From Selenomonadaceae bacterium (lineage in GTDB: Bacteria; Bacillota; Negativicutes; Selenomonadales; Selenomonadaceae), in the NCBI GenBank assembly GCA_016280345.1, contig JAEEGN010000226.1, positions 1 through 49,646 of the forward strand: a stretch of 49,646 nucleotides of DNA, in the 5' to 3' direction. This document shows, piece by piece, positions 1 through 49,646 of this stretch; the stretch's first letter is position 1, and the number at the start of each line of letters is the position of its first letter. The position numbers and the translations under genes are program-made. Below the pieces are notes generated by a model that was given only the letters and a program-made list of their open reading frames with translations, was not told the origin of the DNA and made no database searches.

Positions 1-980
1 AGGAGATCAAGATTTTCCATACGGGGTATTCCTCTTCCATCGTCGAGAGCAAGACACGGCGCAATCTGGAAATCCTGCTGACGGAGCAGGCGAGACGGGG
101 GGAGCAGCCGACAGATTCGTTCTATCTGGCGGATTGCTACGTCGGTCTCCACGATTATGAGAAAGCAGTCTATTATGCCCGGAAAACGATTGAGGATGAT
201 GTGAAGTTCCTGGGGATGTCGAACCGGCCGTATCTCATCCTGATTCGTTGCCTTATTCTCTTGAAACGTCCGATTCCGGAAGTGAAGGAAGCGATTGCCA
301 AAGCGAAGGAGCGATTTCCCACCATGCCGGAGTTCCCCATGCTGGCCGGCATCGGTGCCTGGCAGGAGAAGGATTACCTCCGGGCGGAGCGGGAACTTTC
401 CGAAGGCATGGCACTTTATCGGAAGATGAAGGAAAAACCGTTGGAGGATATGTATCTTGGCGACCAGTCTACGAACCTTGTGCCGGATGTGCTTTGGCAT
501 CTGGGGTGTCTGGCGATGTTGCGGGAAGATGGGGAAACGGCGCTGACGTTCTTCACGGATGGTCTGCGCCTTGACCGTTACAATGACAATCTCCTGGCGA
601 AAGTCTGCCAGCTTTTGGCCTCAAAGCCCGTGGCAGAAGCAATCGAGTATCTGAACCATATTTATGATAAAAAGGTTGAAGCGGAATTCCTGGCCCGCAA
701 ATTGGCCGGGACCCCGCTCAAACCCGCCTGCCTTTACTACGAGAGGCAGGCGGGCAAGCGGCTGTTCTCTGACTTTGAGCAGTATCAATATGCGGGACGA
801 TTCGGTCCGGCCGCCTTGGAAGCTTTGGCAGAAGCGGGAAGTTTGACGCGGCTGGCCCGTTTGATTCGGGAACGGCTTCCCGGCCGCTGCGGGGAATTCG
901 ATGTCCTTTTGCCTCCGGACGTTGTTGTGACGGAGGATGAAGAGCGATGCCAGGAGCGGTTGGCAGAGGCACTGCGTTAA
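1..980 (+). CDS. TPR-repeat C-terminal part of a glycosyltransferase-like protein (5' end outside the window)
   Basis: Frame 3 is open from nt 3 (EIKIFHTGYSSSIVESKTRRNLEILLTEQ...) and continues into listed ORF 201..980, with stop TAA at 978-980. TPR-like helical repeats are present (DSFYLADCYVGLHDYEKAVYYARKTIE; LWHLGCLAMLREDGETALTFFTDGLRLD). Only 3 nt separate it from the next glycosyltransferase gene. Confidence 0.5.
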   Translation, partial: EIKIFHTGYSSSIVESKTRRNLEILLTEQARRGEQPTDSFYLADCYVGLHDYEKAVYYARKTIEDDVKFLGMSNRPYLILIRCLILLKRPIPEVKEAIAKAKERFPTMPEFPMLAGIGAWQEKDYLRAERELSEGMALYRKMKEKPLEDMYLGDQSTNLVPDVLWHLGCLAMLREDGETALTFFTDGLRLDRYNDNLLAKVCQLLASKPVAEAIEYLNHIYDKKVEAEFLARKLAGTPLKPACLYYERQAGKRLFSDFEQYQYAGRFGPAALEALAEAGSLTRLARLIRERLPGRCGEFDVLLPPDVVVTEDEERCQERLAEALR

Positions 981-983
981 TGG

Positions 984-3900
984 ATGAGAGTCCGGAAAGA
1001 GAAGAGGCGTGCGATGACTACGAGGGATAGGAGCGACGAACTGCGGCAAACGATATACGACGCTCTGGCCCGGCATGCGTATGAAGCGGCCCGGACGGCG
1101 ATAGAAGCGTTTCGTCCCGGACATGAGATTGAAGCCCAGGAACTTCTCGCCAGTACTTTTATCGAGGAAGGGGATGGTCTGCGGGCGACAGCCGCGACGA
1201 AGGAATTGGAGCGTCTGGCGCCAGGCAGTGTTTATGCCGGGTATCTTTCCGCCCGGGCGGCTTTTCTCCAGGGAAGCCGACGGGCGGTCGCAGAGTCTCT
1301 GGAATCTTTGCTGGCGGAGAAAAGAACGATTGCTCCAGTCTATCAGGAAAAGATATACAATCTTCTCGGACAGTGCTATCGTTTCTTCGGAGAATGCGAG
1401 AAAAGCGCGCAGTGCTATCGGAAGGCAGCACAGGCTGCGGATTCTCTGGAACTGAAAGCGCTGGAGTACAGCGATTACCTTTTCAACTGCCATTACCTTC
1501 CGGCCGGGATCGCGGAAAAGCGGCGGCAACGCGCTGCCGGATATGATGCGCTTTTTCGCGACGTACCACGCTTCCTGCCGCGCTGGCGGACGGCGGAGAA
1601 AAAAATTCGTCTGGGCTATATTTCGCCCGATTTCCGCAATCATGTGGTGTTGCGTTTCTGCTACGTCCTGTTAACGCGCTATGACCGGGAGCGCTTCGAG
1701 GTTTTCGCTTATGCGAATTGCCCGGAAGATGCGTATAGTCAGAAACTTGCCGAGAAAGCGGATGCCTGGAGGAACATCCGCAGCCTATCGGCGGAAGAGG
1801 CAGCCCGGCTGATTTACGAGGACGGAGTAGATATCCTGGTCGATCTGGCCGGCCATACCAGAGGAAATTCCCTGCCTGTTCTGGCGTACAAACCGGCTCC
1901 GGTACAGGTATCGGGCATAGGGTATTTTGCTTCCACCGGACTTTCAGCGGTGGATTATTTCATCGGTGACCCGTATCTTGACGATGCGCTTACCGCCGGA
2001 GAATTCACGGAAAAGATGCTGCTCCTTCCAGCCAGCCATTTTTGCTATACACCGTTAGGAAAGGAGCCGCTTCCGGCCGAAGCACCCTGTCAGCGCAACG
2101 GGTATGTGACTTTTGGCAGCTTCAACAACTTCTCCAAAGTCAATGACGAGGTACTTCTGGTATGGCGCGATATTCTGCGGGCCGTACCGGGATCCCGGTT
2201 GTTGCTCAAAGCAGGTATCTTCGATTATGAAGATGGCCGCTCGGCGGTCCGGGATCGTCTGGCGCGGTTGGGCTTCGACTCGGAACGGGTCGAGACGCGG
2301 GGAGAGACCCGAGAATATTTGAATGAATATGCGGACGTTGATATTGCCCTCGATACGTTCCCCTACCCGGGAGGCGGAACGACCTGCGATGCGCTGTATA
2401 TGGGAGTGCCGGTGGTGACGCTGGTGGATGACAGCCACGGCGGACGCTTCGGCGCGAGTCTGCTTCACAATATCGGTTTGGGCGAGCTGGTGACGGCTTC
2501 CCGGGAGGATTACGTCGCCCGGGCGGTGGGACTGGCGCAAGACAGGGATTTGATCGAGCTCTTGCATCGTGATTTGCGGGGGATGATGCAGCATTCGCCG
2601 CTGATGGACCGGGACGGCTATCTGCACGGGATTGAGGAAGCGTATCGCGGGATATGGCACGCCTACTGCGACGGCCAGAAAGCGCCCGGGTATCGTGAAG
2701 TGCGGACGCTTACCGCTCGTCTCGATTCTTTCCAGACCGCCGGGGACGAGAAACAAGCGTTGGCCGCCGCGGACCATATACTGGCAGCAAAGCCGGCCAA
2801 CCGGCCCCTGCTGGAAAAGCTGGCGGAGACCTATATCGACGCGAAGGACGAAATGGCCGAAGCGGCGGTCAGGGCGCTGGGGGTCGATGAGAAGCCGTAC
2901 GGGTACGGATTCTTTCTCGAAGCCAACGTTGCCGCCTTGAAGAAGGATGACGAAAAGGCGGCGTCTCTCGCGAAAAAAGCCCTGGAAAAAGGCGATCTTC
3001 TTCCCTGGCAGACGGGAGCAACTCATCATCTTCTGGCGGAGCTTTACAAAGCGCACGGCAATCCCCGGCAGGCGGCGGAGGAGTACCTGCAGTCAAGCCG
3101 AAGTACGGACCATGATTTTACCAGACTGGCGGATTACAGCAACTATCTGCTGACACGCCATTTCATTTCCCTCTCCGCCGGGGATCATCTGGCGGCGGCC
3201 AGGGGTTACGGGGCGCTTTTGGCAGACACGCCGCGCTTTTCTCACGACCGGGCACGCCATCAGCACGACAAGCTTCGCCTGGGTTATATCTCGCCCGATT
3301 TCTGCCGTCATATCGTTGCCTGCTTCAGTCAGGCGTTTTTCCAGGCGGCGGACCGGGAGCGGTTTGAGGTCTTCGGTTACGCGAAATGCCGGGAGGATTG
3401 GGTGAGTCGTGATTTCGCGGCGGCAGCGGACCAGTGGAGAAATATCAGGGCGCTTTCGAACAAGGACGCCGCGGAACTCATTTTCCGGGATGAGATCGAT
3501 ATCCTTGTCGATCTGTCCGGCCATACGGCGGACAACGCTCTGCCGATTCTGGCCTATAAGCCGGCGCCGGTCATCCTCTCCGGCGTTGGGTATTTCGATA
3601 CGACCGGTCTGGAAACGGTGGACTATTTCCTGACCGACCAGTATACGGCGCTGCCGGGAGCGGAAAGGCATTTCCGAGAGAGGCTCATACGATTGCCACA
3701 CAGCCATCTTTGCTATACGCCTCTTTCAGAGGTATCGCAACAAGTCTCGCCCCCGCCGTTTTCCCGGAATGGTTTTGTTGTCTTCGGCAGCCTGAATCAA
3801 TACAATAAGCTGACGGAGCCAGTACTGGCTGCCTGGGCAGAAATCCTGCGACGTCTGCCGGAATCGAGGCTGTTCCTCAAGGCAAGCACCTTCGATGAAC

Positions 3901-4349
3901 CGGCTCGTTGTCAGGAGATTCAGTCCCGGCTGGAAGGTCTGGGATTCCCGATGGACCGGGTTGACTTTGAAGGCTATACCCACGAGTATTTCAGAGCCTA
4001 CGACAGAATCGATATCGCCCTTGACAGCTTTCCTTATCCGGGCGGAGGGACAACCTGCGACGCGCTTTACATGGGGGTTCCGGTGATATCCCTATACGGG
4101 GAAAAACACCATGAGCGGTTTGGCCTGAGCCTTCTGACGAACCTTGGACTGAGCGAGCTGGCGGTTTCCTCCTGGGAGGAATACACGGACCGGGCGGTAG
4201 GACTGGCCCGCGACGCGGAACTACTGGCCGCCCTGCGCCGGGAACTGCGGCCGATGATGCGGCGTTCACCGGTAATGGACATGACGCTCTATATGCGTGA
4301 TCTGGAAGACGTCTATCGCGCGATATGGCGCGACTGGTATGCCGGGTAA
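984..4349 (+). CDS. Tandem-duplicated TPR + GT41 (O-GlcNAc transferase / SPINDLY-like) glycosyltransferase, 1121 aa
   Basis: Two complete modules are visible. KIRLGYISPDFRNHVV / KLRLGYISPDFCRHIV; ERFEVFAYAN / ERFEVFGYAK; DILVDLAGHTRGNSLPVLAYKPAPVQVSGIGYF / DILVDLSGHTADNALPILAYKPAPVILSGVGYF; DIALDTFPYPGGGTTCDALYMGVPVVTL / DIALDSFPYPGGGTTCDALYMGVPVISL. Each module is preceded by TPR-like helices. Confidence 0.8.
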   Translation: MRVRKEKRRAMTTRDRSDELRQTIYDALARHAYEAARTAIEAFRPGHEIEAQELLASTFIEEGDGLRATAATKELERLAPGSVYAGYLSARAAFLQGSRRAVAESLESLLAEKRTIAPVYQEKIYNLLGQCYRFFGECEKSAQCYRKAAQAADSLELKALEYSDYLFNCHYLPAGIAEKRRQRAAGYDALFRDVPRFLPRWRTAEKKIRLGYISPDFRNHVVLRFCYVLLTRYDRERFEVFAYANCPEDAYSQKLAEKADAWRNIRSLSAEEAARLIYEDGVDILVDLAGHTRGNSLPVLAYKPAPVQVSGIGYFASTGLSAVDYFIGDPYLDDALTAGEFTEKMLLLPASHFCYTPLGKEPLPAEAPCQRNGYVTFGSFNNFSKVNDEVLLVWRDILRAVPGSRLLLKAGIFDYEDGRSAVRDRLARLGFDSERVETRGETREYLNEYADVDIALDTFPYPGGGTTCDALYMGVPVVTLVDDSHGGRFGASLLHNIGLGELVTASREDYVARAVGLAQDRDLIELLHRDLRGMMQHSPLMDRDGYLHGIEEAYRGIWHAYCDGQKAPGYREVRTLTARLDSFQTAGDEKQALAAADHILAAKPANRPLLEKLAETYIDAKDEMAEAAVRALGVDEKPYGYGFFLEANVAALKKDDEKAASLAKKALEKGDLLPWQTGATHHLLAELYKAHGNPRQAAEEYLQSSRSTDHDFTRLADYSNYLLTRHFISLSAGDHLAAARGYGALLADTPRFSHDRARHQHDKLRLGYISPDFCRHIVACFSQAFFQAADRERFEVFGYAKCREDWVSRDFAAAADQWRNIRALSNKDAAELIFRDEIDILVDLSGHTADNALPILAYKPAPVILSGVGYFDTTGLETVDYFLTDQYTALPGAERHFRERLIRLPHSHLCYTPLSEVSQQVSPPPFSRNGFVVFGSLNQYNKLTEPVLAAWAEILRRLPESRLFLKASTFDEPARCQEIQSRLEGLGFPMDRVDFEGYTHEYFRAYDRIDIALDSFPYPGGGTTCDALYMGVPVISLYGEKHHERFGLSLLTNLGLSELAVSSWEEYTDRAVGLARDAELLAALRRELRPMMRRSPVMDMTLYMRDLEDVYRAIWRDWYAG

Positions 4350-4497
4350 TCCCCCTGATAATTATCGGATTCTTCCTGTTGCTTCTGAGCGCGGGTCTGA
4401 TTTTGGGTTTTTCCCGGGAAAAATCTGTCGTCAAAAAAGGATTTTGGTCTTTCATGTCGAATAGTTCCAAATGATACCGGAGGGAGGAATTGTCATC

Positions 4498-5079
4498 ATG
4501 AAACGTTTTTTTTTGGCCGGAGCCTTATCGCTTTTACTATTGCCGGGCATCGCTCTGGCCGGTCCGGGCAGTGTTGAAGGACATATCAGGCTGGCACCCC
4601 GTCCGGGGCTGACGACCATGGGAATGGCCAATGGCGATACGGGATTTGGTGTGCCACTGACCGGCAAGCAGGAAAGGATCAACCGGGACACGAAGCTGCA
4701 CCTTATCGGGCAGGAAATCAATATGTCCCGTCTGACTCCGGACGAAATCGAGAAGTGGTACAAGCAGGGAGAGCCGCCGGCGGGCCGCCCCATTTTCATC
4801 ACCACGACGAAGGAAGATGGCACTTACGGATTCGCCAATGTTCCGCCCGGACGCTACTATCTTATCATTGTTGCCGGTCAGATGGATCCGGTGGGGAACA
4901 ATAATGTGACCCGGACGGTATTGGGGGAGAAGCTGTCGAAATATCTTCCGAACTGGGATCAGTTTGCGGTTTACAACATCGGCTTGAACAGTGCCACAAT
5001 CCATGAGGTAACGGTAACTGACGATACGGCGACGAAGTTTGACTTTGATTTCGGGGTATCGGGAATCTCAAATAAATAA
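4498..5079 (+). CDS. Small secreted protein with a carboxypeptidase-regulatory-like beta-sandwich motif
   Basis: ATG 4498 lies behind the RBS GGAGGGAGG (4481-4489). Signal peptide MKRFFLAGALSLLLLPGIALA. The motif DGTYGFANVPPGRYYLIIV is typical of CarboxypepD_reg-like folds. Listed ORF 4471..5079 begins upstream at an in-frame ATG without an RBS. Confidence 0.6.
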   Translation: MKRFFLAGALSLLLLPGIALAGPGSVEGHIRLAPRPGLTTMGMANGDTGFGVPLTGKQERINRDTKLHLIGQEINMSRLTPDEIEKWYKQGEPPAGRPIFITTTKEDGTYGFANVPPGRYYLIIVAGQMDPVGNNNVTRTVLGEKLSKYLPNWDQFAVYNIGLNSATIHEVTVTDDTATKFDFDFGVSGISNK

Positions 5080-5100
5080 TCGGAAGGTATCAATCCATTA

Positions 5101-5130
5101 AAAAAAGCCTCGCATCCGCGAGGCTTTTTT
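5101..5130. terminator. Bidirectional intrinsic terminator between convergent genes
   Basis: AAAAAA-GCCTCGC-atcc-GCGAGGC-TTTTTT. The 7-bp GC stem is flanked by an A-run and a T-run. Confidence 0.8.
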
Positions 5131-5194
5131 GATGGATATTGCGCAAAGGAAGGGGACAAGGCAACCGACAGAAACGCGATCCGTCATCATATTT

Positions 5195-8100
5195 TCATCC
5201 GGCGTCACCAGCGTTCCGGGAGGCGTGGGGGCCTTTTTCCCGGGCGACCGAAAGCATCAGCTTGATGCGGTTTTCCTGGTTCACCTCACTGGTGCCGGCA
5301 TCGCAATCCAGGGCGATGATGTTGCTGTCGGGATAACGGTTGCGAAGAGCGTGCATAACGCCCTTGCCGGTAATGTGGTTAGGCAGACAGCCGAAGGGCT
5401 GGAGGCAGATGACGTTCGGCACGCCGGCCTCCACCAGTTCCATCATCTCGCCGGTCAGGAACCAGCCTTCGCCGGCCATGTTCCCCAGTGAGACCTGCCG
5501 GGCAGCAAGGGTTGCCAGTTCCTTGATATTCGCCGGCGGCGCGAATCGACGGCTCTTGGCGAGAGCCTTGACTGCCGGGCGGCGGAAGAATTCCAGCACC
5601 TGAATCGACATTTCCGCTTTCAGCTTGTTGAGATAGCTGCCATCGAGAAGGCTATGCTTGACGATATCATCATAGGCGATGTACTCCATGAAATTCAGGA
5701 GGTCCGGCATGACGACCTCGGCGCCTTCGGCGGCCAGCAGTTCCTCCAGATGGTTGTTGGCGACCGGATGGTACTTTACCAGGATTTCCCCTACAATACC
5801 AACCCGTGGCTTCCATAAGTCTTCGTGGATGGGAAGCTCGTCGAATTCCTCCACGATTGCCTGGATATTCTGCCGGAACCGGAAATAATTTCCCCGCCTG
5901 ATTTCGTTCTTGACGCGGACCATCCATTTGGCGAGGAGCCGTTGCGCGGAGCCGGGCATCTTCTCATAGGGCTGGACGCGATTCCTTACCCGTGTCAGGA
6001 GGTCGCCATAGACAAGGCTTTTCGTCACGTCAGCGGAGCAACCATGTGTCAGCACGAAAGCGTCCGTCTCGCTGGGCCGGCCGACACAGGCGAAAACCGG
6101 CACCTGAGGATAGCCGGCGTCCTTCAGGGCCTCACGCATTAAGTTCAGGTAGTTCGTTGCCCGGCATGCTCCACAGGTCTGGAACATCATGATTGCCGTG
6201 TGGTCAGGATCAGCGGCGCCGGACCGGAGCACGGACAGGAGCTGACCAATCACGACAATGGCTGGATAGCACATATCGTTGTTGATGTAACGCAGGCCGA
6301 GATCGATGGCGCCGCGCTCCGGCATATCCGGTATCACCAGATTGTAGCCGTGCTTTTGCAGCGTCGTCTCGATCAGTTCGAACTGGATGGGGGCCATTTG
6401 CGGCGCCAGAATGGTATGCGTCTTGCGGCAGGCTTCCGTAAAGCGCGGCCGCTCAATCACGACCGGCGTCTCGCAGGGGACTGCCTGCCGCCTGGCCAGC
6501 GCCGCAATCAGCGAGCGGATACGGATGCGGGCCGCGCCGAGGTTCGATACCTCGTCCAGTTTGATAAGCGTATAGAGACGGTGGTGGCGCTCCAGGATAG
6601 AGCGGACCTCACCGGTGGTGATGGCGTCCAGTCCGCAGCCGAATGAACTGAACTGGATCAGCGTGATGTTGTCATGTTCCGCCGCATAGCTCGCCGCATG
6701 GTACAAGCGGGCGTGGTAACTCCACTGGTTCACGACGGTAAGCACGTTGTCCTTCACCGGCTGGTGGTACACCATATCCTCCGACAGAACCGGCAGGCCG
6801 TAGGACTGGATCAGCTCCGGTATCCCATGATTGATCTCCGGATCGATATGATAGGGACGCCCCGCCAGCAGGACGGCTGGCAGATGCTCCCGCTCGATGC
6901 GTTCCAGTATTTTTTCGCCGTAACTTCGGACATCCTTTTTGTAGTGTTCCAGCTCGATATAGGCAGCCTCCACCGCCGCCTCAATCTCGCTGCGGGCCAG
7001 CCCTTCACCCGCCAGTTCCTCCGCCAGCCGTTTCGCGAGGCGCTTGGGGTGATTCAGCGGCAAAAAGGGCTGAAGGAAAGTAACGTCCTTTTCCTTCAGG
7101 ATATCCATATTGCCGCGGATATTCTCGGCATAGGAGGCAACAACGGGACAATTGTAATGGTTGTCCGCCGGGGCAGCTTCATCGACGATGTTGTAAGGGA
7201 TACAGGGATAGAAGATTTTTCGGACGCCCTTCTGCACGAGGTCCATGATATGACCGTGAACCAGTTTCGCCGGGTAGCAAAGGGAGTCAGAAGGGACGGT
7301 GGCCATGCCCTGATAATATGTCTGGGCCGTGGAATCTCCCGACAACACGACCTCATACCCCAGCATGGTAAAGAAGGTGAACCAGAACGGATAGTCTTCG
7401 TACATATTCAGCACGCGGGGTATGCCGATCTGTCCCCGGGCCGGATGCGCCAGCGGGCGGTAGTAGTCAAAAAGACGGCGGTATTTGTATTCGTAGATGT
7501 TCGGCGCCTTGTCCTGTGACTTCTTGCCGCCTATGCCGCGTTCGCAGCGATTGCCGGTGAAATAGCGTCCGCCGTCGGAAAAGGTGGAGGCCGTGATCAG
7601 GCAGCGATTGCCGCAGCCCTGGCAACGATAGGAGCGCGTCTTCACGGAAAAGTCTTTCAGCCTGGAGGCGGACAAAAGAGACGATTGTTCCCGGCCCGAT
7701 TCCAGCGCCAGTATGGCTGCGCCATAGGCCCCCATGAGCCCGGCGATGTCAGGCCGGATGACGTCGCGGTGCAGAAGAATCTCCATGGCCCGGAGCACCG
7801 CGTCGTTGTAAAACGTGCCGCCCTGAACCACGATATGGTCGCCCAGCGAGGCCACATCCCGGAGCTGCATGACCTTGAAAAGCGCGTTCTTGATGACAGA
7901 GAGCGCGATGCCGGCGGAAATGTCGCTGACGGAAGCGCCCTCCTTCTGCGCTTGCTTGACACGGGAATTCATGAACACGGTGCAGCGGGTGCCAAGGTCC
8001 ACCGGTTCCCGTGAGTCAATGGCCCGGGCCGCAAATTCACCCGGCGTCAGATTCAACCCCTGGGCAAAATTCTGGATGAAGGAGCCGCAGCCCGCCGAGC

Positions 8101-9433
8101 AGGCTTCATTCAGCGTGATGCTTCCGATGTTGCCGTGTTCGACGAAGAAGCACTTCATGTCCTGCCCGCCGATGTCAAGGACGAAGGAAACCTCGGGGCA
8201 GAATTCCTGCGCCGCCCGGAGATGGGCGAAGGTCTCCACCTCACCGCCGTCGGCGTGGATGGCCGCTTTGACGATATCTTCCCCGTAGCCCGTCGTCATT
8301 ACCGCGGCTACATACTGTCCCGGTCGCAGCGCCGCGTAAAAGCGCTTCAGTTCCTCGATGACGGAGCCCAGAGGTGAGCCGCCATTGACGCCGTAGGCTG
8401 TGTAGAGCAACTCCTTGTTCCGGCCGATAGCGGCCAGCTTCGTTGTCGTCGAGCCGGCGTCGATACCGAGATAGAGGGCCCCCCGGTAAGCAGAAATATC
8501 GCCGCGCCGCACCCGATCACGGTCGTGGCGCGCCTTGAAAATGCGGTATTCCTCCGCGTCATGGAAGAGCACGAAGGTTGAAGACCGCGTTTCCATCACC
8601 GCTTCCTGCCGCACTTTCTCAATACTCTGAGCCAGGTGACAAAAGTCAATCTCCTTGCTTTCCTCCGAGAGTGCTGCTCCCATGGCTACGAAGAAGCAGC
8701 CGTCCTTTACCGGCACGATCTCGTCCGGTGTCAATTTCAGCGTCTCGATGAATCGCTGCCGAAGTGCCGACAGGAAATAGAGCGGGCCGCCCAGAAAAGC
8801 GATATGGCCGGCGATGGGACGCCCCTGGGCCAGGTTGCTGATGGTCTGGTTCACCACCGCCTGGAAGATGGACAGCGCGATATCGGCTTTAGCGACGCCG
8901 TCGTTCACCAGCGCCTGAATATCCGTTTTGGCGAATACACCGCAGCGGGAAGCGATGGTATAGATCTGCCGCCCTTTTTCCGCCAGCGCGTTGAGACCGG
9001 GGGCGTCCGTGGAGAGCAGTGCCGCCATATGATCGATGAAGGAGCCGGTGCCGCCGGCACAAACGCCATTCATGCGCTGCTCCGACGCCTGTCCGAAATA
9101 CGTGATCTTGGCGTCCTCACCGCCCAGTTCCACCGCCGTATCCGTCTCCGGGATCAGCGACCGCACCGCCGAGGCGCAGGCAATAACCTCCTGCACGAAA
9201 GGCAGACCAACCCGCTGGGCCACGCCCATGCCGGCAGATCCCGTCAAGGCAAAAGAAAAGCTCTGCTGCCCAACGACCTCGCGCAACTTGGAGAGATTCT
9301 CGTGCAACGCCTTGCTGATTTCAGAGAAATGCCGGGCGTAGGTCTTATAGACAATTTCCTTCGCCTGGTTCAGCACCACGACCTTGATGGTCGTAGAACC
9401 GATATCGATGCCCACATTCAAAACGGAATTCAT
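5195..9433 (-). CDS. CoA-substrate-specific enzyme activase fusion (two BcrAD/BadFG-type ATPase domains plus DUF2229-like C-terminal domains)
   Basis: Two acetate/sugar-kinase-fold ATPase starts are present (VGIDIGSTTIKVVV and YLGIDAGSTTTKLA). A Cys cluster YRCQGCGNRCLI follows, then a long C-terminal region typical of the roughly 1400-aa clostridial 'activase' proteins. I prefer the start at ATG 9433 (MNSVLNVGIDIGS) over the ORF maximum at 9499, which has no RBS. Confidence 0.8.
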   Translation of the reverse strand: MNSVLNVGIDIGSTTIKVVVLNQAKEIVYKTYARHFSEISKALHENLSKLREVVGQQSFSFALTGSAGMGVAQRVGLPFVQEVIACASAVRSLIPETDTAVELGGEDAKITYFGQASEQRMNGVCAGGTGSFIDHMAALLSTDAPGLNALAEKGRQIYTIASRCGVFAKTDIQALVNDGVAKADIALSIFQAVVNQTISNLAQGRPIAGHIAFLGGPLYFLSALRQRFIETLKLTPDEIVPVKDGCFFVAMGAALSEESKEIDFCHLAQSIEKVRQEAVMETRSSTFVLFHDAEEYRIFKARHDRDRVRRGDISAYRGALYLGIDAGSTTTKLAAIGRNKELLYTAYGVNGGSPLGSVIEELKRFYAALRPGQYVAAVMTTGYGEDIVKAAIHADGGEVETFAHLRAAQEFCPEVSFVLDIGGQDMKCFFVEHGNIGSITLNEACSAGCGSFIQNFAQGLNLTPGEFAARAIDSREPVDLGTRCTVFMNSRVKQAQKEGASVSDISAGIALSVIKNALFKVMQLRDVASLGDHIVVQGGTFYNDAVLRAMEILLHRDVIRPDIAGLMGAYGAAILALESGREQSSLLSASRLKDFSVKTRSYRCQGCGNRCLITASTFSDGGRYFTGNRCERGIGGKKSQDKAPNIYEYKYRRLFDYYRPLAHPARGQIGIPRVLNMYEDYPFWFTFFTMLGYEVVLSGDSTAQTYYQGMATVPSDSLCYPAKLVHGHIMDLVQKGVRKIFYPCIPYNIVDEAAPADNHYNCPVVASYAENIRGNMDILKEKDVTFLQPFLPLNHPKRLAKRLAEELAGEGLARSEIEAAVEAAYIELEHYKKDVRSYGEKILERIEREHLPAVLLAGRPYHIDPEINHGIPELIQSYGLPVLSEDMVYHQPVKDNVLTVVNQWSYHARLYHAASYAAEHDNITLIQFSSFGCGLDAITTGEVRSILERHHRLYTLIKLDEVSNLGAARIRIRSLIAALARRQAVPCETPVVIERPRFTEACRKTHTILAPQMAPIQFELIETTLQKHGYNLVIPDMPERGAIDLGLRYINNDMCYPAIVVIGQLLSVLRSGAADPDHTAIMMFQTCGACRATNYLNLMREALKDAGYPQVPVFACVGRPSETDAFVLTHGCSADVTKSLVYGDLLTRVRNRVQPYEKMPGSAQRLLAKWMVRVKNEIRRGNYFRFRQNIQAIVEEFDELPIHEDLWKPRVGIVGEILVKYHPVANNHLEELLAAEGAEVVMPDLLNFMEYIAYDDIVKHSLLDGSYLNKLKAEMSIQVLEFFRRPAVKALAKSRRFAPPANIKELATLAARQVSLGNMAGEGWFLTGEMMELVEAGVPNVICLQPFGCLPNHITGKGVMHALRNRYPDSNIIALDCDAGTSEVNQENRIKLMLSVAREKGPHASRNAGDAG

Positions 9434-9578
9434 ACGATTATTCGCACCACCCGGAAAGGGAATAGGGGAGGGGGGCGTACCCCCGCGGTTAATTGTCATT
9501 ATATCACATCATCGACAATTGGAAAGAAAAACATGACGAAAAAAGGAAAATTTTCATAATTATTCCAATCGTAGTCAT

Positions 9579-10352
9579 TCAGTATTCCACCGACATGAGG
9601 TACAGCCCGGCTGCCGGGGCAGTGGCACCGGCCTGGTGGCGGTCGCCGGCGGCGAGGATGACGGCGAAATCCGCTGGCGTTATCACGGCCCGACCGACGT
9701 TCACCAGCGTGCCCACGATATTCCGTACCATGTGGTAGAGAAAGCCGTCCGCCCGGAAAGTCAGCCGGATCTCGTCTTCTTCGCGTCGCACTTCAGCCAT
9801 GTCCATCGTCCGTACCGGGCTCATGGGGGCGCCGCCCGCCGCCCGGAACGACGAAAAATCATGCCGCCCCAGGAGCGTTTTCGCTGCCTCCGCCAGCGCC
9901 TCCGTATCCAAAGGCTGGTGGATATGCCAGGTGTAGTTCCGCCGAAAAGGGTCCGGCGTCTCCCGCTGGAGGATTCTATAGAGATACGTCTTCCGCCGGG
10001 CACTGTGCAGGGCGCTGAAGTCCCGCGTCGCCTCCGTCGCCTCTGTCACCGAGATATCCGGCGGCAGGAGACCGTTCGCGGCCCTTGCCACGCGGTCGAT
10101 GGGGATACTGCCGTCGGTGAAGAAATTCACTACCTGACCGTAGGCATGGACACCCGCGTCCGTGCGTCCCGCCGCCGCCAGCTCAATCGCATCGCCAAAG
10201 ATTTGCCCCAGTACCCGCTCCAGTACGTTTTGCACCGCCTTGATTGGCGGCGTCTGACGCTGGAAACCATGATAGCCCGAACCATCATAGGAAACCGTGA
10301 GGCGGATGTTCCGCTTTCGCGCCTTCATCTCCGCCTTGTGCTCCGGGCGCAT
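9579..10352 (-). CDS. truA: tRNA pseudouridine(38-40) synthase TruA
   Basis: NIRLTVSYDGSGYHGFQRQ, AAGRTDAGVHAYGQV and FLYHMVRNIVGTLV are TruA hallmarks. The start is ambiguous: 10367, 10352 (TGATG overlap with the ecfT stop, GGAG 9 nt upstream) or 10328. Confidence 0.9.
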   Translation of the reverse strand: MRPEHKAEMKARKRNIRLTVSYDGSGYHGFQRQTPPIKAVQNVLERVLGQIFGDAIELAAAGRTDAGVHAYGQVVNFFTDGSIPIDRVARAANGLLPPDISVTEATEATRDFSALHSARRKTYLYRILQRETPDPFRRNYTWHIHQPLDTEALAEAAKTLLGRHDFSSFRAAGGAPMSPVRTMDMAEVRREEDEIRLTFRADGFLYHMVRNIVGTLVNVGRAVITPADFAVILAAGDRHQAGATAPAAGLYLMSVEY

Positions 10353-11155
10353 CAGATTCCACTCCATTTCAAAGCGCCCAGCGTCGCCAGGAACAGGACG
10401 ACAAAAATTGTCGCAGCGTAATCCGGCCGGCCGATTTTCATTTCCTTCATGCGCGTACGTCCGTTGCCGCCACGATAACAGCGGGCTTCCATCGCCATCG
10501 CCAGTTCGTCGGCCCGGCGAAACGCGGAAATGAAAAGCGGAACCAAAATCGGCGTCAGGCTGTAAAGCCGCCGGAAGAAATTGCCCGAGGTAAAATCCGC
10601 CCCCCGCGCTTGCTGCGCCTTCATGATCTTGTCGGTTTCCTCAATCAGCGTCGGTACGAAGCGCAAGGCAATCGTCATCATCATCGCCAGCTCGTGCGCC
10701 GGCACCCCAAAGCACCGCAAGGGGCGGAGCAGCCGTTCCAAAGCGTCCGTGAGCATCAAAGGCGACGTGGTGAAGGTCAGGAGCGACGAGAGAAGGATGA
10801 GCAGCACAAGCCGCAGGCACAGAAATAATCCCTTCACCAATCCCTCCCAGGTCAGGTCAAAAATCCAAACCCGCGCGATCACTTCGCCCGGTGTTCCGCC
10901 AAGATGCATGAGGAACGTGAAAGCGAGGAGCCACCAGAGCGGCCGGACCGACTTGAAGAGCAGCGTCATCGGCACTGTCGAAGCTGCCGCGAGACAGAGC
11001 GTCAGTCCCGTCAGCGCAGCATAGGCGCCCGGCGTGTCAAAGGCAAAAATGGCTACGATGAGCGCGAAGAGCAGCACGATCTTCACCCGGGGATCGAGAC
11101 GGTGCAGGAAAGACGTCCCCGGAAAATACTGCCCGATGGTGATATCCGTCAGCAT
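10352..11155 (-). CDS. ecfT: Energy-coupling factor transporter transmembrane component EcfT
   Basis: Multi-pass membrane protein in the canonical position after the two EcfA ATPases. It carries the conserved C-terminal ARG...AMEARCY motifs (QQARGADF, AMAMEARCYRG). Confidence 0.9.
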   Translation of the reverse strand: MLTDITIGQYFPGTSFLHRLDPRVKIVLLFALIVAIFAFDTPGAYAALTGLTLCLAAASTVPMTLLFKSVRPLWWLLAFTFLMHLGGTPGEVIARVWIFDLTWEGLVKGLFLCLRLVLLILLSSLLTFTTSPLMLTDALERLLRPLRCFGVPAHELAMMMTIALRFVPTLIEETDKIMKAQQARGADFTSGNFFRRLYSLTPILVPLFISAFRRADELAMAMEARCYRGGNGRTRMKEMKIGRPDYAATIFVVLFLATLGALKWSGI

Positions 11156-12027
11156 GGCCGCCCGCCTCCCTTCCGTCTTGCCGTCAGCGCTTTTTGAATG
11201 TGCGCCGCCGCCTCCTCGGCCGAGAATGCCGCCGCGTCAACCGCCAGCCCTGCAGCCTGAAGTTTCATCAACAGTGACACGGACTCTGGAGGCGCCAATC
11301 CCGCCGCGGTGATTTCCTGCTTGGCGAAGAACGCCTCCCGCGGCGGCGCGTCGAGAAGCACGCGGCCGTCGTGCAGGAACACGACCCGGTCCGCGAGACA
11401 GGCGATATCCGCCATATCGTGGGACACGAAGACGATGGTCAGCTTCTTCTCGCGATGGAGCCGCCGAATGCGTCGGAGAATGGACGCTCTGAGACGCGGA
11501 TCAAGGCCCGCCGCCGGCTCATCCAGTATGAGATACTTCGGCTCCAATGCCAGGACACCGGCAATGGCCACCCGGCGCTTCTGTCCGCCGCTGAGCTGGA
11601 AAGGAGAGCGGTCCTTGTATGTTTCGTAGTCCAACTCGACAAATTCCATCGCTGCCCGGACGCGTCGTTCGATTTCCTCCGGAGGAAGCTCCTGGTTCCT
11701 GGGCCCGAAGGCGATATCCGCCGCCACCGTCTCCTCGAAAAGTTGATGCTCCGGGTACTGGAACACCATTCCCACCTTGCGACGGGCCGTCTTTGCCTCT
11801 TTGCCCTTCGCCGACAGATCGGCACCGTCCACCAAGACCGCCCCGGAGGATGGGTGTAAAAGCCCGGAGAGAAGCTGCACCAGCGTGGACTTGCCCGAGC
11901 CGGTATGGCCGGCCAGCGCCGTAAGGCTCCCCTCGCGGATTGTCAGCGATACGTCGGAAAGCGCCGTCCGCTCGAAAGGCGTTTTAGGCATATAGGTATA
12001 GGACACGTTCTTCAACTCGATGGGCAT
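11149..12027 (-). CDS. ecfA2: ECF transporter ATPase EcfA2
   Basis: Canonical N-terminus MPIELKNVSYTY from ATG 12027. Walker A GHTGSGKST, signature LSGGQKRRVAIAG, Walker B LILDEPAAGLD. Confidence 0.9.
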   Translation of the reverse strand: MPIELKNVSYTYMPKTPFERTALSDVSLTIREGSLTALAGHTGSGKSTLVQLLSGLLHPSSGAVLVDGADLSAKGKEAKTARRKVGMVFQYPEHQLFEETVAADIAFGPRNQELPPEEIERRVRAAMEFVELDYETYKDRSPFQLSGGQKRRVAIAGVLALEPKYLILDEPAAGLDPRLRASILRRIRRLHREKKLTIVFVSHDMADIACLADRVVFLHDGRVLLDAPPREAFFAKQEITAAGLAPPESVSLLMKLQAAGLAVDAAAFSAEEAAAHIQKALTARRKGGGRPC

Positions 12028-12902
12028 AGCGCTTTCACCAAATCTTCCTCCGTCATGATATCCTCTGGCAGGCGGACGCCCTTTTGCCGGAGACGGCAAG
12101 CCACGTCTGCCGCCAGCGGCACGTCCAGTCCCAGGCGTTTCAGAGTCTCCACCTGGGGGAACACGCTCCGCGGTGGTCCCATGAGCGCGACGCGACCGTT
12201 TTCCATGGCGATGACCCGATCCGCCGCCGCTGCTTCCTCCATGTAGTGGGTGATATAAACGACAGTGATGCCGCTCTCGTCGTGCAGCCGTTTCACCGTC
12301 GCCAGCACCTCCTGCCGGCCGGCGGGGTCAAGCATCGCCGTCGGCTCGTCCATCACCAGGCACCGGGTACGCATGGCCAGCGCCCCGGCAATCGCCACCC
12401 GCTGCTTCTGCCCGCCGGACAGGAGATGCGGTTCGAATTGACGGAACTCCGTCATGCGGACCGCCGCCAGCGCCTCCTCCACCCGCCGCCGTATCTCCGG
12501 CGGATCGACGCCCAGATTCTCCGGCCCGAAAGCCACGTCGTCCTCCACGACGGCGGCGATGATTTGGTTGTCGGGATTTTGGAACACCATGCCCACTGTC
12601 TGCCGGATATCCCAGAGACGGCTCCCGTCGCGGGTATCAATGCCATTCACCCGGACGACGCCCGCCGTCGGCAGGAGAATCGCGTTCAGATGCTTCGCCA
12701 GCGTCGATTTTCCTGAGCCGTTCGCGCCAATTACCGCGACGAATTCGCCCTCCTCCACGGTGAGGTCGATGCCGTCCAGCGCCTTTTCCTCATTGTCCTG
12801 CCCCGCGTGATAGATATGCGTGAGGCCCTCGATTTCGATGAAAGCCAAAAAACCATCCCCCGGAAGGCGCATCACGGCTGGCAACAGCGTCTTCCCCAAC
12901 AT
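12012..12902 (-). CDS. ecfA1: ECF transporter ATPase EcfA1
   Basis: Walker A GANGSGKST, LSGGQKQRVAIAG, LVMDEPTAMLD. It is the first gene of the ecfA1-ecfA2-ecfT-truA block. The start is uncertain (12902 or 12872). Confidence 0.9.
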   Translation of the reverse strand: MLGKTLLPAVMRLPGDGFLAFIEIEGLTHIYHAGQDNEEKALDGIDLTVEEGEFVAVIGANGSGKSTLAKHLNAILLPTAGVVRVNGIDTRDGSRLWDIRQTVGMVFQNPDNQIIAAVVEDDVAFGPENLGVDPPEIRRRVEEALAAVRMTEFRQFEPHLLSGGQKQRVAIAGALAMRTRCLVMDEPTAMLDPAGRQEVLATVKRLHDESGITVVYITHYMEEAAAADRVIAMENGRVALMGPPRSVFPQVETLKRLGLDVPLAADVACRLRQKGVRLPEDIMTEEDLVKALCPSS

Positions 12903-13080
12903 AAATAAGGGCGCCGCCCTCGCGGCGCTTGTTTTTCATATGTGTATTATACCATCACATAACGTCATAAACAAGAATAGTATTGGCACGTTGGGAGAAA
13001 TACGAGAGCATTTCTTTTGTCCATTCAATGAAAAATCTAGTACCAATTACTCATTTTTGCTCAAAAATCATCATTTCGTT

Positions 13081-13109
13081 TAAGAAAATAGAAAATCCTG
13101 CGATATAAT
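13081..13109 (+). promoter_or_regulatory. Candidate flagellin promoter (sigma-28/SigD-like -10 CGATAT, overlapping a TATAAT hexamer)
   Basis: TGCGATAT at 13099-13106 matches 6/8 of the SigD -10 consensus GCCGATAT. TAAG/TTAA lies 14-15 nt upstream (consensus TAAA). The same bases contain a perfect TATAAT (13104-13109) with no good -35. It lies 92-120 nt upstream of the flagellin ATG. Confidence 0.4.
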
Positions 13110-13152
13110 AGATGAGCAGGGGGATACCCTGCGCAGAATCAGTCATTATTTG

Positions 13153-13191
13153 TGCGGTTACGGACAACCGCATGTACATTCAAGGAAAGGG
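13153..13191 (+). promoter_or_regulatory. Flagellin 5' leader: hairpin with GGA in the loop plus a GGA-containing Shine-Dalgarno (CsrA-type site pair)
   Basis: Stem TGCGGTT/AACCGCA (13153-13159 / 13166-13172) with loop ACGGAC. SD is AAGGAAAGGG at 13182-13191. The layout resembles the BS1/BS2 arrangement of the B. subtilis hag leader. Confidence 0.4.
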
Positions 13192-13200
13192 TGCATGAAC

Positions 13201-14550
13201 ATGGCAATGGTCATCAAGAACAATCAGTCCGCAACGAATACCCTGAACACGGTAAACAAGAACAACAAGGCGTTGGGGAAGAGCCTGAAGAAACTCTCCT
13301 CCGGCATGCGGATCAATGACGCTGGTGACGACGCCTCCGGGTATGCCATCTCGGAGCGGATGCGGACGCAGATCGGCTCCCTTGGCCAGGATGACAAGAA
13401 CGCCCAGAACGGCAACGCCATGCTTCAGGTCGCTTCGGGGGCGGTGGACAGCACCGTCGAGGTTCTGCGTACCCTGAAGGAGAAGCTCATCAACGCCGCC
13501 AACGACACGAACACCGACGCCGACCGTCAGACGCTCCAGCGCGAGTTCGACCAGATGGTGGATCAGATTGACGACAACGCTAATACTACCTATAACGGCA
13601 TGATGCTGATTGACGGCTCGAAGAATAAGATGGTCATTGATCCGGGAACGCATACTAGCTTGACGAACATGAGTCTTCATGAGGATACTGATGAAGATAC
13701 TAGGCTTGTTGATTTAAAAGATAAGACCGGCAATAGTTTAGGAATATTAAGCACAGACTCGGTCACGGTTTCGTATGTCAAGCAAGGGGAAACTCATGTT
13801 GTTACTACTCCTGTTACATATCTAAATAATCGTGGGAAGACAAGATTCCATACAATTACGAGTTTATTTGACGAAGTACAAAAACAAATTGGTGGCACAC
13901 CTGATTTAGGACTAAAAACGCCTGTTAGTGATATTATTGGGACTGACGCAACGGGAAATCCTGTTTATACGCCGGACAACAAGAAAGCGGTAACTTTTAT
14001 CGCTGATGAGCCAGGTACTGAGGGGCAGATTTCCGGTCTGACGATTTCCATCACCGATAAGCATGGCCAGTTCCGTCGCACGGCCAATACGGTTCTTGAT
14101 AATTTCGAGGAGACGGTCCGGGCCGAAAATCCCTCGCCGGACAATTCCATCGTCCTTCATACCGGCACCAAGGCGAATCAGGCCGTCAAGGTTCCCCTGA
14201 CCGATATGCGCTCGGTGGCACTGGGGCTGAAATCGACGAGTGGCAAGACGCTGAATATCTCCACCCAGAAGAACGCCAACGCCGCTATCAACGTGGTGGA
14301 AACAGCCCTGCAAAAAGCTCTCGACCAACAGACGCTGATCGGCGCTGTTGGTATGCGTCTCGGTTTTACGCGCGCCAACATCAACACCGCCGAGGAGAAT
14401 ACCCAGGCCAGCGAGAGCGTCATCCGTGACGCCGACATGGCGGCGGAAATGACGGAGTACACGAAGAACAATGTGCTCCAGCAGGCCAGCCAGTCTATGC
14501 TGGCCCAGGCCAACTCCAACTCCAGCCAGGTTCTGAGTCTCCTGCAGTAA
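13201..14550 (+). CDS. fliC: Flagellin
   Basis: Conserved N-terminal D0/D1 (MAMVIKNNQSATNTLNTVNKNNKALGKSLKKLSSGMRINDAGDDASGYAISERM) and C-terminal domain (IRDADMAAEMTEYTKNNVLQQASQSMLAQANSNSSQVLSLLQ). ATG 13201 sits 9 nt after the SD. Listed ORF 13150 starts upstream. Confidence 0.95.
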   Translation: MAMVIKNNQSATNTLNTVNKNNKALGKSLKKLSSGMRINDAGDDASGYAISERMRTQIGSLGQDDKNAQNGNAMLQVASGAVDSTVEVLRTLKEKLINAANDTNTDADRQTLQREFDQMVDQIDDNANTTYNGMMLIDGSKNKMVIDPGTHTSLTNMSLHEDTDEDTRLVDLKDKTGNSLGILSTDSVTVSYVKQGETHVVTTPVTYLNNRGKTRFHTITSLFDEVQKQIGGTPDLGLKTPVSDIIGTDATGNPVYTPDNKKAVTFIADEPGTEGQISGLTISITDKHGQFRRTANTVLDNFEETVRAENPSPDNSIVLHTGTKANQAVKVPLTDMRSVALGLKSTSGKTLNISTQKNANAAINVVETALQKALDQQTLIGAVGMRLGFTRANINTAEENTQASESVIRDADMAAEMTEYTKNNVLQQASQSMLAQANSNSSQVLSLLQ

Positions 14551-14569
14551 ATCTTTCGCAAACCAATCA

Positions 14570-14607
14570 AACCCCTTCCTGGCCTTTCACCGGAAGGGGT
14601 TTTCGTT
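14570..14607 (+). terminator. Intrinsic terminator of the flagellin gene
   Basis: 10-bp stem AACCCCTTCC / GGAAGGGGTT followed by TTTCGTT. Confidence 0.8.
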
Positions 14608-15030
14608 ATAATGCCATAAATCATATTTTCTCCGAAGGAGAAAAATCACTTTAGCCAGCATTTCAACAAGGCGTGCGGTCGGAGGGAGATTTAAACTCCC
14701 TCCGACCTCCGATATACACCCTCGCTTTTAGAGGCGGGGGACATCTCAGCCTTGTTATAAATTCGCCACGAATCATGACAGAAGATTTTTCACAGCGTAA
14801 TGGTCTTTGATATAAAAGTTCAAATAGTCAAACTATACATTTAATACGAGAGCCCAAAACATTGATATACCGGGATTTATCCGTTTTTTGTCCGGCTTAT
14901 TCCGGGTTTTTCTACTGAACAAAACGCTTGTCATACTGTCAAATAACAACCTGAATCCCTTGAATTTCGCCCATCGCAAATGTCTCATATTGCTCAAAGA
15001 AGAAAACTTAATCCCCCCTCCGGGAGGGGC

Positions 15031-15053
15031 GTGATATGCCACTGGCATATCAC
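15031..15053. repeat. 23-nt palindrome, copy A (GTGATATGCCA-c-TGGCATATCAC)
   Basis: Perfect 11-nt arms. It is followed by AGGGGGAGCAAGCGGCAC, which recurs in diverged form after copy B. Confidence 0.85.
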
Positions 15054-15159
15054 AGGGGGAGCAAGCGGCACTTCGCATTGCGTAAAGCCGAAGATTTTCG
15101 CGAAAATGACGACTTACGCAGTTTTATCATGGCGTGCCCTTCCCTCTGCCCTTCGGGCC

Positions 15160-15182
15160 GCGACATGCCAATGGCATGTCGC
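15160..15182. repeat. 23-nt palindrome, copy B (GCGACATGCCA-a-TGGCATGTCGC)
   Basis: Perfect 11-nt arms. The two differences from copy A in the left arm (t->c twice) are mirrored in the right arm (a->g twice). It is followed by AGGGGAAGAAAGTGGGAC. Confidence 0.85.
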
Positions 15183-15226
15183 AGGGGAAGAAAGTGGGAC
15201 GAACTTTACGGATTCCGGTATCAGAC

Positions 15227-15264
15227 ATGACAAAAGCGCCCTGCAAACGGGGCGCTTTTGTCAT
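15227..15264. terminator. 15-bp perfect hairpin spanning the hicB stop codon
   Basis: ATGACAAAAGCGCCC-tgcaaacg-GGGCGCTTTTGTCAT. The hicB stop (15261-15263) lies inside the right arm. It probably acts as a terminator or stabiliser for the hicAB transcript. Confidence 0.55.
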
Positions 15265-15686
15265 GGGCGGAAGTGCTGGGCGGCGGAATCTTTGACGCCA
15301 AGATAGTTTTTGAGCGATTCCTGCAGCAGATGGGAATAATTCACCTTTTCTTTGCGGGCAAGGATATCTAGCCAGCGCGGAATCGTTACCGTCTTATTCG
15401 TGGATTTGTTGAGCATCTTTTCGCGGAAGGGAGGCATCCAGGCCTCGATCATGGCAATGGTTTCCCCGGGTCCGGGCTTTACCTCTGCCACGGGGGACGG
15501 CTCCGGAATCGTTTCCCCATCTTCTTCCATGCCATACAGGTGAAGCTGGAGGGCTTCTTTGGCATGACGAAAAGCCATTTCCATCGTATCAGCGCAGGGG
15601 AGACAGCCGGGTAAATCCGGGAAATGAATGGAAATACCGTCCTCTCCGACATGGAAAACCGCAGGAAAAAAATAATTGTCCTTCAT
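15261..15686 (-). CDS. hicB: HicB-family antitoxin (type II TA)
   Basis: N-terminal HicB/UPF0150 fold signature (FFPAVFHVGEDGISIHFPDLPGCLPCADTMEMAFRHAKEALQLHL). C-terminal RHH-like DNA-binding tail (TVTIPRWLDILARKEKVNYSHLLQESLKNYL). ATG 15686 is preceded by GGAGGG at 7 nt. Confidence 0.85.
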   Translation of the reverse strand: MKDNYFFPAVFHVGEDGISIHFPDLPGCLPCADTMEMAFRHAKEALQLHLYGMEEDGETIPEPSPVAEVKPGPGETIAMIEAWMPPFREKMLNKSTNKTVTIPRWLDILARKEKVNYSHLLQESLKNYLGVKDSAAQHFRP

Positions 15687-15720
15687 TTGCAAGCCCTCCG
15701 TCTATGGGACAGGCAGAACG

Positions 15721-15918
15721 TCATGAAAAAACAATACCCGACTGTTCGGATATACGTTTCAAAGTGTCAATAGGAATATCTTTGACCGGGTGGGTAACGG
15801 TAACGCGCCCTTTCTTTGTTGGATGTTTGAACTGGTGATGATCGCCAATGCAATGTACTTCGTACCAGCCATCCGCTTTAAGCTGCTTTATGATTTCTCT
15901 CGACGAGTAGCTTTTCAT
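15721..15918 (-). CDS. hicA: HicA-family mRNA interferase toxin
   Basis: 65 aa: MKSYSSREIIKQLKADGWYEVHCIGDHHQFKHPTKKGRVTVTHPVKDIPIDTLKRI (YcfA/HicA motif G-x-HH-x-F-x-HP). ATG 15918 is preceded by AGGAGGAAG. The listed ORF extends upstream without support. Confidence 0.85.
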   Translation of the reverse strand: MKSYSSREIIKQLKADGWYEVHCIGDHHQFKHPTKKGRVTVTHPVKDIPIDTLKRISEQSGIVFS

Positions 15919-16128
15919 GGCGCTTCCTCCTGTAGTCATCATAGCAAATATAATTATAAGTGTCAATGCGATTTGCCGACGTGTTATTCGGTATGAAATC
16001 TTGAGGCACGCCGCTCTCTTTTCCTCCTCCTCTTCACACATCTTGTGCCACGGCGGGTAGTGCGGGGCAAGATGTATGGAGGGGCTTATTTTTTCGCGTT
16101 TTTTAACCGTTTTTTAACATGAAAACGC

Positions 16129-16157
16129 TTGCCAAAGCAACCCCGCCCGGCTATAAT
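16129..16157 (+). promoter_or_regulatory. Sigma-70-type promoter of the tpsA-tpsB operon
   Basis: TTGCCA (16129-16134), a 17-nt spacer, then TATAAT (16152-16157). It lies about 70 nt upstream of the tpsA ATG, which has the RBS AGGAGTG. Confidence 0.65.
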
Positions 16158-16225
16158 GAGACTAGGATAGTGTCATTGTGGGAAAGTCTGCCCATTTTCC
16201 CCATCTTTCATAGGAGTGAAAGGCC

Positions 16226-19200
16226 ATGAAAACGAGATCAAGGAAAGAACTCCTGGCACGCCGCGTCAGTATCGCCCTGATGGCCGGCGCTTTTAGCATC
16301 ATCCCGCACCTGGGATATACTATGCCCTCCGGCGGGGAGGTACTCTCGAAAATCACCCCGGCCGGCGGTGGGGCGCCTGTGGATTCAGCTGCGATTTCAT
16401 CGAACGGGAACACCATGAACATCACCGCCACGCAGCAGAACAATGTCATTGCGTGGCAGGATTTCTCCGTCAAAAGCGATGAGCACGTCATTTTTGACGG
16501 CGGTGTTACTGCGGGTGAAAATGCCCATAACTATCTGAATCTCGTGGCCGGAAAAGGCTCCTCTTTCATTGATGGCGAAATCAAGGGCGGCAATAATGTC
16601 TATCTCGTGAATCCCAATGGCGTTATCCTGGGCGAGACGGCGAAAGTAGAGGTGGGGAATCTCTATGTCTCCACGCAGGACACCACGGCCCTGATCCAGA
16701 ACTATGCCGGCGGGGCGCAATGGAATGGTGACAGCCCTCTGTCGTCTTCTGGCGTTACGGATGTGGTGAACCTCGTTAATCCCACGGAAGGCTATGTCAA
16801 GGCCAATTCCGTTACCGTCAATGGCAATAATATCCGCTTCACGAATACGGAGAGTATTCAGGTTGCGGATGGTGGAGCGGTAAATCTCAACGCCACCGGG
16901 TACGTTCATATCGGCTATGAGGAAGGACGTGCCAATTATGCCAATCCGCTAAAGACTGAAGCGGCTTCGACAAAGGGCTGGAAAGTAAATAATCTTCAGG
17001 CAACCGCAGCCAATGATTATATGCTGGTCAGCAATTTTGATGACTTAAAAGCCATGGAATCCACTGGCAATTATATGCTGGAAAAGGATATAACAGCTGG
17101 GGCTTTTACGCCGATTTCTGATTTCTCTGGGAATTTCGACGGTAATTTTAAAACGATTTCCGGGTTGAATATCAGTCAAGATGGAAATGTCGGATTATTT
17201 AGCAAGGTAAATGGTAAGACAAGTACAAGCCGTATCGAGAATGTTGGCTTTGTGAACCCTAAAATTGAATCTGAATCCGATGGTTATGCAGGATGTGTAG
17301 CTGGTGTTGCGGAAAATGTTTTGATCCAAAATGTCTATCACTATGGGAGAGGTAGTTCTTATTATATTTATGGAGGAACAAATAAAGCTGGAGGTATTGT
17401 TGGTGAAGCAAAAAACAATACGTCAGTTTATAATTGTTTTAACGATGGTGCTGTTGATGATAATGCCGGAATTATTGGGAGAATAACGTCTTCTAATGTC
17501 CATGTTCATGATGTTTATAATGTCAATAGCTCTACGCCTTTCGGTATTGTCGCACAAACAAGCTATGAAGCAGCAACTGGCAAAGCCGATGTCACAAGGA
17601 CTTACTCTGTCACAAAGCTGTTTGGCACTGCGGCTGCAGGAAATCTGAATGAAACTGCATGTTATGGCAATGTAACCACTTCAACGGATTTCTCTGGCTT
17701 CGGCAACGCTATCAGCGACAAAGGCGGGGCCAATACGACCTGGCGGGCTTTGCCGGGGAGGACGCCGGTGCTTACGGCCTTCTTCCAGGGCAAGGTGGCG
17801 GTAGGGTATGACTATGACCACGCGAAGGAAGGCGTGGACTCCAGCACTTATCATAGCGGCACCAAACTGATGTCGGACGCCAGCCCCTCGTTGGTCTATA
17901 ACGGCGGTACTCTGGCGCTGGACAACGTCCAGATATCGGGCGGAAAAGCGGAATCGGTGACGCAGAGCACGACTAACGTCAAGAACGCGGGGACGTACCA
18001 TCTTTTCACCACGAAAAACGACGAGACGAGAACAGGACTGCCCCTTTACGACATTGTGGGCGGTGATTTCATAATCACGAAGCGCTCCCTGGTCGGTGAT
18101 TCTTCGGGACTTAGTACGCAACTGGTCAAGGAATATGACGGCACCTCAAATCTGATTTCCACTACGACAGAAGGGTATCTGGATATTCCAGCTTCGGGCG
18201 ATACAGGAATAATTCCTGACGATACCGTTCAAGTGACCAGTGGCTCAATAACCGGGCATTATTATGATTTTGCCAGTGAAAGCGAATATGTAAGCTATCG
18301 AAATAATGCCAGCGAATTGCAAAGGCATGAGGTAAAAAATGCTACGGAAAACTTGGCAGCTGTAATTGATTTGGGCAGCGGTACAAGTATTACTCTTGAC
18401 ACTGAGTCGGCGAAAAATTATGAATTTGAGCTGGCACCGGTTGATGGGAAAAACTATATTTATGCGACAGGTGCCATCACGCCACGCCAGATCGAACTGG
18501 TACTTAAGACCCCTACGGGTATCAATAAGACCTACGACAGCGATTCGTCGGCCAAAGGCGCCTATGCGCCGGCGGCGAATGTCAGGCTGAATCTGTCCAC
18601 GGCGGATAGCGCTGTCATTTCGGGCGATGGTCTTACCGCGCCGACGCTTGCCTTTGCGTCCGGCGCGGCGGGGACGTATCTCGCCGGCGAGACAGCAGCC
18701 ACGGACGCGAACCGCAACGCGGCGAATGACTCCTATGTGAATGGCGCGGGCGCACCCTACGATGTGCAATATACCGGTTTTCAGGTCAATGGTTTTGACG
18801 CGCTGGCGGCAACGGGGAACTATGCCCTGGTGGCAAAGGAAGACATCCGGGGCGGTCGGAGTGAATACACGCGGGTGGATTTGGATCAGGCGGCCGCCGG
18901 GACGCTGGAACTCTGGGGCACGGGCAATATCCTCCGCAAGCAGCTGGCGGCGGAAAATCTGACCTGGAAATGGACGACCGATGCCAATAACATCACGAAG
19001 GTCTATGACGGAAACTATAACGTGGCCGGGACGACCGCCGGCGGTACCGCGGTAACCGCGAATACCTATCTGACCGGCCTGGCCGTGAACCTCGGCGGGA
19101 CGACGCCGGAACCCATTACGGGCATTGATGCCGGTGATATTACCGCGTCCTATGCGTCCTCGAACAGCGGTAATTCAACCGCGCAGACGGTCACATTCAC

Positions 19201-22200
19201 GGTCGATCTCCACAACGCCGGAACCTCGCTGAAAAACTACGAGATTTCCGGCATGAGCGGCACCACGGTCAGCAACAACACCAAGACCGGTACGATTACG
19301 CCGAAAATGCTGACGGCGGCGTATCAGTCGGCGTCGAAGGTATATGATTCATCGACGAATGTGGTGGACGCGAACGGAACCGCGCTCACCGGTGAAAACA
19401 TTGTGAATCTTACCGGTTTTCTCGATGCTGACGTGGCGAAAGTTGAGAACGTCAGCACGGCGGCTTACACGGACAAGAACGCCGGGACGAACAAGAGCAT
19501 TAGATATAGCGTCGCGCTTGGAACGACGGACGAGGGCGCGGGCTTCGATTTGTCGAACTACAGTATTGCTGGTTCGGCTCTTTCAGCTGCCGTTCCAGTT
19601 ACCGTCGAGAACAAGGGGACGATTACGGCGCGCCAGCTGACGCTGACTGTGCCCCAGGCGCTTGCTGATACAGAGTACAACGGACAGGCGACGCGGACGG
19701 TCAATCTGGCGCTGAGTGACGGCGCAAATAACGCTGTGCTGCATCGTGACCAGCCGACGGCGACGGACACGCTGGCGCTGACGGCAAACTACGGCGACGC
19801 GGATGTGTCGCGCAGCGGCAATACCATCAACGCGAAGAATGTCACTTTCTCGAATATCCAGGACGCTTTCAAGGCTTCGCTCAAAGCGGCGGAGCAGGCG
19901 AATGCGCTCACGAACTACATTATTGTCGATTCCGCGAACAGCACGGGCAAAATCACGCCGGTGGAAATCAGTGCCTCTACGGTCCACTGGAAGGATGGCA
20001 TTGGCAGTATCGACAAGATCTATGATACGACGGCGGATGCGACGCTGCCGGCGGACAGTCTTGAATTTGACAATGCTGTCGCGCAGACAGAACTGGCGCT
20101 CTCGTCAAGCGGCGCGTATTACTATACGGCTGGAGATGTGAACCAGGCCCGGCAGAGCGACGTCGGTAATTACAACATCAAACTGGGGACGCTTTCCGTT
20201 GTCGATACGACGGGACAGAATTTCAATAACTATGATGTCACACTGACTTCGGAACAATTGGCCTCTTCTGGCCCGGCGCTTACCGGATCCATCACGCCGC
20301 GAACAATCAACGTGTCTCTTTCGGGGGTTCCGACAGACGGTATCAATAAGACGTATGATACGTATATTGCAGTTAATGACCCCAATCTGGTCAAGGGATA
20401 TGTAACGCATGACACAGCTTCGGCTGCGGAGGCAGCGGCAGGGACGGCCACGACCGGCATTATCGGTAATGACGCCGTAACGGTTTATGTTGATACACCA
20501 ACTTATGCGGATGCTAATGCGAATACGACAAACGATAATCCGACTGGGACCAAAACTGTCACATTTGCTCTCTCGTTGACCGGCACGGCAAAGAATAACT
20601 ATTTGCTGAAAACGGTCACGATGGATAATCCGGCGACTACTGCCACGCTAACAGCCGAGGGAAATATCTTCAAGCGCGGCGTCAATGTCGTTTTTCAGGA
20701 TGGCAAGAGTACGGGAATCAACAAGACGTATGAAGGTTATCAGAATACCGGACTGGGAACGGATGCGAACGGCTATGACTGGACGGATTATGGTTCCAGT
20801 CTTGCCTTGGATACCACGGTGGGAGCTACGACAGGAAACCTCAATGGGAACAATTTGACGCTGAATGTCGCGAACGCGACCGGGAATTACTATGCGAGTA
20901 ATACCTCGACCTCGGCTTCCGGCCACGCCGGGGAAAATCTGGACGTTCGGTACACAGGCTATACGTTGGGCGGTACGGCTGCGGGGAATTACTATATCAT
21001 CAATGACACGCTTCACGGTACTGGTACGATTGCCAAGAAGGTCATCAGCGGCAATACGATTGGCGTGCAGAATGGAGCGGTGGGTACGATTACCACTCCT
21101 GGAATCACGAAGGTTTATGACGGCACGACGGCGGCTGATCTCACGAACAAGACACTGACCTCGACGGGGTTTGTTGCGAACGATACCGTGACGCTAACGG
21201 CGACGGCAGGGCAGTATAACGCGGCGACGGTCGCGGACGCCAATACAGTAACATATTCCGGCGTAACGCTTGGCGGTGCGTCGGCGGGGGATTATGCCTT
21301 TACAGAGTACAAAGGCACAGGCGCGATTACCAAGAAAGATCTCACACTGACATTTGGCGACGCGACGAAGGTCTATGATGGAAATAAAAACGCGACAACG
21401 AGCGGGGCGAAAAACCTGTCCGGAATTGTGTCGGGAGAAACGATAGATATCAATTCTTTTGACGCGACAGGCGTTGCCACCACCGGATATAAGGGAACCT
21501 ACAATGACAAGGACGTTTTGGACGCGGATACGGTCACCTATACGGGGATTCGCCTTACCGGCAATACTTTGGATAACTACCGGCTGGTGAACGGTAGCGG
21601 AACGGCGCTGGCAGGTGATAATGAAACCGGCTACACAACGACAGGCAGAGGTACGATTACCCCGGCGCCGCTTACGCTGACGCTGGGCGAAGCGAAGAAG
21701 GTGTACGACGGGAATCAGGTTTATGGCCTTGGGAGCTATAAGGCTGATGGCACGGCGGTAACGAGGACGGCTTCCATTTCCGGCGCGCTTTACGGTGATA
21801 CTGTTACACTGTCTACTGGAACCGGAGGCCTGACAGGCGCGTTCAACGATTCGAACGCGGGGACCGAAAAGACCATTACCTATTCAGGATTGAATCTTCT
21901 CGGAGCGGATAGGGGCAATTATCAGCTTGTGAATGTTGACGGATCGGCTACGTCGGTTTCCGGCAACAACAGAACCGGTTACACGGCGACGGGTACCGGC
22001 ACGATCACGAAGCGGCCGCTGAATGGTTCCGGCAATTTGACGATTACCATCCGAAGCCCGGAAAAGACATACGACGCTACGAAAGCGGTTACTCACAATG
22101 GTTCTGCCTCCATGGACGAAGTAAAGAATTATGTCACTTATGTCGGTAGTACCGTTGGCACGACACTTAACTTGACAAGTGATATTGCCGTTACAAATGC

Positions 22201-24988
22201 GTCTTATGATACGAAAGACGCCGGGAACAGCAAGACAGCGACGTTCACGTTGCAGGTCGATCCCACGAATTATGATGTTACTGGGTTGCCCGACGCGAAT
22301 GCCACGGCGGGGACATTCACCTGGACGAAAACGGGCTCGATAGCCAAAAAGCTGTTGACAGTCAATCTGCCGGACGCGTCTGTCATCACCAAGACGTATG
22401 ACGGCACTGCGGATGTCGAACAGAACGTCAAATCTCTGGTGACGGTGAGCGGCCTCATTGACAGCGGCACGGCGCTGAATACGTCGGGCATTACTGCGGC
22501 CTATGCGGATAGTGCCCCTGGTGCCAATGACGCGAAGAACGCCGGGGGTAACAAGACGGTCAATTATGCGGGCCTCGTGCTGTCGGGTGCTGACGCGGTG
22601 AACTATACGTTTGATAATACGAACCCGGCGAATGTTGCTTTCGCGACGACGGGAACGGGTACGATTACCAGGAAGGATTTGACGCTGACGTTTGGCGACG
22701 CGACAAAGGTGTACGACGGGAACACGAACGCGCCGACAAGCGGGACAGCCAATCTGAGCGGCAAGGTGGACGGAGATGCCGTAGCCTTGATTGGTTATGA
22801 CGCAACCGGTACGGCTGCCACCGGTTATAAGGGAACGTATGATTCCCAAAACGTGACGGAGGCGACAACTGTCACCTATACGGCCATCAAGCTGACGGGC
22901 GACGACGCGGGCAATTACCGGCTCGTTGACGCTACCAACACGGCGCTTTCCGGTGACGAAACAAATGGCTACCAGACGACTGGCGCGGGTACGATTACGG
23001 CGAAGCAGATTACGGCGTCACTGGATCATGCCACTGATATCAATAAGGCATATGACGGCTCGGCTTCGGATACGGTGCGGGTCACGACGGTTGCTGAAGC
23101 CGCCGGAAAGAATATCAAGTTGGTTGCCGGTACCTTGACGAATGACGAGGTCGCTTCCCTGCAACTTGATATTACACGAACATACAAAGATATTACAACC
23201 GGGCAGGAAGTCAGGGACGCCATGGACGAAAGCGCGACGACGCCACTTCTGGGTGTGGACTATGTGCTGAAGTGGAACAACGCGAACTATGAGTTGGTGC
23301 CGGTGACGCTCAGCGGTACCGGCAAGATCACGAAGCGGAGGCTGTCGACGGCTGGCGTGGCGCCGGATGCGACGAAGGTGTATGACGGTACGACGGATCT
23401 CACCAATGATTCGCTGAAGAACCTTACCGGCGGCTTCATGGACGATGTCTTTACCGCTGACTACGAGAACAAGAAGTCCATTCTCACGGTGGCGGGAACG
23501 TATGACGATGTAAACGCGGCGGACAGCGCGTACAGCGATACGCTAAAAGCTCATACGGTGGATTATACGCTGACGCTGGCGAAGAACAACTCCTATGGCC
23601 AGTCGAATTATCAGTTCGATAATGGCACGGATACATGGGTGAAACAGGGTACTGGTACGATTGAGCGGGCGACGCTGCGGTATGCCACGACGCCGACGGA
23701 GATGACGGCGGGCGGCACAGTACCGGCGATTACCGGGACGTATAAGAGCGGTCTGGCAGCGGCGGACGCGGCAATGCGGGACGATGTCGAGGCGGCGACG
23801 GTGACGTTCACCCCGGTAGGCCTCAACCGCAATACGCCGGGCACCTACCAGGTGGCGGGGCGATACGTGGATGAGAACGGCGTTTCCCACCCGTACTTTA
23901 ATGAGAACTACGCGATTGCCGGAACGAACTTCACGGTGAAGGAACGGCCGGTCACGCCCGACCCCGATCCGGATCCGTACTATCCGGATCCGGAGCCGTA
24001 TAACCCGCCGGTGAATCCGGGCGGGAATACCCCCGGCGGCAATACTCCCGGTGGAAACCCGAATCCGAACCCGAATCCGGGTGGCAATGTGACCCCGGGC
24101 GGGAATGTAACGCCCGGTGGCAATGTAATACCCGGCACGAATCCGGGCGGCGGTACGAACGGCGGTTCTTCCAATGTTACTCCGTCGGGCTCGGGCACGA
24201 ACGGCGGGGGATCCGGGAATACGCCGGGGGGCACCGTCCTGCCGGGCGGTATCGTGATTCCGGGATCAGGCGGCGGCGCGTCGGGTACCGACCGTTCCGC
24301 GGCGGAAAATAACGGCACGGCGACGGTGATGTCAGACCTCACGACGGTCGATACGAAGTTCGTTCCGGATGATAAGGCGTATGCGCGGATTTCTCACGAT
24401 GCGAATACGGAGCGTTTCACCTTTGAATCGAATATCGGCATCCAGTATCAGGATACCGGGGTGAATATTTCGGATGTGGATCGCTCGGCCATCGGACTGG
24501 AGAGCGTCGGCGCGGCGGTGAATCTCGACGGCGTGCAGACGGGCTTCAAGGGCGTGATTGGTGTCTCGACGAAGGGGACCGGCGTGAATGTCGGCGACGA
24601 GGCTCTGCTGGCGGCAGCGACCGCGGCGGAGGCGGATAATCCGTCAGAGACGGCGGCATTGCCCGGGGAGACAGAGGAACCCGCTCCGACGACGGGTATT
24701 GGTCTGGAGCGCTGGGTTGCCCTGATGTCGGACGGCAGCCGGCCGGTAGAGATCGCGGGCGAGACGATGGATCCTTTTGATGAAAACGATACCGACGCGG
24801 CCCAGGCGACGATGACGCAGATGGCGACGCCGACGGGTCTCATCCGCATCAATTCGCAGGATGAGGACGAGGAGGAGCAGGAGCGACGCAACCGCGAGGC
24901 AATCGTAGCTGAGGCTTCCACGGACGACACGGCGCGGATCGGCATTGAAACGGTGGGCCGTGGTGTGAATCTGCAAGCGGTTTCCTGA
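16226..24988 (+). CDS. Giant two-partner-secretion exoprotein (TpsA; filamentous-haemagglutinin-type N-terminal TPS domain, GLUG-like domain, many YDG/MBG-type repeats, Pro/Gly/Asn linker, C-terminal domain)
   Basis: Signal peptide, then the TPS domain (NITATQQNNVIAWQDFSVKSDEHVIF ... NNVYLVNPNGVILGETAKV). GLUG-like segment (VGLFSKV..., GYAGCVAGVA, KAGGIVGEA, NAGIIGRI). Repeated K[VIT]YDG[TN] modules run through the body. The next gene is a TpsB. Confidence 0.9.
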   Translation: MKTRSRKELLARRVSIALMAGAFSIIPHLGYTMPSGGEVLSKITPAGGGAPVDSAAISSNGNTMNITATQQNNVIAWQDFSVKSDEHVIFDGGVTAGENAHNYLNLVAGKGSSFIDGEIKGGNNVYLVNPNGVILGETAKVEVGNLYVSTQDTTALIQNYAGGAQWNGDSPLSSSGVTDVVNLVNPTEGYVKANSVTVNGNNIRFTNTESIQVADGGAVNLNATGYVHIGYEEGRANYANPLKTEAASTKGWKVNNLQATAANDYMLVSNFDDLKAMESTGNYMLEKDITAGAFTPISDFSGNFDGNFKTISGLNISQDGNVGLFSKVNGKTSTSRIENVGFVNPKIESESDGYAGCVAGVAENVLIQNVYHYGRGSSYYIYGGTNKAGGIVGEAKNNTSVYNCFNDGAVDDNAGIIGRITSSNVHVHDVYNVNSSTPFGIVAQTSYEAATGKADVTRTYSVTKLFGTAAAGNLNETACYGNVTTSTDFSGFGNAISDKGGANTTWRALPGRTPVLTAFFQGKVAVGYDYDHAKEGVDSSTYHSGTKLMSDASPSLVYNGGTLALDNVQISGGKAESVTQSTTNVKNAGTYHLFTTKNDETRTGLPLYDIVGGDFIITKRSLVGDSSGLSTQLVKEYDGTSNLISTTTEGYLDIPASGDTGIIPDDTVQVTSGSITGHYYDFASESEYVSYRNNASELQRHEVKNATENLAAVIDLGSGTSITLDTESAKNYEFELAPVDGKNYIYATGAITPRQIELVLKTPTGINKTYDSDSSAKGAYAPAANVRLNLSTADSAVISGDGLTAPTLAFASGAAGTYLAGETAATDANRNAANDSYVNGAGAPYDVQYTGFQVNGFDALAATGNYALVAKEDIRGGRSEYTRVDLDQAAAGTLELWGTGNILRKQLAAENLTWKWTTDANNITKVYDGNYNVAGTTAGGTAVTANTYLTGLAVNLGGTTPEPITGIDAGDITASYASSNSGNSTAQTVTFTVDLHNAGTSLKNYEISGMSGTTVSNNTKTGTITPKMLTAAYQSASKVYDSSTNVVDANGTALTGENIVNLTGFLDADVAKVENVSTAAYTDKNAGTNKSIRYSVALGTTDEGAGFDLSNYSIAGSALSAAVPVTVENKGTITARQLTLTVPQALADTEYNGQATRTVNLALSDGANNAVLHRDQPTATDTLALTANYGDADVSRSGNTINAKNVTFSNIQDAFKASLKAAEQANALTNYIIVDSANSTGKITPVEISASTVHWKDGIGSIDKIYDTTADATLPADSLEFDNAVAQTELALSSSGAYYYTAGDVNQARQSDVGNYNIKLGTLSVVDTTGQNFNNYDVTLTSEQLASSGPALTGSITPRTINVSLSGVPTDGINKTYDTYIAVNDPNLVKGYVTHDTASAAEAAAGTATTGIIGNDAVTVYVDTPTYADANANTTNDNPTGTKTVTFALSLTGTAKNNYLLKTVTMDNPATTATLTAEGNIFKRGVNVVFQDGKSTGINKTYEGYQNTGLGTDANGYDWTDYGSSLALDTTVGATTGNLNGNNLTLNVANATGNYYASNTSTSASGHAGENLDVRYTGYTLGGTAAGNYYIINDTLHGTGTIAKKVISGNTIGVQNGAVGTITTPGITKVYDGTTAADLTNKTLTSTGFVANDTVTLTATAGQYNAATVADANTVTYSGVTLGGASAGDYAFTEYKGTGAITKKDLTLTFGDATKVYDGNKNATTSGAKNLSGIVSGETIDINSFDATGVATTGYKGTYNDKDVLDADTVTYTGIRLTGNTLDNYRLVNGSGTALAGDNETGYTTTGRGTITPAPLTLTLGEAKKVYDGNQVYGLGSYKADGTAVTRTASISGALYGDTVTLSTGTGGLTGAFNDSNAGTEKTITYSGLNLLGADRGNYQLVNVDGSATSVSGNNRTGYTATGTGTITKRPLNGSGNLTITIRSPEKTYDATKAVTHNGSASMDEVKNYVTYVGSTVGTTLNLTSDIAVTNASYDTKDAGNSKTATFTLQVDPTNYDVTGLPDANATAGTFTWTKTGSIAKKLLTVNLPDASVITKTYDGTADVEQNVKSLVTVSGLIDSGTALNTSGITAAYADSAPGANDAKNAGGNKTVNYAGLVLSGADAVNYTFDNTNPANVAFATTGTGTITRKDLTLTFGDATKVYDGNTNAPTSGTANLSGKVDGDAVALIGYDATGTAATGYKGTYDSQNVTEATTVTYTAIKLTGDDAGNYRLVDATNTALSGDETNGYQTTGAGTITAKQITASLDHATDINKAYDGSASDTVRVTTVAEAAGKNIKLVAGTLTNDEVASLQLDITRTYKDITTGQEVRDAMDESATTPLLGVDYVLKWNNANYELVPVTLSGTGKITKRRLSTAGVAPDATKVYDGTTDLTNDSLKNLTGGFMDDVFTADYENKKSILTVAGTYDDVNAADSAYSDTLKAHTVDYTLTLAKNNSYGQSNYQFDNGTDTWVKQGTGTIERATLRYATTPTEMTAGGTVPAITGTYKSGLAAADAAMRDDVEAATVTFTPVGLNRNTPGTYQVAGRYVDENGVSHPYFNENYAIAGTNFTVKERPVTPDPDPDPYYPDPEPYNPPVNPGGNTPGGNTPGGNPNPNPNPGGNVTPGGNVTPGGNVIPGTNPGGGTNGGSSNVTPSGSGTNGGGSGNTPGGTVLPGGIVIPGSGGGASGTDRSAAENNGTATVMSDLTTVDTKFVPDDKAYARISHDANTERFTFESNIGIQYQDTGVNISDVDRSAIGLESVGAAVNLDGVQTGFKGVIGVSTKGTGVNVGDEALLAAATAAEADNPSETAALPGETEEPAPTTGIGLERWVALMSDGSRPVEIAGETMDPFDENDTDAAQATMTQMATPTGLIRINSQDEDEEEQERRNREAIVAEASTDDTARIGIETVGRGVNLQAVS
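23948..24288 (+). repeat. Low-complexity Pro/Gly/Asn-rich coding repeats inside tpsA
   Basis: PDPDPDPYYPDPEPYNPPVNPGGNTPGGNTPGGNPNPNPNPGGNVTPGGNVTPGGNVIPG... is encoded by short imperfect tandem DNA units (ccgggcgggaat..., cccggtggcaat...). Confidence 0.85.
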
Positions 24989-25048
24989 CGACAGGAGCTT
25001 TGAGGAGTGAAAATAACCCTTTTCAAGGGATAAAAGGGAGAACCGAGG

Positions 25049-26704
25049 ATGAGGCTTTTCAGTTATCGAACGCTGGCGCAGGCTATCACGATGACGGTAT
25101 TGGCCGGGACGTTCGCGGGAACGGCTTTGGCGGCGACTTCGCTGCCGGAGCCGGGGGGCGAGGTGAAGGAACAGCTCCCGCAGCCCGGAGCGGAAGTGGA
25201 GAGCAATCTGCCGCCGCCGCCACCGGAGACGACGGAAACGAAGTTCACGGTAAAATCGGTTGACCTCATGGCGCCTGAGCTTAAAGTGAACAAGGAGGCG
25301 CTGACGAAGATTCTGGAGCCGGCGCTGAACCGCGAAGTGACGTTGGCGGAGTTTAACGAAATTATCGACCAGCTTACGGTATATTGCCGGCAGCACGGCT
25401 ATCCGGCGGCGGCGGCGTATCTGCCGGCGCAGGACAGCGTGAACGGCGCGGTGACGATCAATATCATTCCCGGCCGGTACGGGAAGGTCATCATCGAGAA
25501 CCACAGCAAATTGAAGGAAGATATCATCCAGGGGTTCCTGAACGGGCTGAAGCAGGGTTCGATCATTCGCACGAAGGGACTGGAGACGGCGCTCTACGAG
25601 ATCAGTGAGCTTTCCGGCACGAAGGCGGTGGGCGTACTGAGTCCGGGAGAGTCTTTCGGTTCCAGCGATCTGACGGTCCGGGTGGAGGACGGCAAGCTGT
25701 CGAATACGGTGCTCTATACGGAGAACTACGGCAGCCGGTCGTCGGGACGTTACCGTTACGGCCTTCAGGAAACGCTGTACAACGTCGGCGGGACCGGCGG
25801 CAAACTGAACGTGGGCGGACTGATTTCGAACAATCATCTGCACAATTACTATCTGAACTATGAGACGCTGATTGGCCGCAGCGGGGCTACGCTGGGGCTG
25901 GGCGTCAGCCGGATGGACTATGAGCTGGGCGGTGCGGCGCAGGAGTTTGGCGCCAACGGCGTAGCGAATACGCTGAGCCTGTTCGGCTCGACACCGCTCT
26001 ACCACATGACGGACCGCCGGCTGAAGGTGACTTACGGGCTGGATTTCCGGCGGATGAAAGACGATTATAGCAAGTATTCGATTCTCGACCGCAAGAAGCA
26101 TTCGGAGGTCGCCCACGTGGGCATCGAGGGTTCCGAGAAGCATCCGGGCTCGCTGCTGAACTACGACGCGACGCTCTATGTGGGGCGTCATCATAACGAT
26201 TCGTCGTCATATGGCGGCAAGATTCTGGACGATCTCAGCGATACGCAGGGAACGTTCACGAAGCTGGTGGCGGATGTGACCGGCGTACAATCGCTGGGGC
26301 ACCGCGCCGACGTGATGGTGAAGCTCCAGGGGCAGGCGGCAAGTCGTAATCTCGACAGTTCGGAGCAGATTTACCTGGGCGGCGCCAACGGCGTGCGGGC
26401 GTATCCGCAGGGCGAAGGCTCCGGTGACAAAGGCTTCCTGGGAACAGCGGAGTTCCGATTCTATACGAATCTGCCGGGCCTGGTGCTGAGCGCCTACCTC
26501 GATGCCGGCCATGTGGCGGGCCGCGGTGACGGAACGCTCAACGGCGAGACGCTGAAGGGCTGGGGCCTGGGAATCAGCTACTCGAAGCCGAACGACTGGT
26601 TCGCCCGCTTCGACTATGCCCGTCGCATCGGCAGCGATCCGAACATGAGCAGCGATGCCAGGAGCAAGCAGAGAATGTGGTTTATCCTGGGCAAGATTTG
26701 GTAA
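25049..26704 (+). CDS. TpsB outer-membrane transporter (ShlB/FhaC/HecB family, POTRA + Omp85-type barrel)
   Basis: Signal peptide MRLFSYRTLAQAITMTVLAGTFAGTALA. POTRA-like region (LTVYCRQHGYPAAAAYLPAQDSVNGAVTINIIPGRYG). DLTVRVEDGK...YTENYGSRSSGRYRYG, and a C-terminal barrel ending in an aromatic residue (...FILGKIW). Confidence 0.9.
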   Translation: MRLFSYRTLAQAITMTVLAGTFAGTALAATSLPEPGGEVKEQLPQPGAEVESNLPPPPPETTETKFTVKSVDLMAPELKVNKEALTKILEPALNREVTLAEFNEIIDQLTVYCRQHGYPAAAAYLPAQDSVNGAVTINIIPGRYGKVIIENHSKLKEDIIQGFLNGLKQGSIIRTKGLETALYEISELSGTKAVGVLSPGESFGSSDLTVRVEDGKLSNTVLYTENYGSRSSGRYRYGLQETLYNVGGTGGKLNVGGLISNNHLHNYYLNYETLIGRSGATLGLGVSRMDYELGGAAQEFGANGVANTLSLFGSTPLYHMTDRRLKVTYGLDFRRMKDDYSKYSILDRKKHSEVAHVGIEGSEKHPGSLLNYDATLYVGRHHNDSSSYGGKILDDLSDTQGTFTKLVADVTGVQSLGHRADVMVKLQGQAASRNLDSSEQIYLGGANGVRAYPQGEGSGDKGFLGTAEFRFYTNLPGLVLSAYLDAGHVAGRGDGTLNGETLKGWGLGISYSKPNDWFARFDYARRIGSDPNMSSDARSKQRMWFILGKIW

Positions 26705-26718
26705 CGCGAACGAAAAAG

Positions 26719-26752
26719 AAAGCGCCTCGCGGAAACGGGGCGCTCCTTTTTT
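26719..26752 (+). terminator. Intrinsic terminator after tpsB
   Basis: AGCGCC...GGCGCT stem followed by TTTTTT (26747-26752). Confidence 0.7.
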
Positions 26753-26788
26753 GATGTTTTTCCGGGATTCATTCGGAGGTGGCGGCGG

Positions 26789-27679
26789 TTGCGCTGGCGG
26801 GGCAATCTGTTTTTGCTTTTGGCGGCATTCCTCTGGGGGACGACGTTTGTGGCCCAATCTTTGGGCATGGAGCGGATAGGGCCTTTCACTTATATGGCGG
26901 CACGGTTCTTCCTCGGCGCGGCGGCGCTTTTCGCGCTCTGGCTCTATACGCGGGAGGAACGGATGAGGGCGCGGGCCGCAGGTCAATACGCCGGCGGCTG
27001 GCGTCCGGGATTCGCGGCGGGGGGCATCATGTTCGCGGCGGCGGCGCTGCAGCAGTATGGCCTGCAATACACTACGGTGGGCAAGGCTTCGTTTCTGACC
27101 TGTCTCTATCTGGTTTTCGTGCCGCTGGCCGGCGTGTTCCTGCGCCAGCGTTTGCAGACGACGCATATCGCCGGCTCGGTACTGGCACTGGCGGGGCTTT
27201 ACTTTCTCTGCGTGAAGGAGGGGCTGACGCTGGGCTCTGGCGATCAGATCGTGCTGGCCTGCGCTTTCTTCTGGACGGGACATATTCTGTTTATCGGTCG
27301 TTACGCGGCGCGGGCCGATGTGATTGAGATGTCGCTGGCGCAGGTGATCGCGACAATGCTGCTGAGTTTTTTGGCGGCACTGGCCTTTGAGACCTGGGTG
27401 TGGGCGGACGTACTGGGAGCCTGGGTGGCGATTGCTTACGGCGGAATCCTCTCTACCGGCGTCGCGTTTACGTTGCAGAGCGTGGGGCAGAAGTACGCAG
27501 CCCCGGCCCCGGCCGCTATCCTCATGAGCCTGGAGTCGGTCTTCGGGGCGTTGGCGGGATGGATTGTGCTGGGGCAGGCGCTCTCGCCGCGGGAGATTCT
27601 GGGCTGCGTACTGATGGGCGCCGGTATGTTGGCCTCGCAGGCTGATGTGCTGGCGGGAAACAAACAGAATTCAAAATGA
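26789..27679 (+). CDS. DMT-superfamily (EamA-like) transporter
   Basis: TTG start 7 nt after GGAGGTG. About 10 predicted hydrophobic helices. The EamA-type N-terminus LLLAAFLWGTTFVAQ and an internal repeat of the same architecture are present. Confidence 0.8.
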   Translation: MRWRGNLFLLLAAFLWGTTFVAQSLGMERIGPFTYMAARFFLGAAALFALWLYTREERMRARAAGQYAGGWRPGFAAGGIMFAAAALQQYGLQYTTVGKASFLTCLYLVFVPLAGVFLRQRLQTTHIAGSVLALAGLYFLCVKEGLTLGSGDQIVLACAFFWTGHILFIGRYAARADVIEMSLAQVIATMLLSFLAALAFETWVWADVLGAWVAIAYGGILSTGVAFTLQSVGQKYAAPAPAAILMSLESVFGALAGWIVLGQALSPREILGCVLMGAGMLASQADVLAGNKQNSK

Positions 27680-27690
27680 ATGGTGCTATA

Positions 27691-27731
27691 ATAAAGAGCC
27701 GGCTCTTGTAATGAATGAGCTGGCTCTTTAT
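27691..27731. terminator. Bidirectional hairpin between convergent DMT and HD genes
   Basis: ATAAAGAGCC ... GGCTCTTTAT (10-bp arms) with an internal AAGAGCC/GGCTCTT palindrome. Confidence 0.55.
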
Positions 27732-27801
27732 AATATCTGTGGAACGTTATCGTCATACCTGGCGAAGCCGTAAACGCTTTGGAAAACCGTTTCGGACAAG
27801 G

Positions 27802-28335
27802 TCAATTCATCTGATCGGCCTGACGGAGCAGGAGGAGCTCCGGCGGGTCATCGCCGGCGGCGGGGGCGTGGTGCCGGACAGTGAGTGCGGCTTCGTCGGG
27901 AAGCCCGATTCGGCGAAGCATATTTGCGCCTTTTTCAGGGTGATGGTAATAGACGTGAAGCAGGGCTGACAACCAACCGCCGGCGGCGTTTTCCCCCCGC
28001 TTTTTGCTCCACCGGGGAAAAGCGGCGGTGAGGAGGACGGCCAGAACCTTGCCGCAGGTTCCCATATCACCTTTTTGACGGCCAATGTCGTGAAGCAATG
28101 ACGCCCGGATGAGAAGTCGCCGGTCAACCATCGTCGCGCCGTCGGGAGATGCGAGGCGGAGCTGTTCCGCGGTGCGGGCGGTACGCAGGGCGTGGCACTG
28201 GTCAGCGACTGTCATGGCGTCGAAGAAAGCCCGGGCCGTTTCCTCGGGCAGCCACGTTTCGAGGAAAGCCCTGTCCTCCGCGGATACATGAGCGGTCAGC
28301 GCGTGGAAGAACTGGCTGGCACGATGGGATATCAT
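27802..28335 (-). CDS. HD-domain metal-dependent phosphohydrolase family protein
   Basis: H...HD...H...D pattern (DQCHAL, LLHDIGR, YYHHPEKGA, VRHH). The start ATG overlaps the hisZ stop (ATGA at 28332-28335). Confidence 0.7.
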   Translation of the reverse strand: MISHRASQFFHALTAHVSAEDRAFLETWLPEETARAFFDAMTVADQCHALRTARTAEQLRLASPDGATMVDRRLLIRASLLHDIGRQKGDMGTCGKVLAVLLTAAFPRWSKKRGENAAGGWLSALLHVYYHHPEKGANMLRRIGLPDEAALTVRHHAPAAGDDPPELLLLRQADQMN

Positions 28336-29516
28336 GCGAGGAATACCAAAGAGCGGCAGCCCTTGCTTTTCTGGCAGGTGGCGGCAGCGGATTCTTCCTG
28401 GGGAGAGGGGGCCAGCTCCGCGGTCTCGCCAAGGCGGCGGCGGCGGCAGGCCTCTTGGATGGCCTCTGAGAGCCGTCCTGGCGCGTAAGCGATATAGACG
28501 TCCTTCGCCGTGGTTGACCGGGGAGCACCTTCCCGGTTGAGGGCCAGCATAAGCCGCTCGATGCCCAGGCCAAAGCCGGTGGCGGGGCAGTCGTGGCCGA
28601 AGTCAGAAAGCATATTGTCATAACGCCCGCCGCCGCACAGCGGGAAGCCAAGCCCCGGCGTATAGCCCTCAAAGACCATGCCGGTATAGTAGCTGAAATC
28701 CCGGATTACGCCGAGGTCGAACCGGATAAATCCGGCGGCGTCATAGTCTTCCAGGAGCCCACAGATGGCGTCCAGGTTTTCCAGAGCACGGTGGCTGCAA
28801 TCGTTGGCGGCCATTTGACGCGCTTCGTCCAGTACATCACGTTTGCCATGGAGCAGCGGGAGCCGCGCGAGGCTTTCGCGTCCCTCGGATGGGAGTCCCG
28901 TGTCCTCGAGGGTGCGTTGGAGGCCGACGAGGTTGTGGCGCTCCAGGCATTGCTTGATTTTTTCCTGCGTGGCGGGTGGCAGGCAATACTGCTCCATGAG
29001 CCCGCGAATGAATTCCACCTGGCCCAGGCAAATCTGGAAGTTCTTCAGCCCCGCTTCGCGCAGGCTCTCGATGGCCAAGGCGATGACTTCGGCGTCCGAG
29101 GCGGCGGAATCGCTGCCCAGGAATTCTACACCGGCCTGATAGAATTCACATTGACGGCCGGCCTGGACCTGTTCGTAGCGATAGACGCTGCCGACATAGG
29201 AAAGCCGGAGCGGATAGGTCGCGTCCTTCATTCGGCTGGCAACGGCACGGGCAATGGAGGTCGTCATTTCATGGCGCAGGGCCAAAGTGCGGTTCTGACG
29301 GTCGAAGAGCTTGAACATATGCGGTTCGATGCGGCTGCCGTTGCCGATCGTCAGGGTATCGAGGTATTCGATGACCGGTGTGGCAATTTCATCATAGCCC
29401 CAGCGGCGGAACAAGTCCATCAGCCGCGTCTCCAGAGCGCGTTTCTCCGCCGCCTCGGGAGGCAGAAAATCCCGTGTCCCATAGGGAATCTCCAACATCG
29501 CTTCATCCTTCAGCAT
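28332..29516 (-). CDS. hisZ: ATP phosphoribosyltransferase regulatory subunit HisZ
   Basis: HisRS-paralogue motifs from MLKDEAMLEIPYGTRDFLPPEAAEKRALETRLMDLFRRWGYDEIATPVIEY. ATG 29516 is preceded by GGAGAAAAACC. A short-form hisG is present in the window. Confidence 0.9.
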   Translation of the reverse strand: MLKDEAMLEIPYGTRDFLPPEAAEKRALETRLMDLFRRWGYDEIATPVIEYLDTLTIGNGSRIEPHMFKLFDRQNRTLALRHEMTTSIARAVASRMKDATYPLRLSYVGSVYRYEQVQAGRQCEFYQAGVEFLGSDSAASDAEVIALAIESLREAGLKNFQICLGQVEFIRGLMEQYCLPPATQEKIKQCLERHNLVGLQRTLEDTGLPSEGRESLARLPLLHGKRDVLDEARQMAANDCSHRALENLDAICGLLEDYDAAGFIRFDLGVIRDFSYYTGMVFEGYTPGLGFPLCGGGRYDNMLSDFGHDCPATGFGLGIERLMLALNREGAPRSTTAKDVYIAYAPGRLSEAIQEACRRRRLGETAELAPSPQEESAAATCQKSKGCRSLVFLA

Positions 29517-29826
29517 GGTTTTTCTCCGTTTCGTTATTTTGTGAGAGTCGTTCCAATATGATGGCGTAGCCGTCGGCGCCATAGTTAAGGCAGCGCTTCA
29601 CCCGGCTGATTGTCGCCGTGCTGGCGCCGGTGCGTCCGACGATGACCTCGTAGGTATGGCCGGCCGCCAGCATCCGGGCGACTTCCAGCCGCTGCGCCAA
29701 TGCCTTGAGTTCGCCAATCGTGCAGAGATCCTCGAAAAACTGGTAGCATTCATCGGCGGAACGCAGGCGCAGCACGGCTTCGAAGAGCTGGTCCGTCAAT
29801 TGGTCTTTCAATTTGGGATTTACCAT
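29503..29826 (-). CDS. YerC/YecD-family TrpR-related DNA-binding protein (candidate histidine regulator)
   Basis: LFEAVLRLRSADECYQFFEDLCTIGELKALAQRLEVARMLAAGHTYEVIVGRTGASTATISRVKRCLNYG is the characteristic YerC/TrpR-like sequence. It overlaps the hisZ start. Confidence 0.85.
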   Translation of the reverse strand: MVNPKLKDQLTDQLFEAVLRLRSADECYQFFEDLCTIGELKALAQRLEVARMLAAGHTYEVIVGRTGASTATISRVKRCLNYGADGYAIILERLSQNNETEKNHAEG

Positions 29827-29860
29827 CGCGCATTCATCTCCCCGGGTTTCCAGTGCACCA

Positions 29861-30814
29861 TCAATAGCCGCGTTTCTTGTCGATGATGTTCTTCATTGTT
29901 TCCGTCCGGGGGTAGTGGCGCAGGTTCTCAATGAAAAGGGCGATTGCCCGTTCCATATAACGGGGGGAACTGGCGGCGTGGTGCGGCGTAATCATGAGGT
30001 TGGGAGCGGTCCAGAGGGGAGAGTCCCCGGGAAGCGGTTCCTTCTGGAAAACGTCCAGGGCGGCCCAGCCAATCGCTTTTTCCTCCAAAGCCCGCACGAG
30101 ATCCGCTTCGTTTATGATAGGGCCACGGGCGACGTTGATGAAACCGGCGGTTGGCTTCATTTTCCGGAAAAGTGGCAGGGAAAAGAGGTCGATCGTCTCC
30201 GGAATGAGCGGCAGCGTCACAATCACGAAATCAGCGGTGGATAAGGCTTCGCTCAGATCGCCGTTTTCATAAAGCGCATCAACGAAGGGTTCCTGTGTTT
30301 TCGTTTTCTTGACGCCGATGACGCGCATATCCATGGCTTTCAGATGACGGGCAATCTCACTGCCCACGCTTCCCAGGCCGATGATGGCGGCTGTCTTGCC
30401 GCAAAGCTCGTCGATGCCTTTAAGCGCCGCCCATTTCTGGCGCTGCTGGTTGTCGTGGGCGGTCAGCAGACAGCGGCTATGGCAGAGCATCATGCCCAGG
30501 ACGTGCTCGGCGATGGGGATGCCGTGAATGCCACGGGAATTCGTGAGCAAGACGTCCGACTGACGAATCGCGTCGAGCGTCAGCCACTGATCGACGCCGG
30601 CGGTCAGCGCGTGGACCCAGCGGACTTTCGGAGCCGCGGGAAGGATGGGAGCCAGATCGGTCTGGCCAAAAGCCAACAACACTTCAGTATCCGGAAGGAA
30701 AGGTTCGCAATCCTTTGCTTCGGCTACGGACAGTTCGATGTCGGGGCGGGCGGCTCGAATTTGCGCTTGCTGGTTTTCGCTCAGACCGTGGAGCGACAGG
30801 ATATGGATGGTCAT
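29861..30814 (-). CDS. D-isomer-specific 2-hydroxyacid dehydrogenase family protein (NAD-binding)
   Basis: GKTAAIIGLGSVGSEIARHL Rossmann motif and catalytic-domain motifs (VARGPIINEADLVRAL, ITPHHAASS). ATG 30814 is preceded by GAGGAGGG. Confidence 0.85.
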   Translation of the reverse strand: MTIHILSLHGLSENQQAQIRAARPDIELSVAEAKDCEPFLPDTEVLLAFGQTDLAPILPAAPKVRWVHALTAGVDQWLTLDAIRQSDVLLTNSRGIHGIPIAEHVLGMMLCHSRCLLTAHDNQQRQKWAALKGIDELCGKTAAIIGLGSVGSEIARHLKAMDMRVIGVKKTKTQEPFVDALYENGDLSEALSTADFVIVTLPLIPETIDLFSLPLFRKMKPTAGFINVARGPIINEADLVRALEEKAIGWAALDVFQKEPLPGDSPLWTAPNLMITPHHAASSPRYMERAIALFIENLRHYPRTETMKNIIDKKRGY

Positions 30815-30861
30815 GGGCAATCCCTCCTCATAGCGGTAACCAATGAAACGTTGTGGGAAAA

Positions 30862-30890
30862 TTGACAATTCCCGGGGAAAATGGTAGTAT
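30862..30890 (+). promoter_or_regulatory. Sigma-70-type promoter of the hisG operon
   Basis: TTGACA (30862-30867), a 17-nt spacer, then TAGTAT (30885-30890). Confidence 0.6.
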
Positions 30891-30907
30891 GCTATATCAT
30901 ATTACCA
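30882..30907. promoter_or_regulatory. 26-nt near-palindromic operator candidate overlapping the his -10
   Basis: TGGTA-g-TATG-c-TATA-t-CATA-t-TACCA. By hand count, 22 of 26 positions are self-complementary. Confidence 0.5.
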
Positions 30908-30938
30908 CTTTAATTCGATAAAGGCAACTGGAGGCAGC

Positions 30939-31607
30939 ATGAAAAACGATGGATTGGATTATTTGACGATTGCTCTGCCGAAGGGGAAGCTGTTCCCTTT
31001 GTCTACGGCTCTTTTGGCCCGGGTGGGGCTCAGCGCCGAGGGGCTGGAGGAAAAATCACGCAAACTGGTCATTGCCAACGATGCGGCGAAGGTGAAATTC
31101 ATCATTTCCAAGACGGCCGACGTGCCGACTTACGTGGAATACGGCGCCGCCGATATCGGAATCATCGGCAAGGACGTGCTGGCGGAGTCCGGACAGGACG
31201 TCTATGAGCTTCTGGACCTGGGCTTCGGCCGCTGCCATCTGATGATGGCGGTACCGCGGGACAAGCGGCGGGAAAAGCTCTCAGACTACGCTCATACCCG
31301 GGTGGCGACGAAGTTTCCCCATATCGCGGAGAAGTTCTTCAACAGTCAGGGGATCCAGATGGAATACATCAAGCTGAACGGCTCCATTGAGCTGGGGCCG
31401 ATCGTGGGATTGTCGGAGAGCATCGTCGATATCGTGGAAACGGGGACGACGCTGCGGGAAAATAATCTGGAGGAAATTGCGCACATCATGGACGCGACGG
31501 CCCGGCTCATCGCAAATCGTGTCAGTTTCCGCCTGAAGTTCGATCGCATCCACCGCCTGGTCACTGCTATTCAGGCGGCGCTCAGAGAAGGGAAGGAAGA
31601 ATCATGA
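30939..31607 (+). CDS. hisG: ATP phosphoribosyltransferase, short form
   Basis: 222 aa. LTIALPKGKL..., IISKTADVPTYVEYGAADIGIIGKDVL and RVATKFP motifs. RBS GGAGG. Confidence 0.95.
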   Translation: MKNDGLDYLTIALPKGKLFPLSTALLARVGLSAEGLEEKSRKLVIANDAAKVKFIISKTADVPTYVEYGAADIGIIGKDVLAESGQDVYELLDLGFGRCHLMMAVPRDKRREKLSDYAHTRVATKFPHIAEKFFNSQGIQMEYIKLNGSIELGPIVGLSESIVDIVETGTTLRENNLEEIAHIMDATARLIANRVSFRLKFDRIHRLVTAIQAALREGKEES

Positions 31608-32941
31608 GGATCGTTGACGTCAAGGACGTGGGAGAGAAAGAAGTCGAGCGGCTGCTTCACAAAGCGGCCTTTGATGAAGTAGAGTTGAGCCCAAAGATCC
31701 GGGAGGCGAACAAAGCGCTTTTCGGCGAGGATCTGTCGGCGGTTGAGCTGGTGGACCGGATTGTCAACGATGTGCGCGAGCATGGCGACGCCGCCGTGAT
31801 TTCCTATACGAAGATGTTCGACCGGACGACGCTGACGTCGGACAGCTTTCTGGTAAGTGAGGCTGAGTTTCAGGCAGCGGAGAAAGAAGCCGATCCCCAG
31901 GTCATGGAATCGTTGCGCCGCGCCATCGCCAATGTCCGTCGCTACCACGAGGAGCAGAAACCGGCCTCCTGGATGACGTACCGTGAGAAAGGGTCGATGC
32001 TGGGGCAATCGGTGTTGCCGCTGGACCGTGTAGGCATCTATGTTCCCGGAGGGACGGCGGCCTATCCTTCGTCGGTGGTGATGAACGCGGTGCCGGCGGC
32101 GGTAGCGGGGGTAGGGGAAATCATCATGATGTGCCCTCCCCGGGAAGGAAAGATCAATCCCTACGTTCTTCTGGCAGCACGGGAAATCGGGGTAGCGAAA
32201 ATTTTCAGGATTGGCGGGGCGCAGGCCATCGCGGCGCTGGCCTTCGGGACGGAATCGGTTCCCCGGGTAGACAAGATTACAGGACCGGGAAATCTTTTCG
32301 TTACGCTGGCGAAGAAAGCGGTCTATGGCCACTGTGATATCGATATGCTGGCCGGGCCGAGCGAGATCCTTATCGTGGCGGACGAGACGGCGAATCCCGT
32401 CTATACGGCGGCGGATATGCTGAGCCAGGCGGAGCACGACGTGCTGGCTTCGAGCATCGTCATTACAACCAGCGCGACGCTGGCGCAAACGGTAAAAGCG
32501 GAAGCGGAGAAGCAGCTGGCGAAGCTGCCACGAAAGGAAATAGCCGGAGCCTCTCTGGAGCGCAACGGGCTGATCGTCGTTGCCCAGGATATCGGTCAAG
32601 CCATTCGATTCGCCAACCTCTCGGCGCCGGAGCATCTGGAACTGTTGACAAAAGACCCCTTCCAGCTTCTGCCGTCCATACGCCACGCGGGCGCGGTTTT
32701 CCTGGGACATTATTCCCCGGAGCCGTTGGGTGATTATTTCGCCGGGCCGGATCACATCCTGCCGACCGGAGGTACGGCCCGATATTATTCCGTGCTGAAC
32801 GTGGAGACCTTCATGAAGCGTACGAGCTTCATTTCCTATACGCAGGACGCCCTGCAGGACGTTTCGGAGGATAGCATCCGGCTGGCGGAGACAGAGGGGC
32901 TGGAAGCCCATGCCAACGCAATCCGCTTACGAGGAGAGTGA
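31604..32941 (+). CDS. hisD: Histidinol dehydrogenase
   Basis: ATGA overlap with hisG. Motifs VGIYVPGGTAAYPSSVVM, AGPSEILIVADE, QAEHD, SAPEHLEL. Confidence 0.95.
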   Translation: MRIVDVKDVGEKEVERLLHKAAFDEVELSPKIREANKALFGEDLSAVELVDRIVNDVREHGDAAVISYTKMFDRTTLTSDSFLVSEAEFQAAEKEADPQVMESLRRAIANVRRYHEEQKPASWMTYREKGSMLGQSVLPLDRVGIYVPGGTAAYPSSVVMNAVPAAVAGVGEIIMMCPPREGKINPYVLLAAREIGVAKIFRIGGAQAIAALAFGTESVPRVDKITGPGNLFVTLAKKAVYGHCDIDMLAGPSEILIVADETANPVYTAADMLSQAEHDVLASSIVITTSATLAQTVKAEAEKQLAKLPRKEIAGASLERNGLIVVAQDIGQAIRFANLSAPEHLELLTKDPFQLLPSIRHAGAVFLGHYSPEPLGDYFAGPDHILPTGGTARYYSVLNVETFMKRTSFISYTQDALQDVSEDSIRLAETEGLEAHANAIRLRGE

Positions 32942-32945
32942 CGAT

Positions 32946-34007
32946 ATGCTGCAATTTCGTGCCGGACTGGCTGAAATGCCGGTCTATGACGTTACGGAAC
33001 GGGACTGGAAAATCAAGATCAACGCCAATGAAAGTAGTCTGAACCTGCCACCGCTGGTGGAGGAGCGTGTCCTGAGCCGGCTTTCGAGCATCGCCTTCAA
33101 TCGCTACCCCAATGATGAGGGGGACCAGCTCCGGGAGCAGATTGCCTCCAGCCTGCATCTGAAAAAGGAGAATGTCTGCCTGGGCAACGGCTCCAGCGAG
33201 ATCATCGAGAAGATTTGCTATGCCTTTGGAGGCTCCGGCCATACCATCGTCTATCCCGAGCCGTCCTTTTCCATGTACCGCATTTACGTGGAAATGGCCG
33301 GAGCGGAGGGCATCGCTGTTCCCACCAGGAAGGACTATCGAGGGGACGTTAAGAAATTCGTGTCGACGGTACAGGAACGCAAGGCGTCGCTGGCCATCAT
33401 CTGCAACCCCAACAATCCAACGGGCAATTTCCTGCCACTCCATGATGTCGCCTATCTGGCGCACCATCTCGATTGCGCGTTTCTGGTGGACGAGGCGTAT
33501 ATCGAGTTTGGCGGCTCCTCGGCGGTTTCCCTCATGAAACATTTCCCTAACGTCATCGTGGCGCGGACCTTCTCCAAGGCTTTCGGGCTGGCCAGTGCCC
33601 GGGTGGGTTATATGCTGGCGGCGCCGGAGGTAGTACAGATGGTCAGCCGCGTTTATATGCCCTATCATCTGAATGTGCTGTCGCTGGTGACGGCGGATAT
33701 CGTTTACCAGATGCGGGACGAATACGCGCCCCGCATCGCCATGACGATTTCCGAACGCCAACGCCTGGAGGAGCAACTGAAGGAATTGCCGGGACTCACG
33801 GTCTATCCTTCTCGTACCAATTTCCTTCTGGTGAAATGCGATTGCGCTGCGGCTCTGAACGAGGCGCTGGCCGCGCAAGGTATCGGCGTCCGCTGTTTCG
33901 GAGAGGCGCCGGGCCTTGCCAACTGCCTGCGAATTTCCATCGGGTCGCGGGAGGAAAACGATATCTGGTTCAAATCAGTCAAGGATTTTATGGAGGGGCG
34001 GTCATGA
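32946..34007 (+). CDS. hisC: Histidinol-phosphate aminotransferase
   Basis: ATG 32946 follows AGGAGAG. Class-II aminotransferase motifs are present (NANESSLNLPP, NPNNPTGN, RTFSKAFGLASARVGY). Confidence 0.93.
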   Translation: MLQFRAGLAEMPVYDVTERDWKIKINANESSLNLPPLVEERVLSRLSSIAFNRYPNDEGDQLREQIASSLHLKKENVCLGNGSSEIIEKICYAFGGSGHTIVYPEPSFSMYRIYVEMAGAEGIAVPTRKDYRGDVKKFVSTVQERKASLAIICNPNNPTGNFLPLHDVAYLAHHLDCAFLVDEAYIEFGGSSAVSLMKHFPNVIVARTFSKAFGLASARVGYMLAAPEVVQMVSRVYMPYHLNVLSLVTADIVYQMRDEYAPRIAMTISERQRLEEQLKELPGLTVYPSRTNFLLVKCDCAAALNEALAAQGIGVRCFGEAPGLANCLRISIGSREENDIWFKSVKDFMEGRS

Positions 34008-34591
34008 CGCGGAAAGCAAAAACAGAGCGCAAGACGGCGGAGACGGAGATTGCTGTCTCCATCGATCTGGACGGCAACGGTGACGGCGAAATCACCACGG
34101 GCATCGGTTTTCTTGACCATATGCTGACGCTTTTCGCGCGGCACGGGTTCTTTGATCTTTCCGTGCGCTGCCGGGGAGATCTTTCGGTGGACGGACATCA
34201 TTCCGCCGAAGATATCGGTATCGCCCTGGGGGACGCAATTCGTGAGGCTCTGGGGAATAAGCAGGGCATCGTTCGCTACGCTTCGCGCCATATCCCGATG
34301 GATGAATCACTTGCCTTTGCGGCGATAGACATCAGCGGACGGCCTTTCCTCGTCTATGACGGGGGAACGATGGCGCCGATGATTGGCGATTATGATACGG
34401 AGCTAACGGAGGAATTTCTGCGGGCGCTGGCCTTCCACGCCGGCATCACGCTGCACGTTCGTGTCCTTTACGGCACAAATTCACATCACAAGGTCGAGGC
34501 GATATTCAAGGCGCTGGGCCATGTTCTGCACGACGCGACGCGGATTGACCCGGCTATCCGGGGCGTCCTCTCGACAAAGGGCGTCCTCTAG
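34004..34591 (+). CDS. hisB: Imidazoleglycerol-phosphate dehydratase (monofunctional, 195 aa)
   Basis: ATGA overlap with hisC. RKTAETEIAVSIDLDG, GFLDHMLTLFARHG, HHSAEDIGIALG, NSHHKVEAIFKALG. There is no N-terminal HAD phosphatase domain. Confidence 0.95.
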   Translation: MTRKAKTERKTAETEIAVSIDLDGNGDGEITTGIGFLDHMLTLFARHGFFDLSVRCRGDLSVDGHHSAEDIGIALGDAIREALGNKQGIVRYASRHIPMDESLAFAAIDISGRPFLVYDGGTMAPMIGDYDTELTEEFLRALAFHAGITLHVRVLYGTNSHHKVEAIFKALGHVLHDATRIDPAIRGVLSTKGVL

Positions 34592-34604
34592 CGGAGGGGC
34601 GAAT

Positions 34605-35216
34605 ATGATTGCGGTCATTGATTACGGTGTGGGCAATCTCTTCAGTGTGGAAAAGGCATTCCAGGCACTGGGTGCCAAGCCCGTCGTCACCAGCGACGAC
34701 GCGGTTATCAGAGCGGCGGACAAGCTCGTTCTGCCGGGGGTTGGGGCCTTCGGGGACTGCGTGAGCAATTTTACCTCCAGCGGATTGGTTCCGGTCTTTT
34801 TGGAAAAAGTCCGGGACGGCATCCCGGTGCTCGGGATCTGCGTCGGCCTCCAGATCCTCTTTGACGGCAGTGAGGAATCGCCGGGCGTGAAGGGGCTTGG
34901 ATTACTTCCGGGGACGGTGCGGCGGATACCGGCATCCGGACTCAAGATTCCCCATATGGGCTGGAACTCGCTGTCAATTGACCGCGCCCGGGACCGGGCC
35001 GGGCTATTCGACGGTCTTCCGGAGGACCCCTATGTTTACTTCGTCCACAGCTATCACGCCGTCCCGCAGGACGAAAGTTGCGTAGTGGCGGTCACGGACT
35101 ACGGCGGCCGGTTGACGGCGGCAGTAGCAAAGGACAATCTTCTGGCAACGCAGTTTCACCCGGAAAAATCCGGAGACGTGGGACTTACGATACTGGAAAA
35201 TTTCATCCGTATGTGA
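34605..35216 (+). CDS. hisH: Imidazole glycerol phosphate synthase, glutaminase subunit
   Basis: MIAVIDYGVGNLFSVEKA, LPGVGAFG, GICVGLQ, FVHSY, QFHPEKS. Confidence 0.95.
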   Translation: MIAVIDYGVGNLFSVEKAFQALGAKPVVTSDDAVIRAADKLVLPGVGAFGDCVSNFTSSGLVPVFLEKVRDGIPVLGICVGLQILFDGSEESPGVKGLGLLPGTVRRIPASGLKIPHMGWNSLSIDRARDRAGLFDGLPEDPYVYFVHSYHAVPQDESCVVAVTDYGGRLTAAVAKDNLLATQFHPEKSGDVGLTILENFIRM

Positions 35217-35236
35217 TACGGGAAGGGAGCAACGGC

Positions 35237-35968
35237 ATGATCATATTTCCGGCGATTGACCTTCGGGGAGGAAACTGCGTCCGGCTGTTCAAGGGAGATT
35301 TCTCGCAGGAAACGGTCTTTTCCGACAAACCGGCGGAAATGGCGCGCCAGTGGGAAGCGATGGGGGCAAAGTATCTGCATCTCGTCGACCTGGACGGTGC
35401 CCTTTGCGGAAAAGCTGTTAACCGGGACGCGGTCAGGTCGATTCTGGCGGCGGTCCATATCCCGGCGGAGCTGGGCGGTGGCATCCGATCGATGGAACAG
35501 ATTGAAGCGGCGTTGGATATGGGCCTTGACCGGGTTATCCTGGGCTCGGCAGCAGTGCACGACCCGGACTTGGTCCAAGCCGCCTGCGCCCGTTTTGGAG
35601 CGCGTATTGTTGTAGGGATCGATGCCCGGGAAGGCATCGTCGCCATTCAGGGCTGGGAGCGCTCGGGTGGCGTAGCGGCGACGGAACTCGCGAAGCGGAT
35701 GGCCACGCTGGGCGTGAAAACGCTCATCTATACAGACATCGCCCGTGACGGAACGCTTTCAGGCGTCAACGTCGAGGCGACGGTCCGGCTGGCGAAAGAG
35801 AGCGGTCTTTCGGTCGTAGCCTCGGGCGGGGTAAGCTCACTTGATGATATCCGGCGCGTGAAGCAGCACGAAACGGACGGCTTAGCCGGTGTAATTGTCG
35901 GCAAGGCGCTATACGCCGGAACGGTCGATCTCAAAGCCGCTCTTGCAATTGCCGCCGCGGAGGACTAA
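35237..35968 (+). CDS. hisA: ProFAR isomerase
   Basis: [57 protein letters not shown]. Confidence 0.95.
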
Positions 35969-35969
35969 A

Positions 35970-36728
35970 ATGTACACAAAACGAATCATTCCTTGTCTTG
36001 ACGTCAAGGATGGCCGGGTGGTCAAAGGGACGAATTTCGTCGGCCTCCGTGACGCCGGCGACCCGGTCGAGCTGGCGGCCCGATACGATCAGGAACGGGC
36101 CGATGAACTGGTTTTCCTGGACATCACCGCCTCAAGCGAGAAGCGAGGCACGATGGTGAAACTCGCCTCCGACTGCGCCTCTAAGGTTTTCATTCCCTTC
36201 ACCATTGGCGGCGGCATTCGATCGGCGGAGGATATGCGTTCGCTCCTGAAGGCGGGCGCTGACAAGACTTCGCTGAATACCGCGGCAGTCAAAGATCCGA
36301 GCCTGTTGCAACAGGGGGCGGAAAAGTTCGGCCGGCAATGCGTCGTTCTGGCAGTAGACGCGCGCCGGGCCGGCGAAGACCGTTGGGAGGTCTATATCAA
36401 CGGCGGGCGAACGCCTACCGGCATTGATTGCCTGGAGTGGGTACAAAAAGGCGTATCGCTGGGCGCTGGGGAAATCCTCCTTACGAGCATGGATGCCGAC
36501 GGGACGAAGGACGGATACGACATCGAACTGACGCGCCGGGTCTCGGAGAGCGTGACGGTACCGGTCATTGCCTCCGGCGGGGCGGGACGCCTGGAGCATT
36601 TTTATGACGTTCTGACACTGGGAAAAGCTGACGCAGTCCTCGCGGCTTCTGTCTTTCATTACGGCCAGTTCACCGTTCGCCAGGTCAAGGAATACCTGAA
36701 ATCACGCGGAGTGGAGGTAAGGTTCTGA
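35970..36728 (+). CDS. hisF: Imidazole glycerol phosphate synthase, cyclase subunit
   Basis: [64 protein letters not shown]. Confidence 0.95.
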
Positions 36729-37420
36729 TGGATATTTCAATGGTGAAGTTCGATGAAAAGGGATTGGTCCCCGCCATCATCCAGGAGGAAAACGGGCAGG
36801 TTCTCATGCTGGCTTACATGAACCGGGAATCTTTGGAAAAAACAATAGAGACCGGCTATACCTGGTTTTTCAGCCGCAGTCGACAACGACTCTGGAAAAA
36901 AGGCGAAACTTCCGGCAATACGCAAAAGGTAAAAGAGATACATTACGATTGCGACGGCGATACGCTCCTGGTGCGGGTCCATCAGACCGGCGTCGCCTGC
37001 CACACCGGTTCATATTCCTGCTTCAGTGGCCGGCGGCTGGGCGAGAATGAAAAGAGCGTGGCGGTCGTCAAGCCGGAACCGGAAAAATCTCTGGCGGTAC
37101 TGAACGAACTCTACGCTGTCATTCAGGACCGACGGCTGAATCCGGTGGAGGGCTCCTATACGAATTACCTGTTCGACAAAGGGCAGGATAAGATATTGAA
37201 GAAGGTGGGAGAGGAAGCGGCAGAGACGATCATCGCCTCAAAGAACATGAAGCGCGATGAGATTATCTACGAGATGAGCGATCTCTGGTATCACTGTCTG
37301 GTTCTTCTGGCCTTCCACAACGTCCTGCCGGACGCTCTGTTCAGCGAACTGATGAAGCGTCGCCAGGGCGGCTCCTATCACAAGTTCACCGGAAAGACCG
37401 GCGAACGTCCGGAGGACTGA
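36728..37420 (+). CDS. hisIE: Bifunctional phosphoribosyl-AMP cyclohydrolase / phosphoribosyl-ATP pyrophosphatase
   Basis: [51 protein letters not shown] (HisI), then [24 protein letters not shown]...[10 protein letters not shown] (HisE). Confidence 0.95.
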
Positions 37421-37422
37421 CC

Positions 37423-38160
37423 ATGAAAGATATGGATCTGCTGCGGGAGATGCTGACTTCGTCGGCCATGACGCCGGAGACGCCACGAGGGCAAGCGGCG
37501 CCTGTGCCACCGGAAAAACCCGTGCCACCGGACGCTACGCTCATTTCTTTGCCGGAGCCAGGGCTGTTGCCGGATATCCAGGTGAATTTCCTGGAAATGG
37601 TCGAACTTCGTGCCTCCATCCGCATTTACAGGGATAAAGCGGTTTCCCTCAAGGATTTGTCGTTTCTTCTCTGGTGTACGCAAGGTGTTAAAATGGCGAT
37701 GCCGTCCGGTGTGACCATGCGGAACGTCCCCTCGGCCGGGGCTTGCCACGCCTTCTCAACATATCTGCTGCTTCAGCGGATTGAGGGATTGACGCCGGGA
37801 CTTTACCGATTCCTGCCGCTGGAGCACGCCTTATATCCCGTACGTACCGGAGCGGAGGTCGTCACATCATTCCTGCCGGCCTTTCCCGCTACAGCCATGG
37901 TGGAGAAATGTGCTGCCGTCTTCCTTTGGTGCGCTGATTTCTCCCGAATGTCCGGCAAGTACGGTGCCCGGTCGCTGCGGTACCTCTTCCTCGATGCCGG
38001 TCATATCTGTCAGAATCTCTACCTCGCGGCCCAGGCCCTGCGGATCGGCGTTTGCGCTGTGGGCGCGTTCTATGACCAGGCGCTGAACAACGCTCTGGCA
38101 TTGGACGGGGAGAATGATTTTGTGGCCTATGCTGCTACAATCGGCTGGCCAGAGACCTGA
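37423..38160 (+). CDS. SagB/ThcOx-type nitroreductase-family (FMN) dehydrogenase
   Basis: LRASIRIYRDKAVSLKDLSFLLWCTQG, RNVPSAGACHAF, GLYRFLPLEHAL, LRYLFLDAGHICQNLYLAAQALRIGVCAVGAF. RBS GGAGGA sits 6 nt upstream. The start is 3 nt after the hisIE stop, so it is co-transcribed with the his operon. Confidence 0.75.
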   Translation: MKDMDLLREMLTSSAMTPETPRGQAAPVPPEKPVPPDATLISLPEPGLLPDIQVNFLEMVELRASIRIYRDKAVSLKDLSFLLWCTQGVKMAMPSGVTMRNVPSAGACHAFSTYLLLQRIEGLTPGLYRFLPLEHALYPVRTGAEVVTSFLPAFPATAMVEKCAAVFLWCADFSRMSGKYGARSLRYLFLDAGHICQNLYLAAQALRIGVCAVGAFYDQALNNALALDGENDFVAYAATIGWPET

Positions 38161-38229
38161 ACCGGTCAGCGAATAAATCCAAATCAGCGAGAAAAGCCAG
38201 TTTGCTCTCTTTCGGGCAGGCTGGTTTTT

Positions 38230-38502
38230 TCATTCATCCGGAAAGAACTCCTCCTCCCAAAGCCCATCAGTTAAGTATTTTTTGAGGAACAGCAGCAAAT
38301 CAACCGGTTTTAGCGAAGTATAACAAGAATAGTTCGTATTATGATAATGGATTTTTAGCATCCGGCCTGCGGCGGAAGAGGCGTACATAGAAATTCCCAC
38401 CGGGGTATCCGCTGACGAGATCATAATGACAAGCGGTACGGGGGCGTTGACGGAATGGGCGCATGTCGAAATCACAATCGACTCATGGAGAGAGGGGAAC
38501 AA
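38230..38502 (-). pseudogene. Possible C-terminal remnant of an alpha/beta-hydrolase-like gene
   Basis: The ORF tail APVPLVIMISSADTPVGISMYASSAAG...HYHNTNY...DLLLFLKKYL resembles the last strand-helix units of alpha/beta hydrolases (PvLii-G-x-D-x-vP ... H ... FL-kk). There is no plausible N-terminal domain, the segment is lower in GC, and it overlaps the next gene's leader. Confidence 0.25.
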
Positions 38503-38507
38503 ACGCC

Positions 38508-39461
38508 ATGAACGACAACTATTTCAATCAGGCGGCTCTCAACAAGATGCGTTCCCCGGAAAAACTCGATACGATGATCCGGATTACCGACCCGGTAAGC
38601 TGGATGGGTATGGCGTCTGTCACACTGCTCTGCTTCGCCATCGTACTTTGGTCGTTTTATGGTTCTTTTACGGAAAAAGCGGAAGGACGTGGCCTGATTC
38701 TGGATTCCGCCGGCGTCGTTAACGTGACGCATTCGGTCTCGGGAAAGATCACCGGAATTTTGGTTCATACGGGGGACAAGGTACATAAAGGACAGCTCAT
38801 CGCCCACATGGATCAGCCGGAACAATCGGCTGACACACGGATGGCGCAGTACGGAACGGAACTGGCAACGAATGACCGTGACGTAATGGGACGTGTTTAC
38901 CAGTACGACGCGAAGCGGCACCAGCAGGCGGCACGAGAGAATATTTACTGTGCGTATGACGGCGTAGTAGACGAGGTGATGGCTGCCGCCGGGGAAATTC
39001 TACAGGCAGGCAGTCCGATCTGTTCGGTGCGTTTAACGCAGAACCGTGATGATTTGACGGGCGTTTTCTATATTCCCGTGGATAAGGGCAAGCGCGTGGA
39101 ACCGGGGATGACAATCCAACTCGCCCCGAACGGTGTTGACGTAACGCAAACGGGCAGTTTGATCGGCGTAGTAAAAAGCGTGTCGCAATATCCGATTTCC
39201 GCCGAAGGCATACGAAAAGGGCTTGGCAACGCGCAACTTGCGCAATATGTGCTGACGCAGGACGGCGGTGCGGCGGTCGAGGTAAAATTCGACCTCGTGA
39301 AAGACGCCAGCTCGGATTCGGGCTACCTCTGGACCTCTGTCGTGGGGAAACATCGGCCGGTCACTGCGGGCAGTTTCTGCACCGGTTCCATCGTAATTGA
39401 GAGGGAACCGCCAATTGAGAAGGCATTCTATAAGATCAGCCAATGGCTGAGGAGCCGATAG
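38508..39461 (+). CDS. HlyD-family adaptor of an NHLP/Nif11-type bacteriocin export system
   Basis: MNDNYFNQAALNKMRSPEKLDTMIRITDPVSWMGMASVTLLCFAIVLW: the SPE-x-LD motif followed by a single TM helix is typical of this adaptor type. A biotinyl-lipoyl-like hairpin region follows (GKITGILVHTGDKVHKGQLIAHMD). ATG 38508 is preceded by GGAGAGAGGGG. Confidence 0.8.
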   Translation: MNDNYFNQAALNKMRSPEKLDTMIRITDPVSWMGMASVTLLCFAIVLWSFYGSFTEKAEGRGLILDSAGVVNVTHSVSGKITGILVHTGDKVHKGQLIAHMDQPEQSADTRMAQYGTELATNDRDVMGRVYQYDAKRHQQAARENIYCAYDGVVDEVMAAAGEILQAGSPICSVRLTQNRDDLTGVFYIPVDKGKRVEPGMTIQLAPNGVDVTQTGSLIGVVKSVSQYPISAEGIRKGLGNAQLAQYVLTQDGGAAVEVKFDLVKDASSDSGYLWTSVVGKHRPVTAGSFCTGSIVIEREPPIEKAFYKISQWLRSR

Positions 39462-39464
39462 CCT

Positions 39465-41684
39465 ATGGAATTCAAAGAAAAACTCCGGCAGTTCCTCTTC
39501 GGCCGGCAACGTGTGAAAACACCGACCGTCCTCCAGATGGAAGCGACGGAATGTGGAGCGGCTTCGCTTTCCATGGTGCTTGCCTATTACGGGAAATGGC
39601 TTCCCCTTGAGGTTTTGCGGCAGGAATGCGGCGTTACCCGTGATGGCGTGAACGCGAAGAACATTCTCCGCGCCGCGCGGCGGTTCGGCTGTGTAGCGAA
39701 AGGCTTTGCCGGTCGCCCCTACGTCCTTCGGGAGAAGGAATTTCCCCTGATTCTTTTTTGGGAGTTCAACCATTTCGTTGTCATGGAAGGAATCGAGGGT
39801 AACACGGTCTTTTTGAACGACCCGGCGTTGGGCCGGCGTAAGGTGACATGGGAGGACTTCCTCACTTCCTACACAGGTATCTATTTGAAAATCGTACCGG
39901 GAGAGGGATTCCGGCCTTCGGGACGGCAGTTCAGCGTCATGCAGGCGATGGTGGAAAAACTCGCCACCGATAAATGGGCAGTACTTTTCCTGGTAATCCT
40001 CGGACTTTGCATGATCATACCCGGGCTTGCCGTTCCGGTGATGAACCAGATCTTCATCGACGATGTCTTCTCGCTGAAGCATCCTGATTGGACCCAGAAA
40101 CTGCTATTCGCGATGGCTTCGGCGGCGGTGCTTGTCGGTGTCATGAGCGCGATGCGGGCTGCGGCACTGACCTATTGGAAGAGGAAACTGACGTTGTCGG
40201 ACTCTTCGTCGTTCTTCTGGCATGTTCTGCGTCTGCCCGTGGCTTTTTTCCAACAGCGGTACGCGGCAGATGTGGCTTCCCGTATCCAGTTCAACGAGGC
40301 GAATGCCGAAGTACTTTCCAACCAAGGAGCTACCGCCGTTCTCGACCTTTTCATCGCGCTGTTCTACCTCGGTCTCCTGATTCAGTACAGCGTTCCGCTG
40401 ACGCTGGTTGGCGTCTCTGTCAGCGTCGTCAACCTCTTGGTGCTTCTCTATATGCGGCGGAATATGACCGACCTCACAATGCGGATTCAGCAGGAAAAAG
40501 GCAAGGAATTTGGCGTCCTGATGGCTGGCATCATGATGATTGAAAGCATCAAAGCGACCGGCAGCGAGGACGAGCTTTTCGCAAAATGGGCCGGTTACTC
40601 CGGGAAAGTAATTGTTGCGAATCAGGAAATGCAGATTTGGTCGCTGAAAGTTCGACTCCTGCCTACGCTTTTGGCAGGTCTTTCGGGGGCGTTGGTCATG
40701 ACAGTAGGCGGCTTTTCCATCATGGAAGGAGCGATGACCGCCGGTGTCTATACGGCGGTGAACAGCCTGATCGAGAAGTTCCATGAACCGATGCAAAAGC
40801 TCTTGACTTTCAGCGATACGATCCGAACGGCAGAAATGCAGATGCAGCGCCTTGACGACGTGCGGCAATATAAAACAGACATCCTGAACTATCCCGATGA
40901 GACACAAACAATCACATTTAAAGGTGACCGCTTATCCGGCGAGATAACCATGAAAGATGTAAACTTCGGCTACAGTCCATTGGAACCGCCGCTCCTGGAG
41001 AATTTCCAACTCCATCTGGAGCCGGGGCGCTGGGCCGCCATCGTGGGCGCGTCGGGCAGTGGAAAATCGACGCTGGCAAAGCTCGTTGCCGGATTTTATG
41101 AGGAATGGTCGGGAGAAATTCTCTTCGATGGTGTGAAACGGCGTGAAATCCCCCGCCCGGTTATCGTCAATTCACTGGCCTCGGTAGATCAGGACGTTTT
41201 CCAAATCTCCGGGACGGTGCGAGAAAACATCTCGCTGTTCGACAGCTCCGTGCCAAAGGATGACATTATGCAGGCAGCGCAGGACGCCTGCATCGAAGAC
41301 GATATCCTGCGGCTCCCTGGCGGCTATGAAGCAGTGGTCTCTGAGGGCGGGCTGAATTTCAGCGGCGGCCAAAGGCAGCGGTTGGAGCTAGCCCGGGCAC
41401 TGGCAGGCAATCCATCCATCCTGATCCTCGACGAAGCGACCAGTGCCATTGACCCGATGACGGAACAGAAGTGCCTCGAAAACCTGCGACGGCGCGGTTG
41501 TACCTGCCTGTTTGTCGCTCATCGTCTGTCAACCATCCGCGACGCGGATGAAATCATCGTCCTGGAAAAAGGTAAGGTGGCAGAACGTGGCACGCATCGC
41601 GAACTGATGCAGAATAACGGCCCTTACTGCAGGTTGATTGAGGAAAACATGAACGAGGAAAAGGGTGACGAATCGCTGGATTAA
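39465..41684 (+). CDS. ABC transporter with N-terminal C39 double-glycine peptidase domain (peptidase/permease/ATPase)
   Basis: C39 catalytic residues in context: VLQMEATECGAASLSMVL, EFNHFVVMEG, FLNDPA. Six-TM ABC exporter domain. Walker A GASGSGKST, FSGGQRQR, ILILDEATSA. Confidence 0.9.
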   Translation: MEFKEKLRQFLFGRQRVKTPTVLQMEATECGAASLSMVLAYYGKWLPLEVLRQECGVTRDGVNAKNILRAARRFGCVAKGFAGRPYVLREKEFPLILFWEFNHFVVMEGIEGNTVFLNDPALGRRKVTWEDFLTSYTGIYLKIVPGEGFRPSGRQFSVMQAMVEKLATDKWAVLFLVILGLCMIIPGLAVPVMNQIFIDDVFSLKHPDWTQKLLFAMASAAVLVGVMSAMRAAALTYWKRKLTLSDSSSFFWHVLRLPVAFFQQRYAADVASRIQFNEANAEVLSNQGATAVLDLFIALFYLGLLIQYSVPLTLVGVSVSVVNLLVLLYMRRNMTDLTMRIQQEKGKEFGVLMAGIMMIESIKATGSEDELFAKWAGYSGKVIVANQEMQIWSLKVRLLPTLLAGLSGALVMTVGGFSIMEGAMTAGVYTAVNSLIEKFHEPMQKLLTFSDTIRTAEMQMQRLDDVRQYKTDILNYPDETQTITFKGDRLSGEITMKDVNFGYSPLEPPLLENFQLHLEPGRWAAIVGASGSGKSTLAKLVAGFYEEWSGEILFDGVKRREIPRPVIVNSLASVDQDVFQISGTVRENISLFDSSVPKDDIMQAAQDACIEDDILRLPGGYEAVVSEGGLNFSGGQRQRLELARALAGNPSILILDEATSAIDPMTEQKCLENLRRRGCTCLFVAHRLSTIRDADEIIVLEKGKVAERGTHRELMQNNGPYCRLIEENMNEEKGDESLD

Positions 41685-41812
41685 CGGCTCTTTACGCCGC
41701 CGGCGCAAAACCAAGATATATTTTTTCATCTCCCGGTTTCAATTCTTGAATCCGGGAGTGGTATTCGAATGCGGTTCCGTTTTTCCGCCACGACAGGAAG
41801 GAAGGACGCGCT

Positions 41813-44566
41813 ATGAAGCTTGCTGCCGGGGAACGGTTCCGGCTACCGGACGATAAAACATATATCAAAATTGTGGCGGGCCAGGCGGAAGCCTATGCGG
41901 TCACGAGGCAAAAAATCTCTTACCGCCAGATATTCTTGAAGGAATTGCCGGTCGGGGAAGCAGCTTTTCCGCCGATGGACGAATTTGATCAGATCGATAT
42001 CCTGGTTTACGCTGTCGAGGATTCCGAGATTGAGCTACAATCGCTTGCTGAAGCGGATCCCGTCATTCTGGCGCCGCTCATGAAGCAGTGGTTCGGGCGG
42101 CTTGTCGCTCTGCCATGGCTCAGCCTTTTAGCTGATCGTGGCGACGATGTGCTGAAGACATGGGCGGACGGTTCTGTCCTGAACAGCCGGGAGACGGACC
42201 TGGCGACGTTGCTGAATGCGTTTGCGGAGAATGAAGGCATTTTCGCTATGTTACTCGGCGTGCGATTCTCGTCGCAGGACAAGCGTCTCTCAACACGTAT
42301 GGAAAGTCGCGCCCGGCAACAAAGCCGTCTTGTGGACGAAACCATCGCAGCATTGCTGGAAGAAAAGGACGCCATAGAAGGCAGTTTTTCCGCGATGGGT
42401 GATGAAGCAGGCACTGGAAGCAAACGGGCCGAAGAGGCCGCGTTTCTCACACGCTGTGTCGCACAGGCTTTGAATATGCCGTTCCGGAATCTGCACATCA
42501 CAACGGATATGGCGAAAAAACATAATTCCCTCGCTTTGCTTCGGCGCTTTGTCCAGAAGTGCGGCATGCAGCTTCGGTCTGTCACCCTCGATCCGGGTTG
42601 GCAGACCGGAGATAGCGGCGTCATGCTTGGCTCCTTCATCGCCGACGACAATGAGAAAGAACTGGCCGCGCTGATACCCGATTCGCCAAAACACTATCGT
42701 CTCGTAACGCAATCGTATCCCGAGGGCATCCCACTCACGGACGAAGTCGCCGCGAGAATCGACCGGGAGGCGTTTCTCTGCTATCCGGGCCTTCCTGCGC
42801 GAAAGCTCTCGCTGGGGGATCTCCTTCGTTTCTTTTTCCGGCAAAGCTGGACGACGGATTGGAAAACAATCGCCATCGCCAGTTTCGTCACGGGATTGAT
42901 TCCGCTGATTACGCCCATTGTCACCGAGACGGTCTTCAAGGACATCATCCCGATCCTTGACCGGAAGGGTCTTGCCACTGTCACGCAAGTCATGATGGTG
43001 GCGGGTTTTACCACGGCAGCGCTAACCACCACGCGATCAGTTGCGTTCCTGCGCCTGTCCTCGGCGTGCGGAAAAACGCTACAGGCCGCTTTGATCATCC
43101 GTCTCTTTTCCCTGCCGGCGAAATTCTTCCGCCGCTTCCAGTCTGGCGACCTTGCCAACCGCTTGATGGGCTTCGAGGCGATCACGCTCCTCCTGTCGGA
43201 GAATGTCTTCGGGGGCATCTTCAACCTGGTGTTTTCCTTCTGGAGTCTCGGGCTGATGCTTTATTACAGCTTGAAGCTTACAGCAACGGCGCTGGGGATA
43301 TGGCTCATTTACCTCATTATCAGCGGCTTCATCATCAGCCGCCTTGTCCGCTCCCAACGGAAAATGACCGAGGCGAAAAACAAGACCGCCGGTATTTTGC
43401 AGCAGATTTTCACAGGACTTCAGAAATTCCGTGTAAAGGGAGCGGAGGAACAGGCCTACCATCTTTGGGGGGAAAAGTTCGCCGAGGAATGGAGATGGAA
43501 TTTCAGCGTTCGCTGGCTCACGAACTATAATACCGTCATCACCGCCGTCCAGCCGATCCTGCTGGCGCTGGCGCTATACTACGTCGGACTGAAGGAGCTT
43601 GCCGAAAACCCGGCAACGGGCGAAGCCGCAACGATACTCTCAGAAACGTTCAGCCCGGCGGAGCCTCTGACAGTCGCTAAATTCATCGCGTTCCAGGCGG
43701 CATACTCCGCATTCAACGTGTCCCTGAACGCCGTCATGCCAATCTTGGAACAGTTTGCCGCCGTCCGGCCGCTGTTCGAGAATCTTCAGCCTATCCTCGA
43801 CACGGAGCCGGAAGCCGCTGAAGAAAAAAAAGAAGCCGGCTTGCTCTCCGGGACAATTGAGGCAAGGCATCTGACCTTTTCCTATGGTGAGGGATTGCCG
43901 GAGGTGCTGCATGACGTGAGCTTCCGCGTAGCGGCGGGAGAGCATCTGGCCATTGTCGGACCGTCCGGCTGCGGCAAATCCACGCTTGTGCGGTTACTCC
44001 TCGGCTTTGAATCGCCGGCCAGTGGTGCCGTCTATTACGACGGGCAGGACCTGGCCGACCTCGACCTTCCCTCCGTGCGCTCTCAGATGGGCGTGGTGTT
44101 GCAAAACGGCCAACTGATGACCGGAGACATCTATCGGAATATCGCCGGGACCAGCGACCTGACGCTGGACGATGCCTGGGCGGCAGCGGAAGCGGCTGGC
44201 GTCGCCAACGACATCCGCGAAATGCCAATGCAGATGCAGACGGTCATCAGCGAAGGCAGCACGAACATTTCCGGTGGTCAGCGGCAGCGCATCCTGATTG
44301 CCAGAGCGCTTGCCATGAAGCCCTCTATCATCATCTGTGACGAGGCGACCAGCGCCCTGGACAACCGTACCCAATCCATCGTAACCGCCAGTCTCGACCA
44401 GCTGAAAGTGACACGTGTTGTCATTGCACACCGTCTCTCGACCATCCGTCACGCTGACCGCATTCTTGTCCTCAATGAAGGCCGTATCGAAGAGATTGGA
44501 ACGTTTGACGAACTGATCGCGAAGGATGGTCTCTTCGCATCGTTTGTCAAACGGCAAGTAGCGTAG
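41813..44566 (+). CDS. Second ABC exporter (permease/ATPase) with a non-peptidase N-terminal extension (cNMP-binding-like)
   Basis: 917 aa. N-terminal roughly 150 aa: RFRLPDDKTYIKIVAGQAEAYAV...IDILVYAVEDSEIE. A central segment aligned to the position of a C39 domain lacks the catalytic Cys context. TM domain, GPSGCGKST, ISGGQRQR, IIICDEATSA. Confidence 0.85.
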   Translation: MKLAAGERFRLPDDKTYIKIVAGQAEAYAVTRQKISYRQIFLKELPVGEAAFPPMDEFDQIDILVYAVEDSEIELQSLAEADPVILAPLMKQWFGRLVALPWLSLLADRGDDVLKTWADGSVLNSRETDLATLLNAFAENEGIFAMLLGVRFSSQDKRLSTRMESRARQQSRLVDETIAALLEEKDAIEGSFSAMGDEAGTGSKRAEEAAFLTRCVAQALNMPFRNLHITTDMAKKHNSLALLRRFVQKCGMQLRSVTLDPGWQTGDSGVMLGSFIADDNEKELAALIPDSPKHYRLVTQSYPEGIPLTDEVAARIDREAFLCYPGLPARKLSLGDLLRFFFRQSWTTDWKTIAIASFVTGLIPLITPIVTETVFKDIIPILDRKGLATVTQVMMVAGFTTAALTTTRSVAFLRLSSACGKTLQAALIIRLFSLPAKFFRRFQSGDLANRLMGFEAITLLLSENVFGGIFNLVFSFWSLGLMLYYSLKLTATALGIWLIYLIISGFIISRLVRSQRKMTEAKNKTAGILQQIFTGLQKFRVKGAEEQAYHLWGEKFAEEWRWNFSVRWLTNYNTVITAVQPILLALALYYVGLKELAENPATGEAATILSETFSPAEPLTVAKFIAFQAAYSAFNVSLNAVMPILEQFAAVRPLFENLQPILDTEPEAAEEKKEAGLLSGTIEARHLTFSYGEGLPEVLHDVSFRVAAGEHLAIVGPSGCGKSTLVRLLLGFESPASGAVYYDGQDLADLDLPSVRSQMGVVLQNGQLMTGDIYRNIAGTSDLTLDDAWAAAEAAGVANDIREMPMQMQTVISEGSTNISGGQRQRILIARALAMKPSIIICDEATSALDNRTQSIVTASLDQLKVTRVVIAHRLSTIRHADRILVLNEGRIEEIGTFDELIAKDGLFASFVKRQVA

Positions 44567-44620
44567 TCAGCGAATCGCGAAGCCACGTAAAACCAATTCT
44601 GCCCGAAAGGCGATGGTACG

Positions 44621-45139
44621 ATGTCCCCCGCGACTATTTCCTGTCCGTTGGATTTCGAGTCGATCTACCGGAAGTATCATAAAAGGGTTTACAACTATAT
44701 TTACGGGCAGATTCTGCAACGCGAGGCGGCCGAGGACCTGGCGGCGGATGTGTTCGTCGCGGTGGCGACGAATCTGGGACGCTTCGACCCAACGCGGGGA
44801 TCGTTTTCTATATGGCTTTTTACCATTGCCAGGAATTTGACGCAAAATTATCGCCTGCGAGCCTCAAACCGGCTGGAGGAAACTCGCGAGGAACTGCCCG
44901 AACGTTTTGCCGATCCTCCGAAAGAGCAGGACGAGTCCTTGCGCATTCCCGAGAATGCACGGACAGAGCGTATTTTAACCCAGCTTTCCAACGAGGAACG
45001 GAGTTTTTTGGAGTATCGCTATGTGCTTGATCTTTCCAACGAAGAGATAGGGCGGCTCATTGGGACGTCGGCAGCCACTGTCAGCCAGCGTTATCATCGT
45101 CTGCTGGCGAAGTGCCGGAAAATTGATCGGAACGAATGA
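44621..45139 (+). CDS. Sigma-70 family (ECF-like) RNA polymerase sigma factor
   Basis: Region 2 (IYRKYHKRVYNYIYGQILQREAAEDLAADVFVAV, FSIWLFTIARNLTQNY) and region 4 HTH (LSNEERSFLEYRYVLDLSNEEIGRLIGTSAATVSQRYHRLLAKCR). Confidence 0.85.
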   Translation: MSPATISCPLDFESIYRKYHKRVYNYIYGQILQREAAEDLAADVFVAVATNLGRFDPTRGSFSIWLFTIARNLTQNYRLRASNRLEETREELPERFADPPKEQDESLRIPENARTERILTQLSNEERSFLEYRYVLDLSNEEIGRLIGTSAATVSQRYHRLLAKCRKIDRNE

Positions 45140-45252
45140 CATACGACGCGCCGAGTAAATATCTTGAAGTTTTTTCACTACCCGTCAATTTTTGGAGTGG
45201 TGAATTGTATTATATAGATAAGAACAGATAGGGCGGAAACGAGGCGATATGA

Positions 45253-45546
45253 ATGGCGGACAAGATTGTGGGCAGTGAAAATGATATGACGCGCATCGAG
45301 GAGATGGACATGCTTTTTCGCTCAGCGGATTTCTCCGCTGAAAGCGCCGGTCTTGCCGAGAGGCTTTGGGTAAAAATACGGTCGCGGCTGACAGCACGGA
45401 GACAGGACTTCGTGTCTCCCGCGGAAGAATTCGAGCTTTCCGAGGTCGATCTTTTTGAGGTTGCAGCGGCCGGCTCGCCGGACGAACAGCTCCAGAAATG
45501 TCTGGATCGTAGCCAATACCCGACACTCAGTGGCAGTGGTGTATGA
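45253..45546 (+). CDS. 97-aa acidic hypothetical protein (soluble anti-sigma-like or leader-peptide-like)
   Basis: GAGG lies 8 nt upstream of ATG 45253. It occupies the position usually held by an anti-sigma factor, but has no TM helix and no zinc-finger motif. It contains ...EEFELSEVDLFEVAAAGSPDEQLQKC... Confidence 0.5.
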   Translation: MADKIVGSENDMTRIEEMDMLFRSADFSAESAGLAERLWVKIRSRLTARRQDFVSPAEEFELSEVDLFEVAAAGSPDEQLQKCLDRSQYPTLSGSGV

Positions 45547-45981
45547 GACCTTCGCTATTCCGAAAGACGAGACGCGCATAACTTCATGAATGATGGCCAC
45601 AGCTTTCTGAATGAGTGTTCTCATCAGGAAAAATTGCTATGCGGTTGACGGCTGTGCGATAAAGTGCGGTTCGATGGACTGAACAGAGTTATAATTGGGA
45701 ATACTTGGTCAGATGTAAAACGACGTTCCCGGATATCCAGAAACGTGTGAAGACAGAAAAAAGTGGTATGAATATCTTAATCATCAATATTTGACAAGGT
45801 GGCGAATGGCAGGTGCCATTCCGAGTGCAGCTGGGATAAATGGATACCACTTTAAGGATACGTTGAGCCAGTCCCCACGAAAGAATTGAATCCGTTATGA
45901 AGCGCGGGGATTCCAAGAAAACCATGGCCGGCTGGTTTGCCATAACGATTAACGAAAGCAAAACGACAAAGGAGAGAAAAC

Positions 45982-47598
45982 ATGAGAATCAGCACCTATG
46001 AGATCATCCTGCCGCTGATCGGCCAGGAGGACAAAAAGATTGAGGGGAAAACGCTGCTGGTGAACGGCCTGTATGGCGCGTTGGACGTGGTGGACACGAA
46101 GATAGCTGAAAAGCTCGAAAAGGAAGACTTCGCGGGCATCCCCTTTTCGCTGCGGGAGCGGCTCACGGTGCGCGGCCATATCACGCGAAAGGACGAGGCG
46201 GGCGAGCTGGCAGACGCGCGCCTTATAGGCCGCGTCTGGAACAAGCTGGTGGGCCACGCCGGTACCGGCCCGGTCATCCTGCCTACCTACAACTGCAATT
46301 TCCGTTGCCCGTACTGCTTTGAGCGCCATCGGCTTACCCGCGGACAAGAATGGCTCGGTCATGAGATGAAGCCGGAGATGGTGGAGGCGGTCTTTGCCGC
46401 ACTCCAAAAGCAGAAGGACAAAGGTCATAAGATCGACAACGTCTCGCTCTACGGCGGCGAACCGCTCTTGAAGGAAAACAAGGAGACGGTCAGGAATATC
46501 TGCGAGCATGCAAAGGCGATGGGGCTCGGCCTTTCCGGCATCACCAACGGCTACGACTTAGACTCGTATGTTGATCTTCTGAAAGAATTTGAGTTCTCCC
46601 AGTTGCAAATCACGGTGGACGGCGTGGGCGTGCTGAATGATCGTCGCCGCCTGCATCGGGACGGCGTGCCGACTTACGACAAGATTCTGCAAAACGCGAA
46701 ACTGGCCCTCGACCACGGCGTCGACGTGAACCTCAGGGTGAACACGAACGGTGAGAACATCGGCGGCGTCAAGGCATTGATTGACGATTTGGCAGCCCGG
46801 GGACTTCGTGAAGCCACGCAGGAAGAACGGGATAAAGCGTATCAGGAAGAGCAGGAAGCGAAGAAGGCAGGAAAGCCGAAACCGGAGCGCAAAGGCTTTT
46901 TCAGCTATTATTTCAAAGCAGTGTCGGAGGATGCCGATTCACCGACCAAGGTGACGGAGCGGCAGGTACTGGACGCGTTGCTCGCGGCGGGTATTCCGCC
47001 GTTGGAGGCCATCGGGAAGCAAAGCCAGTATTCGATTCCCATGCAGGGGCTTTCAGCCGCCATGAAGAAAGATGACTATCCGAGCTTTTCCCCGGCTTTC
47101 TGCGGCGCGGAGCAGGGCATGTTGTGCATCGCCCCCGACGGACAGCTCTTTTCCTGTTGGGACCTCGTGGCGAAGGACGAGGACGCCGTGGGCTTCACCG
47201 ACAAAGAGGCGGGCCGGTTCTTCTTCAATTTTACGAAAGCGAAATGGCGTACTCGCACCTCGGACCTGATGAAGCCCTGCCAGACCTGCCCGTACATTTT
47301 CATCTGCCGGGGTGGCTGCGCGCCGGAGGCGTATCGGACGCATGGCAGCTACTTTCGCGAAAACTGCGGCGAGGCAAAGGAGATTTTCGCATATGTCGCC
47401 CCCCGCGTTGTCGGAAAAAAGTGGGAGGCGACAAAGGAGGACGAGCTTTCCATCTCACTGACGGGGCCGTTGGCGAGGTTCACGGAAAAGGAACGTGAGA
47501 CGCTGATGAGAACTACAAGCCAGCAGGAAATGTTCGGTATTATCAAGCAAGCGGGCTTTTTTTTCTCAGAAACAAGCGAGGAAAAGAAGGACGCATAA
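45982..47598 (+). CDS. Radical SAM / SPASM-domain peptide maturase
   Basis: CX3CX2C at PTYNCNFRCPYCFE. SAM-binding GGEPLL. SPASM Cys pattern FCGAEQGMLCIAPDGQLFSC ... CQTCPYIFICRGGCAPEA (CX2CX5CX3C). A roughly 100-aa pre-domain sits where RRE-type leader-binding domains occur. Confidence 0.9.
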   Translation: MRISTYEIILPLIGQEDKKIEGKTLLVNGLYGALDVVDTKIAEKLEKEDFAGIPFSLRERLTVRGHITRKDEAGELADARLIGRVWNKLVGHAGTGPVILPTYNCNFRCPYCFERHRLTRGQEWLGHEMKPEMVEAVFAALQKQKDKGHKIDNVSLYGGEPLLKENKETVRNICEHAKAMGLGLSGITNGYDLDSYVDLLKEFEFSQLQITVDGVGVLNDRRRLHRDGVPTYDKILQNAKLALDHGVDVNLRVNTNGENIGGVKALIDDLAARGLREATQEERDKAYQEEQEAKKAGKPKPERKGFFSYYFKAVSEDADSPTKVTERQVLDALLAAGIPPLEAIGKQSQYSIPMQGLSAAMKKDDYPSFSPAFCGAEQGMLCIAPDGQLFSCWDLVAKDEDAVGFTDKEAGRFFFNFTKAKWRTRTSDLMKPCQTCPYIFICRGGCAPEAYRTHGSYFRENCGEAKEIFAYVAPRVVGKKWEATKEDELSISLTGPLARFTEKERETLMRTTSQQEMFGIIKQAGFFFSETSEEKKDA

Positions 47599-47679
47599 AT
47601 GCCTTTTGCCGTGAGGTCTTATGTATGGCAGTCCAGTCCCGAGGGCTGCCCTAAACACACGATGGACAACTGCTCATAA
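47599..47679 (+). pseudogene. 26-codon ORF resembling a truncated core peptide (MPFAVRSYVWQSSPEGCPKHTMDNCS)
   Basis: It starts on the nucleotide after the rSAM stop and in the same frame. SYVWQSSPEGCPKH resembles VYWSNCPGEGTCGHH of the intact precursor. No leader is present. Confidence 0.35.
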
Positions 47680-47700
47680 TAAATAGGGGATGTTTTATTT

Positions 47701-47823
47701 TTGGCAGACAAACTCAAAGGAAAAAACATCTCGAAGGAACAGCTCGAGAAAGCGATCAAGTGCAAAACCGCCGACAAACTGTTGCGGCGGCGAAATCCGA
47801 GGTTTTTCGATCTGACGAAGTAA
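47701..47823 (+). pseudogene. Nif11-like N-terminal leader half, separated from the downstream precursor ORF by an in-frame TAA
   Basis: A TTG-initiated frame reads LADKLKGKNISKEQLEKAIKCKTADKLLRRRNPRFFDLTK*, in the same frame as ATG 47839. An alternative frame over 47784-47805 reads VAAAKSEVF, suggesting compensating frameshifts. Confidence 0.4.
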
Positions 47824-47838
47824 GAAGCTGAGGCGTGC

Positions 47839-47985
47839 ATGGCGGAGCTGGCAGACTTCAAGCTGGATGATGAGATGCTGAATAAAGCGGCCGGGGGCGT
47901 TTACTGGTCAAATTGCCCGGGTGAGGGAACCTGCGGCCACCACGTCTGCGGAATTGTAGGCTGGGAGAACTTCAAGGGATGCTGA
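47839..47985 (+). CDS. 48-aa RiPP precursor peptide with a double-glycine leader and a 4-Cys core
   Basis: MAELADFKLDDEMLNKAAGG | VYWSNCPGEGTCGHHVCGIVGWENFKGC. SD TGAGG sits 5 nt upstream. It lies 240 nt downstream of the rSAM/SPASM gene and in a locus with a C39-peptidase exporter. It is below the 60-aa cutoff of the ORF track. Confidence 0.7.
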   Translation: MAELADFKLDDEMLNKAAGGVYWSNCPGEGTCGHHVCGIVGWENFKGC

Positions 47986-48127
47986 TCCGTAGAAAGGTTT
48001 TATCTATAGCAACAAGTTACAAGGAAGCGTTCACGAAAGAACAACGCAAAGATCGCCAATGAGTTTCCGGCATTGGCAAAGTCTGATATAAAAGCCGCCT
48101 GTTGGTTTATCCCATAGCGGCTATTAT

Positions 48128-48301
48128 ATGCAGAAATTCCTGAAGCGAATATCTTGGGTGTACATGGCTGAGCTCAATGGCTTCGAACTGGATGACGAAG
48201 TGATTTAGGCTTTGACGGACGGCATGAAGACCCGATATATTGTGGATGGTTGCTCCTTCAAGTGCGGTACATTAGAGAACTTGTTGACGAATCATGGCTG
48301 A
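48128..48301 (+). pseudogene. Second precursor paralogue interrupted by an in-frame TAG
   Basis: MQKFLKRISWVYMAELNGFELDDEVI*ALTDGMKTRYIVDGCSFKCGTLENLLTNHG*. MAELNGFELDDEV parallels MAELADFKLDDEM. The stop is at 48206-48208, and the GG motif is replaced by DG. Confidence 0.45.
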
Positions 48302-48311
48302 ACGGAAAAAT

Positions 48312-48340
48312 AAGGTAAGATTATCTTACCTTATTTTTCT
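48312..48340 (+). terminator. Intrinsic terminator closing the precursor region
   Basis: AAGGTAAGA-tta-TCTTACCTT followed by ATTTTTCT. Confidence 0.8.
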
Positions 48341-48517
48341 TATTATAGCAGTTTCGAAACGCAGGAAACGCCATCATGAGACGAACGAGAGGAAAGCGTA
48401 AGTACGGAGTGAAATGGCATAATTGCTTGCCGCCGCTCTGCAGCGTCGTTCTATTCCACTGTAAGGCTATAATGAAATCGCCTCTGTCAAAGCGGAAAAC
48501 AAGGAAAGGGAACTGCC

Positions 48518-49646
48518 ATGCGAAAAGAGTTTCTTGTCGTTAACGAAGCGAATTTTAATGAATCGGCGGACCGGATTCGCGAGGCGCTGGTGGAACGAAG
48601 GGTTACTGAACGGGAAATCAGCTGGGCATCGCTGCTCTTTGAGGAGATTTTTTACCGCGCACGGGGCATGGGTGTAGAAGAAATGCGCGTGGTCATCCAG
48701 AACCGTCTCGGGGATTTAAGCCTGCAGCTTTCCTTTGACGGCGAGGAGAAAAATCCCCTCATGGATGTCGCTGCTTTAGACGAGAACGACATAGAAACAT
48801 ACCGCACGCTGATTTTGAAGGCGAACAGAGACAAGCTTAGCTATGAGCGCTGGAATGGGGAGAATCTTGTACTCGTTGCCGTCCATCGTTCGGAGCGAAA
48901 GCAGATTTTCTATTTGCTGGCGGCGATGGTGCTTGGTATCATGTTCGGCGAACTGATGAAAGCGTTCGCTTCCCCCGAGACCTTGCAATTCTTCGACGAG
49001 GCTGTAGTCAAGAGTGTCCGCACAATTTTCTTGAACGCTCTGAGCTTAATGATTGCGCCGGTGGTTTTTTTCAGCATCATCAACGGTGTCACGAGCATGA
49101 GAGACGTTGCCGAGGTGGGACGGATTGGCGGCAAATTGATCGGTCTTTATTTGTTTACGACCGTCATCGCTGCCGTTGCCAGTATCGCTCTCGGGTACGC
49201 GCTCTTCAGCGGGGAAATCCCGCAAATCGGCTCCATCGATGAGACAGCGAGGGGCGCGGCACCAAACGTTTCCTTTCTGGCGATGATTGTCGGCGTTGTG
49301 CCGAAAAATTTCATCGATCCTATTCTCAAGGGAGATATGCTACAAATCATTTTTATCGCATTGATCTGCGGCATCTGCATTACGAAACTGGGAAAATCTG
49401 TTCAAATTCTTGTTCAAATCATTGCAGCGCTTAACACGCTTTTCTTGCACGTGGTAACAATGATTGCCTTTTTCATCCCGCTGATTGCCTTCCTGTCCAT
49501 GGTTTCCCTGATTATTCATATGGGCTTCGATTCGTTGCAGTTCATGGGACGGATGCTCTTGGGGCAAATCATCGGCAGCCTCTTAATGCTGATAGTCTAC
49601 AGCGGAATCATCCGCTTCGTCGGCGGATTGTCGCCCCTTCCGTTTC
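48518..49646 (+). CDS. Dicarboxylate/amino acid:cation symporter (DAACS) family transporter with a roughly 125-aa N-terminal cytoplasmic extension (3' end outside the window)
   Basis: Not in the ORF track because it runs off the window. ATG 48518 follows AAGGAAAGGG. The frame is open to 49646. DAACS motifs are present (VRTIFLNALSLMIAPVVFFSIINGVTSM, GRIGGKLIGLYLFTTVIAA, VVPKNFIDPILKGDMLQIIFIALICGI). Confidence 0.8.
   Translation, partial: MRKEFLVVNEANFNESADRIREALVERRVTEREISWASLLFEEIFYRARGMGVEEMRVVIQNRLGDLSLQLSFDGEEKNPLMDVAALDENDIETYRTLILKANRDKLSYERWNGENLVLVAVHRSERKQIFYLLAAMVLGIMFGELMKAFASPETLQFFDEAVVKSVRTIFLNALSLMIAPVVFFSIINGVTSMRDVAEVGRIGGKLIGLYLFTTVIAAVASIALGYALFSGEIPQIGSIDETARGAAPNVSFLAMIVGVVPKNFIDPILKGDMLQIIFIALICGICITKLGKSVQILVQIIAALNTLFLHVVTMIAFFIPLIAFLSMVSLIIHMGFDSLQFMGRMLLGQIIGSLLMLIVYSGIIRFVGGLSPLPF

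Follow-up and report, generated by a model that had tools for sequence, protein, structure and literature searches.

A probable RiPP production-and-export cluster with a degenerate precursor set and an embedded sigma factor/peptide pair in a rumen Selenomonadales-type bacterium

Organisation of the locus

The stretch of DNA analysed here (the window; 49,646 nucleotides, apparently the whole contig) probably carries, at positions 38508 to 48340, a chromosomal RiPP production-and-export cluster of a diderm Firmicute of the rumen Selenomonadales type, whose precursor set is degenerate. This cluster type is widespread among rumen bacteria yet uncharacterised. The genes named in a preliminary description of the DNA were all found on the + strand at their expected places. 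Apart from the precursor genes, the cluster consists of these parts:

38508-39461, + strand: HlyD-type membrane-fusion adaptor of the NHLP/Nif11 export system
39465-41684, + strand: ABC1, an ABC transporter of 739 aa with an N-terminal C39 double-glycine peptidase
41813-44566, + strand: ABC2, a second ABC transporter of 917 aa without peptidase
44621-45139, + strand: ECF-like sigma factor with regions 2 and 4 only
45183-45214, + strand: conserved, cluster-specific promoter-like motif CGTCAATTTT-N12-TTGTATTATA
45253-45546, + strand: ORF97, 97 aa, member of an unannotated sigma-associated peptide family
45982-47598, + strand: peptide maturase with an N-terminal RRE-like domain, a radical SAM core and a SPASM domain
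48304-48340, + strand: intrinsic terminator hairpin that ends the unit

The terminator consists of a 17-bp stem and a 3-nt loop followed by a U-rich tail. Its folding energy is -22.8 kcal/mol (z = -6.62), and none of 200 shuffled sequences folded as well, which bears out the clean terminator proposed earlier.

In the proposed mechanism, the sigma factor would drive the promoter at 45183-45214, the N-terminal RRE-like domain of the maturase would bind the leader, and the enzyme would put radical-mediated crosslinks on the cysteine residues of the core; at a guess, these would most likely be thioethers of the sacti or ranthi type. The C39 domain of ABC1 would cleave after the GG, and ABC1, ABC2 and HlyD together would carry the product across both membranes. 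The sigma factor and the small peptide form an unusual pair that may control the cluster, and this module is the most interesting part of the locus.

Exporter and maturase

The exporter was tested against the curated models of the NHLP/Nif11 export system. All three proteins exceeded the cut-offs (HlyD: TIGR03794, 241.2 bits versus 156.2; ABC1: TIGR03796, 962.6 versus 853.3; ABC2: TIGR03797, 743.9 versus 709.4), confirming the export signature that had been recognised before. The HlyD reading frame opens at 38463, but the methionine at 38508 (MNDN...) is the likely start, since the relatives begin at the equivalent MSNDN... methionine. The motif RSPEKLD and the hydrophobic stretch that follows it were read from the sequence. 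ABC1 was matched by Peptidase_C39 of Pfam with 110 bits and also by ABC_membrane and ABC_tran, and showed a dN/dS of 0.09 against its relatives. The alignment of ABC2 to TIGR03797 begins at residue 214, and the N-terminal extension of about 210 residues (1-213) had no match in Pfam or NCBIfam.

The maturase was identified with PF04055 (76.2 versus 29.5) and the SPASM model TIGR04085 (50.9 versus 27), in agreement with the earlier assignment as a radical SAM/SPASM enzyme. The radical SAM core contains CNFRCPYC, as read directly, and the SPASM domain has the cysteine motif of the auxiliary clusters. Its dN/dS is 0.16-0.18. The N-terminal domain was modelled by AF2 with a pLDDT of 89; the top fold matches of the model were leader-binding RRE proteins with weak scores (best E = 0.015, TM = 0.33), suggesting a weak resemblance to leader-binding RRE domains. 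In related metagenomes, the maturase itself is often found in decayed form.

Among the named families, the best NCBIfam match was CefB (NF038107; 127.6 versus a cut-off of 600), and the best sequence match in the PDB was CteB (5wgg, E = 2.9e-12). The maturase shares with CteB/SCIFF, the PapB ranthipeptide maturase and the CefB 'Cys-every-fifth' maturases the order RRE-like domain, radical SAM core and SPASM domain, the CX3CX2C and SPASM cysteine motifs, and Cys-rich substrates. It differs from them by an insert of about 100 aa between the core and the SPASM domain, by the type of leader and by its scores, which fall far below the cut-offs (127.6 versus 600, 85.7 versus 340, 55.1 versus 425). 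It is like the TIGR04064 nif11-like peptide radical SAM maturase in having Nif11-leader peptides as partners, yet it reached only 60.2 bits against the cut-off of 518.7. Membership in a named family was rejected, as the enzyme was far under the cut-offs of CefB, TIGR04463, Clo7bot, PapB, TIGR04064 and SCIFF. No LanM or YcaO match was obtained when the cluster genes and the other large window ORFs outside the his operon were scanned with Pfam and NCBIfam, as the preliminary description had anticipated.

Precursor genes in related loci and their remains in the window

Related loci were found in rumen Selenomonadaceae, Schwartzia and Succiniclasticum. In ten of these genomic loci, with maturases of 70-85% identity, the precursors are intact, and in the relatives the maturase stands among 1-9 intact precursor genes. 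The leaders show high conservation and a terminal GG, whereas the cores are hypervariable and Cys-rich, about half of them opening with C-[Y/W] (43 of 84 distinct cores). At least 6866 Nif11-like leader homologues were found. The precursors scored 21-31 bits against the Nif11 leader model TIGR03798, and one passed Pfam Nif11 (26.1 versus 23.8); NCBI and JGI label close homologues as 'Nif11-like leader peptide family RiPP precursor'. The order HlyD, ABC1, ABC2, sigma factor, ORF97 family and then the radical SAM enzyme with precursors is repeated in L001, L002, L008, L014-L017 and L019. This shared order, together with the exporter scores, supports one regulated production-and-export unit. Neither of the two computational findings that were to refute it was obtained: the transport proteins did not miss the export models, and the relatives do have the radical SAM enzyme and precursor genes next to the exporter. 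Several accessory genes of the relatives, coding for an FAD oxidoreductase, a phosphoesterase, a PTP-like phytase, a Hint protein and a B12-rSAM enzyme, are missing here.

The related loci show that the short ORFs are remains of precursor genes with Nif11-like leaders. The decaying precursor array that had been described is real and larger than was seen then: the window contains five relics, whose homology to intact genes shows in both DNA and protein comparisons and whose lesions are defined, and only 47839-47985 is open.

45611-45682, + strand: precursor core relic MSVLIRKNCYAVDGCAIKCGSMD, without leader or Shine-Dalgarno sequence (tblastn)
45793-45855, + strand: precursor 3'-end relic DKVANGRCHSECSWDKWIPL, followed by a stop (frame translation)
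47641-47679, + strand: tentative, weak type-5 core relic EGCPKHTMDNCS, followed by a stop; compare ICYMEDCPKHTMAD in L001, L003 and L008
47701-47838, + strand: disabled Nif11-like leader portion of a type-1 precursor gene (tblastn, DNA alignment)
47839-47985, + strand: open precursor ORF of 48 aa, MAELADFKLDDEMLNKAAGG / VYWSNCPGEGTCGHHVCGIVGWENFKGC, the 3' part of the type-1 gene
47990-48301, + strand: type-2 precursor pseudogene (DNA alignment with the intact genes of L003, L004 and L009)

The first relic has 69% identity to the type-2 core KTCYMVDGCAFKCGTL (tblastn, E = 3e-5), and an equivalent out-of-frame relic comes after the ORF97 homologue in L001 and L008. The relic at 45793-45855 is called by its resemblance to the cores GCYSKCNRDNWIPL and GCGDCYSECSRDNWNPL of P0097-P0101, since the tblastn signal was weak (E = 0.28). 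At 47641-47679, the identity covers six residues only (tblastn, E = 0.045). In the type-1 leader portion the ATG start is gone, a compensated frameshift has changed eight codons to RRRNPRFF and an in-frame TAA lies at 47821-47823; the tblastn alignment to the intact L003 orthologue reads through this stop (47716-47982, E = 5e-34). The type-2 pseudogene has an insertion of about 40 nt in the leader, a missing start codon, an in-frame TAG and a change of GG to DG; in its core the first Cys is Arg and the 3' end has a 4-nt insertion. The tblastn match at 48161-48280 (E = 7e-15) extends across the stop. Assembly errors might in principle account for the in-frame stops, but the several independent lesions in each relic and the intact large genes argue against this.

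The open frame at 47839-47985 encodes a double-glycine leader stub of 20 aa and a core of 28 aa, with GAGG 5 nt before the ATG. It is possible, but rather unlikely, that the locus is fully functional with this 48-aa peptide as its product, the 20-aa leader being enough for the maturase, the C39 domain and export, and the other copies being spent duplicates. The frame with its upstream GAGG has kept four cysteines, its C-terminal HVCGxVGWENFKGC segment differs from L003 mostly by synonymous changes, and purifying selection acts on the maturase and exporters. P0053-type precursors, which have a type-2-like core, share only (D/E)ELxxxAAGG with the Nif11-type leaders, so maturase recognition may sit in this segment. 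However, Tyr has replaced the conserved opening Cys of the C[YW] motif, which both type-1 orthologues retain (VCWTNC... in L003 and VCWKNC... in P0200), and the preceding 46 codons are plainly this gene's own leader in a disabled state. The intact orthologue contains the GAGG too, within its coding sequence, so the GAGG is not an evolved ribosome-binding site, and the truncated form was seen in no other genome. The peptide that the preliminary description had chosen for co-expression is a truncated copy without the Nif11 leader part and the conserved first core Cys.

We favour a production-and-export cluster with a degenerate precursor set. Since its sole open relic has a 20-aa leader stub and has lost the motif Cys, the output of the locus alone is doubtful. 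The enzyme and exporters are intact and under purifying selection, with dN/dS values of 0.09-0.18 for the window genes against relatives; their substrates may be the truncated peptide, the ORF97 peptide or precursors from other parts of the genome. The relic count covers the window only.

The sigma factor and the ORF97 family

The sigma factor scored 93.6 bits with TIGR02937 (cut-off 42.9) and matched Sigma70_r2 and r4_2. Its orthologues, with 41-72% identity, occupy the same position in related loci. The promoter-like motif lies 3' of the sigma gene and 5' of ORF97 and has one exact match in the window, versus 0.01 expected by chance. It stands at identical spacing before the ORF97-family gene in each of the 15 earlier loci with such a gene, and it was found exactly or as a CGTAT-type variant in about 9 of 12 new loci with a sigma orthologue. 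From its position and conservation we infer that the motif is a candidate target of the cluster sigma factor.

ORF97 has an N-terminal module, EMDxLFRxADF...RLWxKI, a leader-like segment, ELSxxxLxEVAAAG, and a variable tail of 23 aa. It matched no Pfam or NCBIfam family. A word-indexed search found 105 homologues, and a full HMMER search of 1.84 billion representatives gave 84 clusters at 50% identity. The family adjoins the sigma orthologue in 12 of 13 loci, versus none of 67 loci with other ECF sigma factors. By sequence, its architecture is leader-like and the family is specific to the cluster sigma orthologue. The AF2 model of ORF97 is helical with low confidence. Of the sigma pair described earlier, the ECF-like sigma factor holds, but its 97-aa partner is not recognisable as an anti-sigma factor: no known anti-sigma domain is present, and the protein is a member of a leader-like peptide family linked specifically to the sigma orthologue.

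A tentative and likewise rather unlikely reading takes HlyD, ABC1, ABC2, sigma factor and ORF97 as a conserved five-gene unit that serves mainly signalling or regulation and not antibiotic production. In that case the maturase and the Nif11 precursors would be swappable cargo that is being lost here, and the ORF97-family peptide would be the exporter's dedicated candidate substrate, as the precursor of a pheromone or as an anti-sigma factor coupled to export. The specificity for the sigma orthologue speaks for it, as do two further loci: L020 has two exporter sets, a sigma factor, an ORF88 homologue and a TolC-like protein with no radical SAM enzyme within 8 kb, and in L021 an ORF63 homologue is flanked by the sigma factor and a STAS protein. 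The N-terminal part of the family is conserved and the tail after ELxxxELxxLAAAG is hypervariable; this segment fits the hydrophobic register of double-glycine leaders if the cut follows the invariant Ala-Ala, and ORF97 modelled alone is poorly ordered. On the other hand, the motif ends in AAA-G/R and not in GG, the conserved N-module would stay in the cytoplasm after cleavage, and in L005 and L018 the peptide has no adjacent sigma gene. Some members have a Cys core of the kind seen in usual maturase substrates or occur as fusions with a complete Nif11 leader, so the family may simply be an extended-leader precursor.

That the whole locus is a dead remnant without product, its large genes not yet decayed for want of time, is improbable: the damage in five of five precursor copies, the missing accessory genes and the frequent decay of the maturase in related metagenomes fit it, but neither frameshifts nor stops interrupt the five large or regulatory genes, which amount to about 8 kb of coding sequence, the dN/dS of 0.09-0.18 is not above the values among relatives with intact precursors, and every curated equivalog score was passed.

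Comparison with known systems

MibX and MibW of microbisporicin are an ECF sigma/anti-sigma pair in a lantibiotic cluster, and FlgM with sigma-28 is a case of export-coupled control. By analogy to MibX/MibW, the locus appears to have a pathway-specific ECF-like sigma factor within a RiPP cluster and a small partner gene immediately 3' of it. ORF97 has about the size of FlgM and is likewise predicted to be poorly ordered. In contrast to both systems, it has no known anti-sigma domain or transmembrane segment and is leader-peptide-like, with a double-glycine-like motif and a variable tail.

In prochlorosin-type systems, a single promiscuous enzyme (ProcM) acts on many Nif11-leader precursors with hypervariable cores. 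The loci described here would be analogous in their conserved Nif11-like leaders, the several paralogous precursors with hypervariable cores per locus and the export dependent on a C39-ABC transporter; in both, precursor genes can stand apart from the enzyme gene. They differ in that the enzyme is a radical SAM/SPASM protein and not LanM, the cores are Cys-rich with C-[Y/W], and the hosts are anaerobic rumen Negativicutes.

The NHLP/Nif11 export system was linked to TOMM cyclodehydratases and LanM enzymes by Haft, Basu and Mitchell (2010; PMC2887384), who did not mention radical SAM enzymes or sigma factors. The present locus agrees with that system in the three adjacent proteins that pass the equivalog cut-offs and in the Nif11-like-leader precursors with GG sites. 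It deviates in its radical SAM/SPASM partner, in the sigma factor and small-peptide pair embedded after ABC2, and in the additional N-terminal region of ABC2. The HlyD-type adaptor suits a diderm host. Elsewhere in the window, a ShlB-type two-partner secretion system, flagellin and a his operon (ORFs at about 29.8-37.4 kb, assigned by inspection) belong to the diderm host context.

Gene order and exporter

Six co-directional genes on the + strand were found in the ORF list for 36-49.6 kb, between the end of the histidine operon and a gene for a DctA/GltP-type transporter. The genes were assigned with NCBIfam and Pfam scans against the curated cut-offs.

Genes and terminator of the cluster, with the SagB-family gene on its 5' side (scores in bits, each versus its cut-off)
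37423-38160, +, SagB-family peptide dehydrogenase (TIGR03605, 130.6 versus 78.4)
38508-39461, +, HlyD-type adaptor (TIGR03794, 241.2 versus 156.2)
39465-41684, +, ABC1, ABC transporter with C39 peptidase (TIGR03796, 962.6 versus 853.3; Peptidase_C39, 110 bits)
41813-44566, +, ABC2, second ABC transporter, without peptidase (TIGR03797, 743.9 versus 709.4; alignment begins at residue 214)
44621-45139, +, ECF-like sigma factor (TIGR02937, 93.6 versus 42.9)
45253-45546, +, ORF97, 97 residues (no family)
45982-47598, +, radical SAM/SPASM maturase, 538 residues (PF04055, 76.2 versus 29.5; TIGR04085, 50.9 versus 27)
48304-48340, +, terminator hairpin with a 17-bp stem and then a U-rich tail (dG -22.8 kcal/mol, z -6.6)

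The exporter genes are contiguous over 38508-44566 and their products passed all three NHLP/Nif11 export models, as the preliminary description had claimed. The cluster exporter belongs to the NHLP/Nif11 export system. The gene description for 38508-48340 was likewise borne out by the ORF list, the family scores and the terminator fold. The overall interpretation as a RiPP locus was upheld and we judge the locus to be real.

Residues 1-213 of ABC2 (41813-42450) had no match in Pfam or NCBIfam. This N-terminal extension is kept in the proteins of 898-930 residues of the relatives, and its first ~90 residues have, judged by eye, the appearance of a small beta-barrel. An Rfam scan of 37000-49646 gave no match.

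The maturase belongs to no named family

The radical SAM core of the maturase carries the motif CNFRCPYC (CX3CX2C) and its C-terminal part the SPASM cysteine motif GX4C ... CX2CX5CX3C, both read from the sequence. The SPASM domain was recognised by TIGR04085 and not by the Pfam SPASM model. The closest named family was CefB, the 'Cys-every-fifth' maturases (NF038107), with 127.6 bits versus a cut-off of 600. Similarly, the cut-offs of TIGR04463 (105.5 versus 525), Clo7bot TIGR04334 (103.8 versus 600), PapB NF047865 (85.7 versus 340), SCIFF TIGR03974 (55.1 versus 425) and the cyanobacterial nif11 maturase TIGR04064 (60.2 versus 518.7) were not reached. The nearest solved structure by sequence was CteB (5wgg, E = 2.9e-12).

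Residues 1-100 were modelled by AF2 with a pLDDT of 89 as three strands followed by helices. The best Foldseek matches of this domain, all weak, were leader-bound TbiB1 (probability 0.91, E = 0.015), CteB, lasso B1 and LynD; none was found at E <= 0.001 and the TM score was ~0.33. We read the maturase as an RRE-rSAM-SPASM crosslinking enzyme of an uncharacterised subfamily. In sactipeptides the Cys sulfur is bonded to the alpha carbon of the acceptor and in ranthipeptides to the beta or gamma carbon. By analogy, thioether formation at Cys would be the most likely chemistry.

When the N-terminal 100 residues were used to query a set of 5.8 billion proteins, only truncated fragments were returned. 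Truncation is common among the metagenomic homologues of the maturase, and some of them fuse the N-terminal ~78 residues to the C-terminal tail with the entire catalytic core deleted (P0309-P0311 and others). Contigs as long as 85 kb carry one of these core-deleted forms.

Related loci encode Nif11-like precursors with hypervariable cores

With one genome scanned per species, ten loci were found to have a maturase 70-85% identical to that of the window. Their hosts are Negativicutes from the rumen or gut, namely Selenomonadaceae, Schwartzia and Succiniclasticum ruminis DSM 9236, with one further MAG that is labelled Lachnospiraceae. Intact precursor genes of 70-95 codons flank the maturase gene there. 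The leaders are strongly conserved in the common form M..I.NELTKEMIEKAMQCKTADEL.ALAK.EG.ELTK.EAEAYMAELADFELD...L..AGG, where AGG ends the leader in all intact relatives. The cores that follow are highly divergent and contain cysteine: VCWTNCPKEAECPGHVCGTVGWENFKGC, VKTCYMVDGCAFKCGTLKDC, ICYMEDCPKHTMAD, SCYTECPLDGPM, IFECYMRHNCGYIGDDWK and GPHKCWTY.

The intact leaders of the relatives scored 21.9-31.2 bits with the Nif11 leader model TIGR03798, below its cut-off of 32.3, and the type-1 gene of the window reached 21.2 bits after repair. One relative's leader passed the Pfam Nif11 model (PF07862, 26.1 versus 23.8). A search with a profile of ten leaders gave at least 6866 proteins, several of them named Nif11-like-leader RiPP precursors by NCBI and JGI. 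Among the best 120 matches there were 84 distinct cores, of which 43 had C-[Y/W] within the first few residues; a second Cys followed 2-5 residues further on in 33 of these 43. These loci define a large unstudied radical-SAM RiPP family of rumen Negativicutes with at least 6866 leader homologues and hypervariable Cys-rich cores in which C-[Y/W] is frequent, a family of use for combinatorial peptide chemistry and for studies of microbial ecology in the rumen.

Several relatives have additional genes. In a protein of 226-234 residues, a Nif11-like leader with GG and a short stretch rich in Cys precede a Hint domain of the intein/hedgehog type (31.9 bits with Pfam Hint), which is unusual cargo behind a RiPP leader. 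The protein is encoded at L001 8608-9312, L005 8567-9271, L008 5616-6296 and L011 12139-12843, and the window lacks it. A second radical SAM enzyme, ~640 residues long and with a B12-binding-domain match, is encoded 3' of the type-2 precursor gene at L005 11993-13915, L006 10330-12246, L009 12040-13977 and L011 15589-17514, which points to an extra modification step that the window does not have. At L014, the second SPASM enzyme is a different one (13297-15027) and VanY is also encoded.

The precursor genes of the window are decayed

Comparison with the intact genes revealed five precursor relics in the window, in agreement with the decaying array that had been proposed from the sequence.

Precursor relics in the window
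47701-47985, +, relic a, type-1 gene, orthologue of the intact gene in locus L003 (tblastn E = 5e-34)
47990-48301, +, relic b, type-2 gene with many lesions
45611-45682, +, relic c, type-2-like core without leader (E = 3e-5)
45793-45855, +, relic d, like the 3' end of the GCYSKCNRDNWIPL type (weak score)
47641-47679, +, relic e, possible remnant of the ICYMEDCPKHTMAD type (tentative)

Relic a has lost its ATG start and has a TAA in frame at 47821. Eight codons between two compensating indels are frame-shifted and read RRRNPRFF, with AAKSEV in the shifted frame. The open part consists of the last 48 codons from an internal ATG at 47839 and encodes MAELADFKLDDEMLNKAAGG plus the core. As criterion for a double-glycine leader we took GG, GA or GS at -2/-1 and hydrophobic residues near -4, -7 and -12, and the 48-residue ORF fits this register as L(-12)DDEM L(-7)NK A(-4)AGG. 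Only the last 20 leader residues including the GG are retained and the Nif11 domain is absent. The core starts with VYWSNC, whereas both orthologues (L003 and the protein P0200) have VCW(T/K)NC, showing that the conserved Cys of the motif was lost. Co-expression of the peptide encoded by 47839-47985 with the maturase had been suggested before. The ORF is indeed open and has the GG, but with its truncated leader and the lost motif Cys the peptide is a damaged substrate, so the intact orthologues are preferable for co-expression.

In relic b, the leader has an insertion of ~40 nt, the start codon is missing and a TAG is in frame. In addition, the GG has become DG, Arg replaces the first Cys of the core, and 4 nt are inserted at the 3' end. 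Sequencing error is an unlikely cause of these stops, since there are several independent lesions per relic and the neighbouring coding sequence is undamaged over ~8 kb. Programmed recoding, by which an out-of-frame core would be translated after ORF97, was set aside because the Shine-Dalgarno sequence is missing, a slippery site was not seen and the relics vary between genomes. The locus copy in the window is partly degenerate.

Broken Nif11 leaders with in-frame stops or frameshifts, followed by an intact GG and IFECYMRHNCGYIGDDWK cores, were also seen in other MAGs, at L010 ~9560-9780, L004 ~60-320 and L005 ~9700-9960. Loss of the N-terminal leader with retention of the GG-proximal part and the core may be a repeated pattern beyond the window.

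The enzyme and the exporter have been under constraint

Pairwise comparisons of the window with its relatives gave dN/dS values of 0.16-0.18 for the maturase, 0.09 for ABC1, 0.12-0.14 for ABC2 and 0.15 for the sigma factor. These values are not above those among relatives with intact precursors, so the enzyme and the exporters were constrained during most of the divergence.

This constraint may be combined with the decayed precursors in three ways. The decay may be very recent, in line with the truncated and internally deleted maturase copies in related metagenomes. These copies also show that decay of the system is not confined to the window's genome, and the cluster family appears to be caught in the middle of it, with precursor relics in the window and maturase pseudogenes elsewhere. 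Alternatively, intact precursors may sit elsewhere in the genome: our inventory covers one apparently complete contig of 49.6 kb, and in related genomes, for example at L011, the components are split between loci. Finally, the truncated 48-residue peptide may still serve as a substrate.

The dS to L001-L003 was ~0.53-0.58 for the maturase and ~1.3-1.5 for ABC1, ABC2 and the sigma factor. The lower value of the maturase suggests that its segment was exchanged by recombination later than the exporter module.

A sigma factor co-occurs with a leader-like protein family

The sigma factor contains regions 2 and 4 only and passed the ECF model. Homologues of ORF97 lie directly 3' of the sigma gene in L001, L002 and L008, and the order HlyD-ABC1-ABC2-sigma-ORF97 family was found in L014-L017, L019 and L020. 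A metagenome scan with the sigma profile showed an ORF97-family gene immediately 3' in 12 of 13 loci with a sigma factor at least 43% identical, and in none of 67 loci with more distant ECF sigma factors. We infer that ORF97 is the putative dedicated partner of the sigma factor.

A promoter-like motif, CGTCAATTTT-N12-TTGTATTATA, is located at 45183-45214 as a single match versus 0.01 expected. In regex scans over the loci, it was found 5' of the gene in all 15 earlier loci with an ORF97-family member, in addition to the window, and in ~9 of 12 new loci with a sigma orthologue, several with CGTAT-containing -10 variants. In three of the 12 (L027, L031, L034) the upstream region is missing or the motif is absent. 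The motif also precedes a Nif11 precursor gene in some loci. It is a candidate for the target promoter of the sigma factor, and the conserved exporter-sigma-peptide module with this promoter offers a testable model of how clusters of this type are switched on.

A profile search with ORF97 gave 105 small unannotated proteins, and the full HMMER pass over 1.84 billion representatives gave 84 clusters, nearly all of 50-130 residues. Family members are built from three parts, namely a conserved N-module, (E)MDxLFRxADFxxExxxLxxRLWxxI; the segment ERELxxxELxxLAAAG; and a hypervariable tail of 5-25 residues. The double-glycine register fits the second part only if cleavage occurs after the invariant Ala-Ala, and a cleavage site of this type is uncertain. 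The AF2 model of ORF97 is helical with low confidence (pLDDT 67, pTM 0.27).

What ORF97 does can be read in several ways. It may be a precursor with an extended leader; some tails in the family are maturase-type cores, as in P0053 (GG-IEFRYGVDSCVMKCGMIK), and several independent members carry a whole Nif11 leader and core joined to the N-module. It may also be an anti-sigma factor that cleavage or export might remove. Against this stands that ORF97 had no match in Pfam or NCBIfam and no known anti-sigma domain such as zf-HC2 or the RsiW type, and a transmembrane segment or known domain was found in none of the 84 remote clusters. It may further be a pheromone pro-peptide. An unlikely reading is that the family is a new type of sigma regulator, leader-like and FlgM-sized, which would hold the ECF-like sigma factor of the cluster inactive. 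C39 cleavage and export by the adjacent NHLP-type transporter would either remove this regulator or generate it. If so, transcription of the peptide operon would be coupled directly to the precursor load or exporter activity, and in lineages with the fusion of N-module and Nif11 the precursor itself would be the anti-sigma factor.

In the distant locus L020, two complete MFP-HlyD-ABC1-ABC2 sets flank the sigma gene and an ORF88 family member, with a gene for a TolC-like OEP at the end; a radical SAM gene was not found within 8 kb. At L021 485-1514, the sigma gene is followed, in this order, by genes for a 116-residue protein with a GG-type leader (…EELDEIAGG), a 63-residue ORF97-family member, a STAS protein of the anti-sigma-antagonist type and a MatE exporter.

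Comparison with known systems and other genes of the window

Haft and colleagues linked the NHLP/Nif11 export system to TOMM and LanM enzymes, and radical SAM enzymes and sigma factors are not mentioned in their paper (PMC2887384). The exporter of the window is of the same class, whereas its partner, as we read it, is an RRE-rSAM-SPASM enzyme outside all named families, and the cluster adds a module of sigma factor and leader-like peptide with its own candidate promoter. In the literature searched, the combination of Nif11-like leaders with hypervariable cores, an RRE-rSAM-SPASM enzyme and a sigma/peptide module was undescribed. The interest lies more in the family revealed and in the sigma-peptide module than in the decayed copy of the window.

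A lanthipeptide cluster was rejected since LanM had no match among the genes scanned with Pfam and NCBIfam. A TOMM cluster was also rejected: a SagB-like gene is present, but YcaO/cyclodehydratase had no match among these scanned genes. The SagB-family gene starts 2 nt 3' of hisIE, has a terminator-like hairpin between it and the cluster, and lacks a counterpart in the related loci.

Elsewhere in the window, 16226-26704 (+) encodes a two-partner secretion pair, a 2920-residue protein that contains six YDG-domain repeats and, after it, a POTRA-containing transporter of the ShlB/FhaC type, which is consistent with a diderm host. At 984-4349 (+), a protein of 1121 residues with four Glyco_transf_41 (OGT-like) matches is encoded a few kb from a flagellin gene (13150-14550, +) and may be a flagellin glycosylation enzyme.

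Follow-up and report, generated by a model that had tools for sequence, protein, structure and literature searches.

Among described peptide systems, the nearest kind to the gene treated here are the precursors of Nif11-derived peptides (N11P; TIGR03798 / PF07862; Haft, Basu & Mitchell 2010, PMC2887384), e.g., the prochlorosin ProcA peptides. The N11P family forms large paralogous families (PMC2887384), and the NHLP/Nif11 export system was defined together with it (Haft et al., PMC2887384). A second comparison is offered by the LahA1-9 / LahT system of Lachnospiraceae bacterium C6A11 (Bobeica et al. 2019, PMC6363468), which has lanthipeptide substrates and a protease that recognises only the last ~13 residues of the leader (PMC6363468), and a third by the ranthipeptide/sactipeptide-type maturases (PapB, CefB and TIGR04064, the 'nif11-like peptide radical SAM maturase'), which have a radical SAM core and a SPASM domain. 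The window (the whole stretch of 49,646 nucleotides that was analysed) holds an export cluster and a maturase gene of these general types, followed by an interrupted gene that we call psiA:

38463-44566, + strand, NHLP/Nif11-type export cluster, intact, three genes
38463-39461, + strand, HlyD-like adaptor, TIGR03794 at 241 bits (cutoff 156)
39465-41684, + strand, C39 peptidase ABC exporter, TIGR03796 at 963 bits (cutoff 853)
41813-44566, + strand, second ABC subunit, TIGR03797 at 744 bits (cutoff 709)
45982-47598, + strand, radical SAM/SPASM peptide maturase, 538 aa, intact, matching Pfam Radical_SAM and SPASM TIGR04085
47701-47985, + strand, psiA, very probably the whole relic of a 94-codon Nif11-leader RiPP precursor gene, delimited by tblastn and by protein and DNA alignments

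Like N11P precursors, the psiA clade has a long, helical leader that closes with an ELxxxxLxxxAGG double-glycine site, hypervariable Cys-rich cores behind that conserved leader and many paralogues per genome, with a TIGR03794/03796/03797 export cluster adjacent; psiA is likewise associated with both an export cluster and a maturase gene. Unlike N11P precursors, psiA itself is in all probability a pseudogene, and its clade comes from rumen Negativicutes and Spirochaetia, adjoins a radical SAM/SPASM enzyme rather than LanM or a cyclodehydratase, and scores around the TIGR03798 cutoff (31-37 vs. 32.3 bits). With LahA1-9 / LahT it shares several Nif11-type precursors of conserved leader and diverse core and a single C39-peptidase ABC exporter, the Lah host also being an anaerobic gut Firmicute; it differs from that lanthipeptide system in that the neighbouring enzyme is a radical SAM/SPASM protein, and in that the psiA family is known from sequence alone.

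The window maturase resembles the ranthipeptide/sactipeptide-type enzymes in its radical SAM core and SPASM domain and in a roughly 95-aa N-terminal extension, and its putative substrates, Cys-rich cores behind a GG leader, resemble those of radical SAM/SPASM-modified RiPPs. Unlike PapB, CefB and the TIGR04064 enzymes, it falls by model scores in none of the named subfamilies, because all NCBIfam maturase models score far under their cutoffs (CefB 128 bits against 600, TIGR04064 60 bits against 519), leaving only partial CefB-like matches. The enzyme is full length with its Cys motifs present by eye, and is 82-85% identical, at equal length, to orthologues that adjoin intact precursors on four other contigs (L005, L018, L024 and L025); exact-sequence look-up of the window protein found nothing on record. 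It is presumed to modify the local precursors.

An interrupted precursor gene

The earlier note had proposed that an in-frame TAA and compensating frameshifts separate a Nif11-like leader from a short downstream ORF, and DNA alignment with an intact orthologue, protein homology and TIGR03798 all bear this out. Read directly, the 46 codons of 47701-47838 are in the same frame as the ATG at 47839, as claimed, and translate to LADKLKGKNISKEQLEKAIKCKTADKLLRRRNPRFFDLTK-TAA(47821-23)-EAEAC-MAEL..., with VAAAKSEVF present in a shifted frame, again as described. The repaired product (94 aa) follows frame 0 to ...KTADKL, the shifted frame through (V/I)AAAKSEVF, and frame 0 once more, with the stop read as Glu. 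As a query this product recovered 39 homologous proteins, 16 of them uninterrupted proteins of 91-94 aa, from rumen Selenomonadales, Acidaminococcaceae and Spirochaetia, that aligned end to end; the top match was P0001 (intact, 94 aa), at 81% identity, 100% coverage and E=2.5e-45. In the other direction, tblastn of P0001 against the window matched 47701-47982 in one frame through the stop, at 73% identity and E=3.5e-47. Judged by these alignments, the resemblance of psiA to intact precursors is far greater than chance would give.

Some homologues already carry names of this kind: P0010 is a nif11-like leader peptide for JGI, and P0030 a Nif11-like leader peptide family RiPP precursor for NCBI; repaired psiA is homologous over its full length to proteins so named. 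The earlier note had also asked for a TIGR03798 test of the repaired translation, and here the outcome was split: there was a match at E about 1e-4, but its 22.4-23.3 bits did not reach the curated cutoff of 32.3 bits, around which intact relatives lie at 31.1-37.1 bits (P0001 31.8, P0003 31.6, P0009 33.7, P0030 37.1). The same model gave no match at E<=10 for the unrepaired in-frame translation (stop as X), and none for the 48-aa ORF alone. By these scores psiA is a descendant of the N11P family (TIGR03798), not a scoring member of it. The claim of a Nif11-like leader from 47701 onward nevertheless holds, full-length homology, the orthologue DNA alignment and the TIGR03798 scan all agreeing. 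The double-glycine cleavage motif (ELxxxxLxxxAGG) is present as FKLDDEMLNKAAGG, with GG at 47893-98, and was compared with motif 2 of Nif11-derived peptides, ELSDEELEAVAGG (PMC2887384). Behind it stands a core of the type that we call A-type, VCWxNCPxExxCxHHVCGTVGWENFKGC.

In relatives, the intact A-type gene encodes a leader of roughly 66 aa ending ...ELDDEMLxKAAGG and then a conserved 28-aa Cys-rich core. The ORF is uninterrupted in 12 of the 13 A-type genes from species-representative genomes and in all 16 metagenomic ones, the genomes including Selenomonadaceae, Acidaminococcaceae (Succiniclasticum ruminis DSM 9236) and rumen Spirochaetia. Leader column 21 is an invariant Cys (xCK[TN]ADEL) across the whole clade, EAEAY is likewise invariant across many cores, and in the clade alignment conservation of the leader's N-terminal half equals that of the protease site. 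Because this half is so highly conserved in front of different cores, it is plausible that the N-terminal leader part lost from psiA is what the maturase binds. Scanning a genome collection with the motifs EAEAY.. and ..CK[TN]A[DE]EL gave at least 6 precursor loci in Succiniclasticum ruminis and 8 in one Selenomonadaceae MAG; the scan missed the window's own genome because both motifs are mutated in the window, whose host would, going by relatives, be a rumen Selenomonadaceae-like Negativicute. Literature searches on the core motif, and on Nif11 together with rumen or Selenomonas, returned no characterised member. One relative has an unusual cargo for a RiPP-type leader: the 234-aa protein of L024 8872-9576 fuses a Nif11-type leader ending AAGG to a Hint domain (PF01079, 31.9 bits, cutoff 29.7).

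The lesions of psiA were read against the P0001 gene on ENA contigs L003/L004, an intact orthologue with 85.7% DNA identity, and delimit the following features:

47701-47703, + strand, start codon, ATG in the intact orthologue and now TTG, from the DNA alignment
47782-47808, + strand, out-of-frame stretch bounded by a 1-nt deletion and a 1-nt insertion, from the DNA alignment
47821-47823, + strand, nonsense codon, TAA for a conserved Glu/Asp codon (GAG in the orthologue)
47836-47838, + strand, Y46C, TGC (Cys) for TAC, where Tyr46 of the EAEAY motif is invariant in all others
47839-47985, + strand, residual 48-codon ORF, MAELADFKLDDEMLNKAAGGVYWSNCPGEGTCGHHVCGIVGWENFKGC, open, from internal Met47

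Upstream of the altered start, the ribosome-binding site has become AGGGGA (47685-47690) with a 10-nt spacer, where the orthologue has AAGGAGG with a 6-nt spacer. The DNA alignment confirmed one -1 and one +1 change 20-25 nt apart: the deletion, at 47782-83, turns ancestral CTG ATC GCG into CTG TT GCG, and the insertion, within 47802-47808, turns ancestral GAGG GATAC into GAGG TTTTTC, so that 47782-47808 now reads LRRRNPRFF in frame in place of ancestral IAAAK(S/T)EG(Y/F). These changes had been placed at a GCG repeat and a T5 run, which is right in so far as they adjoin or fall in them, but neither is a change of repeat length: the -1 lies just 5' of the (GCG)3 run, which is equally long in window and orthologue. 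Beyond Y46C, the first core Cys is gone by C68Y (TGC to TAC at 47902-04; Cys68 is invariant in all others), and E54K is found at 47860-62. Among 29 aligned A-type sequences, psiA departs from the consensus at four columns of 90% or higher conservation (E26K, Y46C, E54K and C68Y); intact homologues deviate at 0-5, so this count alone is no proof of decay. A single ORF for leader and core with a functional start is what psiA lacks, through the -1, the +1, the TAA, ATG>TTG and the degraded ribosome-binding site together.

Probable decay of psiA

We consider it very probable that a 94-codon Nif11-leader RiPP precursor gene was recently inactivated at 47701-47985, through real, inherited mutations, and that the full-length precursor is no longer made. 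This reading, one of three that had been offered for the interruption, is supported by the orthologue alignment, by the sharing of the lesions among strains and by the uninterrupted homologues. The history would begin with an intact ancestral gene beside the same radical SAM/SPASM maturase, encoding a helical Nif11-type leader and a Cys-rich core; six changes would then have accumulated in the window lineage, namely the weakened start, the deletion, the compensating insertion, GAG>TAA, Y46C and C68Y, with the -1/+1 pair garbling about 9 residues of the leader helix. Two further precursor copies of the locus, psiB and psiC, are dead too, as if individual precursor copies were born and died while maturase and exporter persisted.

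Between psiA and the intact orthologue, dN/dS came to 0.18 (N-terminal part), 0.34 (C-terminal part) and 0.48 (core), all from small counts (12-25 differences). Because most of the divergence still looks selected by these low ratios, we infer that inactivation was recent; with 12-25 differences only, the N- vs. C-terminal comparison shows neither relaxed constraint nor special protection of the short ORF. The -1/+1 pair may be a compensated frameshift that predates the nonsense mutation (by a rough estimate, a pair of random indels has about a one-in-ten chance of restoring the frame over so short a distance, about 25 nt), and the gene may still have been under selection after the first indel, in which case inactivation would have come mainly from the TAA and the weak start. 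As a separate observation, dS against L003 235-519 was 0.69 in the leader half (13 changes) vs. 0.19 in the C-terminal half (5 changes), again small counts; the contrast between the psiA halves may reflect gene conversion among paralogues or nucleotide-level constraint.

Loss of the A-type peptide recurs, because two other relics are independent of psiA. L007 1376-1657 (Schwartzia sp. MAG RGIG3544) has K32stop and a degenerate core end, HHFCGTVGWQDFREC; P0039, on L083 at 3094-3294, is N-terminally truncated, has lost its stop and begins 14 nt after an unrelated gene. In the window lineage itself the maturase and exporter are most likely kept for precursor paralogues elsewhere in the genome, because relatives carry many scattered precursor copies.

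In annotation, both 47701-47985 and 47994-48280 should be entered as Nif11-type RiPP precursor pseudogenes, with no precursor called at the 48-codon ORF, and the local precursors give no ground for counting the locus as a producing cluster. A decayed copy of a known kind of gene, the Nif11-derived RiPP precursor, is ordinary and opens no long-standing question. What psiA offers is a clean, datable case of birth-and-death turnover in a large, so far uncharacterised precursor family, one in which, among rumen Negativicutes, leaders of Nif11 type are found together with radical SAM enzymes.

The alternative that survives best, and which we hold to be unlikely, is that the 48-codon ORF is a live truncated precursor: translated either from its own GAGG/ATG or by re-initiation after a 40-codon upstream ORF (whose 40-aa product had nothing on record by exact-sequence look-up), cut at its leader end and exported by the adjacent C39 ABC exporter, with radical SAM modification absent or partial, so that an unmodified bacteriocin-like or signalling peptide would result. 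The ORF is open, and it was predicted as a gene by gene callers on two related contigs (L001 and L002). It consists of a 20-aa leader end, MAELADFKLDDEMLNKAAGG (GG 47893-98), and the 28-aa core, and, in line with the suggestion that it keeps the protease site, L -12, L -7, A -4 and GG are intact. The C39 domain LahT150 needs just the last 13 residues of a Nif11-type leader (PMC6363468); the exporter genes are intact and over curated cutoffs. Its product, if translated, could thus be predicted to be cleavable and exportable.

Calling the ORF an intact short precursor, as the earlier note did, is nonetheless an overstatement: it is open, but E54K and C68Y change two of its otherwise conserved or invariant columns, the second removing the invariant first core Cys. 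Its ATG does have a weak GAGG ribosome-binding site 5 nt upstream, but GAGG and Met are inherited coding sequence, found also in the intact orthologues, and did not evolve for a short ORF. The three strains show zero SNPs in the 48 codons, an absence of polymorphism that is weightless given that the certainly dead psiB has zero SNPs as well, and the dead N-terminal part has, at 0.18, a dN/dS no higher than the C-terminal part has (0.34; core 0.48). By itself the ORF has no family match: an NCBIfam and Pfam scan at E<=10 was empty except for ADH_N_2 (E=0.17), which we take as noise, and the ORF does not combine a match to the bacteriocin double-glycine leader model TIGR01847 with conservation as a short gene. 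Protein homologue search and JGI metagenome scans found no diverged lineage with a conserved short form, P0039, the sole other short form, being a relic.

By comparison with intact genes, then, the 48-codon ORF is a leftover without the conserved N-terminal leader and one core Cys, from which some residual product may be made. We think it quite improbable that it is a naturally leader-truncated derivative that evades the radical SAM maturase yet is still cleaved and exported by the adjacent C39 ABC exporter; if true, this would be a RiPP precursor caught becoming an unmodified double-glycine peptide, and export of the truncated ORF, only if proved, would inform how RiPPs lose modifications. 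Related to this, the repeated inactivation of the A-type peptide (in the window lineage, L007 and P0039), with exporter and maturase persisting, may point to selection against producing it.

A sequencing or assembly error at a repeat or homopolymer, with the true genome encoding an intact 94-aa precursor, has almost no probability left. The indels do adjoin the (GCG)3 repeat or fall in the T5 run, but the same -1, +1 and TAA occur in two other metagenome assemblies that differ from the window by SNPs: L001 (GCA_016648415.1), 99.83% identical over 1784 nt, and L002 (GCA_016295205.1), 99.70% identical over 658 nt, both of which have the same psiA lesions and the exact 48-aa ORF. Five positions (47697, 47792, 47803, 48450 and 49342) set them apart from the window, and they thus represent independent strains. 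Three of the five polymorphisms are in the ~120-nt dead leader part, and both SNPs of L002 (47792, 47803) are inside the out-of-frame stretch; there L002 has ATTTT for the TTTTT of the window, with no change of length, so a homopolymer miscall is ruled out. Length errors would not explain TTG, TAA, Y46C and C68Y, which are substitutions; the (GCG)3 run is neither longer nor shorter than in the intact orthologue; and the long ORFs of the window, among them those of 2920, 1434 and 1121 aa, are unbroken, as are the scanned his operon genes, the ABC exporters and the maturase. The error reading is thus refuted by lesions shared between two independent assemblies and by intact long ORFs. Two JGI metagenome scans, one with a degenerate pattern requiring the TAA allele and one with a pattern common to the window and its closest intact orthologue, gave no match, so the lesions are not datable by further strains or closer intact alleles.

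Programmed recoding, in which a -1 shift, a +1 shift and TAA read-through would jointly yield the full-length precursor, is refuted in practice and can be given hardly any weight: net frame is restored and ancestral residues (AAAKSE) are encoded in the shifted frame, but a span of about 45 nt would have to hold three independent recoding events, behind a start codon that is itself weak (TTG), inspection by eye shows no slippery X XXY YYZ heptamer at the -1 site, invariant residues are mutated as well, and the same peptide is encoded in one uninterrupted ORF in 27 of 29 close A-type homologues from several phyla, the comparison with relatives that had been proposed as a check. A programmed frameshift or read-through conserved among diverged orthologues was not found, the only other interrupted copy (L007) having a different lesion; and because the frameshift is confined to one near-clonal lineage (at least 99.7% identical), we regard it as mutation, not a decoding signal.

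Neighbouring relics and flanking genes

Decay of psiA, the favoured reading, has company in the window, where two more precursor fragments and a hairpin were located:

47994-48280, + strand, psiB, second precursor relic with a B-type core (xxCYxVDGCxFKCGTL), from tblastn pieces in three frames
45629-45682, + strand, psiC, core-only B-type fragment, KNCYAVDGCAIKCGSMD and stop, upstream of the maturase gene
48304-48340, + strand, likely terminator hairpin with a perfect 17-bp stem and then a U-rich tract, -22.8 kcal/mol, z=-6.1

Against the intact B-type genes of L005 and L024, DNA alignment shows psiB without its start, ribosome-binding site and stop, with several indels and an in-frame TAG (48207-09), and with GG replaced by DG and a Cys by Arg. 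On this tally psiB is much older or more decayed than psiA. For psiC, tblastn queries with P0030, P0025 and the B-type precursor of L005 gave E-values from 1e-5 to 3e-4. The C-terminus of orf97, which contains EQLQK, was considered as an N-terminal remnant of psiC and rejected, as its tail aligns with the tails of orf97 homologues.

Gene order ties these fragments to intact loci. In the window the maturase gene, which ends 103 nt before psiA, is followed by psiA and psiB; in L005 a radical SAM/SPASM maturase (82% identical) precedes an A-type and then a B-type precursor, after which come a B12-binding radical SAM enzyme and further genes, and the order of maturase and then precursor is found in both L005 and L018. 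L024 runs ABC1, ABC2, ECF sigma, small ORF, ~4.5 kb of extra genes, maturase and B-type precursor; the ~4.5 kb, absent from the window near psiC, holds an FAD oxidoreductase, a metallophosphoesterase, a PTP-like phytase and three precursors.

The hairpin at 48304-48340 is, from its predicted fold, likely the operon terminator after psiB, and with an A-tract and a U-tract on its flanks it is possibly bidirectional. A promoter scan gave only a weak 9/12 match at 47652-47680, which we do not count as evidence. Downstream of the hairpin, the gene from about 48519 looks by eye like a dicarboxylate/amino acid symporter.

Between the export cluster and psiC, a small ORF (45253-45546, + strand) follows the ECF sigma gene (44621-45139), where an anti-sigma factor would usually lie, and seven syntenic loci conserve it. 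Its conserved motifs are an N-terminal MDELFRRxDFAAExPGLxERL and 'ELSExELxxLAAAG', the second followed by a short variable tail and resembling a double-glycine-type leader end as in substrates of the adjacent C39 exporter; no significant Pfam or NCBIfam match was found (best Pfam E=0.26). These sequence features hint at a sigma-factor regulator that would be cleaved or exported by the bacteriocin transporter. Further upstream, 16226-26704 holds a two-partner secretion pair: the 2920-aa exoprotein contains six YDG-domain repeats and is followed by a ShlB/FhaC-type POTRA transporter (25049-26704). Such a pair fits a diderm (Negativicutes) host.

Follow-up and report, generated by a model that had tools for sequence, protein, structure and literature searches.

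The window, that is, the whole 49,646-nt stretch of DNA analyzed, carries a set of peptide maturation and export genes with their neighbors and, downstream of the maturase gene, a 48-codon ORF. The features in this part of the window are as follows.

Up to 37420, plus strand: hisF and hisIE
37423 to 38160, plus strand: SagB-like nitroreductase
38463 to 39461, plus strand: NHLP HlyD-type secretion adaptor (TIGR03794, 241 bits against a cut-off of 156)
39465 to 41684, plus strand: NHLM-type C39 ABC exporter (PCAT; TIGR03796, 962.6 bits against a cut-off of 853.3)
41813 to 44566, plus strand: second NHLM-type ABC exporter subunit (TIGR03797, 743.9 bits against a cut-off of 709.4)
44621 to 45139, plus strand: ECF sigma factor
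45253 to 45546, plus strand: conserved 97-aa ORF
45982 to 47598, plus strand: intact rSAM/SPASM peptide maturase of 538 aa, assigned to clade 1, with CNFRCPYC and SPASM Cys motifs
47839 to 47985, plus strand: 48-codon ORF, comprising a leader remnant (47839 to 47898, MAELADFKLDDEMLNKAAGG), a 28-aa type B core (47899 to 47982), and a TGA stop (47983 to 47985)
48304 to 48340, plus strand: hairpin with a T-run (-22.8 kcal/mol, z = -7.6, equaled by 0 of 200 shuffles)

The hairpin is likely to be the terminator that closes the rSAM-precursor transcription unit. The exporter gene at 39465 to 41684, which the original prediction had named as encoding a C39 peptidase, indeed contains a Peptidase_C39 domain (E = 1e-31), and the catalytic residues Gln24, Cys30, His103, and Asp119 are all present in its product. 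The rSAM gene product matched PF04055 (E = 4.5e-21) and the SPASM model TIGR04085 (E = 1.6e-13), carries CX3CX2C and CX2CX5CX3C motifs, and has as its nearest solved structure CteB (5WGG), the thermocellin thioether synthase (E = 2.9e-12). Its best NCBIfam matches were maturases of Cys-rich peptides, namely, CefB, TIGR04463, Clo7bot, and PapB, and it belongs to no curated equivalog: it scored 128 bits against a cut-off of 600 for CefB, 106 against 525 for TIGR04463, and 86 against 340 for PapB, and it also fell below the cut-offs of SCIFF (55 against 425) and TIGR04064 rSAM_nif11 (60 against 519). Orthologues of the enzyme are 69 to 85% identical to it; a scan of one genome per species yielded ten loci with 70 to 85% identity, mostly in metagenome-assembled genomes of Selenomonadales or Acidaminococcaceae and one in Succiniclasticum ruminis DSM 9236. 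The rSAM, sigma factor, and exporter genes of the window are full length and 70 to 86% identical to their orthologues.

Translation of the ORF from the ATG at 47839 to the TGA at 47983 to 47985 gives MAELADFKLDDEMLNKAAGGVYWSNCPGEGTCGHHVCGIVGWENFKGC, composed of MAELADFKLDDEMLNKAAGG and the core VYWSNCPGEGTCGHHVCGIVGWENFKGC, which confirmed the existence and coordinates of the predicted ORF. The core has four Cys, two Trp, and a pair of His residues, as had been described, and a calculated monoisotopic mass of 3038.27 Da if unmodified. The leader does end in GG, with AAGG directly preceding the core and AGG invariant across the family of homologues described below. PCAT substrates carry GG at positions -2 and -1 and hydrophobic residues at -4, -7, and -12 (PMC10885120), and this pattern is complete in the last 20 leader residues (A-4, L-7, L-12, and GG). 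An alignment to leader HMMs, proposed as a check, brought the ORF no support, since the 48-mer matched no curated model: no family was found in NCBIfam at E ≤ 10 or in Pfam at E ≤ 0.01, TIGR01847, PF10439, and TIGR03949 included. A homologue search of protein databases with the 48-mer returned only the query itself, and the core had no match in the PDB. RNA folding detected no special fold at the start-codon region (z = 0.3), and a consensus-based promoter scan upstream gave as its best result a weak 9/12 site at 47652 to 47680. The expectation that default gene callers would miss the ORF did not hold, since gene calls for exactly this 48-aa product already exist on two public metagenome contigs.

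Homologues were abundant in rumen metagenomes. Searching with tblastn identified approximately 30 homologous core-bearing loci, with E values down to 4e-23, and querying metagenomes with the 48-mer, aligned to the 48 corresponding residues of the L003 type B gene, gave 40 further loci, all from rumen samples. The lack of conservation that the original prediction had named as its refutation was thus not what we observed; the window copy is nonetheless degenerate, as described below. The ORF is far more than a chance reading frame. The L003 homologue is the second precursor gene downstream of the rSAM gene at that locus (MAKIETLTKEQLLKAAACKTTDELMKVAKTEGVELTKDEAEAYLAELADVELDDELLKKAAGG-VCWTNCPKEAECPGHVCGTVGWENFKGC) and defines what we call type B; type A precursors (MAKQLKREELTKEMVKKALRCKDADELLALAKSEGYEMTREEAEAYMAEINDFQLDDEAMKAVAGG-VKTCYMVDGCAFKCGTLKDC) are found downstream of the rSAM genes of relatives. 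About 25 intact type B genes were recovered from rumen metagenomes, encoding proteins of 91 to 97 aa with a leader of 63 to 66 aa and a 28-aa core, and the reading frames of the homologues reach 43 to 46 codons further upstream than the ATG in the window. The core consensus, VCWxNCPxExxCxHHVCGTVGWENFKGC, contains five Cys residues. The 48-aa product scored 78 bits against the family HMM; its frame is intact, and it retains four of the five Cys, the whole conserved C-terminal half (HHVCG.VGWENFKGC), and the complete PCAT motif, features that, taken by themselves, speak against decay.

Pairwise Nei-Gojobori analysis of 19 homologues gave a median dN/dS of 0.11, indicating that the type B family is genuinely coding and under purifying selection. 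The value for the window copy and its closest homologue was 0.30, in a short sequence with saturated synonymous sites, where recent relaxation can be neither dated nor proven. When 1.84 billion cluster representatives were searched exhaustively with HMMER, only nine hits were returned, the six closest of which are aberrant or truncated type B copies, suggesting that the type B core is rare and that broken copies recur.

The type B genes are part of a larger precursor library. In the loci that we retrieved, 55 distinct cores stand behind approximately 71 distinct but highly similar leaders, and the precursor genes occur in tandem arrays of up to 8 to 10, certain of which lie far from any maturase gene. 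Most of the 55 core types open with C-[YW]-x-x-(x)-C. Conservation among the 71 distinct leaders is high along all 64 consensus positions and peaks at EEAEAY, which suggests a functional need for the N-terminal two-thirds of the leader, the part that the window ORF does not contain. The leaders are Nif11-like: 20 of 20 tested family members matched TIGR03798 at E ≤ 0.01 (best, 1.9e-8), the best individually scored leader reached 31.2 bits at a cut-off of 32.3, a type A homologue cleared the Pfam Nif11 cut-off (26.1 against 23.8), and the family profile matched PDB entry 9zn4, a Nif11 domain protein (E = 4e-4).

The upstream part of this leader is still recognizable in the window, and both it and the ORF carry lesions or altered conserved positions.

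47701 to 47838, plus strand: remnant of the N-terminal two-thirds of the leader, in frame with the ORF (LADKLKGKNISKEQLEKAIKCKTADKLL...DLTK-stop-EAEAC), seen by alignment, tblastn, and HMM
47783 to 47810, plus strand: segment between a -1/+1 frameshift pair, seen by three-frame translation, DNA alignment, and HMM
47821 to 47823, plus strand: TAA stop in the reading frame, within K-[ED]-E-A-E-A-Y, the leader block with the highest conservation
47829 to 47833, plus strand: SD-like TGAGG, inside the GAG-GCG codons that specify a conserved Glu-Ala pair in the ancestral leader
47860 to 47862, plus strand: AAG (Lys) at leader position -13, alignment column 54, which is Glu in 20 of 20 aligned homologues
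47902 to 47904, plus strand: TAC (Tyr) at core position 2, which is TGC or TGT (Cys) in all other type B sequences seen

In DNA alignment, positions 47670 to 48000 of the window are collinear, without gaps, with the intact type B gene of L003, and reading upstream of the ORF in the same frame gives LADKLKGKNISKEQLEKAIKCKTADKLLRRRNPRFFDLTK-stop-EAEAC-MAELADF. A tblastn search with the L003 type B protein gave an alignment from 47716 to 47982 that runs through the stop and in which 61% of 89 aa are identical (E = 1.8e-32). Scored alone and in frame against a family HMM built without the window sequence, the upstream remnant reached 29.9 bits (E = 1.5e-10), rising to 41.6 bits once the frameshift was repaired. 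The column of the L003 ATG start reads AAA in the window, and the sole remaining start candidate is a TTG at 47701. Between 47783 and 47810 the gene frame reads RRRNPRFF, whereas the shifted frame reads AAAKSEVF, against a family consensus of ALAKAEGF. In homologues, the column of the TAA is GAA, GAG, or GAC (column 41; Glu in 11 and Asp in 8). The repaired full-length window gene scored 21.2 bits against TIGR03798 (E = 2.6e-4; cut-off, 32.3). The 48-aa ORF itself has no Nif11-like domain; the Nif11-like part lies upstream, at 47701 to 47838, severed by the TAA and the frameshifts.

The start signals of the ORF likewise correspond to coding positions of the longer gene. The ATG at 47839 is an internal leader position, occupied by Met or Leu in approximately 25 homologues and by Met in most (...EAEAYMAEL...). 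The SD-like TGAGG does lie at 47829 to 47833, 5 nt before the ATG, as had been claimed; the corresponding columns of L003 read GCCGAGGCG and belong to the conserved EAEAY coding block, and since the motif falls inside conserved Glu-Ala codons it does not represent a dedicated ribosome-binding site. Just 5' of the ATG, the window reads EAEAC, with Cys where 19 of 19 others have the Tyr of EAEAY. In the core, residue 2 is Tyr, compared to Cys in 21 of 21 other sequences and in six database representatives (P0002 to P0007). This change (VYW for VCW) removes the first Cys of the C-[WY]-x-x-C motif common to most cores, so that the count of four Cys in the original prediction is correct for the window copy, but the ancestral core is a five-Cys core that has lost a residue kept by the homologues. 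The two metagenome contigs on which the 48-aa product was called come from different samples (L051 and L052), are 99.7 to 99.8% identical to window positions 47486 to 49397, and carry the identical TAA and frameshifted stretch. Elsewhere in the window, TAA serves as a stop, ending the rSAM gene.

The 48-codon ORF is not the only damaged precursor sequence here. At least two more precursor remnants flank the rSAM gene, and we also noted a possible trace of a third core type.

45629 to 45682, plus strand: leaderless type A-like core remnant upstream of the rSAM gene, KNCYAVDGCAIKCGSMD-stop (E = 1.7e-6)
47641 to 47664, plus strand: EGCPKHTM, a possible but weak vestige of a third core type, which in L001 and L003 reads ICYMEDCPKHTMAD (7 of 8 residues identical, E = 0.01)
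48000 to 48301, plus strand: type A pseudogene, ...YMAELNGFELDDEVI-stop-ALTDG-MKTRYIVDGCSFKCGTLENLLTNHG-stop (E = 1e-8)

Alignment of the type A pseudogene against the intact type A genes of L001, L003, L005, and L009 revealed no start codon, insertions of 31 nt and 9 nt, a TAG in the leader, loss of two of the four Cys, and a read-through tail. The gap between the 97-aa ORF and the rSAM gene is 436 nt in the window, compared to approximately 4.6 kb in L001, where three genes of other kinds precede three intact precursor genes. No intact precursor gene is visible in the 49.6-kb window.

Taken together, the ORF at 47839 to 47985 represents the 3'-terminal third of a type B Nif11-type precursor gene of approximately 94 codons, and we consider it probable that this copy is decayed and non-functional. 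The whole type B gene lies collinear in the window with the N-terminal 45 codons of its leader inactivated, and the surviving ORF opens at a conserved internal Met. The window copy would presumably no longer give the normal product, and at most a crippled peptide, because 44 conserved leader residues and one Cys, a candidate crosslink site, are missing. Maturases of such families normally require a conserved part of the leader.

A less likely reading, to which we nevertheless give some weight, is that the gene is truncated yet working. In that case the 48-aa product would be translated from its own GAGG and ATG or by reinitiation after the TAA, recognized by the C39 exporter through the -4/-7/-12 residues and the GG, cleaved, and secreted unmodified or partly modified. 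Reinitiation is conceivable, as the spacing between GAGG and ATG is workable and the TAA is just 15 nt upstream. Neither the reading frame, the PCAT motif, nor the C39 catalytic site is damaged. Every maturase and exporter gene is likewise intact, so some substrate is presumably still produced, and the ORF is the sole surviving core-bearing ORF beside the rSAM gene. Short leaders are also not unthinkable in the type B family, given a naturally occurring variant, L053, with a 24-aa leader and a good SD; however, L053 still begins at the true start and has the complete set of five Cys. The window copy, by contrast, has lost a Cys found in all homologues seen and a leader Glu that is otherwise invariant. 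Furthermore, 44 strongly conserved leader residues are absent, and the SD and ATG are inherited coding features rather than evolved signals. The ORF is free of polymorphism in the three near-identical assemblies, and three of the five differences among these fall in the broken leader (Fisher P = 0.009). We rejected this clustering as a sign of constraint on the ORF, because the clear type A pseudogene is just as free of variation, and assembly noise caused by repeats may contribute. A narrower version, in which the ORF is a functioning minimal-leader precursor processed by the C39 exporter alone, seems to us unlikelier still; if true, it would provide a natural example of a Nif11-type leader whittled down to the PCAT recognition helix.

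Two further readings appear very improbable. One takes the ORF, as the original prediction did, for a native 48-aa precursor with a 20-aa double-glycine leader; the gene would be self-contained, the leader in the style of class II bacteriocins, and the product modified by the adjacent rSAM enzyme. It was drawn from the GG motif, the acidic/hydrophobic leader pattern, and the nearby C39 and rSAM genes, but all intact homologues extend further upstream and the window keeps that stretch in broken form, no double-glycine leader HMM or other curated model matches at E ≤ 10, and the clade of the adjacent rSAM co-occurs with type A cores. What had been read as a native leader is, on this comparison, really the last third of a 63- to 66-aa Nif11-like leader, the rest of which stands upstream in the same frame. 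Homopolymer-type stretches are error-prone on certain sequencing platforms, and the frameshift pair falls in a GCGGCGGCG/T5 stretch, which would fit an assembly or sequencing artifact hiding an intact gene of approximately 94 codons in the true genome; there is hardly any room for this, since two metagenome assemblies, made independently from different samples, share the TAA and the frameshifted stretch, the damage is not confined to homopolymer indels but includes a missing start and the substitutions TAA and TAC, and the neighboring precursor copies are far more degraded. Stop readthrough or an alternative genetic code was also considered and rejected, as the rSAM gene itself terminates in TAA and neither would remove the frameshift pair. 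The presence of the lesions in two independent assemblies, together with the TAA at the end of the rSAM gene, thus makes both assembly error and recoding unlikely.

The ORF is RiPP-precursor coding DNA in a cluster with an rSAM/SPASM enzyme and an NHLM C39 exporter. The pairing of the core with the adjacent enzyme is uncertain. The rSAM enzymes of the window, L001, L003, L008, and L009 form clade 1, with 69 to 94% mutual identity; those of L033a, L034, L037a, L039, and L040a form clade 2, with approximately 51 to 56% identity to clade 1; and L033b represents a third clade. Type A genes stand immediately 3' of clade 1 rSAM genes in seven loci, and type B genes immediately 5' of clade 2 rSAM genes in L033, L034, L037, L039, and L040. 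Type B genes are also found 3' of clade 1 rSAM genes with a type A gene in between (L003, L028, and L030). A type B gene follows an rSAM gene directly in the window, where the enzyme belongs to clade 1, and in L053, where the rSAM gene is partial and its visible C-terminal part resembles the window enzyme. The window has no clade 2 rSAM gene, the usual type B neighbor, and because type B cores usually stand beside clade 2 enzymes, it is uncertain that the clade 1 enzyme here acts on this core.

In the intact relatives, we propose that a ribosomally made precursor would be guided by its leader to an rSAM/SPASM enzyme that crosslinks Cys residues of the core, the crosslinks being predicted to be of the thioether type by analogy with CteB and the ranthipeptides. 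The product would then be cut after the GG and exported through the C39 ABC transporter with the HlyD adaptor. In the organism studied here, the intact machinery presumably serves precursor genes outside the window.

This locus carries a caution: a short ORF with a neat GG leader near RiPP enzymes may be all that is left of a longer, disrupted gene. The evidence that decided the matter here was the in-frame sequence upstream and the homologues. Beyond the single copy, rumen Selenomonadales and Acidaminococcales hold a large precursor library with one Nif11-like leader and at least 55 Cys-rich cores, served by several uncharacterized rSAM/SPASM clades and an NHLM exporter, which may merit the attention of RiPP specialists. 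Turnover of precursors is frequent, with intact, short-leader, truncated, and stranded copies all found. The type B core is unusually conserved amid this hypervariable library, which suggests a specific activity, and for expression work, intact homologues such as L014 or L033 would be far preferable to the window copy.

Among known systems, class II bacteriocins and other PCAT substrates (ComC/ComA and LahA/LahT) share with the window the GG, the hydrophobic residues at -4, -7, and -12, and the Cys and His of the C39 peptidase. In contrast to them, the 20-aa leader in the window is a fragment of a longer leader and matches no bacteriocin-leader HMM. The family resembles ranthipeptides and sactipeptides (thermocellin CteA/CteB, freyrasin PapA/PapB, and SCIFF) in its Cys-rich cores and in its rSAM/SPASM enzymes with an N-terminal extension. 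However, its leaders are Nif11-like, whereas those of CteA and PapA are short; its recurring core motif is C-[YW]-x-x-(x)-C rather than CxxxD/N repeats, the crosslinks being predicted by analogy; and its rSAM matches lie far below the family cut-offs (for CefB, 128 bits against 600).

Prochlorosin-type libraries combine one leader with many cores, and their precursor genes are scattered genome-wide. The 55 cores behind approximately 71 near-identical leaders, the tandem arrays, and the location of some of these far from maturases are reminiscent of such a library. Prochlorosins, however, are modified by a LanM lanthipeptide synthetase, whereas the enzymes of the present family are rSAM/SPASM proteins of at least three clades.

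The closest comparison is with the Nif11-like leader RiPPs (TIGR03798/PF07862). As cited in PMC10885120, Nif11-like leader precursors and NHLM export (TIGR03794, TIGR03796, and TIGR03797) were defined by Haft, Basu and Mitchell (2010). The present family shares with them a leader of approximately 64 aa that is homologous to Nif11 and ends in GG, numerous paralogous precursors in which a single conserved leader precedes varied cores, and, in the window, an HlyD adaptor, a C39-ABC exporter, and a second ABC protein, all above the curated cut-offs. It differs in that the window copy is truncated and broken, the family leaders mostly fall just under the TIGR03798 cut-off, the host is a rumen Negativicute rather than a cyanobacterium or proteobacterium, and its maturases, which are rSAM/SPASM enzymes, fall short of every curated equivalog. 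Our literature search found no description of the core motif, or of Nif11 together with rSAM in rumen organisms or Selenomonadales. The type of system, with a Nif11-like leader, NHLM export, and an rSAM/SPASM enzyme, is known, and the literature searched contains no account of this subfamily or of its type B core. Type B and its sister C-[YW]-x-x-C cores could conceivably constitute an uncharacterized class of rSAM-modified RiPPs in rumen Negativicutes, one that might be served by three or more dedicated rSAM/SPASM clades and draw on a core library resembling that of the prochlorosins.

Type B, one of the core types found behind the Nif11-like leader, is also present in decayed or stranded form outside the window. 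At L054:3094-3294, in a related locus, a stranded type B fragment consists of a 13-amino-acid leader tail, the core and a read-through tail, and it is flanked by genes for a nucleoside deoxyribosyltransferase and an acetyltransferase, with all RiPP genes far off. The stretch PGEGTCGH is common to the window copy and the L054 core (VCWDNCPGEGTCGHKFCG...). Further decayed type B copies were observed in the related loci L040 (7998-8078), L041 and L042; one has a stop within its core and lies directly 5' of a gene for a clade 2 rSAM, the paralogue usually beside type B, and the remaining copies are core-tail fragments (VCGHHVCGTVGWENFKGCRQMI). The family seems to undergo frequent precursor turnover. 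In the window itself, a 55-aa ORF 3' of the terminator includes GVKWHNC (48406-48426), which weakly resembles the type B core start GVCWxNC (E about 0.9), probably by chance.

When the window was compared with L051 and L052, two near-identical metagenome assemblies, three of the five differences fell within the broken leader remnant, which is 125 nt long (Fisher p=0.009).

Window 47697, 47792 and 47803: differences from L051 and L052 inside the broken leader remnant

Neutral drift is one possible cause of this clustering; gene conversion from paralogous leaders and repeat-related assembly noise are others.

Two other precursor architectures were found among the related loci. The metagenome locus L053 (454-612; ENA ERZ27274624 k141_265464) encodes a natural type B precursor with a short leader, MAMINKNEITKEQLEKAL-ENVAGG|VCWSNCPTEASCNQDVCGTVGWENFKGC, from which approximately 40 leader residues have been lost through an in-frame deletion. 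This gene has a good SD (AAGGAG) and follows a partial rSAM gene, with 36 nt between the stop of the latter and the precursor. The C-terminal part in view of that rSAM is similar to the window rSAM enzyme; in the precursor core, QD replaces HH. At L001:4608-5312, and at about position 5022 in L008, a single reading frame joins a Nif11-like leader and Cys-rich core (SCYTNMTCDGNECNPAHPH) to a Hint/intein-like domain that begins CFTGDSEV (matches in Pfam: Hint, E=1.3e-7; Hint_2, E=2e-6). The fusion gene is a RiPP-style precursor carrying a self-splicing-type module.

Other genes of note in the window and the related loci are listed here.

Window 45253-45546: 97-aa ORF, directly 3' of the ECF sigma factor gene
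L001:1464-4586: FAD-dependent oxidoreductase, metallophosphoesterase and PTP-like phytase-type phosphatase genes, located in relatives after the 97-aa ORF and before the precursor genes
Window 37423-38160: protein with a peptide dehydrogenase domain of the SagB family (TIGR03605, 130.6 bits versus a cut-off of 78.4)
Window 48518-49645 (runs off the end): sodium:dicarboxylate symporter-family gene, flanking the precursor region
L033:5909-7552: symporter-family gene, immediately 5' of a type A-like gene, then type B
L034:6167-7810: symporter-family gene, immediately 5' of a type B gene
Window 16226-26704: 2920-aa ORF, then a POTRA-domain transporter of the ShlB/FhaC type

The 97-aa ORF gave no match in a family search, is kept at the same position in L001, L002, L005, L008 and L018 (42-51% identity) and has a leader-like C-terminal part (EEFELSEVDLFEVAAAG); it could encode an anti-sigma or regulatory peptide. 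The three enzyme genes that follow it in relatives are all deleted from the window.

The SagB-family gene is placed between hisIE and the HlyD adaptor gene; the window has no YcaO or cyclodehydratase, and no homologue of the SagB-family protein was found in the related loci. A 640-aa B12-binding radical SAM protein, absent from the window, is encoded directly 3' of the type A precursor in L005 (7993-9915) and likewise after the type A gene in L006 and L009, and may be an extra tailoring enzyme in some relatives.

The symporter-family gene recurs beside precursor genes in the window, L033 and L034, and its product is extended by about 130 aa at the N terminus. Finally, the 2920-aa ORF and the ShlB/FhaC-type transporter form a two-partner secretion pair. 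Such pairs are typical of diderm bacteria, and its presence fits a Negativicutes host.
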